Source: a virus
Taxonomy: Duplodnaviria; Caudoviricetes
Virus record (IMG/VR): IMGVR_UViG_3300025009_000102
Location: 1 to 63,571 of that record
Length of the DNA: 63,571 bases
Direction: 5' to 3' (one strand)
Shown here one piece after another: positions 1 to 63,571 of the stretch. The notes below the pieces were generated by a model. It searched no databases. It worked only from the letters and a program-made list of their open reading frames with translations, and was not told the DNA's origin. The position numbers and the translations under genes are program-made. Numbering within the stretch: the first letter of the stretch is position 1; each line of letters opens with the position of its first letter.

Positions 1-215
1 GGCCGATTATGAGCTGAACTTCATGGTCAAGAGGTTTGGCAGCAATGCAACCGTCAAGCAGCTGCAGGGGTGCTGGGAAGGTAAGCAGGAGGTGTCCTAC
101 GCAATCATCCCCTTCCCCGGCCAGGAAAGAGTAGTTGGCGACATAGCCCGTGAGATCGCCGATGAGCATAAGCAGGATAGTATCCTGTGCCTCTCTCCGT
201 CGAACCGTAATAACG
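1..215. repeat. Terminal direct repeat, left copy (circular overlap)
   Basis: 1-215 matches 63357-63571 except A128 vs G63484; the repeat cuts through a CDS. Confidence 0.97.
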
Positions 216-355
216 GACATCGGGTTGCCTGGCTGTTCTGGATGAAACAGCGACGGAGCCAGGTTGTCGGAGTGTGGCAGGCTGTACCTGCAGCTGAAGC
301 CGTCCAGGCCCAGGGATGGACCCGCGATGGCGGAACTTTCTATGTGGTGAAATAG
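1..355 (+). CDS. SAM lyase-like protein, 3' part
   Basis: Continuation of the ORF starting at 63262 through the terminal overlap. Confidence 0.7.
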   Translation, partial: ADYELNFMVKRFGSNATVKQLQGCWEGKQEVSYAIIPFPGQERVVGDIAREIADEHKQDSILCLSPSNRNNGHRVAWLFWMKQRRSQVVGVWQAVPAAEAVQAQGWTRDGGTFYVVK

Positions 356-365
356 CCACTTCAAT

Positions 366-397
366 AAAAAAGGGGTGTCAGTAATCTGGCACCCCTT
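366..397. terminator. Intrinsic terminator between convergent early (+) and replication (-) operons
   Basis: AAGGGGTGTCAG-TAAT-CTGGCACCCCTT hairpin; the A-tract on its left gives a U-tract on the - strand. Confidence 0.8.
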
Positions 398-403
398 CCA
401 TTC

Positions 404-640
404 TCAACGTACCGATACCGGTATCGCCCCTATCTGTTTCCTGATCCTTCCCACAGGGCTGTCACACCAGGCATGACGACCACCCGGACATATTGACACC
501 ACTTTAGTTATTTCTGGTGACATCTGTTGTGCCCTCACCAATTTGAAATTCCTCCTGCGAGCATGGTAGCTGAACCACCGGTCCAGGCTCTTCTGATTTT
601 TCGCTCGATTCTCGCGATATTCTCTCTTGTTCTTGCTCAT
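404..640 (-). CDS. hypothetical protein
   Basis: Last ORF of the - operon before the terminator. Confidence 0.45.
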   Translation of the reverse strand: MSKNKREYRENRAKNQKSLDRWFSYHARRRNFKLVRAQQMSPEITKVVSICPGGRHAWCDSPVGRIRKQIGAIPVSVR

Positions 641-842
641 ACAAATCCCTCATTTTCTTATTCCAAGCCTTTTTGGCAAGGTCTGTTGTTTCTCCCGGAA
701 CCTCTGGTCGGTGATCGCACCATTGATCTGAACACACCACGACCACCTGGAGCGGATACTTTTCGTGAACGTAAAAGATATCGGGTTTATGATGACAATG
801 GAAGCACGGCCTCAACCCACGCAGTTCGCTCATGTCAGTCAC
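504..842 (-). CDS. Lar-like restriction-alleviation / Zn-finger protein
   Basis: LRPCFHC...VVC...C...AKKAWN pattern typical of the Lar family. Confidence 0.5.
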   Translation of the reverse strand: MTDMSELRGLRPCFHCHHKPDIFYVHEKYPLQVVVVCSDQWCDHRPEVPGETTDLAKKAWNKKMRDLYEQEQERISRESSEKSEEPGPVVQLPCSQEEFQIGEGTTDVTRNN

Positions 843-1059
843 CGAAATCTAATGTTTGAACACCGCCTGCGTCGCCGAACTCGGCATGCGCTACCCACCC
901 CTCAAGGCACAGTGCGCACTTCGCCCAGTAGGCCGCAACAATCCTGCTGCTTTGCCGCTGAGGCGGAGGTCCATATGTTTCTTCCCACCAGTCCTGAAAT
1001 TCAGGAGTCAGAAGGTCGAAATGCTCTTTGGTAAATTTCCTGTTCGACGCCCAGTTCAT
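835..1059 (-). CDS. hypothetical protein
   Basis: Tightly packed ORF in the - operon. Confidence 0.6.
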   Translation of the reverse strand: MNWASNRKFTKEHFDLLTPEFQDWWEETYGPPPQRQSSRIVAAYWAKCALCLEGWVAHAEFGDAGGVQTLDFGD

Positions 1060-1063
1060 ATTC

Positions 1064-1339
1064 TCACCGCCACGGTTGTCTTCTCTTTATTAATGCCTCA
1101 TGGTCCCAGGCAGCTTGTAGCCACCTGTCCAGGACAGTTTTAGGGATGATGGTCTTAGCGCGATGTTTGATCAGGCTCTCCGGGGTAGCCTTCCTGACCG
1201 TCACACCGAGCAGTCCATGCAATCGCTTCATCTCAGATCTCCCGGCAGCTGAGTCCTCAAAGACGGTTATAATACTGCCGTCGACCTCAACCTCATACCA
1301 CTCTTTTTCACTAATGCTTTTGTGGTTCATCCTCTTCAC
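1064..1339 (-). CDS. hypothetical protein
   Basis: Operon packing. Confidence 0.55.
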   Translation of the reverse strand: MKRMNHKSISEKEWYEVEVDGSIITVFEDSAAGRSEMKRLHGLLGVTVRKATPESLIKHRAKTIIPKTVLDRWLQAAWDHEALIKRRQPWR

Positions 1340-1544
1340 CGGTCACGAAGCACGATATTCCACCGTCCACATCATTGCCGCCAGCACTTATGACAAACCT
1401 GATGGTCCGGATATTATCGATGCTTTTTTCGTAGTATGATTGACGCTCCTCGTTCCTGGCCGACGCAACCTGGATCGCCTGATAAAGCCCGAACGCCAGG
1501 TATGCGCCGATAACCACTGCAATTGAGGTTAGTAGCCTCGTCAT
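1311..1544 (-). CDS. small membrane protein
   Basis: N-terminal hydrophobic helix; ATGA overlap with the upstream ORF. Confidence 0.6.
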   Translation of the reverse strand: MTRLLTSIAVVIGAYLAFGLYQAIQVASARNEERQSYYEKSIDNIRTIRFVISAGGNDVDGGISCFVTGEEDEPQKH

Positions 1545-1810
1545 GCATTACCGCCTTCAGGCAGGATGATATGGGTGTTACGCATCGGCTTCATGCCGTA
1601 TTTATTACACAGCCACGCCTGCGCCATCGTCTCATAGATATCCTGCATGTTGATGGCACCGCTATCGACATCAGCCTGACTGATAGAAGCACCGATCCGC
1701 AACCCTTCGACAGACACCAGGATCATATCCTCGCCGTCGATCTCGACATGCTGTTCAATTATCTCAATCTTATCGACTTTCTCGCCAGATCCTTTGATAA
1801 TCTCGGTCAT
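1541..1810 (-). CDS. hypothetical protein
   Basis: ATGA overlaps at both ends. Confidence 0.65.
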   Translation of the reverse strand: MTEIIKGSGEKVDKIEIIEQHVEIDGEDMILVSVEGLRIGASISQADVDSGAINMQDIYETMAQAWLCNKYGMKPMRNTHIILPEGGNA

Positions 1811-2199
1811 TCCCCGTCCTCCAATACCAAAAAAGGTCCAGTAAGAATAGAGGACAGTTCGAACATTGCCTCTGCATCAGCCCTATCCCTGAGAACTTCA
1901 TGGAGCATCCCCATACAATTGAAGATCTCGGCACAGAGCGATTCCTCGATGTCGCCTGGCTCGACGCCGCGATAAATCAACCAGGTCGTGAGGTGGTGAC
2001 GGGCCTTTGACTTCATGTATTCCCGCTTATCAATACCCTTCTGCCAGTTGTCAGACTCCCTGACCTTACCTTCAGCCTGGAAGCGATGCTTGTGCATGTA
2101 TTCACAGTATCGCTTGATCACCGCCGGAGACAAAAACCCTTCCGGATCGATCTTGTCGTGATCATCATCTCTGGTCGCCCCGCTCTTGAAAACCCTCAT
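1807..2199 (-). CDS. dATP/dGTP diphosphohydrolase-like protein (DUF5664-like)
   Basis: F.SGATRD...NWQKGI...S..RH motif; SD GGAGG upstream. Confidence 0.65.
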   Translation of the reverse strand: MRVFKSGATRDDDHDKIDPEGFLSPAVIKRYCEYMHKHRFQAEGKVRESDNWQKGIDKREYMKSKARHHLTTWLIYRGVEPGDIEESLCAEIFNCMGMLHEVLRDRADAEAMFELSSILTGPFLVLEDGE

Positions 2200-2253
2200 A
2201 CGTCCTCCCGAATTAAGTTAAAGGTAAACTTCCATGATCTATATATAGCATAT

Positions 2254-3195
2254 TTATAAATCTTTTGCAACTTTTTTATCGTTCAAAACATCGAGCCAGT
2301 CGTGGCCTGGCGTGTTTGGTATCATAACCAACACGTTCATCTTCCTGGGGCCGGTAACCATTTTGTGGGCAAGGGAGTATGCGGCTTTTTGCCCAGCGTA
2401 ATTGGTGTCGTTGTCACCATAAACCACCAGCAGCTTGACCCATGGCGGAGGCTCGAACGCCGACAGTAGCGCTGAACTAACGGTGGACCATACAGGGTTC
2501 CCGTGGATTATGTGCGCAGCAATAGCCGTCTCTATTCCCTCGGCAACCCCAAGGATTTCACCTGACGGCTCGAATAAGCGTATCGCACCGCCTGCCATTT
2601 TCCCTAGTGTCGGCATGATCCTTTTGGGGTCGGGTATAGTAGACAACTTACTACCATGTTCATCGAGATATGTCCTATGGATGGTCTTAGCCACATTGTC
2701 CGCCCCGGTGAATATTCCGAGCATTGCGTTATGGTATTGCTTGTCCTCTGGTAAATAGCATTTGGTGGTTGAACGAAGCGATGGCGGGAACACCGTAATA
2801 CCACGATTCTGCAGATACCAGCTCGCGATATCTCCGTGGTGCATCGGCTTTGAGTTGGTGAACATCAACCTCAGTGCCTGCGGAGAAACCACACTCTCCT
2901 GCGGTATCTTTTTCTCAACCGCACATATGCCTAATAGGTTCCTGACCTCGATAATCGCTTCCGGGAATGTCCAGTTGAACTTCATCATCAGGAGCCGCCA
3001 GCCATCGCCAGCGCCACAGTATGTGCAATACCACGTACCGTTACCATCTATGTTATCATACCTGAACGGCTTCTTCCTTCCCGGAGATCCACATATCGGG
3101 CAATCCTTATGACGACCATCGCCAACATCAACGCCGAGGAAATCAAAAATGGAATTCCACCTACCTTTGACCTCAGATTTAATATTGTCGTCCAT
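2254..3195 (-). CDS. DNA primase (P4-alpha-type Zn ribbon + TOPRIM)
   Basis: H..CPICG...FRYD...WYC.YCGAGDG; AEGIETA and GDND TOPRIM motifs. Confidence 0.9.
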   Translation of the reverse strand: MDDNIKSEVKGRWNSIFDFLGVDVGDGRHKDCPICGSPGRKKPFRYDNIDGNGTWYCTYCGAGDGWRLLMMKFNWTFPEAIIEVRNLLGICAVEKKIPQESVVSPQALRLMFTNSKPMHHGDIASWYLQNRGITVFPPSLRSTTKCYLPEDKQYHNAMLGIFTGADNVAKTIHRTYLDEHGSKLSTIPDPKRIMPTLGKMAGGAIRLFEPSGEILGVAEGIETAIAAHIIHGNPVWSTVSSALLSAFEPPPWVKLLVVYGDNDTNYAGQKAAYSLAHKMVTGPRKMNVLVMIPNTPGHDWLDVLNDKKVAKDL

Positions 3196-4699
3196 ACCTT
3201 GCAGCCCCCTTGGCCCTCTTTATATTCTGGTGTGTCATCCACCCCTTAAACGATTCGTCTGGCTCAATCGGAGAGACATCCTTCATCCCCCGTGGCCATA
3301 CCTTGAATTTCTCCTGGTACTGATGCGCTGTCCACCCTTCGGCATATCCCTTCTTTATCCTAATCGACTCGCACATACCGTAAAAGATTCGCTTATCCAC
3401 TTCAGTATACTTCTCTTTCTTACCAATTTCAACCAAATCCCCATCGACAGTCTTGACATCTTTCCCATACCTGACCATTGGAGATCCGCACACGGGGCAC
3501 CTCTCCATACCGGTCATCACCGCCCCGCATGCCGAACAAATCACCATACGCTCTTCTTTTTCGCGGGGAATGACATCCCTCCACGCCTGCCTTTTGCCGT
3601 CGAGGCTCCACTCCCTATCGAGTTCAAGAAACCCATGTTCATTGATACACCCTGCGTGATCAAGAATAATACAATCGTGTTTATCTGGTGGGTTTGTACG
3701 AGATCCGCGACCGCCCATCTGAATAAACCTACCCAGACTTTTCGACGGCCTGGCAAGGACGATACAGGACGCCACCGGGAGGTCGGTTCCTTCGCAAAGT
3801 ATACCATGGTTCACGAGAACCTGGAGGTCGCCGTACTGGTACGAGTGAAGGGCCGAATCACGTTCCTCCTTTGGAGTCTTATGGTCAAGATGCTTGACAT
3901 TAACTCCGAAGCTGGCAAATTCATTTGCAATAGCGATACTATGCGCTATGTTGGTGGCGAAGATTATCGTTTTGCGATTAGGACATATTTCCGACCAGTT
4001 CTTATATATATTTCCCACTAGATGCCTTCTATTCATAACATCCCCAAGGAATCCAAGTTCATAGTCATGCCGCTTAGGGTCGATAGGGGCGTCGGTAAGG
4101 TCCGGTGTATATGGTGCGAAATACCTGAACGGTACGAGATATTTCTTCTCAATCAGGTCACCTATGCTGACCGTCTTGACAATCTCGTCGTAATACTCAC
4201 CGAGGCCACGACCATCTGACCGACATGGAGTCGCGGTTAGGCCGATAGTGACGGCCTTGTCACCATAGGCATGCAGAATCTTCAGGTACGAAGGACTGAT
4301 ACTGGTATGACATTCGTCCACAAAGATCAGATCTGCGTCGTGCCACCATTGATTGAAACGTAGCTCATCGATATCCATCCTCCGGATATACGTTTGCATA
4401 CTGGCAATCTGGATATCTGCGGCGAGGTCATTCGGTTCATCAGCCATGATAATACCGCACTGCAGACCGAAATCCTGCAGCGTGTCCCGGATCTGGAAGA
4501 TCAACTCTCTGCGATGCGCAAGGTAAAGAACACGTTTCCCTTTACTGTTTGCAAGCTCTGTTATCATCGCCGCCATAACGGTCTTACCTGAGCCTGTTGG
4601 GGCCATTATTATGATGCGTTTTTTTCCAAGCCCAATATTATACCTTGCTTGGTTGATTGCGTCAAGTTGATATTGCCTTTCGTCGTATTTTTTTATCAT
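3179..4699 (-). CDS. Superfamily 2 DEAD/DEAH helicase with C-terminal Zn finger
   Basis: APTGSGKT, DECH, GLTATP, QMGGRGSR, CxxC...CxxC. Confidence 0.95.
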   Translation of the reverse strand: MIKKYDERQYQLDAINQARYNIGLGKKRIIIMAPTGSGKTVMAAMITELANSKGKRVLYLAHRRELIFQIRDTLQDFGLQCGIIMADEPNDLAADIQIASMQTYIRRMDIDELRFNQWWHDADLIFVDECHTSISPSYLKILHAYGDKAVTIGLTATPCRSDGRGLGEYYDEIVKTVSIGDLIEKKYLVPFRYFAPYTPDLTDAPIDPKRHDYELGFLGDVMNRRHLVGNIYKNWSEICPNRKTIIFATNIAHSIAIANEFASFGVNVKHLDHKTPKEERDSALHSYQYGDLQVLVNHGILCEGTDLPVASCIVLARPSKSLGRFIQMGGRGSRTNPPDKHDCIILDHAGCINEHGFLELDREWSLDGKRQAWRDVIPREKEERMVICSACGAVMTGMERCPVCGSPMVRYGKDVKTVDGDLVEIGKKEKYTEVDKRIFYGMCESIRIKKGYAEGWTAHQYQEKFKVWPRGMKDVSPIEPDESFKGWMTHQNIKRAKGAARYGRQY

Positions 4700-5002
4700 A
4701 TAGCGTTTCCTAACAATTTTTCTTCACTTCCTATGAGAATACAAATGGTTAGTTGAAATCTTCGTTTTTTTGATCAACGATATCAGATACGTACCAGTAC
4801 GTACTAATGTTGCACGACTTGACAAAATCGTGTATTTTTACTGCCAGACCTTTAGCTCCTCTGCCAGGGCCAGACAAGCCGTGAGGCTTACCGATCAACA
4901 GCCTGTGCGGCAAGTGACAACGATGACATTGAGTCTGTCTAAACCGCCTCGGCCTCGGCCAGGAAGAATGTGTGATTGACCTCCATGAGCTGACCATTCG
5001 AT

Positions 5003-5533
5003 TCACTCCTGGCCGACCTGGTAGGAACGATGATCAACAGATGAAGGATCGATTGATCGACCATCGCCAGACTGCAAGAACAATCGCTCTGCATCGCGCC
5101 TTGCCTTATGAGCATCCCTCTTCCGACCGAACGTACCGCAGTAGATAACCTTCTGCTGAACAGTGATCGAAGCCCGGTACTTCCCGGACGCCAGCTTGGC
5201 AACCCCCTTAATCCCTGACCGACTGTTCGAGAACAAGCCACGATTGAGAGAATTGTCGTGATGTGGGAGATCCCGGAGGTTCCGAAATGCATTGTTCCAG
5301 CGGACCCGGTCACGGTGATCCAACTCATAGGTAGGCCAGTTGCTGGTGACGTATAACCATGCGAGATTGTGCGCATAATACTGCTTGCCATTGATTCTGA
5401 TCCGCACGTATCCCTCGCTGTTGCGATGACCGGCTATGTCGCCCTTCAGCAGGCCACCACGGGAAACCTTCCATGTGAAGACGCCGGTTGCTCGACTGTA
5501 CTTGAGAATTTTCTTGAGATCTTTTTGAGTCAT
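5003..5533 (-). CDS. HNH homing endonuclease with AP2-like domain
   Basis: YAHNLAW...DHRDRVRWNN..RNLR; C-terminal SGIKGV...YRASI...G.F. Confidence 0.9.
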   Translation of the reverse strand: MTQKDLKKILKYSRATGVFTWKVSRGGLLKGDIAGHRNSEGYVRIRINGKQYYAHNLAWLYVTSNWPTYELDHRDRVRWNNAFRNLRDLPHHDNSLNRGLFSNSRSGIKGVAKLASGKYRASITVQQKVIYCGTFGRKRDAHKARRDAERLFLQSGDGRSIDPSSVDHRSYQVGQE

Positions 5534-5554
5534 GGTCCACCTCCCTTTTCCTAC

Positions 5555-5622
5555 ATCATATCACGAAAAAAAAATGAGTCAACGTTTTTTTTGTTGACGA
5601 TTGCCTCACGATCATGTATCTT
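5555..5622. promoter_or_regulatory. Divergent sigma70-type promoters
   Basis: + strand TTGACG(5594)-17-TATCTT; - strand TTGACT(5582)-16-TATGAT; between divergent operons. Confidence 0.7.
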
Positions 5623-5662
5623 GAAAATGAACCTACATTTTATGTCTTCAGCGGAGGGGTAC

Positions 5663-6121
5663 ATGTCGAAAAATAGCATACAGATCAGCGGTGGGGTGAT
5701 GGACGGTAAGTTCCTTCCCCTCTCTACATATGACTGGAACACAGCGCTCAAGATCTATGAGGGCCAGGAAGTTACGGTAACCATTGGGGCACGCAAGAAG
5801 ATCAGGAGTATCCCCCAGAATAGATACTTGTTCGGCGGACCATACAAGGTCATTGCCGAGGCTACCGGCCAGGACGTTGAGTCTATCCATGCATTCTTTA
5901 AGGATAAGTTCCTCAAGGAATATGACAAGGGGCCTATCCCGACAATTCTGTCTACATCAAAACTTGACACCAAGAAATTTATCTGGTATTATAGGCAAAT
6001 AATCCAGTTCGCGGCAGAGTTTCTTGGGATCTTCATCGCCGAGCCGAACGAAAAGGAAATGTGGGGATCGCTGGTTGAACAAATTGAAAAGGAGAATCGT
6101 CGTGTTCGAACAACTAAGTAA
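5663..6121 (+). CDS. NinB-like recombination protein
   Basis: RS..QN.Y...IA..TG...IH..FK..FL...STSKL..K.F..Y..QI; SD GGAGG before ATG 5663. Confidence 0.65.
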   Translation: MSKNSIQISGGVMDGKFLPLSTYDWNTALKIYEGQEVTVTIGARKKIRSIPQNRYLFGGPYKVIAEATGQDVESIHAFFKDKFLKEYDKGPIPTILSTSKLDTKKFIWYYRQIIQFAAEFLGIFIAEPNEKEMWGSLVEQIEKENRRVRTTK

Positions 6122-6211
6122 AATAGGTATTTACAACTGGACTGACATTGCCCTGACCGTTGCTGTTTTCGTATCGGCAATGTTGATGGGTGCCCTGTCG
6201 GTGGTCCTGCG

Positions 6212-6538
6212 ATGAGCGTCGTCAGAAACAGTGCCAGGGGTAAGCAGTGTGAGGTCAGGATTCCTGGGGTCTGCAGCTTCGACCCATCCACGGTTGTCCT
6301 GGCGCACATGAATGGTGGTGGTGTAGGGTATAAGGTCATTGATATCCACGGAGCATACTGCTGTGCAAAGTGACACGATATTATAGACCGTCGTGCCCCC
6401 GTGCCGGGGCCGTACACATACGATGAGGTTATCATTATGTTTTATGAGGCGATCTTTCGCACTCAGCTGATAATGATAAGAGAGCAATTGATAACTTATA
6501 AGGGGATTGATCATGGCAGACAAAAAAGAAAATGGTAA
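6212..6538 (+). CDS. DUF1364/YbcO-like Zn-binding putative nuclease with in-frame TGA at codon 54 (recoded or pseudogene)
   Basis: ARGKQCEVRIPGVC...VVLAH...AYCCAK*HDIIDRR...EAIFRTQ aligns by eye to YbcO ARGRECQVRIPGVC...LAH...ACSACHDEIDRR...EGMARTQ; missed by the ORF track. Confidence 0.8.
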
Positions 6539-7388
6539 GTCGGTGCAGGAAATAATCTTGGAAGGCCTGGAAAAACTTAGAGCGCCGTTCTCCGAAGAAT
6601 GTGTCAACCTGAAGCCTAAGCCGACAAAGGCCCAGAGGGATTGCCCGCCGAAGGACAAGGTGTTCTGTGACAAATGCAAGCAATATCACCACCCTGCTGT
6701 TATTCATCTCTCGTATGTCGGTCACGCAGCACTGACCCAGCGCCTGCTCGAAGTCGACCCGATGTGGGATTGGGAACCGTTCGCAATCGGGTCCAACGGC
6801 CTGCCGCAGTACGATGAAAATGGCGGTTTATGGATACGCCTGAAAGTCCTCGGCATGGAGCGGATTGGTTATGGAGCGCCTGATTTCAACGAGTATAAGG
6901 TCCAGCCGGATATGGTCAAGGAGTCGATTGGCGACGCCCTTCGTAATGCTGCTATGAGGTTCGGCGCTGCCCTGGAGTTGTGGCACAAGGGAGAACTCCC
7001 CAGCACCACGGTCGGATCTGGCCAGCCACCAGCCGAAGAGCAGGAGGCACCGGCAACCATCACCAAAAAACAGATGGCTGAGTTGACCAAGGAATTCGTG
7101 GCCCGTGGCGTAAATGTCACGAAGTTTCTCAAGCTTGTTAATATCGCAAGTATCGAGGCGATTCCCCAGGCTCAGTTCGAGAGTGTTATCGCGAAGGCCA
7201 GGACCAAGCCACTGCTGAAAGATCATAAGAAGCCAGAGGAAAAACCGGCTGAACCTGAGAAGCCACCGGCAACGATCAACTGCCCGCAGGCCCCTGGTCT
7301 TGTCCTGAGCGGTGCAATGTGCGCAGAGGCCCCATGCTCGGCAACCTGTGAAGAGTATAAGAAATTCAAAGAGGCGCAGGGAATATGA
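6513..7388 (+). CDS. Rad52/Sak-like single-strand annealing protein
   Basis: L.APF...LSYVGH..LT.RL..VDP.W.W...K.SIGDALRNAAMRFG; adjacent to the exonuclease. Confidence 0.75.
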   Translation: MADKKENGKSVQEIILEGLEKLRAPFSEECVNLKPKPTKAQRDCPPKDKVFCDKCKQYHHPAVIHLSYVGHAALTQRLLEVDPMWDWEPFAIGSNGLPQYDENGGLWIRLKVLGMERIGYGAPDFNEYKVQPDMVKESIGDALRNAAMRFGAALELWHKGELPSTTVGSGQPPAEEQEAPATITKKQMAELTKEFVARGVNVTKFLKLVNIASIEAIPQAQFESVIAKARTKPLLKDHKKPEEKPAEPEKPPATINCPQAPGLVLSGAMCAEAPCSATCEEYKKFKEAQGI

Positions 7389-7987
7389 TTATCCTTGAAT
7401 GTGAACAGCGGACCCCTGAATGGTATGCGGCCAGGGTTGGAAAACCAACGGCCAGCGGTTTCTCGAAAATCGTCACATCAACCGGCGAGCGGAGTAAGTC
7501 GAGGGAAGGGTACTTATACGAACTCGCCGGTGAGCGGTTGAGCGGTGTCATGGTTGAGAGTTATGTGTCAAGCTGTATGAGCTGGGGTATCAGGACCGAG
7601 GATAAGGCCGCTGAGATGTTGGAGTTTATGGAGGATATTGAAACATCCAAGGTCGGTATGTGCCTTACTGACGATATGTCTGCAGGTTGCTCCCCGGATC
7701 GCCTGGTGGTCGGTGTTGAAAAGGGTGTCGAAATAAAGTGCCCGAAGCTGAAAACGCACCATGAATACCTGGCCCTCAACCGACTCCCCCCTGAGTACGT
7801 TCAGCAGGTGCAGGGGTCGATGTGGGTAACCGGTTACCGGCAATGGTATTTCGTCTCGTATTTTCCTGGAACAAAGCCGTTGATCCTCACCATAGATCGT
7901 GACGAGAATTTTATCTCGAAACTGCACCGTGAGATGCTTATATTCTGTAGTGACCTTGAGCGTTTAATAAGGGAACTATCAGAGTGA
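7385..7987 (+). CDS. YqaJ/lambda-exonuclease family protein
   Basis: EQRTPEW...R.G..TAS; SPDRL; EIKCP; YVQQVQGSMWV. Confidence 0.92.
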   Translation: MIILECEQRTPEWYAARVGKPTASGFSKIVTSTGERSKSREGYLYELAGERLSGVMVESYVSSCMSWGIRTEDKAAEMLEFMEDIETSKVGMCLTDDMSAGCSPDRLVVGVEKGVEIKCPKLKTHHEYLALNRLPPEYVQQVQGSMWVTGYRQWYFVSYFPGTKPLILTIDRDENFISKLHREMLIFCSDLERLIRELSE

Positions 7988-7996
7988 GGTAATAAT

Positions 7997-8887
7997 ATGA
8001 ATAGAGCAACCTGGCAGTATGCTTTAGCCCTTGAGGGGGAATTTAAGCGGCGAGGAAAAGTTTTCTCCCGCAATATGATACAGGAATCAATGAAGTGCAG
8101 TGTTGCCCAGGCGAGACTTATTGACTGGGGTCTTAAGCACCGGGATATTATCAGGCTCAAAAAGGTTGACGACAACATTGAGGCTGGCAAGAAGGTGTTA
8201 ATACTGAACGATATCCATATACCATTTCAGGACCAGATTGCGCTCGATGCAGCGCTACAGTTCGGTGACTCATACAGACCTGATGTGGTGATTATTCTTG
8301 GTGATGCCATGGACTTTTACCAATGCTCACGTTTCACCAGGAAGGTTGGTAAGCCCAACATAAAGGAGGAGCTTAGGCGCGGTCGGGCGTTCCTGAGCGA
8401 TCTTCGCCAGAGGTTCCCCGATGCGAAGATCATCTACCTTGAGGGTAACCACGAGAGCCACCTTGAGCGGTATATCCTGGAGCATGCTGTCGAGATCGCC
8501 GACCTGGTTGACGACCTCCTGATTAACAAGCTTGGTTTACACGAGCTTAACATTGAATATCGGAAAAACTTCTTCCGTATCGGCAAGTTATGGTATCTCC
8601 ATGGTCACGAGAAACCTGGCGGTGGAAACGCCGAGTACGTTACCAACGTTATGTTCAAATACACAATTGACCATACCATCTTCGGGCATCACCATCGCAC
8701 CCAGGAAAAAATATTCAAGCGTGTTGACGAGTCAACTTTATGGGTCGGGGCAAACGGTTGTCTGTGCGGGAAGCTTGAGTATGCCCCGCTAAACAACTGG
8801 AATCATGGGTTTGCTACCATCGACTACGGTAATAACGGGACGTTCCGGGCACACCTCCATAAGATCCAGGACGGAACGATCTACTAA
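7997..8887 (+). CDS. Calcineurin-like metallophosphoesterase
   Basis: DIH, GD..D, GNHE, HGH, GHHH motifs. Confidence 0.9.
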   Translation: MNRATWQYALALEGEFKRRGKVFSRNMIQESMKCSVAQARLIDWGLKHRDIIRLKKVDDNIEAGKKVLILNDIHIPFQDQIALDAALQFGDSYRPDVVIILGDAMDFYQCSRFTRKVGKPNIKEELRRGRAFLSDLRQRFPDAKIIYLEGNHESHLERYILEHAVEIADLVDDLLINKLGLHELNIEYRKNFFRIGKLWYLHGHEKPGGGNAEYVTNVMFKYTIDHTIFGHHHRTQEKIFKRVDESTLWVGANGCLCGKLEYAPLNNWNHGFATIDYGNNGTFRAHLHKIQDGTIY

Positions 8888-8893
8888 TTTTCT

Positions 8894-8943
8894 TCATACA
8901 CGATACATTTTTCTCTTGACCACAGATCTGTATCGTGTATGAT
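8894..8943 (+). promoter_or_regulatory. Promoter embedded in a 14-bp inverted repeat
   Basis: TTGACC(8916)-16-TATGAT; TCATACACGATACA...TGTATCGTGTATGA. Confidence 0.65.
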
Positions 8944-8999
8944 GAAATTGTACCTGGTGTTCCACAGTGAATAGCAAATGAATAGAACGGAGGTGGATC

Positions 9000-9236
9000 A
9001 TGACGCGACACGAATTCTTGGTAGAGAAAATCGAAGCAGTTTCCCACGCAAAAACCAACGGCCTCGCCCCTGTTGAGAAAACCTTCTCTCATAGGGGTAT
9101 GTGCGCCACGTTCCGCTACAATCAGCTTGGCGCTCTGGATGTCGAGGTGTTTGTCGGTGAGTGCAGGCTTTTCCGCGCACCTGCCAACTTGGTCCTGACC
9201 GCTATGCAAAATGGTTACACAATCAAGGAGGGTTAA
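9000..9236 (+). CDS. hypothetical protein
   Basis: Strong SD GGAGGT. Confidence 0.75.
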   Translation: MTRHEFLVEKIEAVSHAKTNGLAPVEKTFSHRGMCATFRYNQLGALDVEVFVGECRLFRAPANLVLTAMQNGYTIKEG

Positions 9237-9989
9237 ATGGCAAAGAAAAAAGCGAGTCCGGAGCAACCGGTTGAGCAAGCGGTTGAGGAGCGAGCGTTAA
9301 TTCAGGCCGAAAGTATCAAGCCAGCTGTAATCTTTTCCGACAAGGGAGAGATGGATAAGCTTCTGCAGCTGATCAAAAAACAGGTGGACGGGTTTATCGC
9401 CGACACTAAAACTGCGGTTGGTCGCAAGAATATCGCATCAATCGCCTACAAGGTAGCTCAATCAAAGGTGGTGATCGATGCTAAGGGGAAGGATTTCGTG
9501 GCAGATCAGAAGAAAGCCCTTAAAGTGGTGGATGATCTTCGGAAACACGCAAGAGACTTCCTTGAAGATCTCCGCGAAGATGTCAGAAAACCTCTGTCGG
9601 ATTACGAGGCGGCGATTGAGCGTGAAAAACTCGCCAAAGCAGCTGCTGAAAAGTACGTGGCCGACTGGGCGGAGGCGCTGTATGACAATGAAATCTACGA
9701 CCGCGATGCGAAATTGCGTGCGGCTGAGATGAAACTGAAGGTTGCCGAAGAGGTGACCAAAACTATCGCTGCCTCCATACCGTCACTGGCCAATAGTATT
9801 GCCTCTGGCGGAGGACTTGGCACTACTGTCGAGAGAAAGAAAGAGGATGCGACCCAGGACCGCAAGAAGGAGGTCAATGTCGCCATCCGCGACTGGTTTG
9901 TTGGAAATGGTGTCGATATTGAGATTGCCAACAGGATGGTATTCGATATCGTTACCGGTAAGGTCAGATACCTGACCATTAATTATTGA
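9237..9989 (+). CDS. Coiled-coil phage protein
   Basis: GRKNIASIAYKVAQSK...LD.LR..VRKPL..YE motif common in phage recombination regions; SD AGGAGG. Confidence 0.8.
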   Translation: MAKKKASPEQPVEQAVEERALIQAESIKPAVIFSDKGEMDKLLQLIKKQVDGFIADTKTAVGRKNIASIAYKVAQSKVVIDAKGKDFVADQKKALKVVDDLRKHARDFLEDLREDVRKPLSDYEAAIEREKLAKAAAEKYVADWAEALYDNEIYDRDAKLRAAEMKLKVAEEVTKTIAASIPSLANSIASGGGLGTTVERKKEDATQDRKKEVNVAIRDWFVGNGVDIEIANRMVFDIVTGKVRYLTINY

Positions 9990-9997
9990 GGTAAAAC

Positions 9998-10420
9998 ATG
10001 AATCAAGTAATTTTGCATGGTGCGTTAGGGAGAGATCCGGAGGTCAGGTATACACAGAGCGGTACTGCTGTGTGTAATATGTCCATGGCAACGTCCGAGA
10101 AATACAAGGACAAGAATGGGGAAATGCAGGACAACACCACCTGGCATAACCTGGTACTCTGGGGAGTATCCGCCGACAATGCGGGGAAGATCCTGGGAAA
10201 GGGTGACGAGGTTCTCGTTCACGGGAAGCTGCAGAACCGGAAGTGGAAGGATAAAGACGGAAACGACAGGACTTCCGTGGAGGTTGTTGTCGACTTCTGG
10301 AGAGTAACCAAATCGAAAGATCCCCAGCAGTCCCGTAACAACGGCGGAAGTAGGAACAACGGTGGTGAAAGGGGTGGTTATGCCGGTGATAATGGAACCG
10401 GTGAAGATGTTCCCTTTTAA
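9998..10420 (+). CDS. ssb: Single-stranded DNA-binding protein
   Basis: MNQVILHG.LGRDPEVRYT; acidic C-terminus EDVPF. Confidence 0.96.
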   Translation: MNQVILHGALGRDPEVRYTQSGTAVCNMSMATSEKYKDKNGEMQDNTTWHNLVLWGVSADNAGKILGKGDEVLVHGKLQNRKWKDKDGNDRTSVEVVVDFWRVTKSKDPQQSRNNGGSRNNGGERGGYAGDNGTGEDVPF

Positions 10421-10447
10421 TAAAAACAAATAATTAGGAGCGTGAAA

Positions 10448-11302
10448 ATGGGAATTAAAGACTTGGCCAAACGTCGTGCGGACTTATTTTATATCGACCC
10501 TATGATTATCGTCGAGGATGACGGCTGGAACGTGAGGGAGGACACCCCTGAGCTCCTGGCCCACATCCATGAACTTCGCGACAGCATCAAGGCGGTCGGC
10601 GTTAAGGACGCCCTGACTGTCTATATGCGCGGCGACACCCCGGTCCTTACCGATGGCCATTGCCGGTTGGCTGCGGTGAAACTTGCTATTGCCGATGGCG
10701 CTTTAATCCATGCTGTGCCGACGAGGGTTGAGGATAAGACGGCGAACGAGGCCGACCGGGTCGCCACTATGCTGGTGCGTCGAGCTGGAAAGCCATTGAC
10801 CCCACAGGAGCAGTCTTCCGTGGTCAAGCGCCTCATGGCATATGGCTGGACGCAGAAAGAGATCGCGGAAAAAACGGGATATTCTCCGTCGAAGATCGCC
10901 GACCTCGTCGCCCTGAGCGGTGCAAGTATGGAGGTTGCTGGGTTGATCAAGGACGGTAAGGTGTCACCTACCACTGCAGCACGGACCATCCGGAAGCACG
11001 GCCAGGAGGAAGCCGAGAAGAAGCTGAAGGACGCTGTAGATGAGGCTGAGGAATCAGGAAAGGATAAGGTCACCCTCGCCGACATGGCAGGCAAGTCACA
11101 CACCGCCCATCCGCCCGAGATCTGGAATGACGGATTTCACGCCGGGATGATTCATGCCCTTTCTCTCCTGGTCGACAACACCGGCAACATGAAGCTGATC
11201 AAGGAATACCGAAGCATGCTGTTCGCCGATGACAAGATCAGGTTGTCCGTCGCTACCCCGTCCGACCGGCAGATCCTCGAAAGCGTATTCCAGGATCTGT
11301 GA
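10448..11302 (+). CDS. ParB-like protein (ParB N-domain + HTH)
   Basis: L.DSIKAVGV...LTDGHCRL.A; HTH WTQKEIAEKTGYS. Confidence 0.8.
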   Translation: MGIKDLAKRRADLFYIDPMIIVEDDGWNVREDTPELLAHIHELRDSIKAVGVKDALTVYMRGDTPVLTDGHCRLAAVKLAIADGALIHAVPTRVEDKTANEADRVATMLVRRAGKPLTPQEQSSVVKRLMAYGWTQKEIAEKTGYSPSKIADLVALSGASMEVAGLIKDGKVSPTTAARTIRKHGQEEAEKKLKDAVDEAEESGKDKVTLADMAGKSHTAHPPEIWNDGFHAGMIHALSLLVDNTGNMKLIKEYRSMLFADDKIRLSVATPSDRQILESVFQDL

Positions 11303-11814
11303 TAAGACTCGCCGTAGATCCATCCTTGGAGCATACAGGGTTCGCCGTTGTCGATGACGGCGAACCTGGTGGGTCGGTTATATCGTGCGGTGTTATTGTC
11401 CCTGGGAAACATAAAGGTTTGATCACTATCGAGCGGGCGATGAGGTTGCATGAGATCGCCCTGAATCTCGATAATGTTCTGTATCACTTCTCTATCGAGG
11501 AGATCTTCGCGGAGGTTGCGGTCGGGGCAATTGACCAGGCCTCTGCCTTTTCACTGTTCAGTGTAGGTGGGATGCTGATAGGTCTGTCAACAGGCAGGGG
11601 AATACCGCTCACACTGATCACCCCCAGGGAGATTAAGACCAGGGTGTTCGGTAGAAGTGATGCCAAGAAGAAGGAGATTATGGCCTGGGCGCGTCGAACG
11701 TGGCCCAATGCACCCTTCCCTACACGTGTGGGTGATTTTGAGCATATAGCGGACGCTATGGCCATCTATGAGGCTGGTCTGAAAAAGGGTAACTCAAGGA
11801 GTGTTCAGTTATGA
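11299..11814 (+). CDS. RuvC-like Holliday junction resolvase
   Basis: LAVDPSL..TG; E; P.EIK; K.EI; H.ADAMAI. Confidence 0.85.
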   Translation: MIRLAVDPSLEHTGFAVVDDGEPGGSVISCGVIVPGKHKGLITIERAMRLHEIALNLDNVLYHFSIEEIFAEVAVGAIDQASAFSLFSVGGMLIGLSTGRGIPLTLITPREIKTRVFGRSDAKKKEIMAWARRTWPNAPFPTRVGDFEHIADAMAIYEAGLKKGNSRSVQL

Positions 11815-12104
11815 GATTTGAAACTATTTTTTATACATCTGCTGGGACACAGGTTGCTGGGAGGGAAAATTTGGTTAAACTGGAGAAGATACAGCGGATC
11901 AAGGCCGTCCTCGACAGTAAACTTAAAACCAGTAATTTGATATCAACTGACCATGCCGCCAGGCTTATTGTGCAGGATGCCGAAAGTGGCGGTGAGCAAT
12001 TTCGGGATATTCAACTCACTATAGACCGAGAGTTTGCATACCTTGAAAGGTTTCTGGATGGCCGGGTGATGAGCGCTGACAGTTCCGGGATGGAGGGGAA
12101 ATGA
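11811..12104 (+). CDS. hypothetical protein
   Basis: ATGA-coupled ORF. Confidence 0.65.
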   Translation: MRFETIFYTSAGTQVAGRENLVKLEKIQRIKAVLDSKLKTSNLISTDHAARLIVQDAESGGEQFRDIQLTIDREFAYLERFLDGRVMSADSSGMEGK

Positions 12105-12313
12105 AAACGCTTGACCACCAAACGTGCTACGATATCGTCTCTAAAATTGCCGAAACTATCGGTGTCACCCTGCCGGGAATCGACCAGGAGGTTGATGAAC
12201 ACTTCGTCAGGTTTATTAAACACACGATATGCGGGAGCGTCGGGCGTGCTTTCCGTAACAGCAATGAGTATATACGGCTGGCGTCAATTATCAACGGGAT
12301 GCCGAAGTCGTGA
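12101..12313 (+). CDS. hypothetical protein
   Basis: SD GGAGG, ATGA overlap. Confidence 0.6.
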   Translation: MKTLDHQTCYDIVSKIAETIGVTLPGIDQEVDEHFVRFIKHTICGSVGRAFRNSNEYIRLASIINGMPKS

Positions 12314-12577
12314 CATGATATCCCGGTGATTATTCTCCACGATCTCTTTAAGGTGGTGAACATCTGACGCCAAATTTTCGAGTCTGAGCTTATCGCTCGT
12401 TCGCTCAGACTCGATAAATATTTCAAACTCTGCCTTTCTAATTGACGGATCGATCTTTTCTTTGCGCTCAATCTCGCCGACCTTGTACTCAAGCCTGGCA
12501 ATCCACACCGATGCACCGAACAGGGCCATAAATATGGCTGCGAATATTCCGTACCACTCTTTGATAAGATCGAACAT
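12284..12577 (-). CDS. Single-TM coiled-coil protein (possible lysis accessory)
   Basis: N-terminal TM helix; last gene of the late operon. Confidence 0.6.
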   Translation of the reverse strand: MFDLIKEWYGIFAAIFMALFGASVWIARLEYKVGEIERKEKIDPSIRKAEFEIFIESERTSDKLRLENLASDVHHLKEIVENNHRDIMSRLRHPVDN

Positions 12578-12587
12578 GGTAGAATCC

Positions 12588-12818
12588 TTATTTTTTGACA
12601 GCTCCGTTTTTCATTACAATCCACTTCGTGGCGAACCTGTAAAGCACGTATCCGCCCACGAAAAGCATTGTATTAGTATCGCCGGAAGTTTTGTCAATAG
12701 CCTCCACTGCCACCTCGGATTGACTGATAATTTGGCCGAGGTCGATGTTGAAATTTTTAGAAAGAATGTAGCTGAGAACTAGCCAGAATTCAGATGTTTT
12801 AAAACCCGGTCGCAACAT
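12588..12818 (-). CDS. Putative holin
   Basis: PGFKTSEFW N-terminal motif, hydrophobic segments, basic C-terminus. Confidence 0.55.
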   Translation of the reverse strand: MLRPGFKTSEFWLVLSYILSKNFNIDLGQIISQSEVAVEAIDKTSGDTNTMLFVGGYVLYRFATKWIVMKNGAVKK

Positions 12819-12828
12819 GGTAATTCCT

Positions 12829-14616
12829 TTATTGAATTGTTAATGAACCAGCACCATCGGTCGATGCAGCACCTGTGCCGTCCAGCGAAACGCTTCTGTT
12901 TGACAGCGCTTGGTATAGCGCTCTTATCGTTGTCCAATTGCTTTCTACCTGAGATGACGTATACACAGCGCCTAGAGCTGTACCGTCAACCAAGAGAAAT
13001 CTCCCCTGCTTGGTGTATGGTGATGTTGGTGTAGTTATGCAAGCTGAAGTTGTAACAGTTGGATTAACTGGCCCCCACGTAACACCATAGTAGGTACAGC
13101 CTGTATTTCTATAGGGATCACAAGTGGTAAAATTCTCTCGACTATCGGGAGTGACGCACGGATCTGGAGCAGCCAAAACGCCATGATCCTGCACCCTGAA
13201 TACATATTCAAACAGCATCTCATAGTTAACTATTGCCCTAGTCTCTGGCATAAGTATCATAGTTGCCGCCATAGACCTTTGACCGCCAAGAGATGAACCT
13301 ATATAAGACGTTCCTGGTTTATTTGGTGGTCCATCTATATAGCCATGTGGGTCATACATGTTTTTTGATCCTATTGATGGGGTGCAAGTGTCTGGATGCC
13401 CATCCCAACATCTAGATGCCATGAGATTTCCCCAGTAAGAGCCAAGGAAATTGACTCCACCTAATGCAGGAACGTCACCCCATACAGGACCATTAGATCC
13501 GTAATGCAACTGAGCTAGTTCCGAGGGGCCAGAGTATATATTGTCATGCACCGTAGCCGCAACCCCGGTGAGTTCCGTTGCGATGGTTGTGTCCGTCAGT
13601 AATGCTCCAAGTAGAACTGTTGGCATGAATCTTCCTGGATGTTGAGTGGCCCCAGTACCCCACTCCCTGACGTATCCCTCCGGTACTTCAAACATCGTTT
13701 TGTATAGGTCCAGGCCAAAAGATAGCATGGCCGCAAGAGCAGGTGTTTTCTCCGCTATAGTGTGGTCATCAGAGAACAATCTCATTAGGTCATTGTACCA
13801 CGTAGCGGCCATTCCCGCCCCGTAGTCATCTATTATCGTGGCAGATCGATACGCCCTACCCCCTTCAGAGCAGTATCCAATTTCTGTTCCAACGTCATTA
13901 TGGACAGCAAAAATCTCTATGCTGTGTGACCATCTTGTTCTAATAGCCTCAAGCCCCGCAGCATCTGTCCCTACCAAAAATGACTTCGAAGGCACTCTGG
14001 ATAAAGTAAGGTCCGACAAGCTTATAAGGCTCTTTGTGGTGCCTGTTACATTCGGCCTCAATACTGTTGATCCGGCATTTTCGGGGACTGAAGAGAGAAC
14101 AGTAACAACGTGGTAGGAATCTATACATTGCCCCTCTATGCCGCTTGTTCCGCATAAGTCCTCCACCGCTTCATTACGCTGTATTGCTGCAACAATAGAG
14201 TTAATGCCACTATATGACAGAGGAAGATTAGGTATTATATTTTCAGCCGCAACATAGTTGCCATAATTCAGTGGACCAGTAAGCAGCCCCATTGATTCGG
14301 TTGTTGGGTCGGCATCTGCTTTTATGAATGAAGCATGGCTACTACTCGTTATCGCTGTTATTGTTACGGTACTCTGTCCTGAAGCCGGTGCAACCCAATA
14401 ATCACCATTAGCAAACTGACCACAACGAGCGTCCCCGCCACCAGAGTTGAACGCCCACGAATATACATTATCTATTGTTGGGGATACTGTAGCATCAACC
14501 GTTACTGAAATAGATTGACCAGTACAAGGACTCGCTGAATTTGTTGATCCACAATTACAAGCCGCATATGTCAATGACGGCAGGAGTATAAGAGTTAATA
14601 ATATTCTACATATCAT
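12829..14616 (-). CDS. Cys-rich protein with N-terminal signal peptide (possible glycan-binding or glycan-degrading protein)
   Basis: MICRILLTLILLPSLTYA signal-like N-terminus; about 13 Cys in the mature part; visibly AT-richer than flanks. Confidence 0.8.
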   Translation of the reverse strand: MICRILLTLILLPSLTYAACNCGSTNSASPCTGQSISVTVDATVSPTIDNVYSWAFNSGGGDARCGQFANGDYWVAPASGQSTVTITAITSSSHASFIKADADPTTESMGLLTGPLNYGNYVAAENIIPNLPLSYSGINSIVAAIQRNEAVEDLCGTSGIEGQCIDSYHVVTVLSSVPENAGSTVLRPNVTGTTKSLISLSDLTLSRVPSKSFLVGTDAAGLEAIRTRWSHSIEIFAVHNDVGTEIGYCSEGGRAYRSATIIDDYGAGMAATWYNDLMRLFSDDHTIAEKTPALAAMLSFGLDLYKTMFEVPEGYVREWGTGATQHPGRFMPTVLLGALLTDTTIATELTGVAATVHDNIYSGPSELAQLHYGSNGPVWGDVPALGGVNFLGSYWGNLMASRCWDGHPDTCTPSIGSKNMYDPHGYIDGPPNKPGTSYIGSSLGGQRSMAATMILMPETRAIVNYEMLFEYVFRVQDHGVLAAPDPCVTPDSRENFTTCDPYRNTGCTYYGVTWGPVNPTVTTSACITTPTSPYTKQGRFLLVDGTALGAVYTSSQVESNWTTIRALYQALSNRSVSLDGTGAASTDGAGSLTIQ

Positions 14617-15266
14617 AAGTCTTCTCCGGTCCAGTTGTCCAGCTTTGGCTCTTGAGTGGATTTTCTTGCTATAATTCCAGGTTGACCCGTTGTTATGGGG
14701 GATGAAGAGTCATCATAGGTTTGCGCCGTTCCACCATTGACAGTTGCAGATAGAGTTGTTGTGCTGCTACCTGTAGCAGACAGACAAATAACATCATTTA
14801 GCACTGGCGTTTCTGTTAGTGTTAATAAGCTTGTGTCGGTGCCCGCAACCGTCTTTATTAGCGAGTATGTACCGTTTATCTGTAGCAATGTATAGTTCGT
14901 TTTGGTACTTGCTGCTGTACTGTGCCTTACTGTAACACCAGCGTAGCCGCTGGTAGTGCTTAATGTCCCGCGAATCTCCGCGCAAGATTTATGATTTGCG
15001 GTAAATGTATCAGCCGACCAGTATGCGTATCCTGTCCTATTGCTTGGAGTAGTAGCCTCATTGATCCATATAAGAAAATTACCCCAAAAACCGTCAGGCG
15101 CAGAGTTATGTGTCCAGTTCCCGGAAAGCGCAGCCCCATTCGCCCCGGTGAACGAGTCGGAAACATAGACCCCTGTTCCCTCTCCAAACCCAACTAGCAC
15201 CGCCGAGTTCAACGGTGCTACCATAAACAGCAGTATCAATACCAGTAAAGATAGAATTTTCATCAA
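14613..15266 (-). CDS. Signal-peptide protein with lectin/ConA-like beta-sandwich
   Basis: MMKILSLLVLILLFMVAPLNSA; DSFTGANG...W, Thr/Ser-rich beta pattern ending LDNWTG. Confidence 0.75.
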   Translation of the reverse strand: MMKILSLLVLILLFMVAPLNSAVLVGFGEGTGVYVSDSFTGANGAALSGNWTHNSAPDGFWGNFLIWINEATTPSNRTGYAYWSADTFTANHKSCAEIRGTLSTTSGYAGVTVRHSTAASTKTNYTLLQINGTYSLIKTVAGTDTSLLTLTETPVLNDVICLSATGSSTTTLSATVNGGTAQTYDDSSSPITTGQPGIIARKSTQEPKLDNWTGEDL

Positions 15267-16681
15267 TTCCTTGTCTCCCTGTAGTAGATAGAACCAGACA
15301 GAAAGTTCACTGTTCCGGTCGGCGCTCCAAGGACGACCATCACCCAGTCATCAACATCGATACTTGGGTTCGACAGCGTTCCGTCATCAGTAGCACCATC
15401 GGAGTCAGCGGTTATTGCAGCGTCGACAGTGGCACATGTCGTGCCGGTAGATGAGCATTCCTGGATGTCAACCGATATAGACGTTCCTCCTATGGTGATC
15501 ACGTGGATATCGGTGATTGTCATGCCAACCTGAGCCTTGAATAAGAAAAAGTCGTCAGCATCGACAGGGGTTTTGACCACGAAGTCGATCTGTTTTAGCG
15601 GTGATATCGCATATTCAGCGCTGGTATAGAGTACGAGCTGACCACTGGATGTATCAACAGCAACCTCTCCAGCTGCGTTAACTGTCGGTGCAGTACCTTG
15701 AGGGAGTGCGAGTGACCCAGTGAACACCGGGTCGGCCAGTGGGGCCTTGAGGGCCAATTGGTCAAAAACCTTATCAGCTGACCAGATGTAGGTAGTATCG
15801 CCATTTCCCTTCGTGTCGTCAATGATACCTTCCAGGGTTGATGTCCAGGCGAATGTCCCGACGCCAGTCGCCTGCATGATTTGATTGTCTGCGGTGGGCA
15901 GAGCGACACTGGTATCCCAGGCACTGCCGGTTGAGATCGGTATACCAACACCAGGGTAGACCATACCGCCCGACCCTGCCTCGTCCCTTACCTCCTGAAT
16001 CGCCAATTGCACATTGGTTGCGGCAATTGTTCCGTTCGGTGTAAAGGTAACGCCAGACGCAACCTGATCACCAGTGTTCGTCCCTGAGGTGTTTCCGATT
16101 ACCGCTTTCTCGGCATCGGTCACATAGTTGTCGTCAGCGCCAAGCGCTGCGGCGAATGTTGCTGGATCAGTCCACCCCCCAGTTCCATCCGCATCGAAGT
16201 TAAATAAGTAATTGTTTCCCCCAGCAGGGGCGGGAGGGAACCTCAGCGATACTATTGCAGATGGGGTTGCAGCCGGTAACCATCCTGCTGTATAAATAGG
16301 ATCAGTGTTCGTATAAAGCACCAAAGCGCCCTGGGTCGTGTTCGCCACACCGGCGGAAATGGTTCCACCAGATGCTGTCACGTTTCCAAAGGTCACATTA
16401 TCAGTCGCTTCAAGATCGCCAATCCTTGACTTCTCGGCATCGGTCACATAGTTGTCGTCAGCACCAAGTACTGCGGCGAAGTACGTTTCGAGCCAGGTCT
16501 TAATAGTCGAAAGGGCGAGCCAGTTGTTCGCGGTGGCTGCTCCATTCTCGGTGTACAGGATCTCAGTGCCATCAATCGATGCGTCCTCCGTAACACCGGT
16601 CACCGGGTCTTTCCAGCCAGCGCCAAAAACAGGAGACGATAAATACAGGCACATAGCCATTATCAATAATATTTTTTTCAT
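15263..16681 (-). CDS. Signal-peptide, fibre-like protein
   Basis: MKKILLIMAMCLYLSSPVFG; fibre-type motifs (GNTSGTNTGDQ, ATNVQ.AIQE, WSADK..D, KAPLADPVFTG). Confidence 0.8.
   Translation of the reverse strand: MKKILLIMAMCLYLSSPVFGAGWKDPVTGVTEDASIDGTEILYTENGAATANNWLALSTIKTWLETYFAAVLGADDNYVTDAEKSRIGDLEATDNVTFGNVTASGGTISAGVANTTQGALVLYTNTDPIYTAGWLPAATPSAIVSLRFPPAPAGGNNYLFNFDADGTGGWTDPATFAAALGADDNYVTDAEKAVIGNTSGTNTGDQVASGVTFTPNGTIAATNVQLAIQEVRDEAGSGGMVYPGVGIPISTGSAWDTSVALPTADNQIMQATGVGTFAWTSTLEGIIDDTKGNGDTTYIWSADKVFDQLALKAPLADPVFTGSLALPQGTAPTVNAAGEVAVDTSSGQLVLYTSAEYAISPLKQIDFVVKTPVDADDFFLFKAQVGMTITDIHVITIGGTSISVDIQECSSTGTTCATVDAAITADSDGATDDGTLSNPSIDVDDWVMVVLGAPTGTVNFLSGSIYYRETRN
16107..16462. repeat. 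32-bp identical direct repeat (16107-16138 and 16431-16462)
   Basis: TTCTCGGCATCGGTCACATAGTTGTCGTCAGC twice, 324 bp apart in frame (ADDNYVTDAEK). Confidence 0.9.
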
Positions 16682-16827
16682 GTTGCAATTACCTCTATTG
16701 GATCACCGTTAACATCGAGAATATTATCCCCATCCAAGTCTGGCCAGTACTGAGGTTCTGGTGGGTCTGGAGGGGGTCCGCCAAGGCCGATGACTGACCT
16801 GGTGATAGACTTCGTAGATCTCAGCAT
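16678..16827 (-). CDS. Small 49-aa protein (not in the ORF track)
   Basis: MLRSTKSITRSVIGLGGPPPDPPEPQYWPDLDGDNILDVNGDPIEVIAT; TAATATG junction upstream, ATGA overlap downstream. Confidence 0.65.
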   Translation of the reverse strand: MLRSTKSITRSVIGLGGPPPDPPEPQYWPDLDGDNILDVNGDPIEVIAT

Positions 16828-16828
16828 A

Positions 16829-17086
16829 TTATCTCACAAAGTGAAATGTTGCAGCACCGACCGCCTCAACCTCCCCGCCAGAGGGGATTGCATAGACTTC
16901 ACCAGCTACCATCGTTATTGTTTCGATCACACCGTCAGGAAATGTAAGGGTGAAATCTCCGCCGACAGCACAGCAGAACATCGTGCAAAATTTAGCACCA
17001 TCTGCAGCCGCTATATTCACCTGGCCGGAATGCAGGGGGAATGCCGGGAATAATTGACCATTTGGAAATAAAAATTTTGTACTCAT
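16829..17086 (-). CDS. hypothetical virion-associated protein
   Basis: SD AAGGAG; beta-rich. Confidence 0.7.
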   Translation of the reverse strand: MSTKFLFPNGQLFPAFPLHSGQVNIAAADGAKFCTMFCCAVGGDFTLTFPDGVIETITMVAGEVYAIPSGGEVEAVGAATFHFVR

Positions 17087-17141
17087 TTAATTGCTCCTTG
17101 TGTGTATTACATAGAAAAGATACGTATTCCGGGCAGTGTAA

Positions 17142-20100
17142 TCAATCCCGACCTGTAATTTGGTTGTACCGCTTATTAAACTCCACCTGAATCGCATTGA
17201 TTCTCTCGTCGATTTTCCCGGCATCCTTGCCGTTGGCTTCGATCTGCTTCTTCATTTTATGCAGTTCATCCAAGCGCTTCTCTGTATCCTGGAATTTTCC
17301 GACCAGTTTATATACCGGTTCCCTAACAAGCGAAGGACGCTCCTCCCTGGTGGCGTTCTTGAGTTCGAGGACGAAGGTTTTCATCTCATCCCTGTTCTCT
17401 GAATAAACTCTTCGGTCAATACTCTCTGGCATAACTCCTGCAAACCTCCTAATGATCGGTACGTTCTTGATTGATACATCACCCTCGGCGATTGCGAACG
17501 GCAGGTTGAGGGTATCTTTTACCACCCGACCAGCACCACCGGCAATAGTCTCAAGGACCATTTCTATCGATTCCGGGGAGACGGATATCATCCCCTCCCT
17601 GAACTTACTCCCGCCGGTCATCTCGTTCAGCCACTTCGTGACCTCCCTGGACACCGGGTTGACATCCTTATAGTATCGCTCACTGTCAGGTTGATTCATC
17701 CATGGGTTGAGCGGTGGCATGAGGTTTCCGCCGTGCCACGCCTTGTTCTCGATGATCTGCGCCATCGGGTCAAGCACGGTTGGCATTACCGTCTGGAGTA
17801 ACGTTCCAGCTGCAAGCGGATTGAGGTTGTTCATCACCGTCGTACCCCACCTTAATCCAGCCTCGACCGGGTTTCCGCCGCGAAGTATCGTGGCTATCTC
17901 GTCACCGAATTTAAAGAAGATGTTATACCCGTATGCCATTGGGAACCTGACATGCAATCCATCCCCACCAGGAACAAAGAAGATCATATTACGCTCAAAG
18001 AGTCCGGGGTTTGTCCTCTTCAGCTTGTCGTATCGGCTCTCACCGTCTTCATCGTCGCCACCAGCTGCAGCGCCAAGCAGATTGACCGCTATGCCAAGAC
18101 CAACGATGCCGGTAACAATCTTCTGGACCTTAGCGGATGACGAAACAGCCTGCATCATCCTGATGTTGCCCTGTATTCCTGCGTTCGCGAACATCCATGC
18201 GGCGTTGATTGTCGGGCCTGCCGTTCCGTGTTTTGTGAAGTCGATGGTGAGGTTTGAGGCTATCCTGCCAGCCTGCAGCTTGTCTGTGCCACGATCTACC
18301 AGGGCCTTGTAGGTAGCAACCCTGACACCGTTTTCTACAGACAGATTGACGCTTTCGATGAAATTACCAAGCCTCTTGAAGTTTTCCCGGACCTTGTGTC
18401 CGCCCTCCTTGGTCGCGATATCGTATTCAATCTGTTCGGCCAGTTGCTTCACATCCTCATACGACTGCGCCCACCCCATGACAACACCATGAGCTGCGGC
18501 GTCCTTATAGATTGCACCCCATTGGCCAGACGGCTTGCCACGCTCTTCCCGGTATATCCCAGCGATAGCATGGCGAATGTTGCCAAAAACCTTCATCTGT
18601 AATCCAGACGCCTCAGTTCCTGACATATTCACGAATGCGGTCTGGAGATCTCTCGTGAAGTTTGGCAATGCAAACTCCGGGGTGAGACTGGTGTTGAGCC
18701 TGGCGAGTATCCTGGTGATTACCCTGGACGCCTTGAGTACCGGGCCTGGATCGGTAGTTTGGCGGTTAAGCGCCTCCATAAATCTTACCGCCTGTGGATT
18801 ATCTTTAGCAACTTCAATGATATGCTTAACGCCATCGACCTTGACGTATGTCTGGTATCTGAGGTCGATCTGTTGGTCAGGATAAAACCTGATATTCCCC
18901 TCGTGGTCATGGTACGGTGCCTTGGCCATTTGCGCGATAGACCACAGCTCCTCGTTAGGGTTGGCCGTCACCATGTCATAAAGCGCTCTTTCTGCTTCGA
19001 GTTTCAGCCGCCTCGATAGGGACGCCTGGTATCTGTCGACAATATGGGCGAGGATATTCACGACGGCCTTGGTTGAGCCAGCGGCTACCTGGGCCTGCGG
19101 GGGCTTGCCAAGTGGACCCCTGCCCGACCTTCCGGTTGGTGCCTTGCCCTCGTCGACCTCCTCCCGGAACAACGGGACATGGTACTTGTACCGACTGGAA
19201 ATATTGGTGTACTCTTCGTCGGTAAGGTCGCCAGAAGAATAGGCTATTCTCAGGGCCTCTTCGTTGATCGCCCTGATCTTCCGTGCTGCCTCGTTCATGG
19301 CGGTATGGCCAGCCCACTGTTTAACAACCTTCTTCGCTTCGGCATCGGTCATACCGGACAACTTGCCCTTCCTGGAATCCCATTCATTGACGATAGACTC
19401 GCGCTTGCCGAGACGGTAGTACATATTATCGAGTCGCTTCTGCCAGTAAACGTCGGTGCCCTTGGCTATCTCCGCCGGGGTCCACTGCCTCGCCTGGAGA
19501 TCCGCCGCTATCTGGTCGATCTGTGCCCGCTGACCGGCGATCACTCCGCCCATCCTTTCGAGCATACTTACCAAATTATCGCGCTTCTCATCCAGCGCCC
19601 TGCTGTTCATGACAAAGTCATCTTGGATGTCGCCAAGTTCGCCCTGCCACTGTTCCCTCTCTTTGTCAGTCATCTGGGCCATCAGCGCATCGATGTAGCC
19701 ACGGGCGTTTGCCCTGCGCATCTGCAGGTTTCTCTCTGGGGCATGCTCTGCGTGCAGGAATTCCTGGACATCCTCAAGCTTGAGTTTGGAGTCGACGATA
19801 AATTGGATAAGCGGCTGGTAAACGTCGATGTCAAATCTCTTCACCTCTGCGGCTAGACGCTTACCAACGAGTCCACGGATAGTGGAGTAGTCCCTCGATG
19901 TAGGTTGCGGTCCTATGCCCTGCTGGACCCTCTCAATTGCCTTGTCCTGATTGTAGAGCCAGGTAGCGAACTCGTCAAACCACCCCTGGAAATCAAACTG
20001 TCCCTTTATCCTATCCAGGAAAGAGATCGATTGAGGCTGCGATGGTGCGTGAATAATACTCCCAGGTATCGATGGGTCGTATTTCGTGAGAAGAACGTCC

Positions 20101-23100
20101 TGTGGATCTTCGCCGAATTTAAGCAATCCCTCACCTCTGAGCATAGCCTCCATATGCTGCCACGGCGGGATGCTGCGACGCTCGGCCTGAGACAGTTTTT
20201 GCCTTGCCTGTACCAACCTGGCCGATACCTCCCCAGTGAGCAATCGGTAATCTCGAAACCCAGCGCCCACCGGATCGTCGGTTAGCTGGATATGCTCAAC
20301 AGCCAGCCTATCGCGAATCTGTCTCAGTGAAGAATACGTTGCCCTTTCTTCCTGTGACAGTTGCCCGAATTTTGACTTATTGGCTATCTCGGTCAGTGCG
20401 CCGTTTATCAGGACGATTCTCCTGATCAGCATCTCTGCCTTAATTTGGATCTTACCGTATTGCGTTTCGAAAGAACCGCCCCTCGCGAAGTTTTCTATAT
20501 CCTGAATGATATGCTGAACTTCGTGGATAACTGTTGACTGTATCTCGTCAGGTGACAGGGATTGATTGAGGAGAAGTATTCTCTTCTCGAAATCCCACGC
20601 CCCAAGCTGCCCAGGTTTCGCCTTTATCGGAGTCACCTTGACGGTTTTCAGTTGCGGATAGAGAGAGTAGATGGTTGGGTGCTTGTAGAGCTTCGAGATA
20701 CTGATCGCCTCGCCAGGTTCAAGCTTACCGTATTGATTGACATCAACCTTGCCCTCGGAGTCGTCTATCTCATACTGCCATTCGCCTGGGATCATCTCCC
20801 ACCAACCTGTTTTCCGCCATATCTCTGAGCGATCAATACCATCTTCCTTCATGGCCTTGGCCTCGACGAGGGTGCTTATGCGTTCGTTTTTTGGCACAAA
20901 ACCATTTTTAACTGCCACTATAAACTGGCCAGTCCTGCCAACGAATTCGTATTTCCCTGGATACTTCTCAGTTAAATATGCAATCCCTGCGTCTATATCC
21001 TCTTTCGTAGTAGAGGCGAGAGCGCTCTGACTACCAGCCATCTGGAACTTAACCAGATCATCTTCGCTGAAAAACGTCTCGGTGTTACCCCTGGCTTCCC
21101 TGCGAATAGCCAGGTCGGCGAGGGCCTTGAAATCCTGTTCGTTGAAGATCTTGTACGAAACACCGAACCTGGTAATGAAGTTCTTGATCATGGCGATGAT
21201 ACGGCGAACCAGGCCGATATCCTCGGAGGTGCTTACCATGTAGGCCAGTACTTCCTCAGAATAATTCTCTGGGGTGGTGTCTTCCGGGACTTGCGCCATT
21301 GCTCGACGGATAGCTTCGCCGGTCCTTGACTGCTCATCGGCTCTTCGCATGATGGTCTTTTTGATCATCTGGAATTCGGCGTTACCCTGCATCATCCTGC
21401 CGATATGAGTGCCGATGGCGTGACGGAGGGAACCCCATAACTCGCCATCGGGAATATTCTCTGGAACGAGGATGGTTTTTCCCGGAACCTCTATACCGAT
21501 AGGACGGTTACCCTCACCCATCTCGGCCAGGGAATAGCCCATTCCTTCAAGTTCTTTCATAGCCTCGTCGTTACTCATAAGCACCACCTTGCCACTGCTT
21601 ACCAGGCGTTTTGCTACACCGGCCTGGTCGCCATTGAGCGATCCGAGTAACCTACCGAAAGCCTCGGTTGGCGTCTGTGACACACCGCCGCGCTTAGTCT
21701 GTTGTAGTTTTATGCCGGGTTGTGCCTGTTCTGTCGCGACTCCCGCTTTAAGTGGCGCGAATACTGCAGCGATCACCTGGTTGTTCCTGGTACTCCAATA
21801 TCCAGTATATCCTGAATCCCTGATCAGCCTTTCATAGATGTTCATCTTATCGGCGAAAGGATTACCAGCCCTTTCCTGCGCGGCCTGCGCCATCAGTCCG
21901 TCCGGGTCAGCTTGAAAGTCGTAGAGATTTTCAGCCTTAACCGTAACGTCGTACCGGTACTGACCGAGGCCAACCTCCTTCACGTATCCGCCACCGACAA
22001 CCCCATAGTATGACCTGTCTACCCAGTTTTCCGGATCTCCAGCCTTCCTTCGCGCCTCAGCCCCAGCTATCCCTGTGCTATACTTGGCGGGGTCTATGGT
22101 CTTCAGCCCAGAAATCTTCGACCAGTGCGCGAGCGTAACGTTGCCGTTTTGGTCAACCGGCAGTGTCAATTGCGCCATCTGGAATTTTGGCTCACCTCTT
22201 GACACGATATCGCTAACTTCATCTGCGGACAGGAGGCGATTTACCTTCATCGCACCGCCTATAATCCAGGCACCACCCTGCATCTTATTAGTTTTGAATC
22301 GATAGAATCCACCAGATGGTATCCTCTCTCGAATATCGCGTGTAGAACTGGCGTCAGCTTCCCCCTGGTAGTTGCGATCAGCCGATATTTCCACCTCTGC
22401 CCATACCCTGTCGGCCTGCATCGTCCCATCTTTTTTCATTAAATGTGGCGCGGTCGGGAGAACCCCAGCATGCCAGCCTGGTCTGGTCGCATACCCTTTT
22501 GTCGGGATAAATTCAGCCTGTATCCACCTCCCTATCGGAGTGGGGGTATTCTTCCCGATAAATAAGGGGAATATCTGGCCTGGCGATTTACTGCTGGTCC
22601 TGAATAGTTTGTATGCAGTGATAGATTTTTTCGGTGTTGGTGCCGGTGAGAAGGACTCCTCGCTCGTCACTACGCCACCGCCAAATCCAATTGCATTATC
22701 GCTGTCGAGAGGAACCCTGCTGCCAATATCCTCGCCGGTAAATTTGGCTATGGCTTCGGCTTCTCGCTCTCGCTGGGTAAGCTGTTTTCCGGAATATCGT
22801 TCGAGGACTTTCTCAAAATCTGCCCGCCGATCACGAATCCACGATTGTAGATCGGGTTGTCCTGCGAGGCTTCTGTGATTAATAACCGCCTGCCCTTCCG
22901 GGTCTTCGTTCCAGTTGTGGTCGTATCCATATTCCCCCTGTGCCCAAATAGAATTGGCATCCTTTATTGCAAGTGAATCTAAGTTGTTATCTATAAACGA
23001 TTGGACATTACCCAAGAAGATCGAGTCTTCTATATAGGGAATTCTCGTTTCGTCGTTTCGGAAATTGATAATTGTTATCTCGTTTTCGCCGGTCCTGGTA

Positions 23101-26100
23101 TACCCAGCTCCATCACCAACGAACATACTAAGCCTTTGGAGGATCTTCTCATTATCAGCCGGGGTGATCGGCTTATCGAATGCAACCACAACTCCACGTG
23201 CGTTAGGTCCGCCGCGCACTACCGTACCGGGGTTTTTCGCTGAATGCTCCATGGCGTCGTTCAGGTTCTCAAACTTACCATTCTTGATAACCTTGCCTGA
23301 CGACTCATTCACAACCCGGAACATCTGCTCTTCAACTGCAGCCTTCGACGACATGGCGAATTGGTTCGCCCTGAACCACGGCACCGCATCTTGTTTGAAG
23401 ATATACTGGACAGCTCTTGCGTACATCGACACGTTACTAACCGGGATTTCCCTATTCACCCTGGCCGGGATCAGGTGGCTAATGTTGTTAGGGTTAACAC
23501 CACCGGCATACGCCCCCTCCCCTGGGGTAACGTATGCGATATGGACACCAACCTTATGGGCGAGGGTGTCGGCGTCGTCCTGAACGATAATCCTCCTTGC
23601 CTCGTCGGTGAACATGCGCTTGACCATCGGCGATGCACCAAGGATCTCATGAGAAAGTTTCGTGCTTGGTACTGCCTCCCAGGTAATAACCTGGATATTC
23701 TTTTGAATAAAGTGACTGAAGTCTGCAGCTGACTTGTTGGCGTTCTCTGTCGCTTTCTCGCTCGAAAGATTAAGGGCGTTCTTTCTCCAGATATCCCTAT
23801 GCTTGGCCAGACCTTCTTTCTCAGTTGGGAGAACAAACCTACCCTTATCGTCAACCGATGCAAGCCCAGCGCCTATCGACTCCGCCCACGTATCCGCCTT
23901 CACCTGTGGGTCTTCATACCGGGCCTTCATGGCGCTCCATATTGCCGCCTGCACCTGGAACGGGGTCCAGTCAGTTCCATCCTTTTCATTCATCCTGTCG
24001 GCGAGCCTGACTATTTCTTTTTCTGAAAAAGAATATTTTCCAGTTCCTTTATCGTTCGATGCGACATTCAGATCATACCCGAATGCCCGGAGCATCCATA
24101 GGTCAATGGTTGCCTTCCTACCCATCTCTCGAAGGATGTTGCGGTCCAGTGTCATCTTTGCCACGGAGCCAGGTTTCGACACAATTATTTCGTGTAGCAA
24201 GTTGAGGTAGAACGAGTTGGTCTTCCTCCCCTCGTAAGGGAACGGCTTGTTGTCGTACAGGGCACCAATAGCTTTTTTATCCTGCTCTGCGGTCTTGACC
24301 TTGAAGTCCTCCCTGGGAGTGCCAGAGGTGTACTGAATCCAGGCGCTTATTGCAAACGTCGTATTGGTGTCAACCCTTGCCTGCGGTGAGTATATGGCGA
24401 TCAGCTGAATGAACTTCTCGGCCTTGGCTACGTCTCCCTGCATCAGCTCCATAATTGCGTCTGCAGACTTCTCGTACCAGTACCGACCAACCTTTCCCTC
24501 ATCGACCAGGGAAGCAACGGTATCGCGCATCTTAACCAGATCTTCCGGGGTTTTCACCCAGCTCGGGGCACCCTTGTATTGCCCACCGGCAGTCGTTTCC
24601 GGCTCCCAGTCTTTGTAGTTATCGAGTGTGTCGTCGGCGAAAAGCGGATGTTTCGTGAGGATATCGTAGCCCTCCTTGAGGAGTGGCCTGACCTTCTCAC
24701 CAAACTCCTTGACCATCTCGACGGACCATGTGGCGATATCGCGAACACCCCGCTCAAAGTACGCCCCACCGACAACGATCAGGTCGGACAGTGCTTCTGG
24801 GTCAACACCGGAGTTCAATTGGCCACGTTTCCCTTTCATCCTGGCGCGGGCCTTGTCAACCTTGGCTTTGGTGAATATCTTGTTCCCGCTGAATTCTTCC
24901 TCGTTATTGTTGTTGACTTTCTCTTCTCGGTTTATTAAAGTACTTACTGAAAGAGAACCCTTTTCAGAGGAGGTTGATATGGAAGTGTTTTTAGAATCCG
25001 GTAATGATACGTTTGTTCTGGATACGAAATCAAAGAGAGTTTTTTTGGTGGACGGTGACAGTCGATCTGAGGTCACAGATCCGGCAACTAAGCTTAAAAT
25101 CTTGGCAGAGTCGTTCGCAAGGTCGGAAAGTCCAGACCGGAAGTCGTCGACCGACTGATCACTTTTTCCCCTCGCCAACGAGGCGGCGGCAGCATAGCCA
25201 CGGTCCATGAGATTATTCAGCATGTCGAGCGTGGCTGTCTTTGTTTCTTCGTCAAAATTGTCGTGAGTCAAATGGCCAATGACTTTGTAGAGGCTATGGA
25301 GTTTCTTCTTAGCCTCAATCATTGGTTCGGTATTGAGCTGAAGCTCATAGATATGCCCGTTTTCTGCCCTCATAGTGAGCTGCATATCCTGGTAACCGCC
25401 GATACTTTCCTGGTCATACCTGTTGTTCCATGACAGGACATCGTCCTGCTTCTGGATCTTACTGAAAGCCTCCTTCATGGACTTGTAATCCGGGTACACC
25501 ACGGTTGTAGCAACGATATCGTCGACCATGGAAACATTTCCGCCGTATTTGTTCTTCAGCTTTAACTCGGCGGTTTCCCTCTTTTTCAATCCGTCGGCAA
25601 AAGGACGAAGCTTCACCTTGCCATTGGTTTCATTGGCGAGTTGAGTCACCCTTTCATTAATTCCACCGACCGCCTCCCGCGCATTCTGATACAGGGTATC
25701 CATGTTTTTACTGACAGACTTACTCTGGCGGATCTTCGAAACCGCCTCCACCTCTGCGTGTTTTGCCCCACGGGATGATAATTCTCTGAGGGTGGTATTT
25801 CCATCAATAACCTTCATGGTTCCGTCGTCCCTGACAACAACTTTAAGCGGGCTTCTCTTTGGACCAGCACCCTCTTTCGCCGCATCCATGCGGGTTTGAG
25901 CTGAACTTAGTTTCTCCTGACTTATCTCTTTGTTGATAGGGATAAGCTTCGAAATCTCTACGGTTTGACTATTGGGGTTTTTCTCAAAGTAGTCACTGGA
26001 GGAGCTATCCTCCCGACTCTTCAGTTTAACCTCAGTATCGTTCTCTGGCATTTGCTCCAGTATCGACGCAGACTCCTGGGCGGATCTCCATGGTCGTGAG

Positions 26101-27695
26101 TCAGTTAATAGCGAGGCGAGGTTGTCGCCTATATGCCGAACCGGTTCGTTATTCTCTGGGGTAGACTCATCGACTGGCCTAGGGGCATCCTGGGAGAATG
26201 CGAATTCGAGGTCTTCCTGGCGAGTCTTCCTGGCTATTTCCGCCTGGTTGCTCGCCTCGATATCCCTCTCGATATCAGTGAGTCCCGCTTCCTGGAACAC
26301 CTTGGCGGAGTCGTATGCTGTCCCGCCAGGCGGATCTCCCCCAGGGCCTTCTGGGGTGGCATCGGGCTTACGCACTGCTGACTTGAATTTGGCGATAGCG
26401 TCGTCCAGGCTCTCTGATTCGAGTATTCCTGCGGACGGAGGGGCCGATTCCCCCGGCGGAGGGGTAGGAGGTTGAACCACTTGCGCACCAGGCTGTACCT
26501 GGATTGGAGTCTTGAACGCCTGCGCTGCAGCTGGCAGTTCCGTGACCAGACCACCGGCACCACCAAGAGTTTCCATAGCAACTTCACCGAGTTGAAAGTC
26601 ACCCTTGGCAACCTGTCCAGCCGCTTCAGATGCTGGCTCTTCCAACAATTGCGTTCCGGCGCTCGCGGCGACAGCGCCAAGCTTACTCGGTATTGACCGG
26701 GCCTTGAGCATTTGTTTTGCAAGATCCCGCACTGCTTCTTTGGTTGCACCGGCACCAAGCTGTTGAGTCGCTTCTGAGATCGCCTTGTTGTACGGCTTGG
26801 CAAGAAGTCGTCCTGCAGCAAGGTTCATCGCCGTCGAAACTGCTGCTGTGGCAGTGGCTTTACTCCTCGCTTTCGATATGGTTTCTTCAATGAATTCATC
26901 ATCGGCCAGGAGAGAGATGACGTTATCCTCCGTAGGCTCAAGCTGTCGCTTATTCAACTCTGCAGCGATCATCCCTTTGAATTCAGATCCAGCCTCAATA
27001 CCCCACTGTCCGAGGAAGCTACCAACTGCAGCACCAGCCTTCTTACCAGCACCACCGAGTCCAAATGGCGTTCCGGCAACAGCGCCAACTGCGCTACCAG
27101 CGACCGTACCGGCCACACCAGGAATCATGTTTGCGGCCTGCTCTGCAGTAAGGTATGCAACACCCTTCGGGTTACCAAATGTTTGACCGGCAACAAACTT
27201 CACTGTATCCCACAGCGCTTTGCTCTTACCGGTAAGACCTTCGGCTTTCTCCCAGCTCTTGGTCAGCTCGCCCGCCTCAACCTGTGCTTCCTCAAGTTCC
27301 GGCGGGGTGTAGTCCTTCGACTCCTCCCTGATCCCCTTGGCGAGAATGGCGGCAGTGTTTGCGTCGATCTCCCCAGTGGCAACGTCGTCCATAAGCCTTT
27401 CGGCATCGGCGAGGTTGCGGCCACCCTTCTTGACCAGCTCCCACATATTCTCAAGAAAACCACGGCTCTCCCCCTCGATCTGGGTTTCAATCATCTCGCG
27501 GGTGCTTTGGCCGAACATGCTGTCAAAGTTCTGCTGCAGGGAGAGTTTTTCTTCCTCCTCAGCCTGGGAGTAGGAAGGGTCGCGGACTACCTCTCTCCAG
27601 AAATCGTTGGCGTACTCGGCGAGAACCAGGTTGCGCTGTTCCTCGTTTGCGGACTGGAATTCGGGGAGGGCGATTACATCTTGAAGTGGTATCAT
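17142..27695 (-). CDS. Giant polyvalent (ejected virion) protein: ParB-like, RelA/SpoT-like, helical DUF7178-like, ART-like, LPD23+zincin, LPD38-like domains
   Basis: 3517-aa ORF; VIDGNTT; LKK...DIV...GYQD...ELQLNT...H.LY; IWRKTGW..W.YEIDDS; HEVQH; C-terminal LPD38-like region. Confidence 0.9.
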   Translation of the reverse strand: MIPLQDVIALPEFQSANEEQRNLVLAEYANDFWREVVRDPSYSQAEEEEKLSLQQNFDSMFGQSTREMIETQIEGESRGFLENMWELVKKGGRNLADAERLMDDVATGEIDANTAAILAKGIREESKDYTPPELEEAQVEAGELTKSWEKAEGLTGKSKALWDTVKFVAGQTFGNPKGVAYLTAEQAANMIPGVAGTVAGSAVGAVAGTPFGLGGAGKKAGAAVGSFLGQWGIEAGSEFKGMIAAELNKRQLEPTEDNVISLLADDEFIEETISKARSKATATAAVSTAMNLAAGRLLAKPYNKAISEATQQLGAGATKEAVRDLAKQMLKARSIPSKLGAVAASAGTQLLEEPASEAAGQVAKGDFQLGEVAMETLGGAGGLVTELPAAAQAFKTPIQVQPGAQVVQPPTPPPGESAPPSAGILESESLDDAIAKFKSAVRKPDATPEGPGGDPPGGTAYDSAKVFQEAGLTDIERDIEASNQAEIARKTRQEDLEFAFSQDAPRPVDESTPENNEPVRHIGDNLASLLTDSRPWRSAQESASILEQMPENDTEVKLKSREDSSSSDYFEKNPNSQTVEISKLIPINKEISQEKLSSAQTRMDAAKEGAGPKRSPLKVVVRDDGTMKVIDGNTTLRELSSRGAKHAEVEAVSKIRQSKSVSKNMDTLYQNAREAVGGINERVTQLANETNGKVKLRPFADGLKKRETAELKLKNKYGGNVSMVDDIVATTVVYPDYKSMKEAFSKIQKQDDVLSWNNRYDQESIGGYQDMQLTMRAENGHIYELQLNTEPMIEAKKKLHSLYKVIGHLTHDNFDEETKTATLDMLNNLMDRGYAAAASLARGKSDQSVDDFRSGLSDLANDSAKILSLVAGSVTSDRLSPSTKKTLFDFVSRTNVSLPDSKNTSISTSSEKGSLSVSTLINREEKVNNNNEEEFSGNKIFTKAKVDKARARMKGKRGQLNSGVDPEALSDLIVVGGAYFERGVRDIATWSVEMVKEFGEKVRPLLKEGYDILTKHPLFADDTLDNYKDWEPETTAGGQYKGAPSWVKTPEDLVKMRDTVASLVDEGKVGRYWYEKSADAIMELMQGDVAKAEKFIQLIAIYSPQARVDTNTTFAISAWIQYTSGTPREDFKVKTAEQDKKAIGALYDNKPFPYEGRKTNSFYLNLLHEIIVSKPGSVAKMTLDRNILREMGRKATIDLWMLRAFGYDLNVASNDKGTGKYSFSEKEIVRLADRMNEKDGTDWTPFQVQAAIWSAMKARYEDPQVKADTWAESIGAGLASVDDKGRFVLPTEKEGLAKHRDIWRKNALNLSSEKATENANKSAADFSHFIQKNIQVITWEAVPSTKLSHEILGASPMVKRMFTDEARRIIVQDDADTLAHKVGVHIAYVTPGEGAYAGGVNPNNISHLIPARVNREIPVSNVSMYARAVQYIFKQDAVPWFRANQFAMSSKAAVEEQMFRVVNESSGKVIKNGKFENLNDAMEHSAKNPGTVVRGGPNARGVVVAFDKPITPADNEKILQRLSMFVGDGAGYTRTGENEITIINFRNDETRIPYIEDSIFLGNVQSFIDNNLDSLAIKDANSIWAQGEYGYDHNWNEDPEGQAVINHRSLAGQPDLQSWIRDRRADFEKVLERYSGKQLTQREREAEAIAKFTGEDIGSRVPLDSDNAIGFGGGVVTSEESFSPAPTPKKSITAYKLFRTSSKSPGQIFPLFIGKNTPTPIGRWIQAEFIPTKGYATRPGWHAGVLPTAPHLMKKDGTMQADRVWAEVEISADRNYQGEADASSTRDIRERIPSGGFYRFKTNKMQGGAWIIGGAMKVNRLLSADEVSDIVSRGEPKFQMAQLTLPVDQNGNVTLAHWSKISGLKTIDPAKYSTGIAGAEARRKAGDPENWVDRSYYGVVGGGYVKEVGLGQYRYDVTVKAENLYDFQADPDGLMAQAAQERAGNPFADKMNIYERLIRDSGYTGYWSTRNNQVIAAVFAPLKAGVATEQAQPGIKLQQTKRGGVSQTPTEAFGRLLGSLNGDQAGVAKRLVSSGKVVLMSNDEAMKELEGMGYSLAEMGEGNRPIGIEVPGKTILVPENIPDGELWGSLRHAIGTHIGRMMQGNAEFQMIKKTIMRRADEQSRTGEAIRRAMAQVPEDTTPENYSEEVLAYMVSTSEDIGLVRRIIAMIKNFITRFGVSYKIFNEQDFKALADLAIRREARGNTETFFSEDDLVKFQMAGSQSALASTTKEDIDAGIAYLTEKYPGKYEFVGRTGQFIVAVKNGFVPKNERISTLVEAKAMKEDGIDRSEIWRKTGWWEMIPGEWQYEIDDSEGKVDVNQYGKLEPGEAISISKLYKHPTIYSLYPQLKTVKVTPIKAKPGQLGAWDFEKRILLLNQSLSPDEIQSTVIHEVQHIIQDIENFARGGSFETQYGKIQIKAEMLIRRIVLINGALTEIANKSKFGQLSQEERATYSSLRQIRDRLAVEHIQLTDDPVGAGFRDYRLLTGEVSARLVQARQKLSQAERRSIPPWQHMEAMLRGEGLLKFGEDPQDVLLTKYDPSIPGSIIHAPSQPQSISFLDRIKGQFDFQGWFDEFATWLYNQDKAIERVQQGIGPQPTSRDYSTIRGLVGKRLAAEVKRFDIDVYQPLIQFIVDSKLKLEDVQEFLHAEHAPERNLQMRRANARGYIDALMAQMTDKEREQWQGELGDIQDDFVMNSRALDEKRDNLVSMLERMGGVIAGQRAQIDQIAADLQARQWTPAEIAKGTDVYWQKRLDNMYYRLGKRESIVNEWDSRKGKLSGMTDAEAKKVVKQWAGHTAMNEAARKIRAINEEALRIAYSSGDLTDEEYTNISSRYKYHVPLFREEVDEGKAPTGRSGRGPLGKPPQAQVAAGSTKAVVNILAHIVDRYQASLSRRLKLEAERALYDMVTANPNEELWSIAQMAKAPYHDHEGNIRFYPDQQIDLRYQTYVKVDGVKHIIEVAKDNPQAVRFMEALNRQTTDPGPVLKASRVITRILARLNTSLTPEFALPNFTRDLQTAFVNMSGTEASGLQMKVFGNIRHAIAGIYREERGKPSGQWGAIYKDAAAHGVVMGWAQSYEDVKQLAEQIEYDIATKEGGHKVRENFKRLGNFIESVNLSVENGVRVATYKALVDRGTDKLQAGRIASNLTIDFTKHGTAGPTINAAWMFANAGIQGNIRMMQAVSSSAKVQKIVTGIVGLGIAVNLLGAAAGGDDEDGESRYDKLKRTNPGLFERNMIFFVPGGDGLHVRFPMAYGYNIFFKFGDEIATILRGGNPVEAGLRWGTTVMNNLNPLAAGTLLQTVMPTVLDPMAQIIENKAWHGGNLMPPLNPWMNQPDSERYYKDVNPVSREVTKWLNEMTGGSKFREGMISVSPESIEMVLETIAGGAGRVVKDTLNLPFAIAEGDVSIKNVPIIRRFAGVMPESIDRRVYSENRDEMKTFVLELKNATREERPSLVREPVYKLVGKFQDTEKRLDELHKMKKQIEANGKDAGKIDERINAIQVEFNKRYNQITGRD
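24913..24941 (+). promoter_or_regulatory. Antisense sigma70 promoter inside the giant gene
   Basis: TTGACT-17 bp-TAAAGT, about 40 bp upstream of SD AGGAGGT. Confidence 0.6.
24979..25158 (+). CDS. Nested antisense 59-aa gene (candidate immunity protein for the RelA/SpoT domain)
   Basis: SD AGGAGGT 24968-24974, ATG 24979, own promoter; MEVFLESGNDTFVLDTKSKRVFLVDGDSRSEV... Confidence 0.6.
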   Translation: MEVFLESGNDTFVLDTKSKRVFLVDGDSRSEVTDPATKLKILAESFARSESPDRKSSTD

Positions 27696-28771
27696 TTGAC
27701 CAGTTGACCTTTCTGTGCTATAAGTTGGTTGACATACTGGATAATCTTCTGACCTTCCGGGGTTTGAGCTTCATCGGAGTTCATGAACCCTTGCCTGAAT
27801 GCTTGAAGCTGCGGCATAGTCATTTTGTCGAGTTCCGCCATTTGCTCCGGAGGTAATCCGCCTGGACCAGATTGTTGGCCACCGACCAGGCCAGCCTGTG
27901 GGGCCACGCTTGTGGGGGCTATACCGCCCTGCTGTTGCGCCGGTTGAGCTGCGCCACCAAGTAGGCCAGCCGCCGGTTGCGGTTCTCCCTGCGCCGGTTG
28001 ATCGGTAGGGGCTATCCCTATAGATCCGTCTTGGCCAGCGACCTTGAGCATTGATGCGTATTTCGAAAGGCCTGGCTTTTGTTCGCCGACCATATCGCCT
28101 TCGCCTTCAACGAATTCGTATTCCTCTGGAGTGTCCCTCCCAAGGAACCCCTTCTTCGCTGGTGTCTTGAGTTTCTTGGAGAGCTTCGGGTAGCCGAGTT
28201 GATCTCTCAATCTATTAACCTGATTGATATTCGTTTCGTCTATCCCAGCGTCTTCAAGTTTCGCCAGCTGGTCCTCAAGCTTTGCCTGCTGGTATTCGGA
28301 GAGCGACGACGCCTTACTGGTAACACCGCGCACTGCAGCCTTCTGCGCCTTTTTCTCTGCAGGGGTGAGATCAGGATCTTTCTCGATATCCTCAATAAGC
28401 TTTTGCTTATCGGTCGGGAGTTTATTCTTTGCGGTTTCCAACTGGAGGAGGCCCTGCCGGTCATACGCTGACTTGCGCTTATCTGCAGCTTCCTTACGCT
28501 TTTCTTCTTTCTGCTTGTACTCGTCGTCAACCGCCCGCTTCGATGCATCCCGCACGGCATCACGCCCTTCCTTCTCGACAGCGAATTCCTGTTCCTTATT
28601 CATCCGCCACTCTGCGAGCGCTTTCTCCCTGGCGAAACGAGCATCTTCCCGCCTCTGCTCCTGGGCGGCAAGCACCTTCTTGTCCTCAAGATCCTGCTGA
28701 CGCTTGATGTAGGTGTTTCCGATATTTGCCGCTTCGCCCAAAAGACCGGCCCATGCAAGCTTACTGGCCAT
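27692..28771 (-). CDS. Putative DNA ejection/internal virion protein
   Basis: Start MASKLAWAG at a TAATATG junction; coiled-coil and Q/P/G-rich; position before the giant gene. Confidence 0.7.
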   Translation of the reverse strand: MASKLAWAGLLGEAANIGNTYIKRQQDLEDKKVLAAQEQRREDARFAREKALAEWRMNKEQEFAVEKEGRDAVRDASKRAVDDEYKQKEEKRKEAADKRKSAYDRQGLLQLETAKNKLPTDKQKLIEDIEKDPDLTPAEKKAQKAAVRGVTSKASSLSEYQQAKLEDQLAKLEDAGIDETNINQVNRLRDQLGYPKLSKKLKTPAKKGFLGRDTPEEYEFVEGEGDMVGEQKPGLSKYASMLKVAGQDGSIGIAPTDQPAQGEPQPAAGLLGGAAQPAQQQGGIAPTSVAPQAGLVGGQQSGPGGLPPEQMAELDKMTMPQLQAFRQGFMNSDEAQTPEGQKIIQYVNQLIAQKGQLVK

Positions 28772-28772
28772 A

Positions 28773-29423
28773 TTATCTGCCCCCCTGCGCCACCAAACCT
28801 GGAGGCGGTGCCTGACCACCAGAAGGTGGTGCTGGTTGCGGTGCCTGACCACCGGTTACGAGTCCACCTTGCGGAGCCTCACTGAGCGACCTTCCACCGA
28901 TTGCACCGGATGGCGGCGGGGTCTTCGACACTCCACTGCTGTTAACCATACTGAGTCCGTATTGACGCTGTTCCGGGGTAAGTAGTGGTTCAATCTCTTT
29001 CTGCAATGCTACCGGATCGATAGTGCCGTTCTTCAGCCCTTCCTCGAAATATAGCTGGATGGTGTATTGTAGGGCGTCCATCCTTTCGGCATTGCTCATC
29101 TCGAATAGGCCAGCCGTTTCCCCAAGGTTGATCAGCTCACTGACAACGTGAGTCCCACCGAGGAATATCGTCTGGTCGGTCATCTGTTCACCGGTCTTGG
29201 CCAGGCCGTCGGCGAGTAGCCTATGGACATGGTTTGCGGTCAATGCCACACTTTCTATCGGGTGAGATCCGGATTGCAGTTCCTGGAGGATCGACTCCTG
29301 GGTCTTCTCGCCATAGATGATCAGGGTCGCATTGTCGGTATATGCATCGAGCTGCGCCAGCTGCTCCGGGGAAAGTTGACCCTCTGGTACATTCATAACA
29401 GGTTTGTCTTTTTCTTTTTTCAT
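28773..29423 (-). CDS. Virion-module hypothetical protein
   Basis: Tight operon packing. Confidence 0.75.
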   Translation of the reverse strand: MKKEKDKPVMNVPEGQLSPEQLAQLDAYTDNATLIIYGEKTQESILQELQSGSHPIESVALTANHVHRLLADGLAKTGEQMTDQTIFLGGTHVVSELINLGETAGLFEMSNAERMDALQYTIQLYFEEGLKNGTIDPVALQKEIEPLLTPEQRQYGLSMVNSSGVSKTPPPSGAIGGRSLSEAPQGGLVTGGQAPQPAPPSGGQAPPPGLVAQGGR

Positions 29424-29424
29424 A

Positions 29425-30336
29425 TTATACCTTTAACTTATTGATGATACCTGGGGTCTTGGTTGTCAATGCGCTCTGTCCATTTCCGGCCTGGGCCTGG
29501 AGAACACCAGACTTGATAACTTCACGTATCCCGGATGCATTGCTCTCAGCCCCGGCACGTTGCGCATTCCTAACGCTAGTCAGTTCGTTTGCCCAATCTC
29601 TCCCGAGCTGATAATATCTCTGTAATCCCTGCATAAATTCGTTCGCAAAGCCTTTTAGGGCGATATTGCGCTGGTTTGCAATCTCAGCCGCCAGTGTTTT
29701 TCGCTGGATCTCTGCGACCCTTGCTGCTGCGGCTCTCGCCTGGGATATGGAGCGGTCACGGCTCGCGGCGATGGCCTGGCCCTGCGCCTGGGCGTCACGA
29801 AGGGCGTCATGTAACTCCTGGCCGACTATTGCCCCGCCCTTCGCCCGAACGTCCACATTGAATCCTTCCGGGGTTTGCGCGGTGTATATTCCTTTTTCTT
29901 TCGCCAATGCATCAGCTACCGACTGCGGAACATTGTAGGAGGCCTCAACATTGTTTCCGCTGGTCACCCTGACCGTGGTCATCTGCATACCTGGAGCTGA
30001 AACCTTACCTGGCTTGATAGAGGCAAGAGCCTGCGCTGATCTTGCATCGGCCTCGGCCAGGGAAGAAAAGAAACCTTGACGATATTTCTGGAGAGCTGAA
30101 CTAGCCGATTTATCGTTCGCCTTGTAGGCCTTCTGGGTTGCCTCAACCCTAGCGAAATCTTCCGGCAGAAGGGATAGCCCGTATTCCTTGTAGTAGGTCG
30201 GAACACGCTTCGAGGCATCGACTGACAGCCTGTCATAGTCACCCTGGGCGGTGTCCATCTTGAGCGGGTCAGCCAACACAGAGTCAGTCTCTACCGAGAC
30301 TAAACCAGCCGGGGTGTCTCCGTACTTGTCAGCCAT
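29425..30336 (-). CDS. Putative internal virion protein
   Basis: Ala/Gln-rich helical; operon position. Confidence 0.7.
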   Translation of the reverse strand: MADKYGDTPAGLVSVETDSVLADPLKMDTAQGDYDRLSVDASKRVPTYYKEYGLSLLPEDFARVEATQKAYKANDKSASSALQKYRQGFFSSLAEADARSAQALASIKPGKVSAPGMQMTTVRVTSGNNVEASYNVPQSVADALAKEKGIYTAQTPEGFNVDVRAKGGAIVGQELHDALRDAQAQGQAIAASRDRSISQARAAAARVAEIQRKTLAAEIANQRNIALKGFANEFMQGLQRYYQLGRDWANELTSVRNAQRAGAESNASGIREVIKSGVLQAQAGNGQSALTTKTPGIINKLKV

Positions 30337-31263
30337 TTACGCAACTCCAACAAGACCAGGATTTACTGTCGGGGTAGGTGGGGCCTGCTGCACGGGTGCG
30401 GGGGTTGGGGCCTGCGCCACCTGCTGCTGCGGTTGCTGCTGCTGTTGCTGCTGCGGTGCGTCTACCATCCAGGATGGCTTGGTGAGTAGCGCCCTTCTCC
30501 TATTAGCCTCCACGGGGGAGATCGTCGATGTGCTACCTGCGACATAACTTGCAGCCTCGGTTACCCCTACCATCTGGTCCTGCTTGGCTTTTTCCCTCTC
30601 TTCCCTATCCGCCCGGTCGCGATACACACTCTCTCCAAACTCTTTGGCAAATTTAGATTTTGAGAAATCAAGTTCGGCGTCAGCAACCTCTCTGTCCGAC
30701 CTCATCTTGTCCCTGGCGACCTGGGCCTGCAGCTCTGCTGCGGCAAGTTGCGCCTCGACCGATTGACCGGCAAGCTTCTCTCGACTCTCCAGCTCTGCGT
30801 AGAATTGTTCCCTCTGTTGTGCGAGGGTTTTGTCCATATTACTTGAATCGGCGTCACCCTTCATAAAGGCACTACCGAGGCTTGCTGCAGCTGTGACATA
30901 TTGCGCCGTACTGGATGCAGTGAATAGGCCTCCAGCGCCAGCGCCCTCTGCAGCGCCAAAAGAAGACCCCATGGTGGTTGTTCCACCACCAACAGTATTG
31001 CCGACAGTCATGGTTCCACCAGCTCCAGCGCTACCGCCGAACATCGCACCGCCAATGCCAACAACAGCTACCGCTCCGACCGCCCCGTAGAGCGCCCCCT
31101 TGAGGATATTCCCCCCGGTAAAAGCGCTATACAATGCGCCGACTGCAGCGCCGACAACTGCAGTGGCAACCACACCAGTAATTACTGCTGCCACTGAGGT
31201 AGCCACCAGGGTTGTCCCTACGGCTCCAGCCACTGCCACACCTATTGCTCCAAACCAAGGCAT
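30337..31263 (-). CDS. Putative ejection protein with Gly/Ala-rich membrane-inserting N-terminus
   Basis: Hydrophobic glycine-zipper N-terminus followed by coiled coil. Confidence 0.7.
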   Translation of the reverse strand: MPWFGAIGVAVAGAVGTTLVATSVAAVITGVVATAVVGAAVGALYSAFTGGNILKGALYGAVGAVAVVGIGGAMFGGSAGAGGTMTVGNTVGGGTTTMGSSFGAAEGAGAGGLFTASSTAQYVTAAASLGSAFMKGDADSSNMDKTLAQQREQFYAELESREKLAGQSVEAQLAAAELQAQVARDKMRSDREVADAELDFSKSKFAKEFGESVYRDRADREEREKAKQDQMVGVTEAASYVAGSTSTISPVEANRRRALLTKPSWMVDAPQQQQQQQPQQQVAQAPTPAPVQQAPPTPTVNPGLVGVA

Positions 31264-31272
31264 ATATCCCCC

Positions 31273-31788
31273 TTAAACTTCACCGTATATGTCACGGTAT
31301 TTATTGTTATAATCGTCAACCGTGCATTGGAATATGATCTCGTCAACCATCTCGCCGTTGAAACACATTGTCTTGTCAGTCCGACCGATCTTTTTCATGC
31401 CGACATATGTAGCGAGCATTGCCGCTTCCCGGTTATTTGCACGGATAAAACCGATAAGCGAGCGGCACGGTGAATTCTCAAACACGTACTTTGCCGACTG
31501 GACCAGGTGCTTGATCGCATCCTTACCACGATGGTCAGGGTTGACACAAAAATGTACATCAAAACATGTCGTGGAATGACCCGGAACGAACACAAAAGCC
31601 TCGTACCTTGGGTCGATTCCCATGATGAATACCTGCTCACATCTCAGCTGGTTTTCGATAAAATACCCAAGCTTACGGATATCTGAGAAGTCGTCTCCGC
31701 ACGCCTTGAATATCTCCGGGTTACGAAAAAGCCTGGTGAGAGGGCCAGCATCCAAGAGCGAATAACGCCTAACGTGTCTATGTATCAT
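31273..31788 (-). CDS. GNAT-family acetyltransferase-like virion morphogenesis protein
   Basis: DVHFCVNP.HRGK...N.EA..LA..VGMKK.G; usual podovirus position. Confidence 0.75.
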   Translation of the reverse strand: MIHRHVRRYSLLDAGPLTRLFRNPEIFKACGDDFSDIRKLGYFIENQLRCEQVFIMGIDPRYEAFVFVPGHSTTCFDVHFCVNPDHRGKDAIKHLVQSAKYVFENSPCRSLIGFIRANNREAAMLATYVGMKKIGRTDKTMCFNGEMVDEIIFQCTVDDYNNKYRDIYGEV

Positions 31789-34700
31789 GTCCAGCTCAGT
31801 GTGATGCCAGCGACTGCGGCGACGGTGTTGAGTTGTGATTTATACCTGGTCATCAGGGCGGAGATCGCATCGGCCTTATTTAAGACATTGGTATCACGGA
31901 GAAGCCTCTCGATACTGCCGGTAAGCTCCTGCCCCATAACTCCTGCGGACTGCATAAGGGCCTGGGTTTCAGCGCTGTCAAGATTTGCGCCCTGCAAGTA
32001 GTCCTTCCACTCGTTTTCGAGTTGGATCTGCTGCATCTTGGCGCTGTCGGAGATCTTCTGTAGCGCCTGCTGACCCTGTTGTGACTGGTATTCGAGAGAT
32101 CCGGTAATGAGAGCGTTGTTCTCGAATTTCCTTCTTTCGATTTCGGCCAGTTGGTTATTGGTTGATTGATCCAAGGAGGTCTTCTGCTTCTGCTGCGCCA
32201 GGTTGCCGTAAAGCTGGGCATCGGGGGTGGCAATATTCCTGGCCTCTTGAATGGTTGCCGCTGTTCCCGCCTGCAATGCTCCTGAAGAATTGAGCATGCC
32301 CTTTGCCTGGTGTCCCATCTCGGCTGTGGCCCTGGCTGCTTGAAGGAGCGGGTTATCCTCTTTTATGAGATTGGTAACCCTGCCTTCTATAGTAGCAAGT
32401 CCAGGTTTGATAAACGTTTCGTCAGCTGCGACGTTGGTTCCCTGCGCCTGGGTCAACTGCCCCTTTGGAAGGGTGTAGCCTGGAACTTGATTAAAATAAT
32501 TTGTGTCTGCCATGCTGACTCCCCTTATATGGAAATTCTTTACTCTTCGATTATAAATTATATTCCCTGATTCATAGAAAGTCAACGAATCACCAGGCGT
32601 TTGCTCTTCCTCTGCAGGGGTTATTGACGATGGTTCCAATTGCTGCTCATCCTCCACTGGAGGCGTTGGTGACAGTTCCAGCTGTGTCTCCTCCTGTACT
32701 GGTACGGACGGATGGGTTCTTGCGTACAAATCAGCCTCGCGGTCAAGGAGTGCCTGCTTGGTGGCGTCCGCCTTTTCCTCCCACCATAGTTTCGATCCAG
32801 GTGCCCCGGATGCATCGAATGACTCTTGTGTCTCACCTGGTAGGGCGTCCCTCTGCTGGTATCCAGTGGCGTCCTGGTATATGATCTTCACTACTCCTGA
32901 TGAAACGGGTTCGGCTGGAGGCTCTGTCGGTGGTGGGTTAATTACTGAGGGAATAGGAACCTCATATCCAGTTTCTTCCTGTGGCAAATCTGGTGCGGCT
33001 TCGTCAGGAATAACCGGCGGGCCAGTAGGATCTTCTACCGCTGGAATAATCTCGTCTGGCGTGATCTCTACAGGCTCTATCGGTGGTACATCTGGTGCGG
33101 CTTCGTCTGGAGAAACTGGTGGACCAGTCGGTTCTTCTACTGGAGGCTCCTCAGCTGGGGTAACCACTTCCGGGACATCCTCAATCGGTGTTGCTGGCGT
33201 CACATCCCCAGGAACGTTAGGCTCTGGTGTTGGTGTGATATCAGGCGTAACCGGGTCTGGGGCGTCGGTTGGCCCTTGCGGAGTGACTGGGTCTGGTATA
33301 TCGCCGGTATTCGTTGTTGGTGTCGGATCAGTGGTGTCTACAGGCGTTGGCGCTTCAGTCGGCGGCGGAGTCTCTACCGGTGGGGGTGTTTCTTCTGGTG
33401 TTGGGGCCTCGACTGGTGGTGGGGGTTCTTCTGGCGGAGGAGGTTCTTCGACGGGTGGTGGCTCCTCTGGTATTTGAGCCGGGGGATCTTCCTGGACCGG
33501 TGTATTTGCTGGTGGTATTTCTACTGGTACGACAAACTCGGCCAATTCCCCTTCATAGAAACCTCTCTTTCCATCCCATGGCGCGAACCAATCGAAGCCG
33601 CCGGTCATAAAGAGAGATGCCTTGGCCTCGGTGATTGCGTCTAAACGTCTGCGATATTCAGCCTGCCTCCATGTCTCATCATGAGCCTGCCTCATCACAT
33701 TGTAATTCCACCGACTAAGAGCTGATGCTGCCGCCGCTAGATACTTCTTGGTATTGTACTCTCGCTGAAATTTTTCTGACGAAGTCTCGTAATCTATTTT
33801 TACTGAACCTGGCGCAGTTGGAAGAACGCGATATCTTAGGATGGCGTTGTCGCGCCTCAGTGTAAGTTCTCTTTTTTGCTTGTATAATCTATCGGATATG
33901 GAGGTGAGGAATTTATATTCAGCGCTTTGCCACACCTTCTTTGAGGCCTCATATCTGGCGTTTGCCATTTCCGTTGTACTGCCAACGAATTGAGCTGTAG
34001 CCGCATCAACCATCCGCTTCTTCTCGGCTGATAACATAGCGATAGGGTCGTTAATCGACTGCATGCTTGCTGCAGTTTCGTCAATAAACCTCGGCGTAGG
34101 GTCGTCATTGGGGATTACCGATGATGACACGGTCATCGCAGCAATAGTGGCCTTTATCGCACTAATATTCTCCCCCGCCCTAACAAAGGCCAGCCTGGCG
34201 GCATCACGTTCCGCCTTCAGCCTGGCCGATTCCTGGTAGTAGTATTGCGTTGCTGCTGCCCACTCAGGGCTTATAGTGGTGAAGCTGCGAAGGTACGTAG
34301 ACTGCTGGAGATTGAAAGCGTACAGGGCGTCCATGGCCGATCTCGCCTTAGCTCCTGCATCGCTCAGTGCCTGTTGTGCTGCTGGTAATTGCGTCATATA
34401 CGCATCGGCCCTGGCCTTCTCAAGCTCTGCGGTTTGGGTCGCATTCATTGCCACAGTCGAACTACCTGGATCGAAGGTATGGGCATATACCTGCTCCATA
34501 GCCAACGTTTTCTCAGCGTTTAATCCCCTTAATTCCTGAGTAAGGTTTGAATTTATTACATGATATGGCTGGATAAGCTCTTCTCTTCGCCTATCAATAG
34601 GAGCTGTTAGGTGGGCGTATTCAACACTGGTGATGGAACGGCTGAGGTACTGCTGAAAATATACTGCCTTTTGGGCGGTGATTGCCCTGTATTCATCGGA

Positions 34701-34838
34701 CCCATATGAGAGCGCATAGGCTGCGGCCTCCCTGGCCCTATTGGCGGCAATCTGCTCCTCTATCTGCGATAACCTGGTTTGGTATGGCGCAAGCGATGCG
34801 TACCAATCCTGGAACGTCCAAGCGCCGGTATAGGCCAT
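31785..34838 (-). CDS. 1017-aa protein: helical N-domain + Pro/Glu/Thr-rich linker + C-terminal virion domain with internal start at 32513
   Basis: Single open frame; internal promoter and SD before MADTNYF. Confidence 0.8.
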   Translation of the reverse strand: MAYTGAWTFQDWYASLAPYQTRLSQIEEQIAANRAREAAAYALSYGSDEYRAITAQKAVYFQQYLSRSITSVEYAHLTAPIDRRREELIQPYHVINSNLTQELRGLNAEKTLAMEQVYAHTFDPGSSTVAMNATQTAELEKARADAYMTQLPAAQQALSDAGAKARSAMDALYAFNLQQSTYLRSFTTISPEWAAATQYYYQESARLKAERDAARLAFVRAGENISAIKATIAAMTVSSSVIPNDDPTPRFIDETAASMQSINDPIAMLSAEKKRMVDAATAQFVGSTTEMANARYEASKKVWQSAEYKFLTSISDRLYKQKRELTLRRDNAILRYRVLPTAPGSVKIDYETSSEKFQREYNTKKYLAAAASALSRWNYNVMRQAHDETWRQAEYRRRLDAITEAKASLFMTGGFDWFAPWDGKRGFYEGELAEFVVPVEIPPANTPVQEDPPAQIPEEPPPVEEPPPPEEPPPPVEAPTPEETPPPVETPPPTEAPTPVDTTDPTPTTNTGDIPDPVTPQGPTDAPDPVTPDITPTPEPNVPGDVTPATPIEDVPEVVTPAEEPPVEEPTGPPVSPDEAAPDVPPIEPVEITPDEIIPAVEDPTGPPVIPDEAAPDLPQEETGYEVPIPSVINPPPTEPPAEPVSSGVVKIIYQDATGYQQRDALPGETQESFDASGAPGSKLWWEEKADATKQALLDREADLYARTHPSVPVQEETQLELSPTPPVEDEQQLEPSSITPAEEEQTPGDSLTFYESGNIIYNRRVKNFHIRGVSMADTNYFNQVPGYTLPKGQLTQAQGTNVAADETFIKPGLATIEGRVTNLIKEDNPLLQAARATAEMGHQAKGMLNSSGALQAGTAATIQEARNIATPDAQLYGNLAQQKQKTSLDQSTNNQLAEIERRKFENNALITGSLEYQSQQGQQALQKISDSAKMQQIQLENEWKDYLQGANLDSAETQALMQSAGVMGQELTGSIERLLRDTNVLNKADAISALMTRYKSQLNTVAAVAGITLSWT
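32557..32585 (-). promoter_or_regulatory. Near-consensus sigma70 promoter inside a CDS
   Basis: TTGACT-17 bp-TATAAT, followed by SD AAGGGGAG and ATG 32513. Confidence 0.75.
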
Positions 34839-34840
34839 TA

Positions 34841-35317
34841 TTAGACCCCGATATCTTTCTTGATGTATTTATCCTCTATCTTCTGTTCTTCCTTGGATAT
34901 CAGATCCTCTACGCCCAGATCCCTATCGATAATCCTTGCAAGGATATTCGCGATCAGTGCCGGGGTTGCAGTGACCTTCCCAGCCCCACCGTTGTATCTC
35001 AGTTCGTAGAATGGCATCATCCCGATAGCGGACAGGGACAGGAGGGAAGAATACAATACTCGATCAAATAGGCCAGCTCTGTACGAGTTACTGTCCACAA
35101 CGATATCGGCCAGAGATGAACCAGTAAGGTCATTGCGCACAGCTGCCTTCTCCGTTTTAATGATAGCATCAATATCCTTCTCGAACGGCTTTGTCACTCC
35201 GCCGTTCTTGACCCATGCAACATAATCGCTCCACTTCCCGAGAGCAGGGTGGATACCGGTTTCTCCTGTTTCGAGGTTCTTTACAACCCTTCCACTTTCG
35301 TCTTCAAATTGATACAT
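34841..35317 (-). CDS. Putative tail fibre assembly/chaperone protein
   Basis: Follows the fibres; W.DY..WV..GG..P motif. Confidence 0.6.
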   Translation of the reverse strand: MYQFEDESGRVVKNLETGETGIHPALGKWSDYVAWVKNGGVTKPFEKDIDAIIKTEKAAVRNDLTGSSLADIVVDSNSYRAGLFDRVLYSSLLSLSAIGMMPFYELRYNGGAGKVTATPALIANILARIIDRDLGVEDLISKEEQKIEDKYIKKDIGV

Positions 35318-36670
35318 TTATAGCTCCTTCTGACAATATACCCGGTGCCTGAAGTATCCGGTTCCGGTTGAGTTGCATGTTCTCTTTACAGTGACACCAT
35401 ACATTCTCATTGTAGTGAACGAAACAACGGCGGTGGTGGGAAATTTGAGTTGTGAAAGTGATGTACCTGACAGCCACTCATTATCCCCGTAATTAGTATT
35501 TGTACCCCTCATCCTAACAGGGAAGCGCAAGTAGCCCCTATACTCCATGGTGTTTGTGACATCCCCGTAGAACCTCACACGGCCATCGAAGTAATACCTT
35601 TGGCACAGCCGAAGTTCCTCAGATATTGACCTAACGGCAAAGTCTGTTGCCACCACACCATACTCAAGCTGGACCCTGGCAAGGTCGAGGTGCATACCCT
35701 GTAATCCAAGGGCGTTCGTCCTGTCGTCGAGTCCGGAATGTGCGCCCATCCAGAATATTACCTCAAGGTAAGTATCGTCATAGTCGCCGAGGGTTTTCCC
35801 GTCTATGCTCGGAAGAGCTACCTTTAGCTCGAACTTCTGCCAGCTCGTGGTAAGGTTGAAGGTGGTCACCCCAATCCCGGTAACATCGGGAGAAGGAACA
35901 GTTGAAAACCCAGTGTAGCTTCCGAAGTGTTGTACAAATTCAACGGCTATATCATGTGCGGCGTCTGATTTTGCGTAAAAAGTCAGTACCACCTGCTGGC
36001 CATTGAACCGCCTGACATCTTCTATCCTCTGGCTCCTGTAAGCGTAAGAGTCGGCGAACCACCCGCTCCCTATATCCATCTCGTTATGACAGTAATACCT
36101 TGGGTTTCCTGGAACATCTGTCTGACCAAGGGTGAATTCTTCTTGCCAGTTACCCCAGTCATCAACCCACATATCAAGAAACCAGCGATCACCACATAGA
36201 TAATCTGGTGAGTTTGTTGCTGAAGTTCCTCTCTGCCAGATATCAAAGTTGCCGTTAATGATCAGGTTTCTTCGGCCACCCTTGGCTACCGTCTCCATGA
36301 GCTGCACTATTCCACTCTGGTCAGGGAAGGTGTATGTTCTGGCCGAAGCGTTACTGTTGGAGAAGAACGATGTGATCGTTCCAAGGGCGTTCTTGAAATT
36401 GATCTTCTGCAGGGTTTTACCGACAAATCCGTCTATGGCATCCTTTGCCGCCGATAAAATCGTTCCGATGGTTGAGACGTATGTGGCGGGGGTGACCGAG
36501 ATAAGTCCATCTGCGTCGCTGTTGACCATCACCCCACGGTTGTTATTGCCAGCTACGCCCGGTAATTTATCACAACCGTTCTCTATCGCGTCGAACTCAG
36601 AGCGCATGGGCGAACTTACTGCCCTGGCGTTGTCAGCCGGTACTCCAGTGGCTTGATAAAATTCATTCAT
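35318..36670 (-). CDS. Tail fibre protein (paralog 2)
   Basis: RNLIINGNFDIWQRGTS...VQLEYG..AT.F...ELRLCQRYY. Confidence 0.85.
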   Translation of the reverse strand: MNEFYQATGVPADNARAVSSPMRSEFDAIENGCDKLPGVAGNNNRGVMVNSDADGLISVTPATYVSTIGTILSAAKDAIDGFVGKTLQKINFKNALGTITSFFSNSNASARTYTFPDQSGIVQLMETVAKGGRRNLIINGNFDIWQRGTSATNSPDYLCGDRWFLDMWVDDWGNWQEEFTLGQTDVPGNPRYYCHNEMDIGSGWFADSYAYRSQRIEDVRRFNGQQVVLTFYAKSDAAHDIAVEFVQHFGSYTGFSTVPSPDVTGIGVTTFNLTTSWQKFELKVALPSIDGKTLGDYDDTYLEVIFWMGAHSGLDDRTNALGLQGMHLDLARVQLEYGVVATDFAVRSISEELRLCQRYYFDGRVRFYGDVTNTMEYRGYLRFPVRMRGTNTNYGDNEWLSGTSLSQLKFPTTAVVSFTTMRMYGVTVKRTCNSTGTGYFRHRVYCQKEL

Positions 36671-36672
36671 AA

Positions 36673-37986
36673 TTAAAGCTCTGCGTCAAGTTCAACCATA
36701 GAGGAGAAGTGCCCCATACCAGTACCATCAGCCGTCCTGCTCTCCTCCAGGTAATGAATCGTGGTGGTTGCCGTACCAGATGCAGCCGGGAAGTTATTGT
36801 CGATGGTGTTGGTTAATGTTGCGGACGGCGCGGCACGCATCGTCGTTGCAAAGTCTATGTGACCGACATACGCTTGCCCCGATGTAACATCGCCTGAATA
36901 GCTCATGGTATAGAGCTGGTTCGTGTAATACCTTGCGCAACGTTCGTCCTCTTCGGCGTCTGTTCTCACCTGGAATACCGATGTCACCGAACCGCTCTCC
37001 AGCTGAATGTGCGACAACTCGAACGTCCCGGACTGCTGGCCGAGAGTGTCGGTTCTGGCGTCAAAGCCAGTACCGGCGTCGAACCAGAAAACGAGGGCCA
37101 GGTAGTCGTTGTCGTCGGTGCCAAGGGTCTTCCCGGCAATACTGGGGATTGCAAGGGTTACCTCGTATTTCGCCCATGAGGCCGTGACCGCTATTTTCTG
37201 TGCCTCTATCCCGGTTATTTCCGCCGAAGGGGTTCCTGTGGTTCCAAAATTCTGCACCAGCTCTATCGCGATATTCTTGGGGGCGTCTGCCTTGCAGTAG
37301 AAAGATAGCCGTGCGTTGCCTCCAGAGAGCGTCAACACCGACTCGATCCGCTGTTCCTTGTTACAGAAGTTTGCAGCACCAGCCGAGGTTGTGATAACGG
37401 TCCTACTGTAATATCTGGGGTTATCAGGAACGTCAGTCTGCCCAAGGGTAAAGCTTTGCTTACTATGGACGAAGGTGGAGCCTGTCGCGTTCAACTTCCA
37501 CCTGTCGTCGGACCCGTATCCGGATGTTGAATGGGTGTCCGCCCTCTCCCACATCTGGAAGTCACCATTGATGATGCAGTTGTACCCACCCGGTGGCGGC
37601 ATATCGCCAGTCAAAGCCACTGTTCCGTCTGCGTCAGGGAAGGTATATGTCCTCGACACGGTGTTCGAGTTTGTAAAAAACGAGGTGAGAGTACCGAGTG
37701 CGTTCTTAAAATTGATCTTAAACAGCGTAAGGCCAGTATAGCCTCCAGATGCATCCTTATTTGCTGATGCCTCTGCGCCTATCCTGGACCTCGCCGTCGC
37801 TGCAGATACCGGCTCCTGCGCCGTTCCACCAGCGTTGACAAACACCGCCTCGTTACCGTGCCCTGATAGAGCAGGGAGCTTATCGAAACCAGCCTCAACA
37901 GCATCGAATTCGGCCCTGATAATACTTGGGTTGCCGAATGACCCTTGAGCTGGGGAGCCGGTTGAATCGTAGTACTCGTTAGCCAT
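36673..37986 (-). CDS. Tail fibre protein (paralog 1)
   Basis: NCIINGDFQMWER...IQLESGSV...CARYY; shares its N-terminus with paralog 2. Confidence 0.85.
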   Translation of the reverse strand: MANEYYDSTGSPAQGSFGNPSIIRAEFDAVEAGFDKLPALSGHGNEAVFVNAGGTAQEPVSAATARSRIGAEASANKDASGGYTGLTLFKINFKNALGTLTSFFTNSNTVSRTYTFPDADGTVALTGDMPPPGGYNCIINGDFQMWERADTHSTSGYGSDDRWKLNATGSTFVHSKQSFTLGQTDVPDNPRYYSRTVITTSAGAANFCNKEQRIESVLTLSGGNARLSFYCKADAPKNIAIELVQNFGTTGTPSAEITGIEAQKIAVTASWAKYEVTLAIPSIAGKTLGTDDNDYLALVFWFDAGTGFDARTDTLGQQSGTFELSHIQLESGSVTSVFQVRTDAEEDERCARYYTNQLYTMSYSGDVTSGQAYVGHIDFATTMRAAPSATLTNTIDNNFPAASGTATTTIHYLEESRTADGTGMGHFSSMVELDAEL

Positions 37987-37988
37987 AA

Positions 37989-40985
37989 TTACCTCGTGCT
38001 TCGTGTCATGTAATACTGTAAGAGTACGCCATGAAAAGTCAATTCAGCATCGTACTCACTACTACCAGCCAACTTGTATCCAATATTACTCGATAGCCCC
38101 ATGGTTGGGAACTTCTCAGGTGAAAGGCTCTGGCCATCCCAGTAAAAATTTCCCCAGTAGAAATCTCCCCAAAAGACTTCATCCAGGGTAATTTCCCTGG
38201 TGACAAGAGACGGTTGGGGCGTATTCCTGGACTCAAACTCAAGGGAGAACCCAAGCTGGAACGAGGCATACCCATCGGCCTTAGCATCCAACTGGCTGAT
38301 CATGAATCTCTTGAGATATGTCGGGCTTCCAAGGTGATCGTGAGCTGTATAGAAAAACCACGATTTCGGATCTCCATCGAAGCTTGTGCCGCTGAATAAC
38401 TCGTAGACATAGCCGTCATCAGTGCCGAACATGATCGCCTCGCCTCCGTTACTGTACTCCCCGGAACAGATACACGTAACCCTATGGTTCAGCTCCTGCT
38501 CCATCGCCGCACGCAATTTTCCGCCAACCATGGTGCAGAACATCGCTGTTTTGTCGTTAAAGAAGAGCATGTAAAGGTTTTTCTCCCTGCTGACGGCGCT
38601 GGCGACGATCTGTGTCTTTTTCGAATCGATGTACGAATCGAATAAGATTGACATCGTGGAGTCTGCAAAGTTACCGAACGCCTGGGACGCAGAAAGTTTT
38701 GTGATTCCACGATGATCGACGAACACAGTTTCGCCTATACGTTGCGGCGTCCATTCGATAGCACCGAGTTTCTGGTTGAAAGGAACCAGGTTCCAGTCGG
38801 TGATATTGGAACCATATAGAATCGACACCTCCCTGGCGGAGAAAATCGCCATTGCCGCATTGCCCTCACTACCAACCTGCGGAATAAATCCGGTAATAAC
38901 ATCGCCGAGGCCTATTTCCCCTGACCCCAAAACCAAGGTCCATTCATATGGCAGACCAGGCTGGGAGTGTTGGGCAGACCCGAGGAATGAGAAGAACAGT
39001 TGCTGTTTATGGATCTCTACGTGCGTCGGGTAAGCCGTGGTGATCCCCGTTTCTATTGGAACGTAATTGATCCCGTCAAACTCAAACCCATCATTCCTAC
39101 CGTCACACCCATACATTTTCTCGGTGTCGGCAGATCCGGTAAAGTTGCCGTTGACAAATTCGTATCTACCGCCAACGTTGGGGATGGTGATCGCCGATGA
39201 ATCGCCAGTTATTGTGGCGGCGTTCAGATTAGAGCCAACCCTGATTGTTTCCGCCTGGAATGATCCAGTTTGGGCCTGGAATACAAGGAAGCCTGCTGCA
39301 GTTCCGCCTACCCATGACCCGGTGTTTTTGACAACCCTACCGACCACCGCCGTTGCCCCGGAGATCTCACCAACAACGATATCACCATCTTGGATCTGAT
39401 ACGTCCCGCCAGAGGTAAAATTCAGACGGCTACCAAGTGGAACCTGCGTCCATCCGCCGGTTAGTGACTTGTACATCCGCACCCCGCTTTCGCCGGATGT
39501 CATTGCCCTATTCCCCACCCCGGTACTAGCGACGGCACATAGGACTCCAGCCCCGCTGGTTACACCAAACCAACCGTTGTCTGCTGCTGACGCCTGCGTT
39601 GTCCAGGTGATTCCATCGGGTGATGTCATTACTCGATTACCAGTACCATTGCTCGATACGGCGCAGAATAGGTTCAATTCAGACGACCAGCATACACCAT
39701 ACCACCAGTTGTCTACTGCTGACGCCTGCGTTGTCCAGGTGATTCCATCTGGGGATGTCATGACTCGATCACCAGTACCACTTGGACCAACCGCACAAAA
39801 TAACCCAAGCTCTGGCGACCAGCAAACGGCAACCCAGAAATTATCTGCTGCTGATGTCCTGGTGGTCCAGTTGATTCCATCGGAGGAGGTCATTACACGA
39901 GTACCGGTGCCGCTCGCCGCTACGGCGCAAAACAGCCCGAGACTGGAGGACCATGTCACGGAATACCACTGGTTGTAGATAGATGGAGTCCTACCGGTCC
40001 AGGTGACACCATCTGGAGAGGTTGCCACGGTATTTCCAGTTGAATCCCTGGCAACAGCGCAGAATAACCCAAGTTCAGGTGACCAACAAACTGATTGCCA
40101 TAACTTATCCTCGGTAGTCCTTGCGGTCCAGACAATACCATCAGGTGAGGTCATCGCCCTATTCAGCGTTCCACTACTGGCAAAAGCGCAGAACAACCCA
40201 AGTTCAGGCGACCAACACACTGATCGCCATTGGTTACCAGCCGCTGACTCCCTAATCGTCCAGGTAATACCATCGGGCGATGTCATTACCCGATCATCAA
40301 CCCCACCGCTACTCGACACAGCACAGAATAAACCGAGTTCTGGCGACCAACATACTGCAGACCATGAGTTGTCCACTGGAGTTGTTCTGATAGACCATAT
40401 ACTTCCACCGTCAGTAGAGAAGACATCGCGAAAGCTGTACCAGTCATCCTTGTACAGCCATATTCCGAGGACAGCCCCAGACCCAACGGGTGGCGCTATA
40501 TCACCACGATACTCGTTCGCGGCAAGGTGCTTATACTGTGCGTCAAGTAGCCTGGTCAGCGCCGACAGCGGCGATGGGATGGCGGTCATCGTGGCCTGCT
40601 GAACACCGGCAACCATAACCTCACCGCCATGGACATTCCAGGTTCCGGTTAATTTTGTCAGCACCAGGTATGTGGTCATGTTCGCTATAACAACGGCAGA
40701 ACCGCTTGCGTCAAGATCTGTGACCGTGTCGCCGACTGCTATAGCACCTGTGAGAGTGATATTTAGGGTATAGTAAACCGCACTGCTCGGCTTTGGTTTT
40801 CCGCTAAATCGTTCGTATCCGCCAATAACCCGGTAACCGCCATTAATCCGCTGATAAACGTTTTTTGATTCCCGGACAGTACCGGAGGCCACTTCATATT
40901 TACCGGTTTCAGTATCAAGGCCACCCTCGAACTTGATGTACTTGGTATCAACCCTTGGCGAGCCGCCACCTTTTGCCCTAGCCAT
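37989..40985 (-). CDS. Tail tubular B / nozzle-like protein with inserted 7-repeat beta-propeller
   Basis: F.GGLD N-terminus, position after the adaptor; WSPELGLFCAV repeats at a period of about 44 aa. Confidence 0.75.
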   Translation of the reverse strand: MARAKGGGSPRVDTKYIKFEGGLDTETGKYEVASGTVRESKNVYQRINGGYRVIGGYERFSGKPKPSSAVYYTLNITLTGAIAVGDTVTDLDASGSAVVIANMTTYLVLTKLTGTWNVHGGEVMVAGVQQATMTAIPSPLSALTRLLDAQYKHLAANEYRGDIAPPVGSGAVLGIWLYKDDWYSFRDVFSTDGGSIWSIRTTPVDNSWSAVCWSPELGLFCAVSSSGGVDDRVMTSPDGITWTIRESAAGNQWRSVCWSPELGLFCAFASSGTLNRAMTSPDGIVWTARTTEDKLWQSVCWSPELGLFCAVARDSTGNTVATSPDGVTWTGRTPSIYNQWYSVTWSSSLGLFCAVAASGTGTRVMTSSDGINWTTRTSAADNFWVAVCWSPELGLFCAVGPSGTGDRVMTSPDGITWTTQASAVDNWWYGVCWSSELNLFCAVSSNGTGNRVMTSPDGITWTTQASAADNGWFGVTSGAGVLCAVASTGVGNRAMTSGESGVRMYKSLTGGWTQVPLGSRLNFTSGGTYQIQDGDIVVGEISGATAVVGRVVKNTGSWVGGTAAGFLVFQAQTGSFQAETIRVGSNLNAATITGDSSAITIPNVGGRYEFVNGNFTGSADTEKMYGCDGRNDGFEFDGINYVPIETGITTAYPTHVEIHKQQLFFSFLGSAQHSQPGLPYEWTLVLGSGEIGLGDVITGFIPQVGSEGNAAMAIFSAREVSILYGSNITDWNLVPFNQKLGAIEWTPQRIGETVFVDHRGITKLSASQAFGNFADSTMSILFDSYIDSKKTQIVASAVSREKNLYMLFFNDKTAMFCTMVGGKLRAAMEQELNHRVTCICSGEYSNGGEAIMFGTDDGYVYELFSGTSFDGDPKSWFFYTAHDHLGSPTYLKRFMISQLDAKADGYASFQLGFSLEFESRNTPQPSLVTREITLDEVFWGDFYWGNFYWDGQSLSPEKFPTMGLSSNIGYKLAGSSEYDAELTFHGVLLQYYMTRSTR

Positions 40986-41659
40986 TATGCGAGAGGATTG
41001 CCCCACTTCATCCGGGGCAGATATTTCTTTTCGAGTTTTCTGAGATAGCCACGGAATTCACGCATACCGAGCGCCAGCTTATCACCCTCGGCATACTCCA
41101 CCCCATAGTACTGCAGTGCCTTCCAGAGGACGGCCAGGTGAAGATCTTCATGCCATACAGGTTCATGGGCATCGTCGGTCATCTCGTAGTTCTTTGCCCA
41201 GTATTCGCCCTTCACTGTGTAGATCTGATCCGGGATCGGGTAGAACACCACCGTATCATCTGGCTTTGTCGAGAAGACAAAGGGCCTGCCGGTCTGGGTA
41301 AGGTGCGTTCCAAGCTGATAGTTCAGCCTGAAGTCGTCCCATTCCATGTAATCGAGAATGCCTTCGTCTGCAGCGTTCAGGTAGATCCGCCAGTCCTTCA
41401 CATTCCATTCACCGAACAGCGTACTGACACCGAGGTCATTAGCGCTATATGAAGGATCGCCAACGGTGAGCGCCTTGCTGAACTCCTGGTGTAAGAACTG
41501 CCATGTCCTGTGGAGGCTCTGGATATAGCTGTAGGCTTCATCAATCCACTCGACCAGCTGCAAGAACATTCCCGTCTGGCCGATGGTCGTGGTCGGACCA
41601 GCAAAATCCATGCCAGTTTTACGGGAAAGTTTCTGGCACAACTCAAGTCGAGTGGTCAT
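40985..41659 (-). CDS. Head-tail adaptor (tail tubular A-like)
   Basis: LEL...W.FL...GRP..F...FYPIPD..Y...Y. Confidence 0.75.
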   Translation of the reverse strand: MTTRLELCQKLSRKTGMDFAGPTTTIGQTGMFLQLVEWIDEAYSYIQSLHRTWQFLHQEFSKALTVGDPSYSANDLGVSTLFGEWNVKDWRIYLNAADEGILDYMEWDDFRLNYQLGTHLTQTGRPFVFSTKPDDTVVFYPIPDQIYTVKGEYWAKNYEMTDDAHEPVWHEDLHLAVLWKALQYYGVEYAEGDKLALGMREFRGYLRKLEKKYLPRMKWGNPLA

Positions 41660-41662
41660 GAT

Positions 41663-42112
41663 TTACGCCTTCTGCTGAAGGATACCTTCGAGCCATGCCG
41701 CGCCGTTCGGGTTCGGGTCATGGATTACCGTGAACGGATACGACTGCCTGGTGGTTGGCACCATTACCAGCGAGGACGGATCAAACGGATCTTCCTTGCG
41801 CTGATCAAATGAGGTGAACACCGAGCGGGCCAGGGCCTCGACATACTTGCGCCTAACCTTCTGTTTGGCACCGCGAAGGATAGGCTGTCGTTTCTGGTTA
41901 ACGGTCGGCGAAATAATTCTGAGGGCACCATCGCGGTTGTCTTCGAACACCATGATAACCAGGATCTCGTTCATGAACTTTTCCAGCTCAACCGCATCCT
42001 TGATTTCAAAGCCACGTTCGATCTCGACAACTTCGCCGCCAGTTCCTAACTCCGGAATACTGATCGGCCTACCTTGCTCGTGCCGCATTACATCGATCTC
42101 TTTCCTTGCCAT
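41663..42112 (-). CDS. Conserved head-module protein
   Basis: FMNE.L...VN....I.RG..Q.V.RKYVEALAR...YPF.V..DPNP.G..WL. Confidence 0.75.
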   Translation of the reverse strand: MARKEIDVMRHEQGRPISIPELGTGGEVVEIERGFEIKDAVELEKFMNEILVIMVFEDNRDGALRIISPTVNQKRQPILRGAKQKVRRKYVEALARSVFTSFDQRKEDPFDPSSLVMVPTTRQSYPFTVIHDPNPNGAAWLEGILQQKA

Positions 42113-42125
42113 TTCTGTCTCCTAA

Positions 42126-42228
42126 ATGACTTTCCCGGTGGTGCGCCCGCAGGAACCTTTACTCGCCGTGGTGTCCCACAGTTTTCCCCGGCGAAACCCA
42201 CATTTCGTTAGGCGTCCGGGAAAGTCAT
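42126..42228 (-). other. Structured intergenic RNA element closed by a 13-bp perfect stem
   Basis: ATGACTTTCCCGG...CCGGGAAAGTCAT with inner TCGCCG/CGGCGA helix. Confidence 0.6.
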
Positions 42229-42247
42229 ACTATAGTTATGATTCCGA

Positions 42248-42730
42248 TTACGAAGTCAAACCCTCGATGGGCACACCGAGGCAGATATTGTAATAGGTTT
42301 CAGTGATACCGGCTGCGTCGAGGGCAGTGGTTCCAGCGGTGAACGTGGTGGCTGCAGCGGTTTCGATCTTCACTGCACCAATCGGGCACTGAGTATCGTC
42401 ACTCGGCATCGGCCATTCAAGCACATCGTTACCTGCGGTCAGATCTGCGGTAAGAACCTCGCGCCCTTTTACGGACGATACGGTTCCAGCGGCATTGATC
42501 TGGATGAGGTACAGGCACTTAGTGAGAGCTGCCTGCGCATCTGCGGCGGTAAGCGGCAGTACGGTTGCTGCGTCGGCCTTGTGATAGGCGAGTCCCTTAA
42601 TGCAGTAATCGATACCTGCGCCGTTCGGTGCAACGATTGCGGGTCCGGTTTTTGCACCGTCACCAATTGCGAGTCCAGCCCTTGAGAGGCATGCAGTCCC
42701 ATTGCGGGGATCGTCAGATAAGTTGTTCAT
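42248..42730 (-). CDS. Putative capsid decoration protein (paralog B)
   Basis: AGLAI..GAK and GTTALDAA shared with the upstream gene. Confidence 0.7.
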   Translation of the reverse strand: MNNLSDDPRNGTACLSRAGLAIGDGAKTGPAIVAPNGAGIDYCIKGLAYHKADAATVLPLTAADAQAALTKCLYLIQINAAGTVSSVKGREVLTADLTAGNDVLEWPMPSDDTQCPIGAVKIETAAATTFTAGTTALDAAGITETYYNICLGVPIEGLTS

Positions 42731-42756
42731 TTGATTCTTCTCCTGAATCTAAAGGA

Positions 42757-43329
42757 TTACGCCTCCAGGGTTGCGCTGGCCGTAGCGGCCTTGTCTTCCC
42801 CGGTGAGACTGAAATACACATCGGTTGCAGTGGCTGCGTCGAGTGCGGTGGTTCCGCCGACGAAAGCAGCACCAGCGGTCGACACGATCAGGTAGCCGAT
42901 AACAGCTTTCCCGGTCGGTCTGGCGATGGCAACCAGGTCAGCTGCAGCCAAAGCCACACTTGCCCGGTCGGTCGTCTTGGCGCTGGTCGTAATAGTACCG
43001 GCGCTGTCGATATAGAACGCCCACCCTGCGGTGGAGCCATCGGCGATAGTACCGACAAGAGCCGACATATCGCCAGCCGCCTTATATCCCACGGTTCCGC
43101 CAGCGATATAGAAGAAAGCATTGACAGCCTGCGCGGTCAGCTTCGCTCCACCGGCAATCGCAAGTCCAGCGCTGGTGATCAGGTGGTTATTCTGCAGCGT
43201 TGCTACAGAGGTGGAGTCGGTGAGCAGAGCGCTGATATCGGTGTAAAGCGCTTCAAAGAGTTTCCGAAGCGCAAAACCATCCGTATGGTTGCTCAGGCCC
43301 GACAGCCATTTCTTAATACTTTGAGACAT
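42757..43329 (-). CDS. Putative capsid decoration protein (paralog A)
   Basis: Ala/Thr-rich, directly after the MCP. Confidence 0.7.
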   Translation of the reverse strand: MSQSIKKWLSGLSNHTDGFALRKLFEALYTDISALLTDSTSVATLQNNHLITSAGLAIAGGAKLTAQAVNAFFYIAGGTVGYKAAGDMSALVGTIADGSTAGWAFYIDSAGTITTSAKTTDRASVALAAADLVAIARPTGKAVIGYLIVSTAGAAFVGGTTALDAATATDVYFSLTGEDKAATASATLEA

Positions 43330-43360
43330 TTTCTTAACTCCCTGTTATAATCTCAAGTTT

Positions 43361-43384
43361 GGGCGACCCCCGGAGGAGCCGCCC
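43361..43384 (-). other. GC-rich hairpin after the major capsid gene
   Basis: GGGCGGCTCC-TCCG-GGGGTCGCCC on the - strand; no U-tract. Confidence 0.5.
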
Positions 43385-43403
43385 GCCACTCACCTGTTAA
43401 TTA

Positions 43404-44444
43404 TCAGGGAGTAAGGTCAGTTGCGCCACACTCGAAGCGGACGAACCAGTTCTCGTTGGCCCGGAACGGGGCATACCAGAAGTCAGCGCCGACATATCCG
43501 AAAGTACCGGACGGGTTGGCGTGAGACTTTTGGGAAGGCGGCAGGTAGGTCGGCGAGATCGAAGTCTTGCCATGACCCTTGAGGGATACGTGCCCCCATG
43601 CCTCCTCCGCGATGATCAGCATCGTGTAAACATCTACAGCTGCAGATCCAGCGGACTCCATGCCATTGAGCGTTGCAGAGCCAGCGGCCAGGAGAGGAGT
43701 GAGCAGGGACGAAGATACGAACCTGAATTCCTCACATGCGCCAAACTCACGCTCGTGAACCGGGGTGATCGCGGTTCCGTAATTGATCCGGTCGACGAAA
43801 TGCGGGAGATCCCGGATGTCGCTGGAGCAATCGGTATGCGCGAAGACGATGAAGCAGGGAGCTACACCTGCGGTTCCGAAGTCGGGTCCAGGCTTAATGG
43901 ACGAGGTGACCTTTTTGCCACGGTTGGTTTCCAGGGTCCGAACGCACTGACGAAGTTTCGGCAGGGTGACGGCGGTATTGATACCGGCCCTGGTGGAGCC
44001 GTTCGCATAGACGACGGTGGTTCCGGCGCGGAATTCGCCGAAGTCGATCATCTCGCAGACCTCGCCAAGGGTTTCCCCAGTCAGCTTCTTCATGTCGCCG
44101 GGGATGTCATCCTCGTACATGAGAGCGGCCTTGCTGGTCAGCTTGAAGAGTACGGCGTACTGCTTCAGGGTAACCGATACGTCGGTGTAGCTGATCGTCT
44201 GGGCAGGCGGAACAGCACCCTCTGCGAGCAGGAAGCTCGAAGCGGTGATGGTGGCGATGCCGTTGGAAGCCATGTTGTAAGGGTCAACCCGACGGAAGAC
44301 GATGGTATCGGTCTTGTTGAGGGGTTGTTCTTTCTGCATCCCGAAAGATCCGAGGATCATGTAGGGTTCTGCATGCTTGAGCATTTCGAGTTCGGCTCGA
44401 ATCAGGTTCCTGGAGGGAACAAGTGAATAGGTTTGAGAAGCCAT
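43404..44444 (-). CDS. Major capsid protein (N4-gp56 family)
   Basis: MLKHAEP..IL..FG...DTIVFRR..P; L.EG..P; HTD...DIRDL..F; E.G....RF; P.G..GYVG. Confidence 0.9.
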   Translation of the reverse strand: MASQTYSLVPSRNLIRAELEMLKHAEPYMILGSFGMQKEQPLNKTDTIVFRRVDPYNMASNGIATITASSFLLAEGAVPPAQTISYTDVSVTLKQYAVLFKLTSKAALMYEDDIPGDMKKLTGETLGEVCEMIDFGEFRAGTTVVYANGSTRAGINTAVTLPKLRQCVRTLETNRGKKVTSSIKPGPDFGTAGVAPCFIVFAHTDCSSDIRDLPHFVDRINYGTAITPVHEREFGACEEFRFVSSSLLTPLLAAGSATLNGMESAGSAAVDVYTMLIIAEEAWGHVSLKGHGKTSISPTYLPPSQKSHANPSGTFGYVGADFWYAPFRANENWFVRFECGATDLTP

Positions 44445-44446
44445 TT

Positions 44447-45340
44447 TTATTTACCCCAAATTTGTTTCGCGTAGTGCTTGCGGAGTTCGTTCTCGTTCAT
44501 ATCCGCTTCGCTTTTCGCTTTTAATGTTTTTGCACCGCCCTTGTGGTCGGACGCCGACACTCTCAGCCGTTCCTGTCTTTCTGCGATAATATCCTGCGCG
44601 GTGTCCTCTTCGGTTACAGCGGGCTTCTTACTATCCAGATAAGAATCGATCAGGCTGATACTGTCCATAGCATCCCATGACCCGTACTTCTCTTGGGTTT
44701 CCGGTGTTTGCGTCTTGAGCCAGGGCATAAACTCCGGTTCGTTGACAATTTGCACATGGTTCGGGTGCTTGAATCTGAGCAGCTTCAATTCAAATCCGAG
44801 CTGCTGACGAGTGAGTTTCTCGTCGAAGTCGGTCTGAAGCTCACCCCGTACCTTCTCCACCATGTCCGCCGGTATACCGGCACCCGTCGAAAGACGAGCG
44901 GCGATGTGGGCGTCGATGGCTTCGGCGTGATTCGGGAAGTCTTCCTTGAATGCCAGCCAGTTCTTGTCACTCTCCAGTGCCTTGTCAATTTCCTCTTTAG
45001 TTGGTGCGGGCTTGGCCGTAACCTTATTCAGGTCACGCAGCCTATTGTCGATCCCTCCAACTCGGTTTTCCGCCTGCTTGAGGCGCTGATCGATCCGGTC
45101 GAGGTTCCCCAGGCGACCACTGATTCCGTCGAGCGCTTCGCGGATTACCGTTGGTACTCCTTCCCACGGGTCGACTTTCTCTGCTGCCTTTTCGTCCTTC
45201 GCCTCTTCCTTGGTTATCGTTGGCTCACCGGCGGACGCATCCACGTGCGGCGGTTCTCCACCTTCCCAGATCTCATTTTGAAGCTCCTGACGAATACTTG
45301 CCTCTTCCTTCTCTGCTGCTGCCATCTCTTCAGGCGTCAT
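44447..45340 (-). CDS. Scaffolding protein
   Basis: Acidic, helical, between portal and MCP. Confidence 0.7.
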   Translation of the reverse strand: MTPEEMAAAEKEEASIRQELQNEIWEGGEPPHVDASAGEPTITKEEAKDEKAAEKVDPWEGVPTVIREALDGISGRLGNLDRIDQRLKQAENRVGGIDNRLRDLNKVTAKPAPTKEEIDKALESDKNWLAFKEDFPNHAEAIDAHIAARLSTGAGIPADMVEKVRGELQTDFDEKLTRQQLGFELKLLRFKHPNHVQIVNEPEFMPWLKTQTPETQEKYGSWDAMDSISLIDSYLDSKKPAVTEEDTAQDIIAERQERLRVSASDHKGGAKTLKAKSEADMNENELRKHYAKQIWGK

Positions 45341-45342
45341 AA

Positions 45343-45609
45343 TTAATACTCCAGCCCCAGCGTGTCATGGTGGGTCTTCTGCGGGCGCGGTTTCGCGGCC
45401 TTGTTCATAATTTCGGGCATTGTAAGTGCCCTCTTGATCAATCTGATCTCACCCCTTATGGCGGCGGTTTCATCGGCGCTCAGGTTGGTGTTATCGTTAC
45501 GCTTCCTTGCATCGATCAGGGCGGCAAGAAGCCACTCCCTGACGGCGACCCAAGTTTGCGACTCTTCCCGGAAGTGCGGGGCAATACTGCCAATGATGTC
45601 CATTTTCAT
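45343..45609 (-). CDS. Small head-module protein
   Basis: W...R..ND...TA.IRGEI..IK motif, downstream of portal. Confidence 0.7.
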   Translation of the reverse strand: MKMDIIGSIAPHFREESQTWVAVREWLLAALIDARKRNDNTNLSADETAAIRGEIRLIKRALTMPEIMNKAAKPRPQKTHHDTLGLEY

Positions 45610-47993
45610 CTCGGATAACTCTCCCCGACAGGCGCTCTACCGGCAGGCTCGACTGCAGGCTTAGATACTTCGGGCACTGCCGTCTTGGTGTCTTCCCGGA
45701 TCTCGTTGTGCTTCTGCATGGCCCATTGCATATTCATCGACTCTGCGCTCATAGCCAGCTGCGCTTTCAGCTTCGAGATCTCGATATCTTTCTTCTCTGA
45801 GTACTCCATCATCTTGATCTGGAAGTCGTATTCTTTCATCTTGGCCTGATGCTCACGGTCCAGCTGGGCCTGCTCGGCCTTGAACTGCTGCTCTTGCCGT
45901 GAGGCCTCTTGACGCATCATCTCTTTCTGCATCTCGCCATCGATCTTGACCTTGGCCACTTCCATCTCGGCTGAAGCCTTCTGTTGCTCGGCGTTCGGCG
46001 GCTGGCCTTCTTGTCCTTCCTGGCCGGGTTGCTTCGGCTCTTCGTCCTTCAGGATGTCCAGGTGACTCGATGAGTAGAACAGCTCGATAGCCTTGTCCCA
46101 GTCGGTCTTGCGCTGGATATCCGGATCAGTCGGTTTGAGAGCGAAGATCTGCAGGAGCTGTGCCCGCATCTGGTCCTTCTCGTACAGTACGCTTGCGCCC
46201 CTTGGGTCAACATCCAGATCCTCTTTGATCGAGTCGTCCAGGTGATACTGCATCTCATAATCATACCAGCGGCGAAGGTGCGGGGTGGTGATCGTGTCAT
46301 CCCACCTCTTCAGCTTGCTGCGAAACGTGACATTCGAGGAGTCGACAACTATGTTCGTTGCACCCAGAGTGTCCGGGGTTTCCTTCATCTCGCCCTGAAA
46401 AATCGTTGGAGTTGCGGTCATCAGGTCAATGAACTTCAGGGTCAGTTCGAGGATCGCCTGCAGTGGGGCCTGGTTGTTCTCCAGCTGGACCTGAGTAATA
46501 GCCTTACGGATATCATCGATCTGCGTCTCGCCATCCCACTTCCACAGCTTCTTGCCGGTAACCTCCCAGATATCGTCTTCAGGCTCCAGTCCCATGATCG
46601 CCAGGTTACCACCAGAGCTATCACCGGCGTTGTCCATCATCTGACGCCAGACAGCATTGATTATCCGCTGTGCCCACATGATCTTGATAGGCTCGCCTGC
46701 TCCCCACGGGATGTCGGCAATGCTCGACCAGGTAAAGAAGTCATATGGGTGATCGCCAGTATCAAGCAGGTTCAGCGTGACCTTAACCGGTCTGTCGTTT
46801 ATGAAGACGACTCTTGCCGAAACAGGCTTATCGTTCGGGCAGTCGCACCCCAAGATCCTCATGTACTCAGGCTTGACCTCTCCGTTGTACTCCCACAGCT
46901 CATAGACCTCGCCCATACTGGCGTTATCTATGTTAATTCTCATCAGGTTGCCACGCTCGTCAACAGCCACATTGAGGCGTTTCGGCTCTTCCTGCAGCAC
47001 CATTTCCAGCTGTTCGCTCTTATAGCCGGGAAGGCCTATCAGCCTCTGCACATCCCTCGGCCTGATCGTATCCTTCTCCCAGATCCCTGACGCCTTCGCG
47101 ACATCCTGGCCACAGTCGGCTGTCGGGTACACGTTCCACGGAGACACGGATACACTGATCGGCTTCTGGTCCTCCTGGAAGTGCAGCACTCGTACTGGTA
47201 CGGTTTTGCCTGGCTTAGTCGGATCTTTTGAGACAGACTTCTTCCAGACCTTTTTCAGCTTCCTGCTATTGCACGGCCCCTTGAGGATGCCGGTGCCAAG
47301 CTGGACGGCGTTCTCAATAACCTTCCGCTCTTCACTATTGAAGTTGCATTCACACAGGGCATCGTGAACAACCCGCTCCATACCAGCCATAGCCTTCTCG
47401 GCCTTGGCCCGGAGGTGTCGGCCTACCTGGTCCATGGTTGCCGGTTCTTCTTTACCGGGTAGCATCACGGGCTTACCATTCGGACCCATCGCGGTCCTGG
47501 TGTCGCCCTCCATCTTCAGGATGTCGACATTCGGGGTGATCTTGAATGCCCAGTTTTTTGATCTGACGGGCAGGAGAATATCCTCAAACCGCCCGACAGA
47601 CACTTCACACCGGCCACGTATCAGATTCATCACGACACGTGACCGCTTAACCTTGCTGTTATCAACTATCGGCGCATTACCCGACGCACGGTCGATCATC
47701 GACGGAGCCAATTCGAGATCCGACGAATAATCCAACGACTCTTCACATAACCGCCACCATTTTTCGATTCCACTCTGTGCCCGGAACTGAACGGCCTCGG
47801 TTCTGCTCTTGAGGATAGATTCGGCAACTAGAAGGAGGTCCGCCCTGATCGCCTCCATCTCTTCTTCCGACGGACTTTCGTCATCAAGTTCGATCATCGA
47901 ATCGTCAACCGGTACATCCTCGCTCACGGCGAGAAGTCCATCTGCAGGTTCGATTGCGGAAAAGTCTTGTTCTTCCTCGTATTTATTGGCCAT
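45606..47993 (-). CDS. Portal protein
   Basis: 795 aa; LGTGILKGP, VSPWNVYP, WG.G...Q..IN..WR.MMDN; Q/E-rich C-terminal barrel. Confidence 0.9.
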   Translation of the reverse strand: MANKYEEEQDFSAIEPADGLLAVSEDVPVDDSMIELDDESPSEEEMEAIRADLLLVAESILKSRTEAVQFRAQSGIEKWWRLCEESLDYSSDLELAPSMIDRASGNAPIVDNSKVKRSRVVMNLIRGRCEVSVGRFEDILLPVRSKNWAFKITPNVDILKMEGDTRTAMGPNGKPVMLPGKEEPATMDQVGRHLRAKAEKAMAGMERVVHDALCECNFNSEERKVIENAVQLGTGILKGPCNSRKLKKVWKKSVSKDPTKPGKTVPVRVLHFQEDQKPISVSVSPWNVYPTADCGQDVAKASGIWEKDTIRPRDVQRLIGLPGYKSEQLEMVLQEEPKRLNVAVDERGNLMRINIDNASMGEVYELWEYNGEVKPEYMRILGCDCPNDKPVSARVVFINDRPVKVTLNLLDTGDHPYDFFTWSSIADIPWGAGEPIKIMWAQRIINAVWRQMMDNAGDSSGGNLAIMGLEPEDDIWEVTGKKLWKWDGETQIDDIRKAITQVQLENNQAPLQAILELTLKFIDLMTATPTIFQGEMKETPDTLGATNIVVDSSNVTFRSKLKRWDDTITTPHLRRWYDYEMQYHLDDSIKEDLDVDPRGASVLYEKDQMRAQLLQIFALKPTDPDIQRKTDWDKAIELFYSSSHLDILKDEEPKQPGQEGQEGQPPNAEQQKASAEMEVAKVKIDGEMQKEMMRQEASRQEQQFKAEQAQLDREHQAKMKEYDFQIKMMEYSEKKDIEISKLKAQLAMSAESMNMQWAMQKHNEIREDTKTAVPEVSKPAVEPAGRAPVGESYPR

Positions 47994-48054
47994 ATTATCC
48001 CGGTACGATTATTGCTATTGCACACTCCGTGCCATTGTAACAAAAATTATAAAC

Positions 48055-48124
48055 ACCATACCGAAACACCGCAAGATGTCAAGCTAAAATATGCGTTGAT
48101 TTTATTTTACGATAGTGGTATATT
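48055..48124. promoter_or_regulatory. Divergent promoters between the portal operon and a small + cassette
   Basis: - strand TTGACA-16-TATGGT; + strand TTGATT-17-TATATT. Confidence 0.55.
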
Positions 48125-48165
48125 AAGCCCAGGAGCCGGGGAGTCCATTCAACAGGGAGGAAACC

Positions 48166-48363
48166 ATGGACAAGCATCAACTACTGGATATGATGAAGAG
48201 GAATAACGTGAGGGATGGCCTGCTGTACGATCAGATCGACCGGGAGGCCTGGAGTGAGGCGGCGAAGACGGCGCAAGCTGCTATTGTCAGGAAGCGGAGG
48301 TCGATTGAGATTCTATCGAACATCTGCACTCAGCTTTACTACCTGTCGCTCGAAAAGAAATAA
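48166..48363 (+). CDS. hypothetical protein
   Basis: SD GGGAGG, upstream promoter. Confidence 0.7.
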   Translation: MDKHQLLDMMKRNNVRDGLLYDQIDREAWSEAAKTAQAAIVRKRRSIEILSNICTQLYYLSLEKK

Positions 48364-48373
48364 GGTGGTGGTG

Positions 48374-48547
48374 ATGGATGATAAGGAATTCCTGCTGACA
48401 CTCAAAGAATACATCGAGAAATGGGAATACGAGAACGAGCAAGAGTGGGGCGCTGGTAGAGAGTTGGATGCAATAATTCTTGGTGGCCGTATGCCGGTCA
48501 TCTACAGCGAGGTGTTACGCAGGCTGCGGGTAATCACTAATGACTGA
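48374..48547 (+). CDS. hypothetical protein (MDDKEF...)
   Basis: SD AAGGTGG; 3' part of ORF 48215..48547. Confidence 0.6.
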   Translation: MDDKEFLLTLKEYIEKWEYENEQEWGAGRELDAIILGGRMPVIYSEVLRRLRVITND

Positions 48548-48632
48548 CGCCAGCAACCGCCTGCGCGAATTGTGTAGGCGGTTTCTTCTGCAGTATGAAC
48601 AACACCCGCTATTGAGGCATTGCCTGGACGGC

Positions 48633-48833
48633 TTACGGTTTCTCGCTTGCCTGTCCTGGTGCTTTTTCGGGGCCGACCTTCGACCAGGGGGAAATATCCG
48701 ATACGTTCTCGCCATTGATGCTCCTCCATTCAGTCTGACCAGGCACTTCCGTGATCATGCCGCAATCCACGCACTTAAATAGACTGCCCCCAGGGCCGCG
48801 CCTAACAACACTCACCTTATTGTGAATACACAT
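48633..48833 (-). CDS. Small Cys-containing hypothetical protein
   Basis: TGATG overlap with the terL stop. Confidence 0.5.
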   Translation of the reverse strand: MCIHNKVSVVRRGPGGSLFKCVDCGMITEVPGQTEWRSINGENVSDISPWSKVGPEKAPGQASEKP

Positions 48834-50152
48834 CAGTAACCTACCCCGCTGTCCAATGGCCGTGAATATGCGGCCCCTCTGTTCGGCGCTCGGTACTTCA
48901 TGCGCCCCCTTTCCTCATTACTGAACTGCTCGACATTCAGGGACAAATACCTGAACATGTCAGCGCCGTTCGAAAACTCGTCATGGATAGGACCGGTTTC
49001 TGCCCCAGTCTGCTTGCTCACGTGCCTCCTGTAGCGCTTTAAGCACTCGACCAGCCTGGTACACCCCTTGTCGATATAAACGCGAGGGAAGGTCATCCTG
49101 GCGATCCTGATGCCCTCTTCTATGGATGCCTCTACTATCTCATCCCTGGTCGGTACATCCCAGCCGAGGGCGTGTAGGATATCGGCGCTGGACTTACCAT
49201 GGCTCTTCATGTCACCGGCAAAGCCGTCATGCGGCAACCATAGCCGCCCCCAATTATAGTGCTTCTCCTTCATCTCGACACTGTACGAGTCCCATGTCCT
49301 GCGGTTATCCTCGATATAATCGATAACACGGATCTCCGATGCCCTGCGCTGTACGAAGCCGATGGCCTGCGTGTCGTTGTAGCCGATGTCGACCACCAGG
49401 TGGACCTTGAGGAACGGGTCATACGGAACGTTGCATATCCTGCCCTGGCGCTCCATCTCGGCTACCTGTTTGTAGTAGATGGCCCCGGCAACTGCAGGCC
49501 GACATAGGCCTAACCATATGTTGTCGTAGTCGTCCGGGCGCTTGAGCAGGCACTCGATCCGGGATCTCTCGGATGTAGCCGTCAGGAACGGGTTGTCCCG
49601 GTAGTCAACATGAACCACCTCGTATTCTTCCGGGTCCGCCTCGGTGACGAACCGCTTGTATGTCTCGTCAGTCTCAAGTTCAGGGTTGAACGACACCCAG
49701 ATCTCAGAACCTTCTTTCCGGATAGTCGGTATCAGTACATCCCAGGAGCGCTTACTGACGGCATGCGCCTCCTCAACCCAGACGATGTCGAAACCCTCGT
49801 ATGATTTCAGGGAGTGGATTGTGTGCTGCGCCAGGCCCTCGAAGACGAACAGCGTGCCGTTCTGCCCGATGATCCTGTCCCGCTGGATAGTGTAGAACCA
49901 TGACAGATCAAGAGCTGCTATCTGGTCCTTCAGAAGCTGGTATACCGATTCGTCGATGGAGTCTTGGACTTCACGGGTGCATAGGATACGTTTCGGCGAG
50001 GCATACCCGGTAACGACCAGGGCGCGAGCGAATGACCAGGACTTACCACTGGACCGTCCGCCCTTGGCTACCTTGTAGCGTTTTGGCTTGAAGAGGAAAT
50101 GAAACTTCTCAGGAATATCGAGAGAGAGTCTTGAGTCATATTGCTTGCCCAT
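48833..50152 (-). CDS. terL: Terminase large subunit (PBSX-type)
   Basis: KGGRSSGKS Walker A, WVEEA Walker B, SFNP, DIGYND, LPHD, HDEFSNGADMFRY. Confidence 0.95.
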   Translation of the reverse strand: MGKQYDSRLSLDIPEKFHFLFKPKRYKVAKGGRSSGKSWSFARALVVTGYASPKRILCTREVQDSIDESVYQLLKDQIAALDLSWFYTIQRDRIIGQNGTLFVFEGLAQHTIHSLKSYEGFDIVWVEEAHAVSKRSWDVLIPTIRKEGSEIWVSFNPELETDETYKRFVTEADPEEYEVVHVDYRDNPFLTATSERSRIECLLKRPDDYDNIWLGLCRPAVAGAIYYKQVAEMERQGRICNVPYDPFLKVHLVVDIGYNDTQAIGFVQRRASEIRVIDYIEDNRRTWDSYSVEMKEKHYNWGRLWLPHDGFAGDMKSHGKSSADILHALGWDVPTRDEIVEASIEEGIRIARMTFPRVYIDKGCTRLVECLKRYRRHVSKQTGAETGPIHDEFSNGADMFRYLSLNVEQFSNEERGRMKYRAPNRGAAYSRPLDSGVGY

Positions 50153-50169
50153 AGCAGAAAACATAATTA

Positions 50170-50202
50170 TTGCACGGTAACAGGGCAAGTGTTACCGTGC
50201 AA
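50170..50202. repeat. 13-bp perfect inverted repeat upstream of terL
   Basis: TTGCACGGTAACA-7-TGTTACCGTGCAA. Confidence 0.8.
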
Positions 50203-50219
50203 GAAACCTGTGGTGATTC

Positions 50220-50648
50220 TTATTTAATGGTGTACCCGAGGGCAGACGCCGGGAAGTAATCCCTGGTAAGCTTGCCGTTGTGAAACATCGGTGAAATTAC
50301 AGAGACGCATGGCTCAAGTGAGCAATGATCTATATACCACCTGACTACCGTGTAATTTTGCGTTTGCATTGGAATGGAGCAACCCTCCGGATAAGTTTGC
50401 CGAAGTTTTTGGAGAAGATCCTCAGCCTTCCTGCGCCTGGCTTTCAGGTCTTCCATGTTCTTTATTCGTTCGGCCCTCTCGTCGGCCTTGTCCTTTTCAA
50501 GTTGCTCATCCATCCAGTTCTCTTCCATTCTCTCGTCTACCTGCCGGTGGATCTTTGCCTGCAGTTTGAAGTAGAACCATGATACGATGCCAAACAACAT
50601 GACGGAAAACAGTACCGCCAATCCTACCCATTCCTCAATACTCATCAC
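50220..50648 (-). CDS. Membrane-anchored hypothetical protein
   Basis: N-terminal TM + coiled coil. Confidence 0.7.
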   Translation of the reverse strand: MMSIEEWVGLAVLFSVMLFGIVSWFYFKLQAKIHRQVDERMEENWMDEQLEKDKADERAERIKNMEDLKARRRKAEDLLQKLRQTYPEGCSIPMQTQNYTVVRWYIDHCSLEPCVSVISPMFHNGKLTRDYFPASALGYTIK

Positions 50649-50935
50649 CCACCCCCGTAGAGTTCTTTTCTGACCATGAGCATTGCGGCCAGGTTTATTA
50701 CATCAATCCAATCGCCAGTCCCAACATTATCGCGCAACCTCCGATACAGCGCGGGGTCAATTGCCGGATCTTGCCGTAGCCAACCCCCCTCGCCCTCCTC
50801 ACGCTTCTCATTGAGACGCATCGTCATCTGCTTATACACGACCCTGCGTAACATATCCGAAGCGCTCTCGTCCGAGATCTCTCTGGTTATCATGTCGATC
50901 AGGTCACTGTGTACAACTTTCATCCGCTCAGGCAC
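50645..50935 (-). CDS. Small helical protein (possible MazG-like fold)
   Basis: M..RL.EKR..G.GGW...GD.IDV.NLA.M. Confidence 0.6.
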   Translation of the reverse strand: MPERMKVVHSDLIDMITREISDESASDMLRRVVYKQMTMRLNEKREEGEGGWLRQDPAIDPALYRRLRDNVGTGDWIDVINLAAMLMVRKELYGGG

Positions 50936-50936
50936 G

Positions 50937-51164
50937 CTATCTCTCCTTTTTGTGTAGTTGAATGACTACGCTGAACATCAGGCGCGGGAATACCCGAACG
51001 CACGAGTATGAATACCCAAACATCCTGGCTATGTCGCCCTTGTTCCTTCGCCTCTTCTCCACCCTGGACTTGATCATGTCACTCCGTCGCCGCGCATACA
51101 TGATCGAATCGTAGGCTATCCTTGCCACCTGTCTTGCTGTGCGTACATCGTCTTCGTTTACCAT
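50937..51164 (-). CDS. hypothetical protein
   Basis: Operon packing. Confidence 0.55.
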   Translation of the reverse strand: MVNEDDVRTARQVARIAYDSIMYARRRSDMIKSRVEKRRRNKGDIARMFGYSYSCVRVFPRLMFSVVIQLHKKER

Positions 51165-51460
51165 TTGCCAGACTCCGCCCAGATCAATTCAAGCATATGC
51201 CACTGCCTGGGTGTCAATGGACAATATGCGTGATCGATGATAATGTTTTTCACTGCTATGCCACACCACCGGAATTCCTCTATCCATGCGGGTGACACGA
51301 TGTTGAGATCACTCCTACCGATGTTTTCAGCCAGGTGTTTAGGGTAATCAAGTTGTCCATTGGCCCAAACATAATAAGCACCGATAGGAGCCGCGAGCAT
51401 CTGGTGAGTAGTGTTGCCCACCTGACGGCCATTAATCATCCTTGTCATGCCACCAACCAC
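51158..51460 (-). CDS. Mini-protein resembling a degenerate terminase ATPase domain
   Basis: GRQVGNTT (Walker A-like, K>N) and G....IIIDHA (Walker B-like, E>H). Confidence 0.6.
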   Translation of the reverse strand: MVGGMTRMINGRQVGNTTHQMLAAPIGAYYVWANGQLDYPKHLAENIGRSDLNIVSPAWIEEFRWCGIAVKNIIIDHAYCPLTPRQWHMLELIWAESGKW

Positions 51461-51538
51461 CGTTATAAAAACAGGTCAAATAAATAATAACTGCAACCAT
51501 GGCGATGTTCGCCAGGGCAATGACGACTAAGGCTCCAA

Positions 51539-51757
51539 TCATCTAACTACCTCCTCAATTTTCATAAAGACTGTCAGATCTGCCCATACACCATTGACTA
51601 ATTGGAACTGGTCGTGATCGAATCGACGGCCATCGATGGTCATCCCGCCAGGGAATATTTCGATGGTCTTGCAGTCAACACACACAATCGTCCCGTTTGG
51701 AGCTGTGAAGCAATATCTCATGCCAGTGATACCCTTCATTCTATTTCCCTCCAGCAC
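51539..51757 (-). CDS. hypothetical protein
   Basis: Operon packing. Confidence 0.55.
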   Translation of the reverse strand: MLEGNRMKGITGMRYCFTAPNGTIVCVDCKTIEIFPGGMTIDGRRFDHDQFQLVNGVWADLTVFMKIEEVVR

Positions 51758-52008
51758 TTATTACATGCCAACTTGTTATCCATGCAGGCCCCACATGGCG
51801 GAGATCTGAAGCACGTACACCCTTGGACAGGAGGCAACTCGATAATGCCGTCACAGCCATCCAGGCCGCACACATCGCCCTCTTCTTTACCGAGTGGATC
51901 GTCAAGGATCACCGCCAGGCTCACCCTGACATATCCTTCTGGCACCGCCTTGTTCTCCTCAAGCACCCGTGCCGCCCGCCTCAATGATTCGATAGTCAGT
52001 CCTGTCAT
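51736..52008 (-). CDS. Cys-rich small protein
   Basis: C...GC.G...CTC..SPPCGAC...C..C. Confidence 0.65.
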   Translation of the reverse strand: MTGLTIESLRRAARVLEENKAVPEGYVRVSLAVILDDPLGKEEGDVCGLDGCDGIIELPPVQGCTCFRSPPCGACMDNKLACNKCWREIE

Positions 52009-52490
52009 TCATTCATCTCCTTGAGCGCACGCATAGCGATTTCTTCCTGGACCTCGGCGAGCCACCGATCAGTGGCCCTCAGCTGAACGTGGTCCGAGAT
52101 GGGGAAACTATCATGCCGGTGTTCCCATGCATAATGAAGGGCGTCGTCAATACCGGTCTGCCTCATAATACCAGTACCATATATCATCGCCGAACGCATG
52201 GCATGGTGCATGGCATCTCTGACATCGTCCCGCTCATCCTCGACGACTGGTCCATACTTACCCAACCTGCGAAAGGCGATTGTGTCTGACGCTTTACGGT
52301 CGCCGAGGTTACTCATGATGAGTGACGGTTCAGCACGCCTGAGCATCTTCCTGGCCGACTCTTCAGCTACGGCTGCATACGGATTTTCCAGGTGATTAAT
52401 ACGGCGCTGTAGGGCGAGGAGTTCAACCTGCATCCTCGATAGGCTGCCGCTCAATTGCCTGACACGTTTCTTCCACTTGTTGTAATTCAT
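52005..52490 (-). CDS. 161-aa mosaic of capsid-, portal- and terminase-like peptides
   Basis: ML..AEP..I...G...DTI.FRR...Y matches the own MCP N-terminus; AMIYGTGI resembles portal LGTGI; DD..DA..A and DDALHYA resemble the TerL motif. Confidence 0.7.
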   Translation of the reverse strand: MNYNKWKKRVRQLSGSLSRMQVELLALQRRINHLENPYAAVAEESARKMLRRAEPSLIMSNLGDRKASDTIAFRRLGKYGPVVEDERDDVRDAMHHAMRSAMIYGTGIMRQTGIDDALHYAWEHRHDSFPISDHVQLRATDRWLAEVQEEIAMRALKEMNE

Positions 52491-52687
52491 CGATTCATGT
52501 CCCTTAACATGTAATGAAGGGAGAGTGTCGGGAAGATGAAGTTGCCACCGCCCTCCACCCAGGATAGGATCTCCAGCTCTTCTGCTGTCCATGGGTTGGT
52601 AAGCCATAGCATTTTGATCTTCTTGACGATGACATTATGAATTCTGCTCTCCCAGTAGTGCTGCTCTGTCATGCCATTATATTTCAT
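52487..52687 (-). CDS. hypothetical protein
   Basis: ATGA-coupled to the next gene. Confidence 0.55.
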   Translation of the reverse strand: MKYNGMTEQHYWESRIHNVIVKKIKMLWLTNPWTAEELEILSWVEGGGNFIFPTLSLHYMLRDMNR

Positions 52688-52733
52688 TTGGAAAATCCTG
52701 CACAGAAAAGTGATCGGAAGGTAACGGAAAGCG

Positions 52734-53105
52734 TTACTTTATGGATATGTCGTCATCAATATAGCCGTGTTTGCCAGTACCGCCTTTGCGCACCACAACT
52801 ATCGGGTATATTGATTTGTCGGTAGTGTCGGCAACTAATACGGTGCAATCTTCATGGTGGTATTCCCTGAGTCCTATCCAGTCGTTGCGGCTGTTTAGTA
52901 CCATGACCATCTTGCCGTCCCAGGTCATGTTCTCAAAGAATACACGAGATCCGCACTTGTGGCAGATGGTGTATTGATCGCTCTCCTCGGCAGGCATGCC
53001 GCTCGGCATTACCAGGTTCTTATAATTCATATCCGAGCTGTAGTTCGGCCTATTGCGCCACCAGCCAGCCAGGCCTCCGCAGTGTGCATGGGATATTCTG
53101 ATCAT
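52734..53105 (-). CDS. hypothetical protein (Cys/His motifs)
   Basis: ATGA overlap. Confidence 0.6.
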   Translation of the reverse strand: MIRISHAHCGGLAGWWRNRPNYSSDMNYKNLVMPSGMPAEESDQYTICHKCGSRVFFENMTWDGKMVMVLNSRNDWIGLREYHHEDCTVLVADTTDKSIYPIVVVRKGGTGKHGYIDDDISIK

Positions 53106-53449
53106 TTATTCCTATCCAGTGGGTTGAAGTGGAATTTGGGGTGAGTCTTGAGTTGACCCTCAACAGCAACGAAGTTAAAAAGATCCACCAGTAGCTCAAA
53201 GTTACCGGTTTCCCTATAGGCGTCAAACTTACCCTGCATGTAGTCCATAAGGCTCTCGTGATCCCAGTTGCTTCCGTGGCGAATACCTCCCATGATCAGC
53301 CTGGGCCTTGCCAGCGATACGATCTCTTCCAGCTTACTGGTCATTGCGCGGATCTCAGCGCCCATAACCACGGGATCTCGCTTCTTGACTGAGCATATAC
53401 CCATTCTACTGTACATCCTGTCACGGATTATATCGTGGTCACTCTTCAT
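53102..53449 (-). CDS. Conserved-looking helical phage protein
   Basis: RLIMG..R.G...Y..TGN.E.LVD..N. Confidence 0.65.
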   Translation of the reverse strand: MKSDHDIIRDRMYSRMGICSVKKRDPVVMGAEIRAMTSKLEEIVSLARPRLIMGGIRHGSNWDHESLMDYMQGKFDAYRETGNFELLVDLFNFVAVEGQLKTHPKFHFNPLDRNK

Positions 53450-53655
53450 TCAACGATCTCCAGGTTTTCAAGTGGCTCTACGCCATAGACCGCAGGCCTG
53501 CCGTTGCGCAGCTCATGGTTATTACACCTGTCCGCTGCATCAGCACACCTTACCCTGTTTCGATGGCACTCGATAATGGTTTTACTGGCTACGTTCAAGA
53601 CAGCAAAGCGATGGTAACTCTCGATTCTTACCCAGTCGCACTTGGCTACTTTCAT
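53446..53655 (-). CDS. hypothetical protein
   Basis: SD GGAGGT. Confidence 0.6.
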   Translation of the reverse strand: MKVAKCDWVRIESYHRFAVLNVASKTIIECHRNRVRCADAADRCNNHELRNGRPAVYGVEPLENLEIVE

Positions 53656-53748
53656 GATTACCTCCAGGGAATTGTCGCCGCCCGGCGAAGTATTGATCTG
53701 CCGGGCGGCTCTTAATGACCGTTGCTGCTCTTTGTCGCGTGGTCGTTT

Positions 53749-53888
53749 CGTTAACTTTGGGAGACGGGCGGTTTGCCGCTTCCTGCAGGCTGATCAGGCC
53801 AAAGATTCGGTTCGCATTCTCCTCCAGGGGCGCTGCAGTGTACCGTCTGGGGTGTTTTAGCTTAAACTACCGTCTCACAAAGATAACG
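53749..53888 (-). ncRNA. tRNA-like structured RNA with expanded central domain
   Basis: GAGACGG/CCGTCTC-CCA stem, TA, D-arm GTTT..AAAC, 3' GCGG-CAAA-CCGC hairpin; outer helix CGTTA.CTTTG/CAAAG.TAACG. Confidence 0.55.
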
Positions 53889-53978
53889 ATTGCCGGTCTT
53901 TCCCGGCTGTCAGGCCTTGCCACATGAGGTTTACTTTTTTACGTGTTGTGTCCCTCCAACATCAGTCACGGGTCCAGG

Positions 53979-54053
53979 TGGTTGCGGGGGCGGTAATCGA
54001 ACCCGCCATGTCAAGCTTATGAGACTTGTGCCTTGCCGCTCGGCCTCCCCGCA
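53979..54053 (-). tRNA. tRNA with CAT anticodon (elongator Met or Ile2), CCA encoded
   Basis: TGCGGGG/CCCCGCA acceptor stem, CAAGT-CTCATAA-GCTTG anticodon arm, GTTCGA T-loop, ACCA end. Confidence 0.85.
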
Positions 54054-54076
54054 TTCAGAATTACACAATAACACAT

Positions 54077-54292
54077 TCAAGGGATCTTTACACAGGAATT
54101 ATCCACCTTATGGATACGATTCCTCTCGATTGCCAACTGGCTACCATTCGGCAGGACCAGGCAGGCACACTCGCCACGTTTGCCGTCGAAGAACCAGCCA
54201 CGGAAGTTCGCCTCATAAAGAACCTCCGGGTCGTAGAGATCTTCGAACGATACGGTATCGCCAACCGATAGCCAGTCCATCACACACCTCAC
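54077..54292 (-). CDS. hypothetical protein
   Basis: GTGA overlap. Confidence 0.55.
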   Translation of the reverse strand: MRCVMDWLSVGDTVSFEDLYDPEVLYEANFRGWFFDGKRGECACLVLPNGSQLAIERNRIHKVDNSCVKIP

Positions 54293-54498
54293 TTGATAGA
54301 AACCAAGAAACCGCCCCTCAACATACCCTCTGCATACCAGCGATGTGGTTTAGGATAGTGCGGACCTTCGAGGTACACCTTACCATCAACCATCGGTCCA
54401 CCGAATGGGCCAGGCTGAAACACCGAGATTTTCTCGCCGTGAGCGATGGCATCTTTGACTTCTTTCTTTGTTTTAAAATTGACTGATGTGTATGCCAT
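54289..54498 (-). CDS. Small conserved-looking phage protein
   Basis: SD GGAGG; NFKTKK..K...EGPHYP.PH.WYA. Confidence 0.75.
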   Translation of the reverse strand: MAYTSVNFKTKKEVKDAIAHGEKISVFQPGPFGGPMVDGKVYLEGPHYPKPHRWYAEGMLRGGFLVSIK

Positions 54499-54541
54499 GA
54501 TGTCCTCCAGGTTGGGTTGATCTGACTTACCTTACAAATCA

Positions 54542-54570
54542 ACCTTACACCCTGGCTGGATTGATGTCAA
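54542..54570 (-). promoter_or_regulatory. Strong sigma70-type promoter (early class)
   Basis: TTGACA-17-TAAGGT; shares GGGTGTAAGGT with the promoter at 61340. Confidence 0.75.
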
Positions 54571-54573
54571 GAA

Positions 54574-54858
54574 TTATTTTTTGTATGGTTTTGGGACATA
54601 TACCAGCTCCTTCTTCAAGCCGCAAGCTGGGCAACTACGCTCATATACCCGGAATGGACCTATATCGTCTACCCAGTCACGGATTTCTGCCAGGTTAAGA
54701 TCCTCATGCCTTCCAGTCCAGCCACACGCCGTGCAATGCTCAATGCGATCTGGCTGTATGACCCACTGTTCCGGTCGCTTCATGGCCCCACAGTCGACAC
54801 ATACCGCAGTGAAACCATGGAACGATATCGCGCATGTCCTCTCGTGTTTACAGCTCAT
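54574..54858 (-). CDS. Zn-finger hypothetical protein
   Basis: Multiple CxxC. Confidence 0.6.
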   Translation of the reverse strand: MSCKHERTCAISFHGFTAVCVDCGAMKRPEQWVIQPDRIEHCTACGWTGRHEDLNLAEIRDWVDDIGPFRVYERSCPACGLKKELVYVPKPYKK

Positions 54859-55268
54859 GGCCCACAGTCCTCCCAGATCTCGATTACCGACAACTCAGCC
54901 AGGCCGTCACTGTTCTGCATCACCCGGAAGCCATTACCCTCGTGCGTGTCGTCGCAGTCCGCACAGATATACTCGCACGCTATTTCGAGGTCACCGAATT
55001 TCTCGATTGCCTTGTCAATTTCCTTTCTCAGTTTTGACAGTCTCACTGATATTCTCCTTGCGTTTTTCGCTTTCCAGCTTCATTGCCTCGACCGCCTGTT
55101 TCCTGGTTGTAAAATATACCTTCCCGTTTAGCCCAAATGGGAACATGCGCTTTCTCGTTCTCTTGAGATAGGCAATCCAGAAAGTAAGAAGATCATCTGA
55201 CATTGCGTGAATAAGCGACTCCACCACGCTCTTACCGTCGCTTCGTATCGGTCGCTCAATTACATCCT

Positions 55269-55964
55269 TCATTCATCGTCCTCCACAAGCATGGTCGTTG
55301 ACCGCCCGTCGTCGTCCTTATTTCGATTCGACGGCACCAGGTTGATGTCGATCACACTGTGCCGCTGTTTACCGTCGCCGTCCTTATCGGTGATTCCATA
55401 GACCGCCCGCTCCTTGTCGATCAGCCGTGCCTGCGTCTCGACGAGCTTCTTAATCATATCAACCTGCCCCCCTAAAGATATCACCTGCCGATAGAGATCA
55501 TTCAGCTTGTCATAATTAACATCCGGGTCCTTCATCATCTCGCCCAGCGCTACTAACTCGTCGCTGTTGTCATATACCAAAGCCAGGCGGTCCATAAGCT
55601 TCTCGCACAAACCCCTCGACCGTCTAATATCCCGCCTATTACCAGAGATGATATCTGCGGCACAGAGAGCTGATGCGTCAAACACGGCCTTATCGCGCTG
55701 GTTCTTGGTCATAGTTACAAGCGCTCGCTCCGCAACTGTCACTATCGCCTCACGCTCTGTTACTATCGCTTCAGCCTTTGCGATGATCCTTGCCCTCATA
55801 TCCCGCTTGACCCCGCGCTTATTCATCTCCTTAATAAGTGCGGGGCGAGAGCATTTAACACCGGTTCGCTCGGTATATGCTCTCACAATTTGATCTGGCG
55901 ATAGTATACCTGCGACCCATTCAGCCTCCATGCTATCATAGTCAATTCTGCGCTTAGGAGCCAT
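55269..55964 (-). CDS. terS: Terminase small subunit
   Basis: IDY..MEAEW.AG..S...I.K....G..RD...RI HTH, helical body, ER..YGI. Confidence 0.7.
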   Translation of the reverse strand: MAPKRRIDYDSMEAEWVAGILSPDQIVRAYTERTGVKCSRPALIKEMNKRGVKRDMRARIIAKAEAIVTEREAIVTVAERALVTMTKNQRDKAVFDASALCAADIISGNRRDIRRSRGLCEKLMDRLALVYDNSDELVALGEMMKDPDVNYDKLNDLYRQVISLGGQVDMIKKLVETQARLIDKERAVYGITDKDGDGKQRHSVIDINLVPSNRNKDDDGRSTTMLVEDDE

Positions 55965-56548
55965 TACAACCACCCGTGGTGCTGATATTTACAAAACACG
56001 TCGAGGACCAGCGAAAGACGATTAATTTCGTCAAGTGGAGGTATAGACAGAGGAATAACCCCAGCCTCTAAACACGCATTCTCTACCAACAGATCTTGCT
56101 GCTCATTTCCAATGGAGTTAAAGAGTAGACAGCGACGGACAACCATTCCATTGGCGTTAATCTGTGATGCATACATACCAACCTGGCCTATACCGGCAAC
56201 GACAGACCTCACATCATTGGCGTCCTTGGCCTCTATAACAGAGATCGAGCCGTCAATATGGAAGATCACGATATCTGCCCTCCCATAGATCAGCTTATAT
56301 TCCACTATAACCTTATCGTCAGGGTGGCACGGTATGCGCGTCTCTCCGCCGTCACGCCGAATAAGATTCAGAAAAACTTTAACTAAAAATGATTCGCTAT
56401 GGACGAAAGACTCACTGGCGGCGTGGACCCTAGACAATTCTCTCATTAGCATGAGAAAACATGCCACCTCACTATCAGACGGATTGCTCGGGTCCATCTT
56501 GGAGAAATCTACCTTCTCCCAGTCAACATCCTTTCGCCTCGCTGCCAT
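55964..56548 (-). CDS. PD-(D/E)XK nuclease-like protein
   Basis: E...GRADIV...VIEAK...GIGQV..YA. Confidence 0.65.
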   Translation of the reverse strand: MAARRKDVDWEKVDFSKMDPSNPSDSEVACFLMLMRELSRVHAASESFVHSESFLVKVFLNLIRRDGGETRIPCHPDDKVIVEYKLIYGRADIVIFHIDGSISVIEAKDANDVRSVVAGIGQVGMYASQINANGMVVRRCLLFNSIGNEQQDLLVENACLEAGVIPLSIPPLDEINRLSLVLDVFCKYQHHGWL

Positions 56549-57506
56549 ATCATCCCCTCGGTACGTTGGTATTCTTCCAGGCGTCCTTCAGGCCCGCCCA
56601 GATCTCACGGCAACCGAAGATAATGTCCTGGACACCGTCGATGATTACTATACTTATCTGACAGAAGATAAACACTGTCATGCAGGCAACCGCGAGAAAT
56701 GGCATTACCGCCCTTCTGAGCCACATTGGTTTGATATCATATACTGTATATTGCTTCATTGTCTACCTTCCCCTTCCAGGATTGAATTAATCAAAATACT
56801 GCGATGTCCTCAAGCGAGCGGATCAGCTCCTGGATCTTCTTCATCCTGGGATGCGCATTCCAGTATTCCTCGCACGCCACCATGATCATATCCAGTTCCT
56901 TGCTATCGAGAATAATAATCGCCCGCTTCAACTCCTTCCGCTTCTCACTCAGAGCGCCGTATATCATTTCACCCCTCCACCAGGTTACAGCAAAGATCAT
57001 CATAGATCTCTTGCCACGATGCAAAGCTGCAGCCATTAGCCAGCTGAACGACTTTATCCTTATGGAATTCACCGCTATCCAGCATATCCAGGGCATTGAT
57101 CCCAACATCATGGACCATCACGACCAGGTCTGCCAAGTCCCTTGAAAACATGCTCGACAGCTTGATATATTTCCCGAGGGAAACAGTAGTCCAGTTCGGC
57201 CTCATGTCGACCACGATCTTGAAACGCATATTATTCAGATAGAACATATTTTCACCTTATTCCTATATGGAATATTACTTCCAAAAGTACCGTACCAGTA
57301 CGATTACCTTTGCGCCCCATATGCCACCCGCCAGCAATGATGGATTCTCAACCATTCTGATCAGGGCACCGATCTCATCTTTCTCTGAAACCATGTCCCT
57401 ACCATATTCCTCGCAAGACACGAACTCCGGATCACCACGGAGACAGATCTCGTCGTCGACGGAGTGTATGATCTTCCTGGGGCAATTCTCGAAAGATTCG
57501 CTCATC

Positions 57507-57902
57507 TCAATCCTCCAGCACCTTCCTGGTGTATCTCTTGGCACCCTTACCTGCCATATACCACGTTATTGCTACCAGGATTGTTTTGGCGAGCCACGCT
57601 GGCATATTCTTACCTACGGCTATGTTGTAGTATTCCTTATCAACCATAGGCTGCATAGAAGATGGTAGCCAACCCATATTGATATAGTCACACAAGACAT
57701 CATGGACGCAGGAGGCCTTCATGGCATTCTTGGTAGTCAGGCCTATGCCGCTATTACCATCCCACGGATACCACATCAAGATAGTGAGCTGGCCATCTTT
57801 GCGCAGATGCGTCAGCTTGTCCCAGACGGTATAGCCTTTGATGTCGGTCTGCACAGTGAACGACTCGGCGACAACATAGTTGTACCCGCGATAATATTTC
57901 AT
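57507..57902 (-). CDS. DUF1353-like protein
   Basis: Y.WDG.S...AS.VHD.LC...D..Y. Confidence 0.7.
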   Translation of the reverse strand: MKYYRGYNYVVAESFTVQTDIKGYTVWDKLTHLRKDGQLTILMWYPWDGNSGIGLTTKNAMKASCVHDVLCDYINMGWLPSSMQPMVDKEYYNIAVGKNMPAWLAKTILVAITWYMAGKGAKRYTRKVLED

Positions 57903-58468
57903 GATGCCCAGGCCCCGTTGTCTTCGGTGAAGAATTCACGGAGTACCGCCTGCGCCTTATGATATCTCGCCATTCTCCCGGACAGGCGCGATAGCTCGGT
58001 GATCCTGTTGAATCGATATTCACCCTTCATTCTGGGATCTCTCTTGGATACAGCCGCGCAAAACCAGGGGAACCAGTCGTGCGTGCTTGCGTTACAAAGA
58101 TGGTCATACGTTCTCATTCGTGTCCTCCGGATAGTGGTTTTTCATGTACTTCCTTTCCAGCGTGCCCATAGGTGGAAGGTCGAACAGCTTTCGCTTTGAT
58201 CGCGTCTTCGACAGCGCATGATATGCAGCGTTCCCTTCCTTGTCCTTTGTCGTCCGCCCTCTCTTACGTTCTTCACTCATCCCGCACCTCACAGGCTGTT
58301 GAGCCACTCTAAGCCACGGTAATAAACTTCATCGTACACCGGCCTGGGTGGTCGCACCATGCGGACCCGGCCCTTGGCGTCAAGGCGTCTGGTGGCTCGA
58401 TCTTTATTGAGCATAACACGCCTGAAGATGGAAATCAATCTTTTTCTCTCCTGGTCGATCAGCACTGG

Positions 58469-58819
58469 TCAGTCCTCATTGATCCTGCATGGAGAGGGAT
58501 TCTCGTCGAACCTCACCGCCCAGATCGTCTTCTGGCCGTTCATCATAGCCTTCATTACCCGATGCCTGCCGTCCAGGATCTCCCCATCCTCATCCAGGAT
58601 AATAGGGAAGGTTGTGTCTGCAGCGAGTACGGCGTTCATGTGCATCACCAGCTGGCGCAACGACAAGTCCTTATATGAGTACCAGAGATTCAGGCCATCG
58701 AGCGGCACCTCAAATGGCGTCAACTCCTTGGCGAGTTCGATCAACCGGTTGACCGCCCACTCGTGACGACCGCACCTGGCCACCTGGTCTTCAATTTTTG
58801 GAAACTGTGGAACCTTCAT
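58469..58819 (-). CDS. Stand-alone ParB/Srx-like domain protein
   Basis: PIILDEDG.ILDGRHR..KA. Confidence 0.7.
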   Translation of the reverse strand: MKVPQFPKIEDQVARCGRHEWAVNRLIELAKELTPFEVPLDGLNLWYSYKDLSLRQLVMHMNAVLAADTTFPIILDEDGEILDGRHRVMKAMMNGQKTIWAVRFDENPSPCRINED

Positions 58820-59113
58820 AGCGCCCTCGTGTCGACTCAGAAATCGATGATTTTAATACTACGGAGTGACCTGATCTCCCCGACAATACGCTTCGCTTCT
58901 TCGAGCGTTGTTTGACATCTGCAGAACCATTCGCTTTCACATTTCCACCAGCAGAATTTGCCAACCGTAGTTTTCGTGTCGGCATGCCAGGTAACCTTTC
59001 CCGTATTATACGCCTCGATACACAGGAAACGGTGTTCACGCTTCCTGGCCTGGTCCATCTTGGCGACACCGAATTTTCCGTCTGAAAATTGTACGAGTTC
59101 AATTGAATACATG

Positions 59114-59605
59114 TTATATTTTTGACCTCTGGAGATAGAATTGATGAGTCTCTTGGTATGTGCCTGATTCAATATTCTTGCGCACAGCTTCCCGGAATGT
59201 GTCGACAGCATCACCCCGGCTGTCAAATCCGTTGCGGAGCTGCGGCTCTACGAATGTGTTGGTCAATAACCACCACCTGGGGGCCAGGAGCCAGGAGTAC
59301 TTGTCCGCCTTATACATCCTGCTCCTCGGAACCCCGCTATGGACGCAATGACCGGCACAAAGAAGGAAACCCTTGAGGCCGAACAGGTACGATGCGATCT
59401 TTGCACCGCCAACCCAGTGGATCTTCTTCTGTTCGTAATTATCGAGATAGTTCAGACCGAAGTGGCCAATGTCGTGAAGGAATATACAGACGATCTGCCA
59501 GGCTTTCGGCCAGGAGCCATATAGACGACGCCATGCCATAACGACCAGCAAACTATGGACTACGGAATGGCAACCAAACAGGATACTCTTCGTGCCTTGA
59601 GTCAT
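59114..59605 (-). CDS. HD-domain-like protein
   Basis: H...H...IFLHDIGH...H...H...ADK. Confidence 0.65.
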   Translation of the reverse strand: MTQGTKSILFGCHSVVHSLLVVMAWRRLYGSWPKAWQIVCIFLHDIGHFGLNYLDNYEQKKIHWVGGAKIASYLFGLKGFLLCAGHCVHSGVPRSRMYKADKYSWLLAPRWWLLTNTFVEPQLRNGFDSRGDAVDTFREAVRKNIESGTYQETHQFYLQRSKI

Positions 59606-59628
59606 ATTCACCACCCTCGGTGACGATA

Positions 59629-59883
59629 TTACTTATGAGTCTCGATTAACAGCTGAACTGCAGCGATAGACGGCCATATGACACTCTCGTTCGACGGGTT
59701 TCGCATACCGCGAAGGAAGTCAATGATGGCGGTGAATTCTTCGATGGAGTCTTCACACCCAACCATATCCAGTATCACCTTTCGATAATCCTGGCACCGG
59801 CACACCGGCTTACAACACTGACACGGCTTGCCTGAAGATTGGCAGATTTTTTCGGGGAGAAGTTTAGTCTCGGGGTCACTCAT
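59629..59883 (-). CDS. hypothetical Cys-rich protein
   Basis: SD GAGGT. Confidence 0.55.
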   Translation of the reverse strand: MSDPETKLLPEKICQSSGKPCQCCKPVCRCQDYRKVILDMVGCEDSIEEFTAIIDFLRGMRNPSNESVIWPSIAAVQLLIETHK

Positions 59884-59984
59884 TTGTTACCTCATGAAAT
59901 TGATGATTATTTGATCGAGGATGACATAACATACACACCCGTACATTATGCCACCCCATATTATTTCGATAAAATCCTTGAACA

Positions 59985-60560
59985 TTACTCTACAGGCTCT
60001 TCAGCCACCTCTTCCCCCGGTACTTCCGGGGCACCTTCATTGTGACTGTCGATAGTACCGTTTCCCTGGGCATAGCCATCCTGCACCCACGTTCTCTGTT
60101 CTTTGTAAGGCTGAGAGCTGGTGCTGAGATCCTGGGTGAGCGTACCAGTACCGCGATGCTCTGCGGAGTTTCCGACGTTCACGACGTTCTGGTCACCCCT
60201 CAAGACAAGACTACCGGTTGCCCCACCGTTGCCATCGCCATTTTGCGTATAGCGTAAGAGTGTATCGAGCGGCTGATTAAGCGCCCGGACCCAATCCAGG
60301 ACGGAATCAGGTCTATAAAAGTTCTGTTGCCCCATGCCACCGGCGAACGCCATTGCCAACCCGACCTTACATGCGGCGTCATCACCGCACCCAACCATGC
60401 CCTGCGCGAAAGCGGTAAATCTGCTGTTGTTTGATTGTGCTATCTGTTTATTAGTTTCCGAAACGTTGCCGACCAGCTCGATACACCCTGAAAGGCCAAC
60501 AACAACCGCAAAGAGAAAAGCCAACAGCATAGCACCACGCCAACGACCAACACCTTCCAT
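59985..60560 (-). CDS. Lipoprotein
   Basis: Hydrophobic signal + lipobox LSGC; downstream of the endolysin. Confidence 0.75.
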   Translation of the reverse strand: MEGVGRWRGAMLLAFLFAVVVGLSGCIELVGNVSETNKQIAQSNNSRFTAFAQGMVGCGDDAACKVGLAMAFAGGMGQQNFYRPDSVLDWVRALNQPLDTLLRYTQNGDGNGGATGSLVLRGDQNVVNVGNSAEHRGTGTLTQDLSTSSQPYKEQRTWVQDGYAQGNGTIDSHNEGAPEVPGEEVAEEPVE

Positions 60561-60572
60561 AGCAACTTCCCC

Positions 60573-61061
60573 TTATTTTGAATCAATCACACCGTATCGC
60601 AAGTTTTTTGCCATACGCCTCATCCAGCCACTGCAATTTTCTTTTACATTCTTACAACCAGCCATCCAGTTCAATCTGGCGGCGATAATCAACATGATCA
60701 TTTCGTATTCAAGCTTGCCAGCCAGGGCACCCTGGGTTTGAGGGCCTATGACCCCGTCAACGAACACCCCAAGCTCCCTCTGGAGGTGGCGGATAGCTGT
60801 ACCCATTCCGGAGTTTACCCCGAAATCAAGCAGTTGGTACGCTATGCCATCTTCCATTTCACCTAACTTACTTATGAAGTCACAGATATAGATCGCCGAA
60901 GCGTCCTCTATTGTGAGTGAAGCGATATCGAGTTTAGGGTACGACCGCTGACTGATCCCCCACTTTGTGGGACCGCCAACCGGGTCATCCCAGTATCCGC
61001 CCTCGTGACCGAGAATTCTCTTCAAAAACAACTGAACCTGTAGCTGCGTCAGCTTTCCCAT
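60573..61061 (-). CDS. Endolysin, glycoside hydrolase family 108 + PG-binding domain
   Basis: HEGGY..DP.GG.TKWGIS...D.GVNSG...LQ..LGV.VDG.IGP.T...GW..R. Confidence 0.92.
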   Translation of the reverse strand: MGKLTQLQVQLFLKRILGHEGGYWDDPVGGPTKWGISQRSYPKLDIASLTIEDASAIYICDFISKLGEMEDGIAYQLLDFGVNSGMGTAIRHLQRELGVFVDGVIGPQTQGALAGKLEYEMIMLIIAARLNWMAGCKNVKENCSGWMRRMAKNLRYGVIDSK

Positions 61062-61339
61062 ATCTTATTCCACACCTGGGCCAGCTTGCAACACAGCATA
61101 GCCGTCCACTTGTAACGGTGTTCGTGATGCCACGTGCATGACCAGCAAAATGTAAGTTTCTGTTTTACCATTGTTTTACCAAGTTGGGCCGCGCCTTCTT
61201 TACGACGCGACCCGAGTCAGGTAGCGAATCCGACTACACAAAGCCTCGGCGGCGTTATGTCAATCTCATTTAGAAACAATATAACATACTGAAAGGAAAA
61301 GCACACAGAAAAAAAGTTTGCACGATGTTATTTTTTTTC

Positions 61340-61368
61340 TTGACCTGGCCGGACGCCGGGTGTAAGGT
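61340..61368 (+). promoter_or_regulatory. Early promoter
   Basis: T-tract, then TTGACC-17-TAAGGT. Confidence 0.75.
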
Positions 61369-61387
61369 GAAGGTGAGAGTAGAGATG

Positions 61388-61650
61388 GACCCGGAGAGAG
61401 GCCGGAAGACGAAAAGGAGCCAATGCCACCAGGTAAGCCCGGAAGAGAGGACCGATCAGGCAGGTCGGGTGGTACGGGTCAACATCCCCCTCACGAAAAT
61501 ACTGCCACTTTGGTGTCTTCGGTCAGTGCCGTGTCACGTACACGAAGTGTATCAGTCATTCTGCTGGCCCTAACGGCTGGTACATAAGGTCAGCCAGCAT
61601 GGGGGTTGCGCACCCCTGTCCAAGTGTGGCGCACACGGCATTGATCGAAG
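61388..61650 (+). ncRNA. Long structured leader/ncRNA
   Basis: GACCCG/CGGGTC domain, then an 18-bp helix 61517-61534 / 61633-61650 with two G-U pairs enclosing several hairpins. Confidence 0.55.
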
Positions 61651-61677
61651 CTACTAAAACACGCTGGAGGAATCGCC

Positions 61678-61860
61678 ATGACATATGAAGAGAGGATCAA
61701 CAAAATCATCGCAGCTTACGAAAAACTTGGACTCACTGAAGCAGACTTCTTTTCGGCATACGAAAACGCCATGTGGCATCAACCGAAAGAGTACGACGGG
61801 ACGGAAGAATTTTTTAAGGTTTATGAAGCGTCTTGCGACTCTGCGCTGGAGAGCAAATAA
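61678..61860 (+). CDS. Early hypothetical acidic protein
   Basis: SD GGAGG. Confidence 0.75.
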   Translation: MTYEERINKIIAAYEKLGLTEADFFSAYENAMWHQPKEYDGTEEFFKVYEASCDSALESK

Positions 61861-61874
61861 CACTTGGAGGATCT

Positions 61875-62219
61875 ATGCTACACTACTACAAATATAGGGC
61901 AGTAAGCAATAGGATGGAGGTCGCGGTTGATTTCGGACTGCTCGACAGCCGGGGGCGAAAAATAGGCGCTATTATTTCACGGTACGAGGTCGATGTAATA
62001 GAGATGCCGCCAGGGTCGACGGGCGGAATGCGCTTCAGAAGCCCCAGGATCGGTGTCGGTGTCTGGCCGGTTGGCGCGGTACAGATGACCAGGGATGGTA
62101 AAAGCTACGGTGCCAGTTTTCATAGCGAAGTATTCAGCACCAGCGAAGAACGGGAAGCGCATATCGAGCGCAGGCTGGCCGATATGAAAAAGAGAATGAT
62201 AAAAAAATTTGGAGTGTGA
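61875..62219 (+). CDS. Early hypothetical protein
   Basis: SD GGAGG; D..GR.IG...Q.TRDGK.YGA. Confidence 0.75.
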   Translation: MLHYYKYRAVSNRMEVAVDFGLLDSRGRKIGAIISRYEVDVIEMPPGSTGGMRFRSPRIGVGVWPVGAVQMTRDGKSYGASFHSEVFSTSEEREAHIERRLADMKKRMIKKFGV

Positions 62220-62222
62220 ACC

Positions 62223-62390
62223 ATGAGCTACATTGACAAAATCATCGCCTTTGAAAGTGGCGAAATGGACGACGATGAAATAATTGAGTTTTTCCAGGAG
62301 ATCATCGACGACGGAACCGTGTGGCACCTTCAAGGCTCGTATGGACGGTTGGCCAGTGATCTGATCAGTACCGGTGATTGCACACCATGA
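62223..62390 (+). CDS. 55-aa early protein (not in the ORF track)
   Basis: MSYIDKIIAFESGE...FQEIID.G.VW.LQGSYGR.A..LI; SD GGAG. Confidence 0.75.
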   Translation: MSYIDKIIAFESGEMDDDEIIEFFQEIIDDGTVWHLQGSYGRLASDLISTGDCTP

Positions 62391-62468
62391 CAATCTCTGA
62401 ACCAAGGCGGGGGCGAAAGTCCCTGCCGGTAGTTGAGCGATTGATATTAATTTAACAAGGTGGTGGCT

Positions 62469-62651
62469 ATGAAGTATAAAGCGATGGTTATTATTGTAAG
62501 AGACAACAGGAGAATCTGGGTAGAGATCCAGCCTTTCGGCGGGACGATCAGGTTCTCTACCGTCAGTGATGCCGACGCCTTCTGTAGGGACTACCGGAAA
62601 CGGTACGGCATACCGGCGAGGGAAATCAAAGTAGAGGAGATCGGGCCATGA
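62469..62651 (+). CDS. Early hypothetical protein
   Basis: SD AAGGTGG. Confidence 0.6.
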   Translation: MKYKAMVIIVRDNRRIWVEIQPFGGTIRFSTVSDADAFCRDYRKRYGIPAREIKVEEIGP

Positions 62652-62860
62652 GGTACTACGAAGCAGAGCGCAAAAGCTATAAAAACTGGGCGGTTGTCCT
62701 TCGCGACTCCAAGAAGGGAGAGGTCGTTCAAGAACTCGCCAACGGTTTCAGGGTCCGCATGGATGCAGTCCGCTGGGGTCGAGAGCGGGGTATTGCTTTC
62801 ACATCCCATTCAAACTTTGCCGAGGAGACAGAAAGCCATGGCGCAAACAGTTGTGGGTAG
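62648..62860 (+). CDS. Early hypothetical protein
   Basis: SD GAGGAG, ATGA overlap. Confidence 0.6.
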   Translation: MRYYEAERKSYKNWAVVLRDSKKGEVVQELANGFRVRMDAVRWGRERGIAFTSHSNFAEETESHGANSCG

Positions 62861-63047
62861 AATGTTGAGTGGTGATGAGGTCCAGGAGTTAATCTTTCTC
62901 AAGAGAGCGAACCCTGGTAAGGTTGTCTGGGGATGTATCAACCCGGATAATGATAATTTCAAGGCGCACGTTGACCTGGATAATTCGTTAATGTGGCTGG
63001 CCGCAACGATAGGCTTTCAGGTCTACAACGTGCAGGAGGAGTTATGA
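62838..63047 (+). CDS. Early hypothetical protein
   Basis: SD GAGGAG. Confidence 0.6.
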   Translation: MAQTVVGRMLSGDEVQELIFLKRANPGKVVWGCINPDNDNFKAHVDLDNSLMWLAATIGFQVYNVQEEL

Positions 63048-63265
63048 GTCAGTTTTGGATGCCAACAATTACCCAGCGGATTAGGACACACCAGTCGATG
63101 CTGGCGTACTACAGAGGACAGATCGTCGACCTGCAGGTTGAGGCGTGCCAGTCCCTCGATGTTAACGAGGTGCGTATGCTCGCTGGCACTATCGAGTGTT
63201 ACCGAGAGCTGGCGGACGAAGAGATCGAGAGGCACGAAGAATTTATGAGCGGAGGTTCGATATGA
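63044..63265 (+). CDS. Early hypothetical protein
   Basis: SD AGGAGG, ATGA overlaps. Confidence 0.65.
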   Translation: MSQFWMPTITQRIRTHQSMLAYYRGQIVDLQVEACQSLDVNEVRMLAGTIECYRELADEEIERHEEFMSGGSI

Positions 63266-63571
63266 GAACGAGTGTGCAGGTTTTTAAGGACCGGCTGAAT
63301 GGTAGCGAGTCGCACGACTGCGGCGTGATCGTCATGGCGGTAAATACCACGGCGAGGGCCGATTATGAGCTGAACTTCATGGTCAAGAGGTTTGGCAGCA
63401 ATGCAACCGTCAAGCAGCTGCAGGGGTGCTGGGAAGGTAAGCAGGAGGTGTCCTACGCAATCATCCCCTTCCCCGGCCAGGAAGGAGTAGTTGGCGACAT
63501 AGCCCGTGAGATCGCCGATGAGCATAAGCAGGATAGTATCCTGTGCCTCTCTCCGTCGAACCGTAATAACG
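63262..63571 (+). CDS. SAM lyase/hydrolase-like protein (T3 gp0.3 SAMase family), 5' part; continues across the junction to 355 (149 aa)
   Basis: ATG at 63262 after GGAGG, in frame with ORF 23..355; GCWEGKQEVS...EHKQDSIL...GVWQAVP...WTRDGGTFYVVK parallels T3 SAMase GCY..EE..EQDCVL..GSFQEVP..FTIDEFG..WQVQ. Confidence 0.7.
   Translation, partial: MRTSVQVFKDRLNGSESHDCGVIVMAVNTTARADYELNFMVKRFGSNATVKQLQGCWEGKQEVSYAIIPFPGQEGVVGDIAREIADEHKQDSILCLSPSNRNN
63357..63571. repeat. Terminal direct repeat, right copy
   Basis: Matches 1-215 with one mismatch. Confidence 0.97.

Follow-up and report, generated by a model that had tools for sequence, protein, structure and literature searches.

We identified a small gene that probably encodes a real antisense protein and is coupled to the RelA/SpoT-like (RSH) module of a giant virion protein in the window, by which we mean the whole 63,571-nucleotide stretch of viral DNA analysed here. 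The candidate occupies the + strand, opposite the junction that follows the RSH domain, and three lines of evidence carry the argument: a complete cassette of expression signals and open reading frame (ORF) recurs in relatives more often than the sense proteins alone would predict, the substitution pattern over the ORF favours the antisense reading, and the ORF appears to be inherited together with the domain.

A giant polyvalent protein with a RelA/SpoT-like domain

The gene that hosts the cassette (17142–27695, − strand) lies in a late/structural block, downstream of a terminase gene and a portal-like gene; helicase and ParB genes are also found in the window. Its product has the features of a large polyvalent protein, being 3517 aa long, encoded in a virus record and equipped with LPD domains, with Pfam matches at or above cut-off to LPD38 (113.3 bits), LPD23 (51.8 bits) and DUF7178 (27.5 bits). 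A PHROG match to a DarB-like antirestriction protein spans aa 596–1008. The phage carrying this gene is known from metagenomes only.

The initial annotation had placed a RelA/SpoT-like domain directly before the antisense segment, and similarity in both sequence and fold to solved RSH synthetases bears this out for a Tas1/RelA–SpoT-like nucleotidyltransferase core at aa ~690–845 (25161–25628, − strand). A sequence search of the PDB matched this core to Tas1 (6ox6_A, E = 0.001 over 170 residues) and SaSAS (8vx3, E = 0.08). Foldseek, run with a query model of mean pLDDT 58.2, returned SAS1, Tas1, RelP and Rel as its best hits (E about 3e-4) and gave 12 PDB matches at E ≤ 0.001, the first 11 listed being B. 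subtilis SAS1, Tas1 and S. aureus SAS2. The Pfam RelA_SpoT profile (PF04607) scored 23.6 bits (E = 6.6e-5), which is below its gathering cut-off of 27 bits; when 10 HMMER relatives were scanned with the same profile, one passed (P0036, 40.3 bits), one was sub-threshold and eight gave no match. Judged from these comparisons, the domain belongs to a divergent branch, and HMMER found 1433 relatives of its core. The translation contains GY..., E.Q and H..YK-like strings, which we take to be putative RSH catalytic motifs. Before the core lies a conserved, putatively ParB-like N-terminal part of the module (aa ~561–689; 25629–26015, − strand), delimited by the starts of BLASTP alignments, for which no Pfam match was found.

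An antisense cassette that recurs in relatives

The promoter, Shine–Dalgarno (SD) sequence and 59-codon ORF proposed in the initial annotation were all confirmed by reading the + strand. They comprise a −35 hexamer TTGACT (24913–24918), a −10 hexamer TAAAGT (24936–24941) 17 nt after it, an SD AGGAGGT (24968–24974) 4 nt before the ATG at 24979, and an ORF (P0002, 24979–25158) with a TGA stop at 25156–25158. Start codon, SD and promoter all lie inside the opposite-strand gene, as in an embedded antisense gene, and the ORF falls wholly within the 3517-codon frame, which reads the same bases as aa 847–905 of the giant protein (24981–25157, − strand). The cassette measures 250 bp and the neighbouring RSH domain about 190 aa. 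In this collection, the antisense ORF was called as a gene in two assemblies only, with longest contigs of 5.3 and 7.4 kb.

Searches of viral contigs gave useful loci at L002, L003/L004 and L011 only, and a search of metagenome contigs returned the same two contigs again. Bacterial genome contigs yielded only RSH toxin-like ORFs without the sense extension that lies opposite the ORF (L014–L017); no extension-bearing relatives were found in GenBank phages and plasmids by tblastn, no nucleotide relatives among phages by blastn, and the RSH/antisense module was absent from the records holding L001, L012 and L013. This left four sequences with DNA: the window, L002 and L003, whose giant proteins are about 56% identical to that of the window, and L011, the single remote homologue with DNA, which is about 30% identical in the module. 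The full cassette, consisting of promoter pattern, SD, ATG and an ORF of at least 55 codons, was present at the homologous place in all four. The initial annotation had proposed looking for an antisense SD and ORF after RelA/SpoT domains elsewhere, and L002, L003 and L011 each have them, with ORF length conserved at 59 (window), 59 (L002), 63 (L003) and 63 codons (L011). The SD reads GAGGAGGT in L002, AAGGGGGT in L003 and GGAGG in L011, and it is retained even though the sense residues opposite it vary (TSS, TSS, DPL and GAS).

To put these counts in context, synonymous codons were redrawn 40,000 times with each sense protein held fixed. Under this null model the full cassette appeared in 0.5–1.1% of draws with gene-wide codon usage and in 0.5–2.4% with local usage, corresponding to a probability of 0.005–0.024 per sequence. 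An ATG followed by an ORF of at least 55 codons is far from rare by itself (probability 0.36–0.48 given the sense protein). The antisense frame is open by default in this register, since third codon positions pair with each other and only a sense Tyr, His or Gln can give a stop, and its openness is no evidence by itself: the frame is open for 160 codons in the window (24676–25158), and the part ahead of the ATG extends over 101 codons (window), 161 (L002) and 80 (L003). Across the giant gene, 127 antisense start/ORF combinations reach at least 50 codons, and one other than the candidate also has a 7-mer SD. Both start and stop were kept in the two close relatives for 13 of 104 antisense combinations (4–5 distinct ORFs, hence three or four besides the candidate), and the ATG at 24979 was alone among those 104 in keeping its SD in the window, L002 and L003.

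The promoter appears to be of the sigma-70 type, with TTGACA-like and TATAAT-like hexamers within the expected spacing of 16–18 nt and a consensus match of 9/12 positions in the window, 10/12 in L002 and 11/12 in L003; the corresponding site in L011, TTGACA-17-TACCTT, has a poor −10. Across the four sequences the −35 is invariant at 5/6 positions (TTGAC), and it covers the third position of a sense Val codon that is GTC in 4/4, GTC having a share of 0.27–0.34 among Val codons. The −10, which reads TATAGT in L002 and TAAAAT in L003, is invariant at 4/6 positions, the key ones. The spacer is 17 nt long in 4/4, with 6/17 positions invariant among the three close relatives, and the leader from −10 to ATG measures 37, 37, 37 and 34 nt (window, L002, L003 and L011). 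A promoter scan of positions 17000–28000 found 11 promoter-like sites against 8.3 expected, which is chance level when taken alone, but only one of the 11, that at 24913–24941, is conserved as promoter-like at the aligned place in both close relatives. The motif TTGAC-N18-TAnnnT occurs eight times in the window against 1.5 expected, a count reached in 0/100 shuffles. A hairpin at 25142–25156 was considered as a conserved intrinsic terminator after the ORF and rejected, being weak and lost in L002 and L003. Promoter, ORF and SD are each at chance level singly; combined and across relatives, the cassette exceeds chance.

The RSH domain and the antisense ORF as one module

The initial annotation also held that domain and antisense ORF move together, a claim with which the boundaries of BLASTP alignments agree: alignments to remote polyvalent proteins begin at aa 545–566 in 8 of 17 proteins and end at aa 904–915, the position of the antisense start codon, in 9 of 17. 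The conserved stretch past the RSH fold has the same limits as the antisense ORF, whose stop lies opposite Q847 and whose start lies opposite I906, and this extension can be recognised in 27 of the 150 best-listed HMMER hits, remote homologues included. Bacterial-genome RSH relatives that end right after the domain (L014–L017) are without it. From these comparisons, the RSH domain and the antisense ORF seem to behave as one module that is inherited together.

The 59-aa peptide is predicted to fold. With a three-sequence alignment, AlphaFold2 gave a mean pLDDT of 81.3 (five models, 78.8–81.3, on a scale uncalibrated against control antisense peptides), with blocks of 87–93 in residues 1–40 and a modelled structure of four beta-strands, one helix and a variable tail; the sense segment, aa 847–905, reached only 44–60 at equal alignment depth. 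No homologues of the peptide were found outside these phages, no family in Pfam, PHROG or PADLOC, no PDB chain below E = 0.27 by sequence and no fold match in the PDB or BFVD at E ≤ 0.001, and none of these sequence, family and fold searches revealed kinship to known antitoxin or immunity families. In the ESM Atlas the peptide had a recognition value of 1994, whereas most known families attain 2300, and the SUKH-type clusters returned at 0.89–0.90, with few shared features, are a lead only.

These results bear on whether the small protein, if real, acts on the domain beside it. It could instead sit where the junction tolerates a second reading and serve, for instance, in early regulation, superinfection exclusion, host takeover or assembly. 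All evidence for the reality of the gene applies equally to such a role, the peptide is without similarity to known antitoxin and immunity families, and its host-type promoter, as one of eight such motifs in the window, may simply mark an early or moron-like gene. We nevertheless consider a function apart from the RSH domain unlikely, as the ORF always comes directly after this RSH family in the sequences with DNA, its sense footprint lies beside the RSH domain in more than two dozen of the best-listed hits, relatives that end after the domain are without the extension, and the alignment boundaries show domain and ORF moving together. A protein gene coupled to the RSH module is the reading that we carry forward.

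The antisense frame appears to carry the constraint

We compared 26 diverged sense proteins (the window and 25 cluster representatives), scoring residue pairs from different codon boxes by BLOSUM62 in the sense and the antisense reading; this test omits Ser, Leu and Arg, and its sequences are phylogenetically non-independent. Within the RSH core, the mean scores were −0.68 for sense and −1.17 for antisense (difference −0.49, CI −0.66 to −0.32), whereas the relation was reversed over aa 847–905, with −1.24 for sense and −0.67 for antisense (difference +0.57, CI 0.33–0.83; 39/48 columns). The difference was not significant in the adjoining aa 906–935 (−0.13). Replacements in the segment are thus conservative read antisense and non-conservative read sense, the opposite of the RSH core; for example, columns with sense T/I/M read V/I/M antisense, and those with sense N/K/Y read F/L/Y. 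Residues Y, H and Q make up 4.0% of the extension (57/1439 residues) versus 7.9% of whole proteins. From this pattern, constraint at the protein level over aa 847–905 appears to lie on the opposite strand.

Third codon positions gave a less decisive picture. Changes that alter the sense residue and are silent antisense numbered 8 per 17.7 sites here versus 69 per 1007 gene-wide, and the sense frame of the segment looks relaxed at these positions. The per-frame, dN/dS-style comparison recommended in the initial annotation did not single the segment out: SN/SS was 0.40 versus a gene median of 0.86, but 13% of 511 windows were equally low, which is not significant. We discarded the NS/SN ratio, by which the segment ranks in the top 2.7%, because a similar peak at aa 1466–1540 merely marks a diverged stretch with identical sequence in L002 and L003. 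Conservation beyond the demands of the host frame is therefore seen in the 4/4 cassettes and the substitution pattern, and not in the direct third-position test. Among variants listed from four DNA runs, which consist of short, low-depth pieces, most fall on third codon positions; the two in the ORF (24999 and 25005) are synonymous in both frames, and one at 24928, in the promoter spacer, replaces Arg by Gln in the sense reading.

The initial annotation had described the sense segment as a Ser/Thr/Asn-rich linker shaped by the opposite strand. The second half of that description is supported, in that both the 26-protein test and the null model point to constraint on the antisense side; the first half does not, as the stretch is recognisable well beyond one lineage, in the best-listed HMMER hits counted above. 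The recurrent cassette, the antisense-favouring replacements and the confident peptide fold against a low-scoring sense segment indicate that aa 847–905 is no free linker. Sense columns 870, 879 and 887 (L/F/V/I) look conserved in a sense manner, so the sense reading may be partly constrained rather than wholly passive.

Those columns also fit an explanation in which the giant protein has a functional motif rich in Ser, Thr and Lys at aa 847–905, for instance one for processing, packaging or regulation, and the antisense signals follow from it and from the default-open frame. The motif is recognisable in remote homologues, an ATG with an open ORF is readily obtained given the sense protein, the peptide has a low ESM Atlas recognition value and the third-position SN/SS is not significant. 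We regard this explanation as improbable, given that the full cassette, at no more than 0.024 per sequence under the fixed sense protein, is present in 4/4, that the SD is kept where sense residues change, that replacements are conservative in the antisense and not the sense reading with the reverse in the RSH core, and that pLDDT is low for the sense segment and high for the antisense peptide.

Phage genes are known to harbour antisense promoters, lambda paQ being an example, and a host-type promoter directed against a phage gene is common to both cases. Here too the promoter could be functional through its RNA, with a convergent transcript that damps or times the giant late gene and an ORF that is untranslated or irrelevant, as the conserved hexamers, 17-nt spacing and leader length, and the fact that all nearby + strand is antisense to late genes, would allow; but this is highly improbable, since SD and ATG are kept at a fixed distance, ORF length is conserved (features that, as a conserved SD, ATG and 59–63-codon ORF downstream of the promoter, distinguish the cassette from paQ), protein-level substitutions favour the antisense frame across 26 homologues, and there is no conserved terminator.

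Discussion

In our favoured reading, in which the antisense protein gene is real and coupled to the RSH module, positions 24913–25158 of the + strand would form a self-contained small gene with a host-type sigma-70 promoter, a 37-nt leader with an SD and 59 codons. The small protein would be the constrained product and the giant protein would merely read the same bases, with aa 847–905 seemingly required only to stay open and to connect the RSH domain to the next domain. The conserved N-terminal part, the RSH domain and the antisense gene would be shuffled as a block among polyvalent proteins.

As to function, host RNA polymerase could use the promoter once the genome enters the cell, and the product of the giant gene, which sits in the structural block, is presumably carried in the virion and injected. 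The small protein would most likely neutralise or time the adjacent Tas1-like domain, be it in the injected copy, in newly made copies or in copies of superinfecting kin. An injected effector might then act only briefly before being turned off, or protection might extend to kin and lysogens. The antidote role of the 59-aa protein towards the RSH domain is a tentative proposal, the basis for which is position and co-inheritance. A prediction of the complex between the RSH core (model residues 1–188) and the peptide, run without controls, scored 0.01 against a mark of 0.32, a value that weighs neither for nor against binding. A late-made virion protein may need no antidote. The entire scheme, with an antidote gene opposite the junction of a Tas1-like effector, expression by host RNA polymerase, a passive linker and toxin and antidote shuffling as an in-frame block, is in our view doubtful.

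Toxic small alarmone synthetases are found in toxin–antitoxin modules and secretion systems, according to the parts of the literature drawn on here (PMC11782079, PMC7229694), and PDB entry 6ox6 is titled as Tas1 complexed with its immunity protein. Like toxSAS–antitoxin and Tas1–immunity pairs, the arrangement in the window places a small, fast-evolving gene beside an RSH-fold domain (closest to Tas1 and SAS1), with which it is co-inherited. Unlike those pairs, and unlike the operon neighbours of type II toxin–antitoxin or effector–immunity systems generally, the putative partner is antisense, fully overlapping within the frame of the putative toxin itself and served by its own promoter rather than a shared operon. 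The toxin-like domain also differs in being internal to a 3517-aa virion protein, and the peptide is without sequence or fold similarity to solved chains.

RelA/SpoT domains have been recorded in polyvalent proteins as predicted host-shutdown effectors, which are expected to set off an alarmone-like response and so to alter or shut down transcription and translation in the host (Iyer et al. 2017, PMC5512222, in the sections used here). The giant protein resembles the proteins described there in its size, its multidomain build, its LPD38 and LPD23 domains and its RelA/SpoT-like domain, but those sections mention no RelA/SpoT partner, immunity gene or embedded antisense gene. A full-text search, taken at the level of abstracts together with the same sections of PMC5512222, likewise found no embedded antisense partner gene in RSH polyvalent proteins in print. 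Embedded antisense overlapping genes are described from E. coli O157:H7 and Pseudomonas aeruginosa (PMC9927249, PMC8850804, PMC7457138, as far as the consulted portions go), and as in those cases the ORF lies inside a longer opposite-strand gene with its own promoter-like and SD-like signals. The bacterial cases, as presented in those portions, are based on expression data, and evolutionary novelty is ascribed to at least those from Pseudomonas. The present case rests on comparison between relatives, persists where sense identity falls to about 30%, and appears to have its constraint on the embedded frame rather than on the host frame.

If real, the gene would be a rare case in which comparative data place the protein-level constraint on the embedded antisense frame rather than on the annotated host frame, and do so among phages whose sense proteins share only about 30% identity. 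It would illustrate a way for a toxin-like domain in a giant polyprotein to keep a dedicated partner gene with the reading frame unbroken, and it would point to a group of small genes overlooked by gene callers because they lie inside long ORFs. Should the antidote reading be true, toxin and antidote could shuffle between polyproteins as one in-frame block.

A RelA/SpoT-like domain within a polyvalent protein

The window, a 63.6-kb virus record whose genes include a terminase, a portal-like gene, a helicase and ParB, comes from a phage known only from groundwater-type metagenome runs. On the minus strand it carries a 3517-codon ORF (17142-27695) for a giant polyvalent protein, with Pfam matches to LPD38 (113 bits), LPD23 (52 bits) and DUF7178 (27.5 bits). 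Sequence and predicted-fold similarity place a divergent RelA/SpoT homologue (RSH) domain at about aa 690-845. This assignment, made in the initial annotation, was backed by a PDB sequence search (Tas1, 6ox6; E 0.001) and by the best PDB fold matches of an AlphaFold2 model of mean pLDDT only 58 (small alarmone synthetases, Tas1 and Rel; E about 3e-4), but fell short in Pfam, where RelA_SpoT scored 23.6 bits, below the 27-bit cut-off. A profile search with the region yielded 1433 relatives at E ≤0.001, and passages of PMC5512222 already record RelA/SpoT domains within polyvalent proteins.

An antisense cassette and its chance expectation

Inside the giant gene, the plus strand carries a -35 TTGACT (24913-24918), a -10 TAAAGT 17 nt further on (24936-24941), a Shine-Dalgarno (SD) sequence AGGAGGT (24968-24974) and, antisense to aa 847-905, a 59-codon ORF from an ATG at 24979 to a TGA at 25156-25158 (product P0002, the peptide); all of these strings are present where the initial annotation had placed them. 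A weak terminator-like hairpin (25142-25156, plus strand), with five pairs followed by a short T run, overlaps the stop codon and is not conserved in the close relatives L002 and L003.

Taken alone, the antisense ORF means nothing. Its third codon positions lie opposite sense third positions, so a stop can occur only opposite sense Tyr, His or Gln, and since all three are missing from aa 848-959, no stop interrupts the frame for 160 codons (24676-25158). Antisense start/ORF combinations of at least 50 codons number 127 in the giant gene, and, given the sense protein and codon usage, the probability of an ORF of at least 55 codons with an ATG within 4 codons is 0.36-0.48. Nor are promoter-like sites enriched in the giant-gene region (11 versus 8.3 in shuffles). 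A second antisense ORF inside the gene with a 7-mer SD (TAGGAGGT; window 26481, plus strand, TTG start, 71 codons) uses the other open antisense frame, and its start and stop are not both kept in both relatives. In three more, at 17227, 17506 and 21082 (plus strand; 53-59 codons, TTG or GTG starts, without an SD), start and stop are retained by both close relatives; the gene is well conserved where they lie, and they illustrate passive conservation.

Conservation of the full cassette in relatives

Homologous giant genes were found on two IMG/VR contigs, L002 and L003, with proteins 56% identical overall to the window's; in this segment, third positions synonymous in both frames have a p-distance of 0.73, near saturation. 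A remote homologue (P0024, 4659 aa, on L011) has only this module in common, at about 30% identity and with a different domain order, and further scans for relatives' DNA gave nothing new beyond these three loci. At aa about 1466-1540 (window 23076-23300), L002 and L003 are identical, and the protein of the window has diverged strongly and carries indels; outside this stretch the DNA of L002 and that of L003 are about 30% different, a pattern that points to mosaic exchange of giant-gene segments among these phages.

The giant gene of the window has 11 promoter-like sites, of which the cassette's alone is also promoter-like at the aligned place in both L002 (TTGACT-17-TATAGT) and L003 (TTGACA-17-TAAAAT); L011 has TTGACA-17-TACCTT. 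Across the three close sequences, 5/6 positions of the -35 and 4/6 of the -10 are invariant, as are 6/17 of the spacer, which is always 17 nt long, and the -10 lies 37 nt from the ATG in each (34 nt in L011). The SD reads AGGAGGT, GAGGAGGT, AAGGGGGT and GGAGG in the window, L002, L003 and L011, respectively, despite differing sense residues opposite (TSS, TSS, DPL and GAS), and the ORF has 59, 59, 63 and 63 codons. Both close relatives retain start and stop for 13 (4-5 distinct ORFs) of the 104 antisense start/ORF combinations in the gene part covered by all three close sequences, and the cassette's ATG is the only one preceded by an SD in each of the three. The 14-kb gene of L011 has only four antisense ATG ORFs of at least 50 codons with an SD of at least 5-mer, one of them at the homologous spot.

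For a null expectation, synonymous codons were redrawn 40,000 times with each sense protein unchanged, the full cassette being an ATG within 4 codons, an ORF of at least 55 codons, an SD of at least 4 bases and TTGAC-N18-TAnnnT. Its probability was 0.005-0.011 under gene-wide and 0.005-0.024 under local codon usage, yet it was observed in 4/4 sequences with DNA; setting aside the window as the discovery case leaves three replicates, with L011 independent of the close trio. By this sequence comparison, promoter, SD, ATG and ORF are shown to be conserved as one cassette, and the antisense ORF has the conservation in homologues that the initial annotation's proposal called for.

The TTGAC-N18-TAnnnT motif occurs eight times in the window versus 1.5 expected (0/100 shuffles reach 8), which fits a phage using host-type promoters. 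The other sites lie at 4637-4665, 19950-19978, 32557-32585 and 54542-54570 on the minus strand and at 5594-5622, 5964-5992 and 61340-61368 on the plus strand. Several fall within long ORFs, and the one at 19950-19978, which reads in the sense direction of the giant gene, is conserved in neither L002 nor L003. One contig from run X5 aligns to the window over no more than 24967-25064 (98 nt, 14 differences) and has loose ends resembling L002; run X5 therefore contains an L002-like phage alongside that of the window.

Module boundaries and protein-level constraint

Profile positions 188-250, corresponding to aa 847-905 (the extension), are spanned by 27 of the best 150 of the 1433 matches. A recognisable Ser/Thr/Lys-rich pattern is common to 26 aligned extension-bearing proteins, so the extension is not a lineage-specific linker; Tyr, His and Gln are about two-fold depleted in it, not absent. 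In BLASTP of the window's protein against 17 extension-bearing proteins, 9/17 alignments end at aa 904-915, coinciding with the antisense start codon, and the other boundary of the conserved stretch is the antisense stop, directly past the last RSH-fold helix. The closest outgroup for the extension consists of two ENA protein fragments, P0029 (142 aa) and P0095 (132 aa), from contigs of 644 and 562 bp, which start in the last RSH helix, span the extension and are 34-38% identical to the window there. RSH relatives in a cyanobacterial MAG (L014) and three Marinomonas genomes (L015, L016 and L017) end just past the domain and are without the extension; their ORFs (325-409 codons between stops in the matched frame) have the related domain near the end and look like polymorphic-toxin-type C-terminal RSH domains. 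Comparison thus shows co-inheritance of the antisense cassette with the RSH module, in line with the earlier suggestion that the two move as one.

Constraint was assigned to a frame from the sense proteins alone, since the first two letters of an antisense codon are set by the first two of one sense codon. Residue pairs in different codon boxes were scored with BLOSUM62 over 26 sequences, leaving out Ser, Leu and Arg. The RSH core (aa 690-840) scored -0.68 in sense and -1.17 in antisense (difference -0.49, 95% CI -0.66 to -0.32; 45/137 columns favouring antisense), versus -1.24 and -0.67 in the extension (difference +0.57, 95% CI 0.33 to 0.83; 39/48 columns). The stretch after it (aa 906-935), similar in composition but unconserved, gave no signal in this test (-1.13 and -1.26; difference -0.13, 95% CI -0.39 to 0.14; 12/28 columns). 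Columns in the extension translate, sense to antisense, as T/I/M to V/I/M, K/N to F/L and N/K/Y to F/L/Y, and a cruder count, the fraction of replacements keeping sense codon position 1, went in the same direction (0.61 versus 0.45 in the core). Columns 870, 879 and 887 keep hydrophobic residues when read in sense, so the sense frame may itself be under some constraint. Over aa 847-905, protein-level constraint thus appears to lie on the opposite strand, as had been proposed for this 'linker'.

The direct third-position test, with few counts (SN 6 per 21.3 sites, SS 34 per 46.7), did not add to this: SN/SS was 0.40 versus a gene median of 0.86, no outlier, with 13% of windows as low. Sense-changing, antisense-silent changes numbered 8 per 17.7 sites here versus 69 per 1007 gene-wide, an excess that would indicate a relaxed sense frame, although a merely diverged segment gives the same.

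AlphaFold2 on a three-sequence alignment predicted the peptide with a mean pLDDT of 81.3 (78.8-81.3 across all five models; 87-93 in ten-residue blocks over residues 1-40), versus 44-60 for the sense segment at equal alignment depth. The predicted fold has strands at residues 2-7, 10-15, 20-25 and 28-32, a helix at 35-49 and a tail predicted to be disordered; alternating hydrophobic residues in the strands make up the invariant positions, and loops and tail are variable. Fold-database and family or sequence searches gave no match (ESM Atlas recognition value 1994, low), and database relatives of the peptide were limited to the identical L002 and L003 ORFs, which had been called in two ENA assemblies with longest contigs of 5.3 and 7.4 kb.

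Possible role of the putative antisense gene

As its foremost, if tentative, role, the small protein would neutralise or time the Tas1-like domain, a reading based on where its gene lies, on inheritance together with the domain and on the rule, as given in literature abstracts and the title of PDB 6ox6, that RSH toxins generally have dedicated partners. A real gene with a role unrelated to that domain, to which the cassette's conservation and antisense constraint would apply as well, is about equally likely. Both are likelier than a pure by-product, an improbable reading that the default-open frame and the third-position test would accommodate and the cassette null and frame test disfavour. 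An RNA-only element, for which the promoter would suffice, is less probable still, given the SD and the apparent protein-level constraint. The observation in the initial annotation is confirmed, and its interpretation is partly supported.

The pair resembles toxin-antidote or effector-immunity pairs by analogy only, lacking their operon arrangement and family similarity, and the peptide is a putative partner; at the sequence level the cassette has the features of an embedded antisense overlapping gene, known from sequence alone. A full-text literature search turned up, in the text that it covered, no account of a polyvalent protein gene with an antisense gene embedded in it. With relatives compared, the finding is stronger than a sequence-only reading could show. 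The giant gene is part of the structural gene block. On the analogy of other polyvalent proteins (PMC5512222), the giant protein would be packaged into the virion and injected; host RNA polymerase would transcribe the small gene from the entering genome, and the small protein may neutralise or time the Tas1-like domain.

Follow-up and report, generated by a model that had tools for sequence, protein, structure and literature searches.

We identified one gene of a very large protein family in the window, a stretch of 63,571 nucleotides that makes up the tailed-phage record IMGVR_UViG_3300025009_000102, where it lies inside the 5.1-kb interval between the genes for the two terminase subunits (Table 1). 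The small-subunit gene is the upstream boundary of this interval. In the ORF listing of the window, the longest reading frame at the site is a 100-aa ORF with a GTG start on the minus strand (51158..51460), and both its coordinates and the two motif strings reported in it from a sequence-only reading were exact. A 93-aa form that begins at the ATG at 51439 is present in a public protein collection (P0001, 100% identity) and is most likely the true length of the gene. This ATG overlaps the end of the upstream 36-aa ORF by 8 nt, and the stop codon overlaps the following ORF at its start (ATGGTAA). Because start and stop both overlap neighboring ORFs, we regard this as a genuine gene that is part of an operon on one strand, and from this arrangement it is predicted to be translationally coupled to its upstream and downstream neighbors.

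Table 1. Features of the family gene and its surroundings in the window
Feature	Position	Strand	Description
Family gene	51158..51439	-	93-aa mini RecA/P-loop-like protein (predicted)
Motif 1, GRQVGNTT	51407..51430	-	Walker-A-like, capping the N-terminus of helix 1; residues 11-18 in the 100-aa ORF
Motif 2, GIAVKNIIIDHA	51227..51262	-	Residues 67-78 of the 100-aa ORF; Walker-B-like strand ending D-H-A
Hydrophobic mini-ORF, 36 aa (MIGALVVIALANIAMVAVIIYLTCFYNGGWWHDKDD)	51432..51542	-	Upstream; its stop overlaps the ATG of the family gene; preceded by GAGGAGG
75-aa ORF	50937..51164	-	Downstream; its ATG overlaps the stop of the family gene; HTH_28 below threshold only (E 0.048)
Large terminase subunit (TerL)	48833..50188	-	Pfam Terminase_3, 8.2e-40; phrog_3717, 1.2e-59; 970 bp downstream of the family gene
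Small terminase subunit (TerS)	55269..55973	-	phrog_1206 terminase small subunit, 2.2e-28

Among 1.84 billion cluster representatives, phmmer detected 1034 proteins related at E<=1e-3, most of them between 90 and 110 aa in length, and 218 reached E<=1e-10. A profile search gave 403 proteins at E<=1e-5, all of them unnamed or "hypothetical" and none with a Pfam domain. No relative was named, and there was no match in Pfam, PHROGs, NCBIfam, or PADLOC. The query alone matched no Pfam family at E<=1 and no PHROG at E<=0.1; when 119 members were compared with PHROGs, no PHROG was matched by more than three of them, and the query and four members had no PADLOC match at E<=0.1. Four different members were each searched against 50,697 GenBank phage records and gave no match, and a profile search of PDB sequences returned one chance match only (E 0.96). 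A full-text literature search found no description of the family, which does not prove that none exists. The carriers are mainly uncultured tailed phages, with a few prophages. Judged by these searches, this is a very large and so far unnamed family of stand-alone proteins of about 90 aa.

Both motifs coincide with the best-conserved columns of the family (residue numbers here are those of the 100-aa ORF, and column counts are from 150 homologs). In motif 1, R12 is found in 131 of 150 sequences, G15 in 146, T17 in 147, and T18 in 114, with the position of the Walker A Lys (residue 16) being variable: Arg in 61, Lys in 19, Thr in 17, Glu in 9, Gln in 8, and Ala in 7, the Asn of our protein occurring in fewer than 7. 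In motif 2, D76 is completely conserved, as are R49 and D51 elsewhere in the protein, and H77 (149/150), G67 (139/150), and A78 (131/150) are nearly so; W32 (148) and Y39 (147) are also among the conserved columns. The residue after the Walker B Asp is His in 149 sequences and never Glu. An R/W-G pair occurs a few residues before hhhD[EH], which is the terminase-type form of the motif. The P-loop NTPase signatures themselves, GxxxxGK[ST] with a conserved Lys and hhhhD with a catalytic Glu or Asp, are both lacking. The seemingly dead residues are the norm of the family and not decay in one phage, and the proposal that Asn and His replaced a functional Lys and Glu in this protein fails, since the His is fixed and the Lys position is free. 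Given the size of the family and the position of the motifs on its best-conserved columns, the sequences indicate that this is far more than a chance feature.

AlphaFold2 predicted a three-stranded alpha/beta mini-domain for the 93-aa form with high confidence (pLDDT 91.9, pTM 0.82), with helices at residues 9-16, 31-39, 50-54, and 77-90 and strands at 22-24, 46-48, and 66-68 (93-aa numbering), the last being the strand of motif 2. A second member with a longer N-terminus had the same elements, its first 10 residues being disordered (pLDDT 87.1). The loop is not a canonical P-loop because no strand precedes it, and helix 1, in either model. Many homologs have only four to six residues before G-x-T-T, and of the 135 homologs whose motif could be placed, 39 have six or fewer ahead of the motif Gly. 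The best structural matches among the 50 listed were RecA-like domains of SF1/SF2 helicases (modest Z, <=6.7), with the model aligning to helicase domain 1 from the P-loop through the DExH box (e.g. NS3 residues 195-308); no terminase was among these 50. Matches in a structure atlas were to ResIII, SNF2, and DEAD proteins (TM by query 0.64-0.68). Foldseek found no PDB match at E<=1e-3, and in BFVD its best match was an unnamed 137-aa viral protein (F5B409, E 6.7e-5, TMq 0.72), followed by uncharacterized phage proteins. The nearest named clusters in a language-model comparison of two members were ResIII, Podovirus_Gp16, and Terminase_6N, all below 0.9. Both motifs lie at the sites that Walker A and Walker B take in this predicted RecA/P-loop-like fold, as had been proposed from the sequence, and the proposed structure search returned RecA-like domains of helicases and, among the matches listed, none of terminases. 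Neither of the two outcomes named in the sequence-only reading as refuting it, a predicted fold unlike P-loop/RecA domains or loss of the motifs in homologs, was seen.

The resemblance to the TerL ATPase lies in the Walker A motif with Arg at -4 and in the hhhD-x-A Walker B strand preceded by Gly. An Arg at -4 from the Lys position is also found in the TerL of the window (GGRSSGKS, its Walker B counterpart being IVWVEEA), in T4 gp17 (SRQLGKTT), and in T4 vs.8 (GGRQSGKS). Unlike the TerL ATPase domain of about 250 aa, however, the family protein has about 90 aa and three strands with no strand 1; it is without the Lys and the Glu, without a nuclease domain, and without a match in Pfam. Neither the Pfam terminase models (Terminase_3, 6N, and GpA_ATPase) nor the TerL families of PHROGs matched the query, and hhalign comparisons of the family with T4 gp17 (P 0.15-0.21) and with the window TerL (P 0.049-0.16) were not significant. 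One further comparison, with a profile from five diverse TerL N-domains, is weak because these were poorly aligned (one of them, from locus L023, was misaligned).

The vs.8 protein of T4 has been described as an uncharacterized ATPase-like protein that is homologous to the terminase ATPase domain of this phage and toxic together with EcAvs2 (PMC13601566). It is labeled phrog 1488 in one GenBank record, and the T4 copy has 219 aa. When the family profile was compared with eight vs.8 homologs, hhalign gave a score of 24.8 (P 0.0029) over 76 columns; the alignment runs from GGRQSGK[ST] to IIDEP with both motifs in register and sets the D-H of the family onto the D-E of vs.8. None of 200 column shuffles reached this score (mean 11.9, sd 2.6, max 21.0), and reversed profiles scored 10.3 and 11.9. 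In a control run in which each profile was built from T4 and the same five T4-like phages, vs.8 scored 25.4 (P 0.0024, 76 columns), the gp17 ATPase 15.4 (24 columns, Walker A only), Tk 16.6, UvsW 15.2, and Dda 16.9, although the vs.8 profile had a Neff of 2.6 against 1.3-1.7 for the controls, a greater diversity that favors it. Among the five ATPase families compared, a full-length match that keeps both motifs in register was obtained with vs.8 alone. When HMMs of the five T4 families were scored against 219 members and their shuffles, all mean scores were negative and the shift was largest for vs.8 (Mann-Whitney p 4e-8), in a test with almost no power because the sequences are not independent.

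Like the family, vs.8 is a small stand-alone phage protein, and the two are collinear through [GN]GRQxG[KN][ST], a helix, a strand ending S/x-N, a Y-[AP]-K helix, [FW]-R/C-G, and hhhD[EH]. They differ in that vs.8 has roughly double the length, is restricted to T4-like phages (1010 GenBank phage records), and keeps both the Lys and the Glu (GGRQ[ST]GK[ST], II[DE]EP) that the family is without. On this sequence comparison, we give kinship of the family with vs.8 and TerL about an even chance; homology is not established, the HH probability of the vs.8 match being only 10.8-12.3%. The suggestion that the protein is a degenerate miniature of a terminase-type ATPase is partly supported, by the motif sites and the vs.8 match, with no terminase match in Pfam or among the 50 structural matches listed.

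The genomic distribution of the family is that of a solitary gene. In an all-versus-all BLASTP comparison of ORFs of at least 40 aa from 25 loci, the family gene was the only ORF cluster common to all 25, and the next clusters spanned three; no conserved neighbor or partner gene was found beyond three closely related loci. Annotation covered 20 large ORFs in 16 of the loci, and the contig ends close to the gene in several cases. In six of the 25 loci (the window, L005, L015, L023, L009, and L006) a TerL gene on the same strand follows no more than 5.2 kb downstream, at a distance of 22 bp to 5.2 kb in the five loci other than the window. We see in this at most a modest enrichment and no functional linkage to terminase. 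An integrase directly follows the family gene in two loci (L024 and L025). The genes seen at other loci include helicases, with SNF2/ResIII next to the family gene in L012 and L013, as well as DUF932, RlaP, a PAPS-reductase-like gene, RtcB, and a primase. Across unrelated phages, the family gene moves by itself.

Taken together, the gene probably encodes a minimal RecA/ASCE-like, non-catalytic binding module of an accessory, host-interaction type, an interpretation that in our estimate is as apt to be right as wrong. The modeled fold is a helix followed by three parallel strand-helix units; it retains the sites of a Walker A (R-x-x-G-x-T-T) and a Walker B (hhhD-H-A) of terminase type, and the Walker A Lys, the catalytic Glu, and the strand that normally leads into a P-loop are missing throughout the family. 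Because these three are missing, we infer that the proteins are not canonical ATPases. The module would most probably derive, by descent or by convergence, from the core between Walker A and Walker B in ATPases of the vs.8 and large-terminase type. Its invariant polar residues (R12, G15, T17/T18, Q20, R49, D51, D76, and H77) would make up a conserved binding site, either for another protein or for a ligand that carries phosphate. The solitary, mobile distribution in accessory regions suggests a host-interaction or anti-defense protein and not a part of the packaging machine.

The invariance of R49, D51, D76, and H77 could equally reflect an unconventional catalytic site, which would contradict the term non-catalytic. 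The protein could then be a small enzyme or nucleotide binder in which G-x-T-T and R12 hold phosphate and D76-H77 act or coordinate a metal, for example a nucleotide sponge or a hydrolase acting on signaling or precursor nucleotides. In the model, D76, H77, R49, D51, R12, G15, and T17 would lie at the strand ends and helix N-terminus of a RecA-like nucleotide site, but R49 and D51 precede strand 3 and, as judged from the topology, are probably at the opposite edge of the sheet from D76 and H77. On one viral contig, a MazG/PRA-PH pyrophosphohydrolase domain is joined in frame to the family domain in a protein of 193 aa (L018:7701-8282; PF01503 5e-6, PF03819 6.6e-5), which speaks more for nucleotide chemistry than for the binding of a protein, and one other member is fused to DUF3850. 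Against this, these were the only two fusions to recognizable domains from 20 longer members or longest-ORF loci and three longer proteins (217-247 aa, without Pfam domains) found in a search for longer forms, and no known nucleotide-binding family in Pfam, NCBIfam, or PDB sequences is similar. We consider this explanation rather unlikely. The structural matches could also be caused by a generic minimal Rossmann/RecA-like domain that is unrelated to terminase, perhaps a remnant or mimic of helicase domain 1 that regulates a phage or host helicase, with the look of the motifs being coincidental. The SF1/SF2 helicase RecA-like domain 1 (e.g. flavivirus NS3, alphavirus nsP2, INO80, and XPB) is among the closest known systems, two loci have the gene next to helicases, and the P-loop kinase Tk was matched on the hhhDEA strand alone (P 0.061). 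These helicases, however, have two RecA-like domains and motifs I-VI, in contrast to the single 93-aa domain of the family, and the T4 helicase profiles UvsW (P 0.24) and Dda (P 0.11) aligned over irrelevant regions only and without the motifs, whereas vs.8 aligned end to end. The conserved Arg at -4 is common to vs.8, gp17, and the window TerL and is not known to be a general feature of helicase motif I. We hold such an origin to be possible but unlikely.

In the sequence-only reading, the protein was a catalytically dead TerL mimic and a decoy. As a decoy for terminase-sensing Avs-type sensors, it would fill their pocket while leaving them untriggered, which would shield the real terminase. 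SeAvs3 is reported to recognize residues of the TerL active site as well as bound ATP, and EcAvs2 to use a bridging ATP on the ATP of the terminase; the authors raise the possibility that the small TerL-like activators are anti-defense proteins. The terminase-type form of the motifs with its Arg, the weak but specific match to vs.8, and the accessory-gene distribution are consistent with such a role. However, vs.8 and two further small phage proteins, Ksap1 (74 aa, from a Dhillonvirus) and Ksap2, whose function is given as unknown (PMC11564622), are described as activating Avs2 and not blocking it, and the anti-Avs proteins of the EVADES preprint, set against the family by description only, comprise a DNA ligase and a DprA-like protein and no mimics. 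The residues and the ATP that the sensors are reported to read are exactly those missing from the family, which is moreover found alongside three unrelated TerL types (Terminase_3, gpA, and Terminase_6). The Ksap proteins are likewise small alpha/beta phage accessory proteins, reported to have a terminase-ATPase-like central sheet with flanking helices; they are restricted to narrow phage taxa, whereas the family is very broad, and the 74-aa SECphi18 ORF between methyltransferase and phosphatase genes, which we took as Ksap1 from the description in the paper, showed no similarity to the family (P 0.41). A decoy appears improbable. The same holds for a more specific form, in which inert three-stranded miniatures of the terminase/vs.8 core, mobile in uncultured phages, would engage Avs1-3 and Upx as non-activating competitors by offering the surface that is sensed but not the ATP, Lys, and Glu with which the sensors lock on and oligomerize; we think it very doubtful.

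Small terminase-ATPase-like phage proteins (vs.8, Ksap1, and Ksap2) have been noticed recently as Avs2 triggers, with their own function left open in print. The present family would widen this picture, being far larger (1034 representative clusters), carried mainly by uncultured phages, and uniformly without the catalytic residues. Were the reading as inert miniatures true, the protein would be the first recognized member of an abundant class of more than 1000 sequence clusters. It is compact, at about 90 aa, with a confident model and eight near-invariant polar residues. Even without a link to terminase, a family this common merits a name and a profile, since it is otherwise annotated as nothing.

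Six neighboring small ORFs scanned against Pfam and PHROGs had no terminase-related match, and the idea that the interval between the terminase genes is a cassette of mimics has no support. Elsewhere in the window, a 3517-aa ORF (17142-27695) was considered as an N4-type virion RNA polymerase and dropped; its PHROGs matches were to giant-protein families without known function and to a weak DarB-like segment.

In the window, the gene lies within the terS-terL interval (50189-55268), a 5.1-kb run of about 17 small ORFs on the same strand plus a tRNA, which looks like an accessory-gene island. The ORF and both of its motif strings have exactly the position and sequence assigned to them in the sequence-only reading. 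A 93-aa form starting at the ATG at 51439 is present in a public protein collection; this ATG overlaps the final 8 nt of the upstream 36-aa ORF, and at its other end the family gene's stop codon shares bases with the start ATG of the ORF that follows. The 63.6-kb IMG/VR virus record is complete-looking and contains one copy of the gene.

Features of the window (all on the minus strand)
Feature	Position	Remarks
100-aa ORF (family gene)	51158..51460	GTG start; ORF listing
GRQVGNTT (Walker-A-like)	residues 11-18 of 100-aa ORF	
GIAVKNIIIDHA (Walker-B-like)	residues 67-78 of 100-aa ORF	
36-aa strongly hydrophobic ORF	51432-51542	GAGGAGG ribosome-binding site; translationally coupled to family gene
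Small terminase	55269-55973	phrog_1206
Large terminase	48833-50188	Pfam Terminase_3
tRNA-Met, anticodon CAT	53979-54053	in terS-terL interval among small ORFs
142-aa ORF	50220-50648	just upstream of terL; N-terminal hydrophobic segment, charged coiled region
Hairpin	50170-50202	13-bp stem, 6 GC pairs, then T-rich tail
3517-aa ORF	17142-27695	giant-protein PHROGs of unknown function only

A word-indexed protein search returned nothing beyond the query protein itself, and tblastn against 50,697 GenBank phage records gave no meaningful match with the query and none with three further family members. An exhaustive phmmer search over 1.84 billion cluster representatives recovered 1034 relatives at E ≤ 1e-3, of which 218 pass E ≤ 1e-10; identity to the query is 51-54% for the best, and lengths are mostly 90-110 aa. 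The gene is real and is one member of a huge conserved family. With a profile search, 403 proteins were recovered at E ≤ 1e-5, every one unnamed or "hypothetical" and none with a Pfam domain; Burkholderia ambifaria is the source of one, and a few Burkholderiales genomes and MAG contigs carry the gene as well. In the ESM Atlas, the query's nearest neighbours are three unnamed clusters, mostly viral, with 98, 637 and 65 members (scores 0.95-0.96). The query matched neither Pfam nor PHROGs, no PHROG was common to more than 3 of 119 members, and the family had no match in NCBIfam, PADLOC or PDB sequences. Given four family libraries without a match and no description in the literature searched, the family appears to be undescribed.

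Among the best 150 hits aligned with the query, Arg 49 and Asp 51 are invariant, as is Asp 76, and His 77 is kept in 149 (numbering of the 100-aa ORF for motif residues). Trp 32 (148), Thr 17 and Tyr 39 (147 each), Gly 15 (146), Gly 67 (139), Gln 20 (133), Arg 12 and Ala 78 (131 each) and Thr 18 (114) are strongly conserved, so that both motifs persist among homologs in degenerate form. The position of the Walker A lysine varies (Arg in 61 homologs, Lys in 19, Thr in 17, Glu in 9, Gln in 8, Ala in 7, and others), the Asn of the query being a rare variant, and in none of the aligned homologs is the Walker-B-like Asp followed by Glu. Because the lysine position is free and the glutamate occurs in no homolog, the replacement of Lys by Asn and Glu by His, previously read as inactivating, describes the whole family and is not an event in this phage.

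AlphaFold2 with 119 sequences gave a confident model (pLDDT 91.9, pTM 0.82) with helices at 9-16, 31-39, 50-54 and 77-90 and strands at 22-24, 46-48 and 66-68 of the 93-aa form, in which G-x-T-T caps helix 1 and D-H ends strand 3. The model contains no strand ahead of the loop. P0047, a homolog with a longer hydrophobic N-terminus, is modelled with the same elements and with ten disordered residues at its start (pLDDT 87.1), and in many members, among them longest ORFs taken from contigs, just 4-6 residues precede the motif. Since the N-termini are this short and strand 1 is absent family-wide, the domain is confidently predicted to be a three-stranded miniature of plausibly RecA-like type, not a canonical P-loop domain. 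Foldseek found no PDB match at E ≤ 1e-3; the top match, 3hh1_B (E 0.24), was closely followed by Ffh and a designed P-loop fold. Among the 50 structural matches listed, 5 clearly have other folds and no title names a terminase. The sequence-only reading is supported in part: a RecA-like fold and the homology of the motifs are plausible, and the degeneracy is genuine but shared by the whole family.

We compared 24 loci beyond the window (18 viral, 6 from genomes), some incompletely annotated. All 25 have just one ORF in common, the family gene, the 36-aa hydrophobic ORF being below the length limit of this comparison; the next clusters reach three closely related contigs. In six loci a same-strand TerL follows the gene, 22 bp to 5.2 kb downstream, and is of unrelated types: Terminase_3 in the window, gpA in L005, Terminase_6 in L015, and phrog_2 in L006, L009 and L023. 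An integrase follows the gene in L024 and L025, and neighbours elsewhere include helicases, DUF932, RlaP, a PAPS-reductase-like gene, RtcB or primase. L023, a Hydrogenophaga MAG contig, has a small terminase and a portal distantly homologous to those in the window (TerS 27% identity) and a TerL of a different type; its terS-terL gap (region 9882-12245) is 130 bp, with the family gene 1.5 kb upstream of terS. In all this the gene behaves like a solitary mobile accessory gene with a tendency to sit among small genes preceding the packaging module, and unlike a terminase cofactor. Fused forms are uncommon. P0100 joins the family domain to DUF3850, P0060 is a tandem duplication in which the first copy is longer and divergent, and in three longer proteins no additional domain was recognised. 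The ResIII/Helicase_C helicase adjoining the family gene in L012 (8548-11172, plus strand) has its first RecA domain interrupted by an intein (Intein_splicing, PT-HINT).

PMC13601566 (Nat Commun 2026) describes T4 vs.8 as an uncharacterised ATPase-like protein, toxic with EcAvs2, that has homology and Walker motifs in common with the T4 terminase ATPase domain and is predicted in the same sensor pocket as terminase. The same text gives Ksap1 and Ksap2 (PMC11564622) a similar sheet-and-helix arrangement. An hhalign comparison of the family with a profile of T4 vs.8 and seven diverged homologs scored 24.8 over 76 aligned columns (P 0.0029, probability 10.8%), pairing GGRQSGK[ST] of vs.8 with NGRQVGNT and IIDEP with IIDHA; between these, the second strand (…SN/…AN), Y-A-K/Y-P-K and R-G/C-G are in register. 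With 200 column-shuffled vs.8 alignments the score averaged 11.9 (sd 2.6) and never rose above 21.0, short of the observed value; reversed profiles scored 10.3 and 11.9. In a panel of profiles each built from T4 and the same five T4-like phages, vs.8 scored 25.4 over 76 columns, helped by having the most diverse profile (Neff 2.6 vs 1.3-1.7), against 15.4 for the gp17 ATPase domain (24 columns, SRQLGKTT only), 16.6 for thymidine kinase (Walker B strand only), and 15.2 for UvsW and 16.9 for Dda (irrelevant regions). With equally shallow profiles, the published vs.8-gp17 relationship reached only P 4e-4. The family showed no significant similarity to the window's own TerL in profile comparison and none to the SECphi18 ORF taken as Ksap1; the HMM-versus-sequence test had little power. 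Language-model leads for two members were to ResIII, Podovirus_Gp16 and Terminase_6N clusters, every score below 0.9. The family has about an even chance of being akin to the vs.8/terminase ATPase lineage.

The family protein would be unable to work as a canonical ATPase, and its eight near-invariant polar residues may mark a conserved binding site; we give roughly one chance in two to the reading that it serves as an accessory module without catalysis. A helicase-type mimic with no relation to terminases is rather unlikely. We consider marginally less likely still an unconventional enzyme or nucleotide binder acting through Asp 76/His 77 and the helix cap, for which the main hint is the fusion to a MazG/PRA-PH pyrophosphohydrolase domain in L018 (7701-8282, plus strand).

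The proposal that the protein is an Avs decoy is improbable. In PMC13601566 the role of vs.8, Ksap1 and Ksap2 is an open question, with anti-defence one possibility; however, these small TerL-like proteins in print activate Avs2 and do not block it, and what the EVADES preprint lists as anti-Avs proteins are one ligase and one DprA-like protein. The accompanying idea of a "cassette of mimics" receives no support, since the six neighbouring small ORFs scanned lack any terminase-related signal in Pfam or PHROGs. As a very common, unnamed phage family with a confidently predicted fold, the family would bear on the current open question of small TerL-like proteins.

Elsewhere in the window, the 3517-aa ORF matches phrog_14770 (2.3e-119), phrog_616 and phrog_10691 and has a weak DarB-like antirestriction segment at residues 596-1008; its PHROG matches do not support an N4-type virion RNA polymerase. 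The longest TerL ORF starts at a TTG that the hairpin overlaps; translation of TerL may really begin at an ATG further downstream, and the hairpin may set the block of small ORFs apart from terL. The 142-aa ORF has weak spanin/holin-like PHROG matches (E about 3e-3), and its position upstream of terL is odd for a lysis-type gene.

Follow-up and report, generated by a model that had tools for sequence, protein, structure and literature searches.

Few triggers of bacterial immunity are as common as capsid proteins, and mutation of these proteins is regarded as the main way in which phages evade recognition. Sensors reported to be triggered by the capsid protein (MCP) include Avs7 and Dsr1 (10.64898/2026.01.04.697583) and CapRel (PMC13728456), and the first of these reports describes Avs7-type sensors as reading extended folded MCP surfaces. 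DSAD1 of phage SPbeta is described as occupying the site at which the DSR2 sensor binds the tail tube (PMC11087589). In head assembly, SaPI1 CpmB is reported to copy the motif at the C terminus of 80alpha scaffolding protein, competing for the scaffold's site on the capsid protein (PMC5644958), and SaPIbov5 Ccm is described as a capsid-protein homologue that co-assembles with the helper capsid and redirects its shape (PMC8569155). Inhibitory, dominant-negative protein fragments are reported to have been found experimentally (PMC9245647). The segment of interest here is the capsid protein's N-terminal arm. In N4 and DEV, this N-arm (residues 1-46) is described as contacting neighbouring subunits (PMC11768535, PMC11445570), and N-arm helices are reported to bind the scaffolding proteins of P22 and 80alpha (PMC9965877, PMC5644958).

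We have analysed P0001, a 161-residue accessory ORF in a 63,571-nucleotide viral sequence (IMG/VR record IMGVR_UViG_3300025009_000102), the whole of which we call the window. By analogy with CpmB, P0001 may be small, helical and oligomeric, bearing a short homologous copy of an interface motif taken from a head-assembly protein, and competition is proposed for it; CpmB, as described, is satellite-encoded and copies a scaffold, whereas P0001 is phage-encoded and copies the N-arm of the phage's own capsid protein. With DSAD1 there is already a case in which an accessory protein of a phage keeps a sensor blocked through competition with the structural-protein trigger, the mechanism that we tentatively favour for P0001. 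However, the portion of the DSAD1 report available to us does not describe that protein as trigger-like in sequence, whereas P0001, a candidate competitor, holds a sequence copy of part of the putative trigger. Like Ccm as it is described, P0001 would be an extra capsid-protein homologue outside a structural role; unlike Ccm, it has only the N-terminal segment and is unable to form the HK97 fold. With dominant-negative fragments it would share the principle that a fragment blocks the interactions of its parent protein in vivo, but the fragments of that report are described as laboratory constructs of bacterial proteins, and the fragment considered here is a natural, selected phage gene. Literature searches yielded no account of a phage that encodes part of its own capsid protein a second time.

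Results

A preliminary description of this DNA had read P0001 as a mosaic of capsid, portal and terminase fragments. The ORF and every peptide quoted there were found where that description placed them: the MCP peptide (44277-44393) corresponds to MCP residues 18-56, the portal motif begins at residue 229 of the portal protein, and that of TerL at residue 402 of TerL. P0001 lies on the minus strand (52005..52490, stop codon included), with its ATG at 52490 and its stop at 52005, and it is coupled by ATGA overlaps to ORF 52487-52687 upstream and to ORF 51736-52008 downstream. We place the start at 52490, and not at the upstream ATG at 52607, because the relatives of P0001 start at the aligned position (alignment A1) and because the ATGA overlaps are present on both sides. 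P0001 is a real ORF, translationally coupled to both of its neighbours. Contigs of near-identical sequence occur in four runs of four other studies, three without differences and the fourth with a single nonsynonymous C>T at 52117; these contigs are short fragments that leave parts of the stretch uncovered. The sources listed for near-identical sequence include no RNA run, and we infer late expression from strand and position only.

P0001 sits in a variable accessory cassette (50189..55268, minus strand) between terS (55269-55973; phrog_1206, E 2.2e-28) and terL (48833-50188; PF04466, E 8.2e-40). A tRNA-Met gene (53979-54053) lies in the same gap. When the ORFs of the gap were compared with the sister loci L002-L009, only 52737-53105 had a BLASTP match at E<=1e-4. 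The relatives of P0001 occupy the same place in sister phages, and there the gene is not always present: a clean 2775-bp block containing P0002 is missing from L002, with flanks that are 92-99.7% identical. The family gene is dispensable, as shown by the absence of P0002's block from this near-identical phage.

The family consists of four sequence clusters among 5.8 billion proteins (P0001, P0002, P0004 and P0005), the four clusters being backed by 7, 25, 18 and 2 contigs. No further representative was present among 1.84 billion proteins; tblastn against 50,697 phage records and megablast of the head region added no member, and two pattern scans of IMG/VR (alignments A1 and A3) returned nothing new. 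P0002, P0004 and P0005 are very diverged relatives of P0001. Identity within the family is 24-35% (A1), compared with 75-77% for TerL and 81-82% for MCP. P0001 retains all 15 family-invariant positions (A1). It is the shortest member, and lacks a Cys motif and some 70-100 residues found in P0002 and P0004. This tiny, lineage-restricted family comprises accessory proteins from N4-like phages, with a basic N-terminal helix, a partial copy of MCP and a C-terminal helical block that carries an invariant D...GTG..R.

The likeness to the MCP N-terminus claimed for P0001 proved to be far above chance. The phage's own MCP (gene 43404-44444) is identified by phrog_1357 (E 1.9e-35) and by matches to the solved N4-like capsids 9d82, 9d7z, 9e99 and 9bgn (E 2.7e-21 to 3.8e-18). 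P0001 aligns with it by BLASTP over 15/37 identities (E 5e-6), and among 621 six-frame ORFs of the window MCP is the best non-self match of P0001 (E 8.9e-4), with the runner-up at E 1.2. The Smith-Waterman score of 66 was reached by 0/30000 shuffles, the top shuffle scoring 64. In profile-profile comparison (hhalign; probability 87.8%, E 3.3e-6), P0001 residues 47-82 (52245..52352, minus strand) align with MCP residues 19-59 (44268..44390, minus strand). This range corresponds to the distal N-arm and first beta-strand, or N-terminal arm and E-loop base, of N4-gp56-type MCPs (TIGR04387, phrog_1357; N4, DEV, PDB 9bgn and relatives), a mapping taken from the N4 and DEV papers and from HMM alignment to solved chains, not from a model of this MCP. 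In the BLASTP alignment P0001 matches all five invariant MCP N-terminal positions (L22, A25, P27, T47 and R51 in alignment A2), and it carries the conserved L, A, P ... T..R positions that mark the N-arm and first strand. The FRR at P0001 residues 73-75, within the module, is invariant in all four family members. In the reverse direction, an HMM of MCP residues 1-100 searched against 8417 ORFs ranked P0004 (1.1e-4), P0001 (0.016) and P0002 (0.12) directly below the true MCPs. By these sequence comparisons, residues 47-82 are a genuine, diverged copy of one part of MCP, namely its distal N-arm with the first strand.

The relatives extend this result. P0002 aligns with its own MCP over 22/66 identities (E 1e-5), up to MCP residue 86; P0004 matches the MCP of L028 (E 2e-5), its residues ~55-123 aligning with MCP ~17-86. 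Profile-profile comparison of the longer copies with MCP gives probability 95% (E 3.8e-8), and P0005 alone has no significant similarity to MCP. The length of the copy changes stepwise: in P0004 it runs through the E-loop with an insert, in P0002 it does so without the insert, in P0001 it ends after FRR and in P0005 hardly anything besides FRR remains of it. The longer copies, those of P0002 and P0004, run to the end of the E-loop's rising strand. With 36 columns in P0001 and about 65-70 in the two longer members, the shared segment is short. A distant MCP, that of L037, scores 77 with P0001 (0/20000 shuffles), above the phage's own MCP. We considered whether each copy tracks the MCP of its own phage, and rejected the idea: the informative sites, counted by eye, favour the phage's own MCP by 3:0 for P0001 and 3:2 for P0002, which is too few, and P0001 matches L037 best.

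Family proteins hold just a small part of an N4-gp56-type MCP, between roughly a tenth and a quarter, with unrelated N- and C-terminal regions added. Among 18950 NCBIfam models, the sole match of P0002 is TIGR04387 (N4-gp56 capsid; E 0.0014), at 18 bits on positions 35-76 of a 324-position profile whose whole-protein cut-off is 60 bits. P0004 scores 12.2 bits against this profile, and P0001 residues 40-85 score 11.2 bits on positions 12-49. The phrog_1357 model matched no family member, either as whole proteins or as 42-46-aa windows. HMMs of MCP 100-150, 198-245 and 101-346, run on 8417 ORFs, found none of the family below E 19. Because the remainder of the HK97 fold (spine helix, P-domain and A-domain) is absent, the protein cannot build a capsid. 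Two further candidate matches came to nothing firm. A collinear alignment of the family VRD...YGTG block with MCP ~207-226 was a low-confidence hhalign alternative (E 0.078-0.09) that HMMER did not support, and ORF 57275-57544, the top non-MCP match of the MCP 198-245 HMM (E 0.27), reached only E 0.85 by BLASTP and was discarded.

The capsid N-terminal segment was the part of the proposed mosaic that stood; the portal, TerL and C-terminal capsid segments did not. The likeness to the phage's portal (phrog_332/phrog_1216 type) has a BLASTP E of 0.92, is equalled by 984/1000 shuffles and reaches an hhalign probability of 0.7% (E 0.078). The TerL likeness has a BLASTP E of 35, with 664/1000 shuffles scoring as high and an hhalign E of 0.29. 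When the C-terminal 'ISD...' piece, taken as residues 80-161 alone, was compared with 10 MCPs, the best comparison was equalled by 34/1000 shuffles and the others by 153-643/1000. Searched against the 8417 ORFs, a portal HMM returned family members only at E 31-48, a full-length TerL HMM returned one family member (P0004, E 21), and an HMM of TerL 380-451 returned none at E<=100. Portal and TerL models in PHROG, Pfam and NCBIfam matched neither the whole proteins nor 42-46-aa windows. The preliminary description had said beforehand that segments scoring no better than shuffled sequence would refute the mosaic, and this is how the portal, TerL and C-terminal segments behave. Since these segments score at or below shuffled sequence, P0001 is not a multi-epitope mosaic, and the scores mark the supposed portal and terminase pieces as chance resemblances. 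A stretch of P0002 and P0004, 'IDPG...SGIA', resembles what we take to be the first hairpin of RNase H-like nucleases; Pfam and PHROG gave this candidate no support and the TerL HMM reached E 21 there, and we do not retain it.

The supposed portal and TerL motifs both fall in the second conserved block of the family (residues 88-112; 52155..52229, minus strand), which has invariant D92, G105-T106-G107 and R110 (A1) and no significant match to portal, TerL or MCP. The N-terminal basic helix (residues ~1-38; 52377..52490, minus strand) is conserved in all four members. It is probably a coiled coil that serves oligomerisation, and its only matches are of the generic coiled-coil kind: SNAPC5 (E 0.051), Prefoldin (E 0.15), an XhlA-type PHROG (E 0.014) and BAG/YbgF chains (E 0.6-1.2). 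In a single-sequence AF2 model of P0001, helix 3-35 is the only part at pLDDT 61-71. The AF2 models are otherwise unusable (overall pLDDT 45 for P0001 alone, and 32.7 for MCP with 9 sequences), and a complex prediction for one pair, MCP with P0001 (score 0.00, mark 0.32), was counted neither way. Searches of Pfam, PHROGs, NCBIfam, PADLOC, PDB sequences and the ESM Atlas gave no usable family assignment for the whole protein. P0001 matches phrog_492 (E 0.0027) and phrog_26911 (E 0.048), both without known function; its ESM Atlas scores of 0.84-0.85 are under the lead threshold, and all that the PADLOC families gave was noise of the coiled-coil kind (LmuB, E 0.035-0.047).

In the sister lineage the gene evolves under purifying selection: dN/dS is 0.25 between P0002 and P0004 over 226 codons, a measurement of these two and not of P0001 itself. 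dN is 0.25 in the MCP-like codons 46-90 and 0.05 in codons 1-45, and constraint is stronger on the N-terminal helix and on codons 136-180 than on the MCP-like part. As the MCP-like codons are not the most constrained, the module may be tolerated rather than essential.

Discussion

We propose that P0001 is a molecular mimic of the capsid N-terminus, and put the probability of this reading at roughly 0.45. The gene would have originated by partial duplication of the 5' end of the MCP gene and fusion to other sequence. Its product, probably an oligomer, would display the segment that is most conserved at the N terminus of unassembled capsid protein, and would compete for whatever binds there. The data are compatible with such a mimic of one capsid epitope, whether it works as a decoy or competes in assembly. 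As the partner we favour, tentatively and at rather less than the weight given to mimicry itself, a host sensor of newly made capsid protein; P0001 would then be a candidate anti-defence competitor produced together with the trigger. A 35-70-aa piece may fail to reproduce the extended MCP surface read by Avs7-type sensors. That a selected, dispensable gene copies only the N-terminal stretch in which the capsid protein can change least suggests a phage competing with a trigger instead of changing it. It is improbable, in our estimate, that this reflects a widespread and undescribed counter-defence principle, in which partial copies of a phage's own capsid protein, kept by selection, serve as trigger decoys and an oligomeric N-arm copy occupies, without activating, a host sensor or co-factor of nascent or unassembled capsid protein (as for Avs7, Dsr1, CapRel or Lit/Gol).

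The second candidate partner is the phage's own assembly interface, and we judge it unlikely. The N-arm copy would bind either the scaffold (a putative scaffold of 297 aa is encoded at 44447-45340) or the MCP site that receives the N-arm of a neighbouring subunit, and would thereby adjust procapsid assembly, set its timing or limit it, or else poison assembly in co-infecting related phages; P0001 would then be a natural dominant-negative fragment acting on head assembly. The described contacts of N-arms with scaffolding protein in P22 and 80alpha and with neighbouring subunits in N4 speak for such a role, as does the reported action of CpmB through a short copied scaffold motif. P0001 also keeps family-wide invariant MCP positions, matches the L037 MCP better than its own, and shares its strand and block with the head genes. 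However, the gene is missing from a near-identical sister phage and assembly therefore does not require it, the conserved core, once copied, would strike MCP or scaffold of the phage itself as readily as those of a competitor, and P0001 has no detectable scaffold similarity (hhalign E 0.47). The multi-epitope decoy of the preliminary description, in which capsid, portal and terminase fragments block several sensors such as Avs and CapRel, is scarcely credible. Its capsid piece is real, and the GTG motif of the family aligns to the same portal position in profile-profile comparison, at only P 0.078; the shuffle comparisons, the reverse HMM searches and the profile searches of whole proteins and windows all argue against the remainder.

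It is very improbable that P0001 is a non-functional, decaying copy of the longer gene of the sister phages. Its shortness, its missing Cys motif and the restriction of the selection estimate to the sister lineage would fit decay, but its frame is unbroken and joined to both neighbours by ATGA overlaps, every family-invariant position is kept and near-identical sequence recurs in other studies. We regard as doubtful, and somewhat less so than a role in assembly, the proposal that the MCP stretch is a relic of the illegitimate recombination that created the gene, with a function unrelated to capsids residing in the N-terminal helix and the D...GTG..R block. The stepwise shortening of the copy from P0004 through P0002 and P0001 to P0005 is in line with a relic, as is the stronger constraint on the N-terminal helix and codons 136-180. 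On the other side, FRR is invariant in every member, and P0001 has kept the invariant MCP N-terminal positions despite the divergence of the family. If the stretch is a relic, the case still shows accessory genes being built from pieces of core genes.

The region itself appears prone to recombination, which also fits a relic: a GIY-YIG endonuclease gene adjoins P0002, and the boundary with the next gene is conserved over 22 nt. This 3' end of P0001 (52007..52028, minus strand) has 21/22 DNA identity with the sister-phage genes and contains the Shine-Dalgarno AAGGAG and start region of the next gene, which accounts for the near-identical last 8 residues of P0001 and the sister proteins. It is the only blastn match at E<1 (5.5e-5) between the gene region of the window and L004/L006.

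A single capsid-like segment in P0001

P0001, the 161-aa accessory ORF on the minus strand at 52005-52490, resembles the N terminus of the phage's own N4-gp56-type major capsid protein (MCP), and this resemblance is real. BLASTP aligns P0001 residues 48-79 with MCP residues 20-56 (15/37 identities, E 5e-6), and when the 621 six-frame window ORFs of 50 aa or more are searched, MCP is its top non-self match (E 8.9e-4; the next match has E 1.2). The Smith-Waterman score of the pair, 66, was reached by none of 30000 P0001 shuffles, the highest of which scored 64. Nine aligned MCPs (alignment A2) share five invariant positions within their N-terminal 60 residues, and P0001 matches every one of them. 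A very distant MCP, that of the related locus L037 (22% identical to the window MCP), is matched by P0001 as well (score 77; 0/20000 shuffles), so P0001 retains the core shared across the MCP family and does not track the MCP of its own phage. Profile-profile comparison of the P0001 family with MCP, using alignments from related phages, gave a probability of 87.8% (E 3.3e-6). When 42-46-aa windows of P0001 were compared with PHROGs and NCBIfam, the N4 capsid model was the sole named family (residues 40-85, E 0.16).

The preliminary description had presented P0001 as a mosaic of capsid, portal and terminase fragments acting as a multi-epitope decoy against defence sensors. All of the peptides it quoted were correctly located and the MCP N-terminal piece held, but those attributed to portal, terminase and the capsid C terminus were no better than chance. 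Against portal, BLASTP gave E 0.92 and 984/1000 shuffles scored at least as high; against TerL, the values were E 35 and 664/1000. For the C-terminal 'ISD...' piece, P0001 residues 80-161 were compared with 10 MCPs, with a best result of 34/1000 shuffles and 153-643/1000 for the others. No portal or TerL family was matched by the 42-46-aa windows, and profile-profile alignment of the family with portal (probability 0.7%, E 0.078), TerL (0.2%, E 0.29) and the putative scaffold (0.1%, E 0.47) was negative. In reverse searches of 8417 ORFs from the window and 43 related loci, HMMs of portal (full length; residues 205-260) and TerL (full length; residues 380-451) recovered the family only at E 21-48, amid random ORFs. 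We therefore reject the multi-epitope decoy; a putative single-segment capsid mimic stays the best reading.

A small family of relatives

P0001 alone had no match in 5.8 billion clustered proteins, in 1.84 billion representatives (HMMER) or in 50,697 phage records. Relatives emerged when 43 related loci were gathered via TerL and then searched. They occupy the equivalent place upstream of terL in sister phages with TerL 75-77% identical: P0002 (228 aa; identical DNA in L003, L004, L005 and L007), P0004 (267 aa; L006) and P0005 (218 aa; L009) are 35%, 34% and 24% identical to P0001, respectively. Neither P0002 nor the family profile, used as query, retrieved anything beyond these four clusters, and none of Pfam, PHROG, NCBIfam and PADLOC provides an assignment for the family.

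The members share three conserved blocks: a basic helix at the N terminus, an MCP-like block that closes with an invariant FRR (P0001 residues 73-75), and a D...GTG..R block with invariant D92, G105-T106-G107 and R110. Within the last region, VRD...YGTG (P0001 residues 90-107) is collinear with window MCP ~207-226, including two MCP-invariant residues; this alignment is low-confidence hhalign output (alternative alignment, E 0.078-0.09) and found no HMMER support. P0002 and P0004 carry a further 70-100 residues that P0001 lacks. P0002 (~113-118), P0004 (~130-136) and P0005 (~52-57, 105-110 and the C terminus) also have CxCxxC-type motifs, possibly a zinc site, that are missing from P0001; P0005 bears an additional Cys-rich acidic tail. 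A strand-turn-strand-looking stretch in P0002 (~161-179) and P0004 (~197-215) resembles the first hairpin of RNase H-like nucleases, a reading for which profile searches gave no support.

The relatives strengthen the capsid link of the family. Over MCP residues 21-86, P0002 can be aligned with the MCP of its own phage (22/66 identities, E 1e-5), and P0004 aligns with a distant MCP (locus L028) through the conserved E-loop motif (20/73 identities, E 2e-5). With P0004 as master, hhalign against the MCP alignment gave a probability of 95% (E 3.8e-8), with confident columns pairing P0004 ~55-123 with MCP 17-86. Among 18950 NCBIfam models, TIGR04387 (N4-gp56 family major capsid protein) is the sole match of P0002 (E 0.0014) and the best of P0004 (E 0.078); these matches span profile positions 35-76 and fall far under the 60-bit cut-off, as expected of a fragment. 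An HMM built on MCP residues 1-100 ranks P0004 (1.1e-4), P0001 (0.016) and P0002 (0.12) right behind true MCPs. P0005 on its own shows no significant MCP similarity, and the family contains no counterpart of MCP beyond residue ~86. Two reports place the N4 and DEV capsid proteins' N-terminal arm at residues 1-46, reaching neighbouring subunits (PMC11768535, PMC11445570). The copied part would comprise the distal N-arm and the next strand and, in long members, also the rising E-loop strand, a mapping that rests on HMM alignment to solved N4-like chains (the model of the phage's own MCP has a pLDDT of only 32.7).

Selection and dispensability

P0002 and P0004 differ with dN 0.167 and dS 0.656 (dN/dS 0.25, 226 codons), and dN/dS is below 0.4 in every 45-codon window. 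The family gene is dispensable, because the near-identical sister locus L002 lacks the whole P0002 block: 2775 bp of L004 (5841-8615) are cleanly missing from L002 at position 3721, between flanks that are 92% and 99.7% identical. The block contains P0002, four small ORFs and, directly upstream of P0002, a free-standing GIY-YIG endonuclease gene (L004 6993-7415; PF01541, E 9e-8). In L006 and L009 the family gene occurs without the endonuclease.

A putative capsid mimic

The protein is thus accessory and dispensable, evolves fast under selection, and contains a copy of MCP's most conserved N-terminal stretch. This segment is its sole HK97-fold part, the gene lies on the late strand, and by membership tests the protein is neither a capsid, a portal nor a terminase protein. 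The family could have arisen by partial duplication of the 5' end of the MCP gene and may act by mimicry, competing for the partner of the copied segment. Both the homology and the evidence of selection are solid, and the design is an unusual one, but the family is tiny and what it shares with MCP is a short segment.

The partner could plausibly be a host factor sensing newly made capsid protein, the class we favor. Phage MCP is a documented trigger of Avs7 and Dsr1, according to a preprint (bioRxiv 10.64898/2026.01.04.697583), and of CapRel, according to a review (PMC13728456). DSAD1 is a known phage protein that competes for the sensor site against a structural trigger (PMC11087589). That the gene is dispensable, patchily present, quick to diverge and subject to domain turnover fits a conflict gene. 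The copy might, also plausibly, bind the phage's own assembly interface: N-arm helices bind scaffold in P22 (PMC9965877) and 80alpha (PMC5644958), and in the latter the satellite protein CpmB competes via a copied scaffold motif. We favor the host sensor because a conserved-core copy would be as harmful to assembly of the phage itself as to that of a rival, and because one sister phage manages without the gene. A substantial alternative is that the MCP module is a tolerated relic and the protein's function resides elsewhere, since the copy shortens stepwise from member to member and the MCP-like part is not the most constrained region between P0002 and P0004.

Among known systems, the proposed mimic is closest in mechanism to CpmB, a motif-copying competitor at a head-assembly interface, and to DSAD1, a competitor of a trigger. 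In origin it is closest to the MCP N-arm itself and to Ccm, an additional capsid homologue. In the non-subscription literature searched, no phage is described that encodes a copy of part of its own capsid protein.

Gene setting and spread

The phage is N4-like, and its 63,571-bp IMG/VR record is 100% complete (CheckV). Its minus strand encodes a virion RNA-polymerase-sized ORF (3517 aa, 17142-27695), MCP (43404-44444; phrog_1357, E 1.9e-35), a portal-type protein (45606-47993; best PHROG match phrog_332, head-tail adaptor, E 8.5e-28; phrog_1216, portal protein, E 0.0015), TerL (48833-50188; PF04466, E 8.2e-40) and TerS (55269-55973; phrog_1206, E 2.2e-28). Lying between the genes for portal and MCP, a 297-aa ORF (44447-45340, minus strand) that has no Pfam match and a weak PHROG match of unknown function is likely the scaffolding protein, judged from its position.

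The P0001 gene sits in the ~5-kb terS-terL gap, where only ORF 52737-53105 matched sister loci L002-L009 (BLASTP E<=1e-4). This accessory cassette also holds the sole tRNA found, tRNA-Met (CAT) (53979-54053, minus strand), and may include lysis genes, as a 142-aa ORF directly upstream of terL (50220-50648, minus strand) has weak holin and Rz-like spanin PHROG matches (E 0.003). The P0001 ATG at 52490 overlaps the stop of an upstream 66-aa ORF and its stop at 52005 overlaps the ATG of a downstream 90-aa ORF (ATGA in both cases); 9 nt upstream of the P0001 start there is an AAGGGA. Since the relatives begin at a position aligned with 52490, the ORF is unlikely to start at 52607, which would lengthen it to 200 aa.

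The final 8 residues of P0001 are nearly identical to those of P0002 and P0004 because a 22-nt gene-boundary stretch, holding the Shine-Dalgarno AAGGAG and the overlapping start region of the next gene, is conserved (21/22 identical; window 52007-52028, minus strand; L004 ~8131-8152; L006 ~2991-3012). The flanking genes are otherwise without detectable DNA similarity between these phages, and the boundary may be a translation-coupling signal or a recombination joint for accessory-gene swaps. Four other studies, in metagenome runs from groundwater, freshwater and wastewater, yielded short contigs at least 99% identical to window 51700-52800. Three of those matching the P0001 gene region have no differences, and the only change in the other is C>T at 52117 (depth 17), which by codon count alters Arg125 of P0001.
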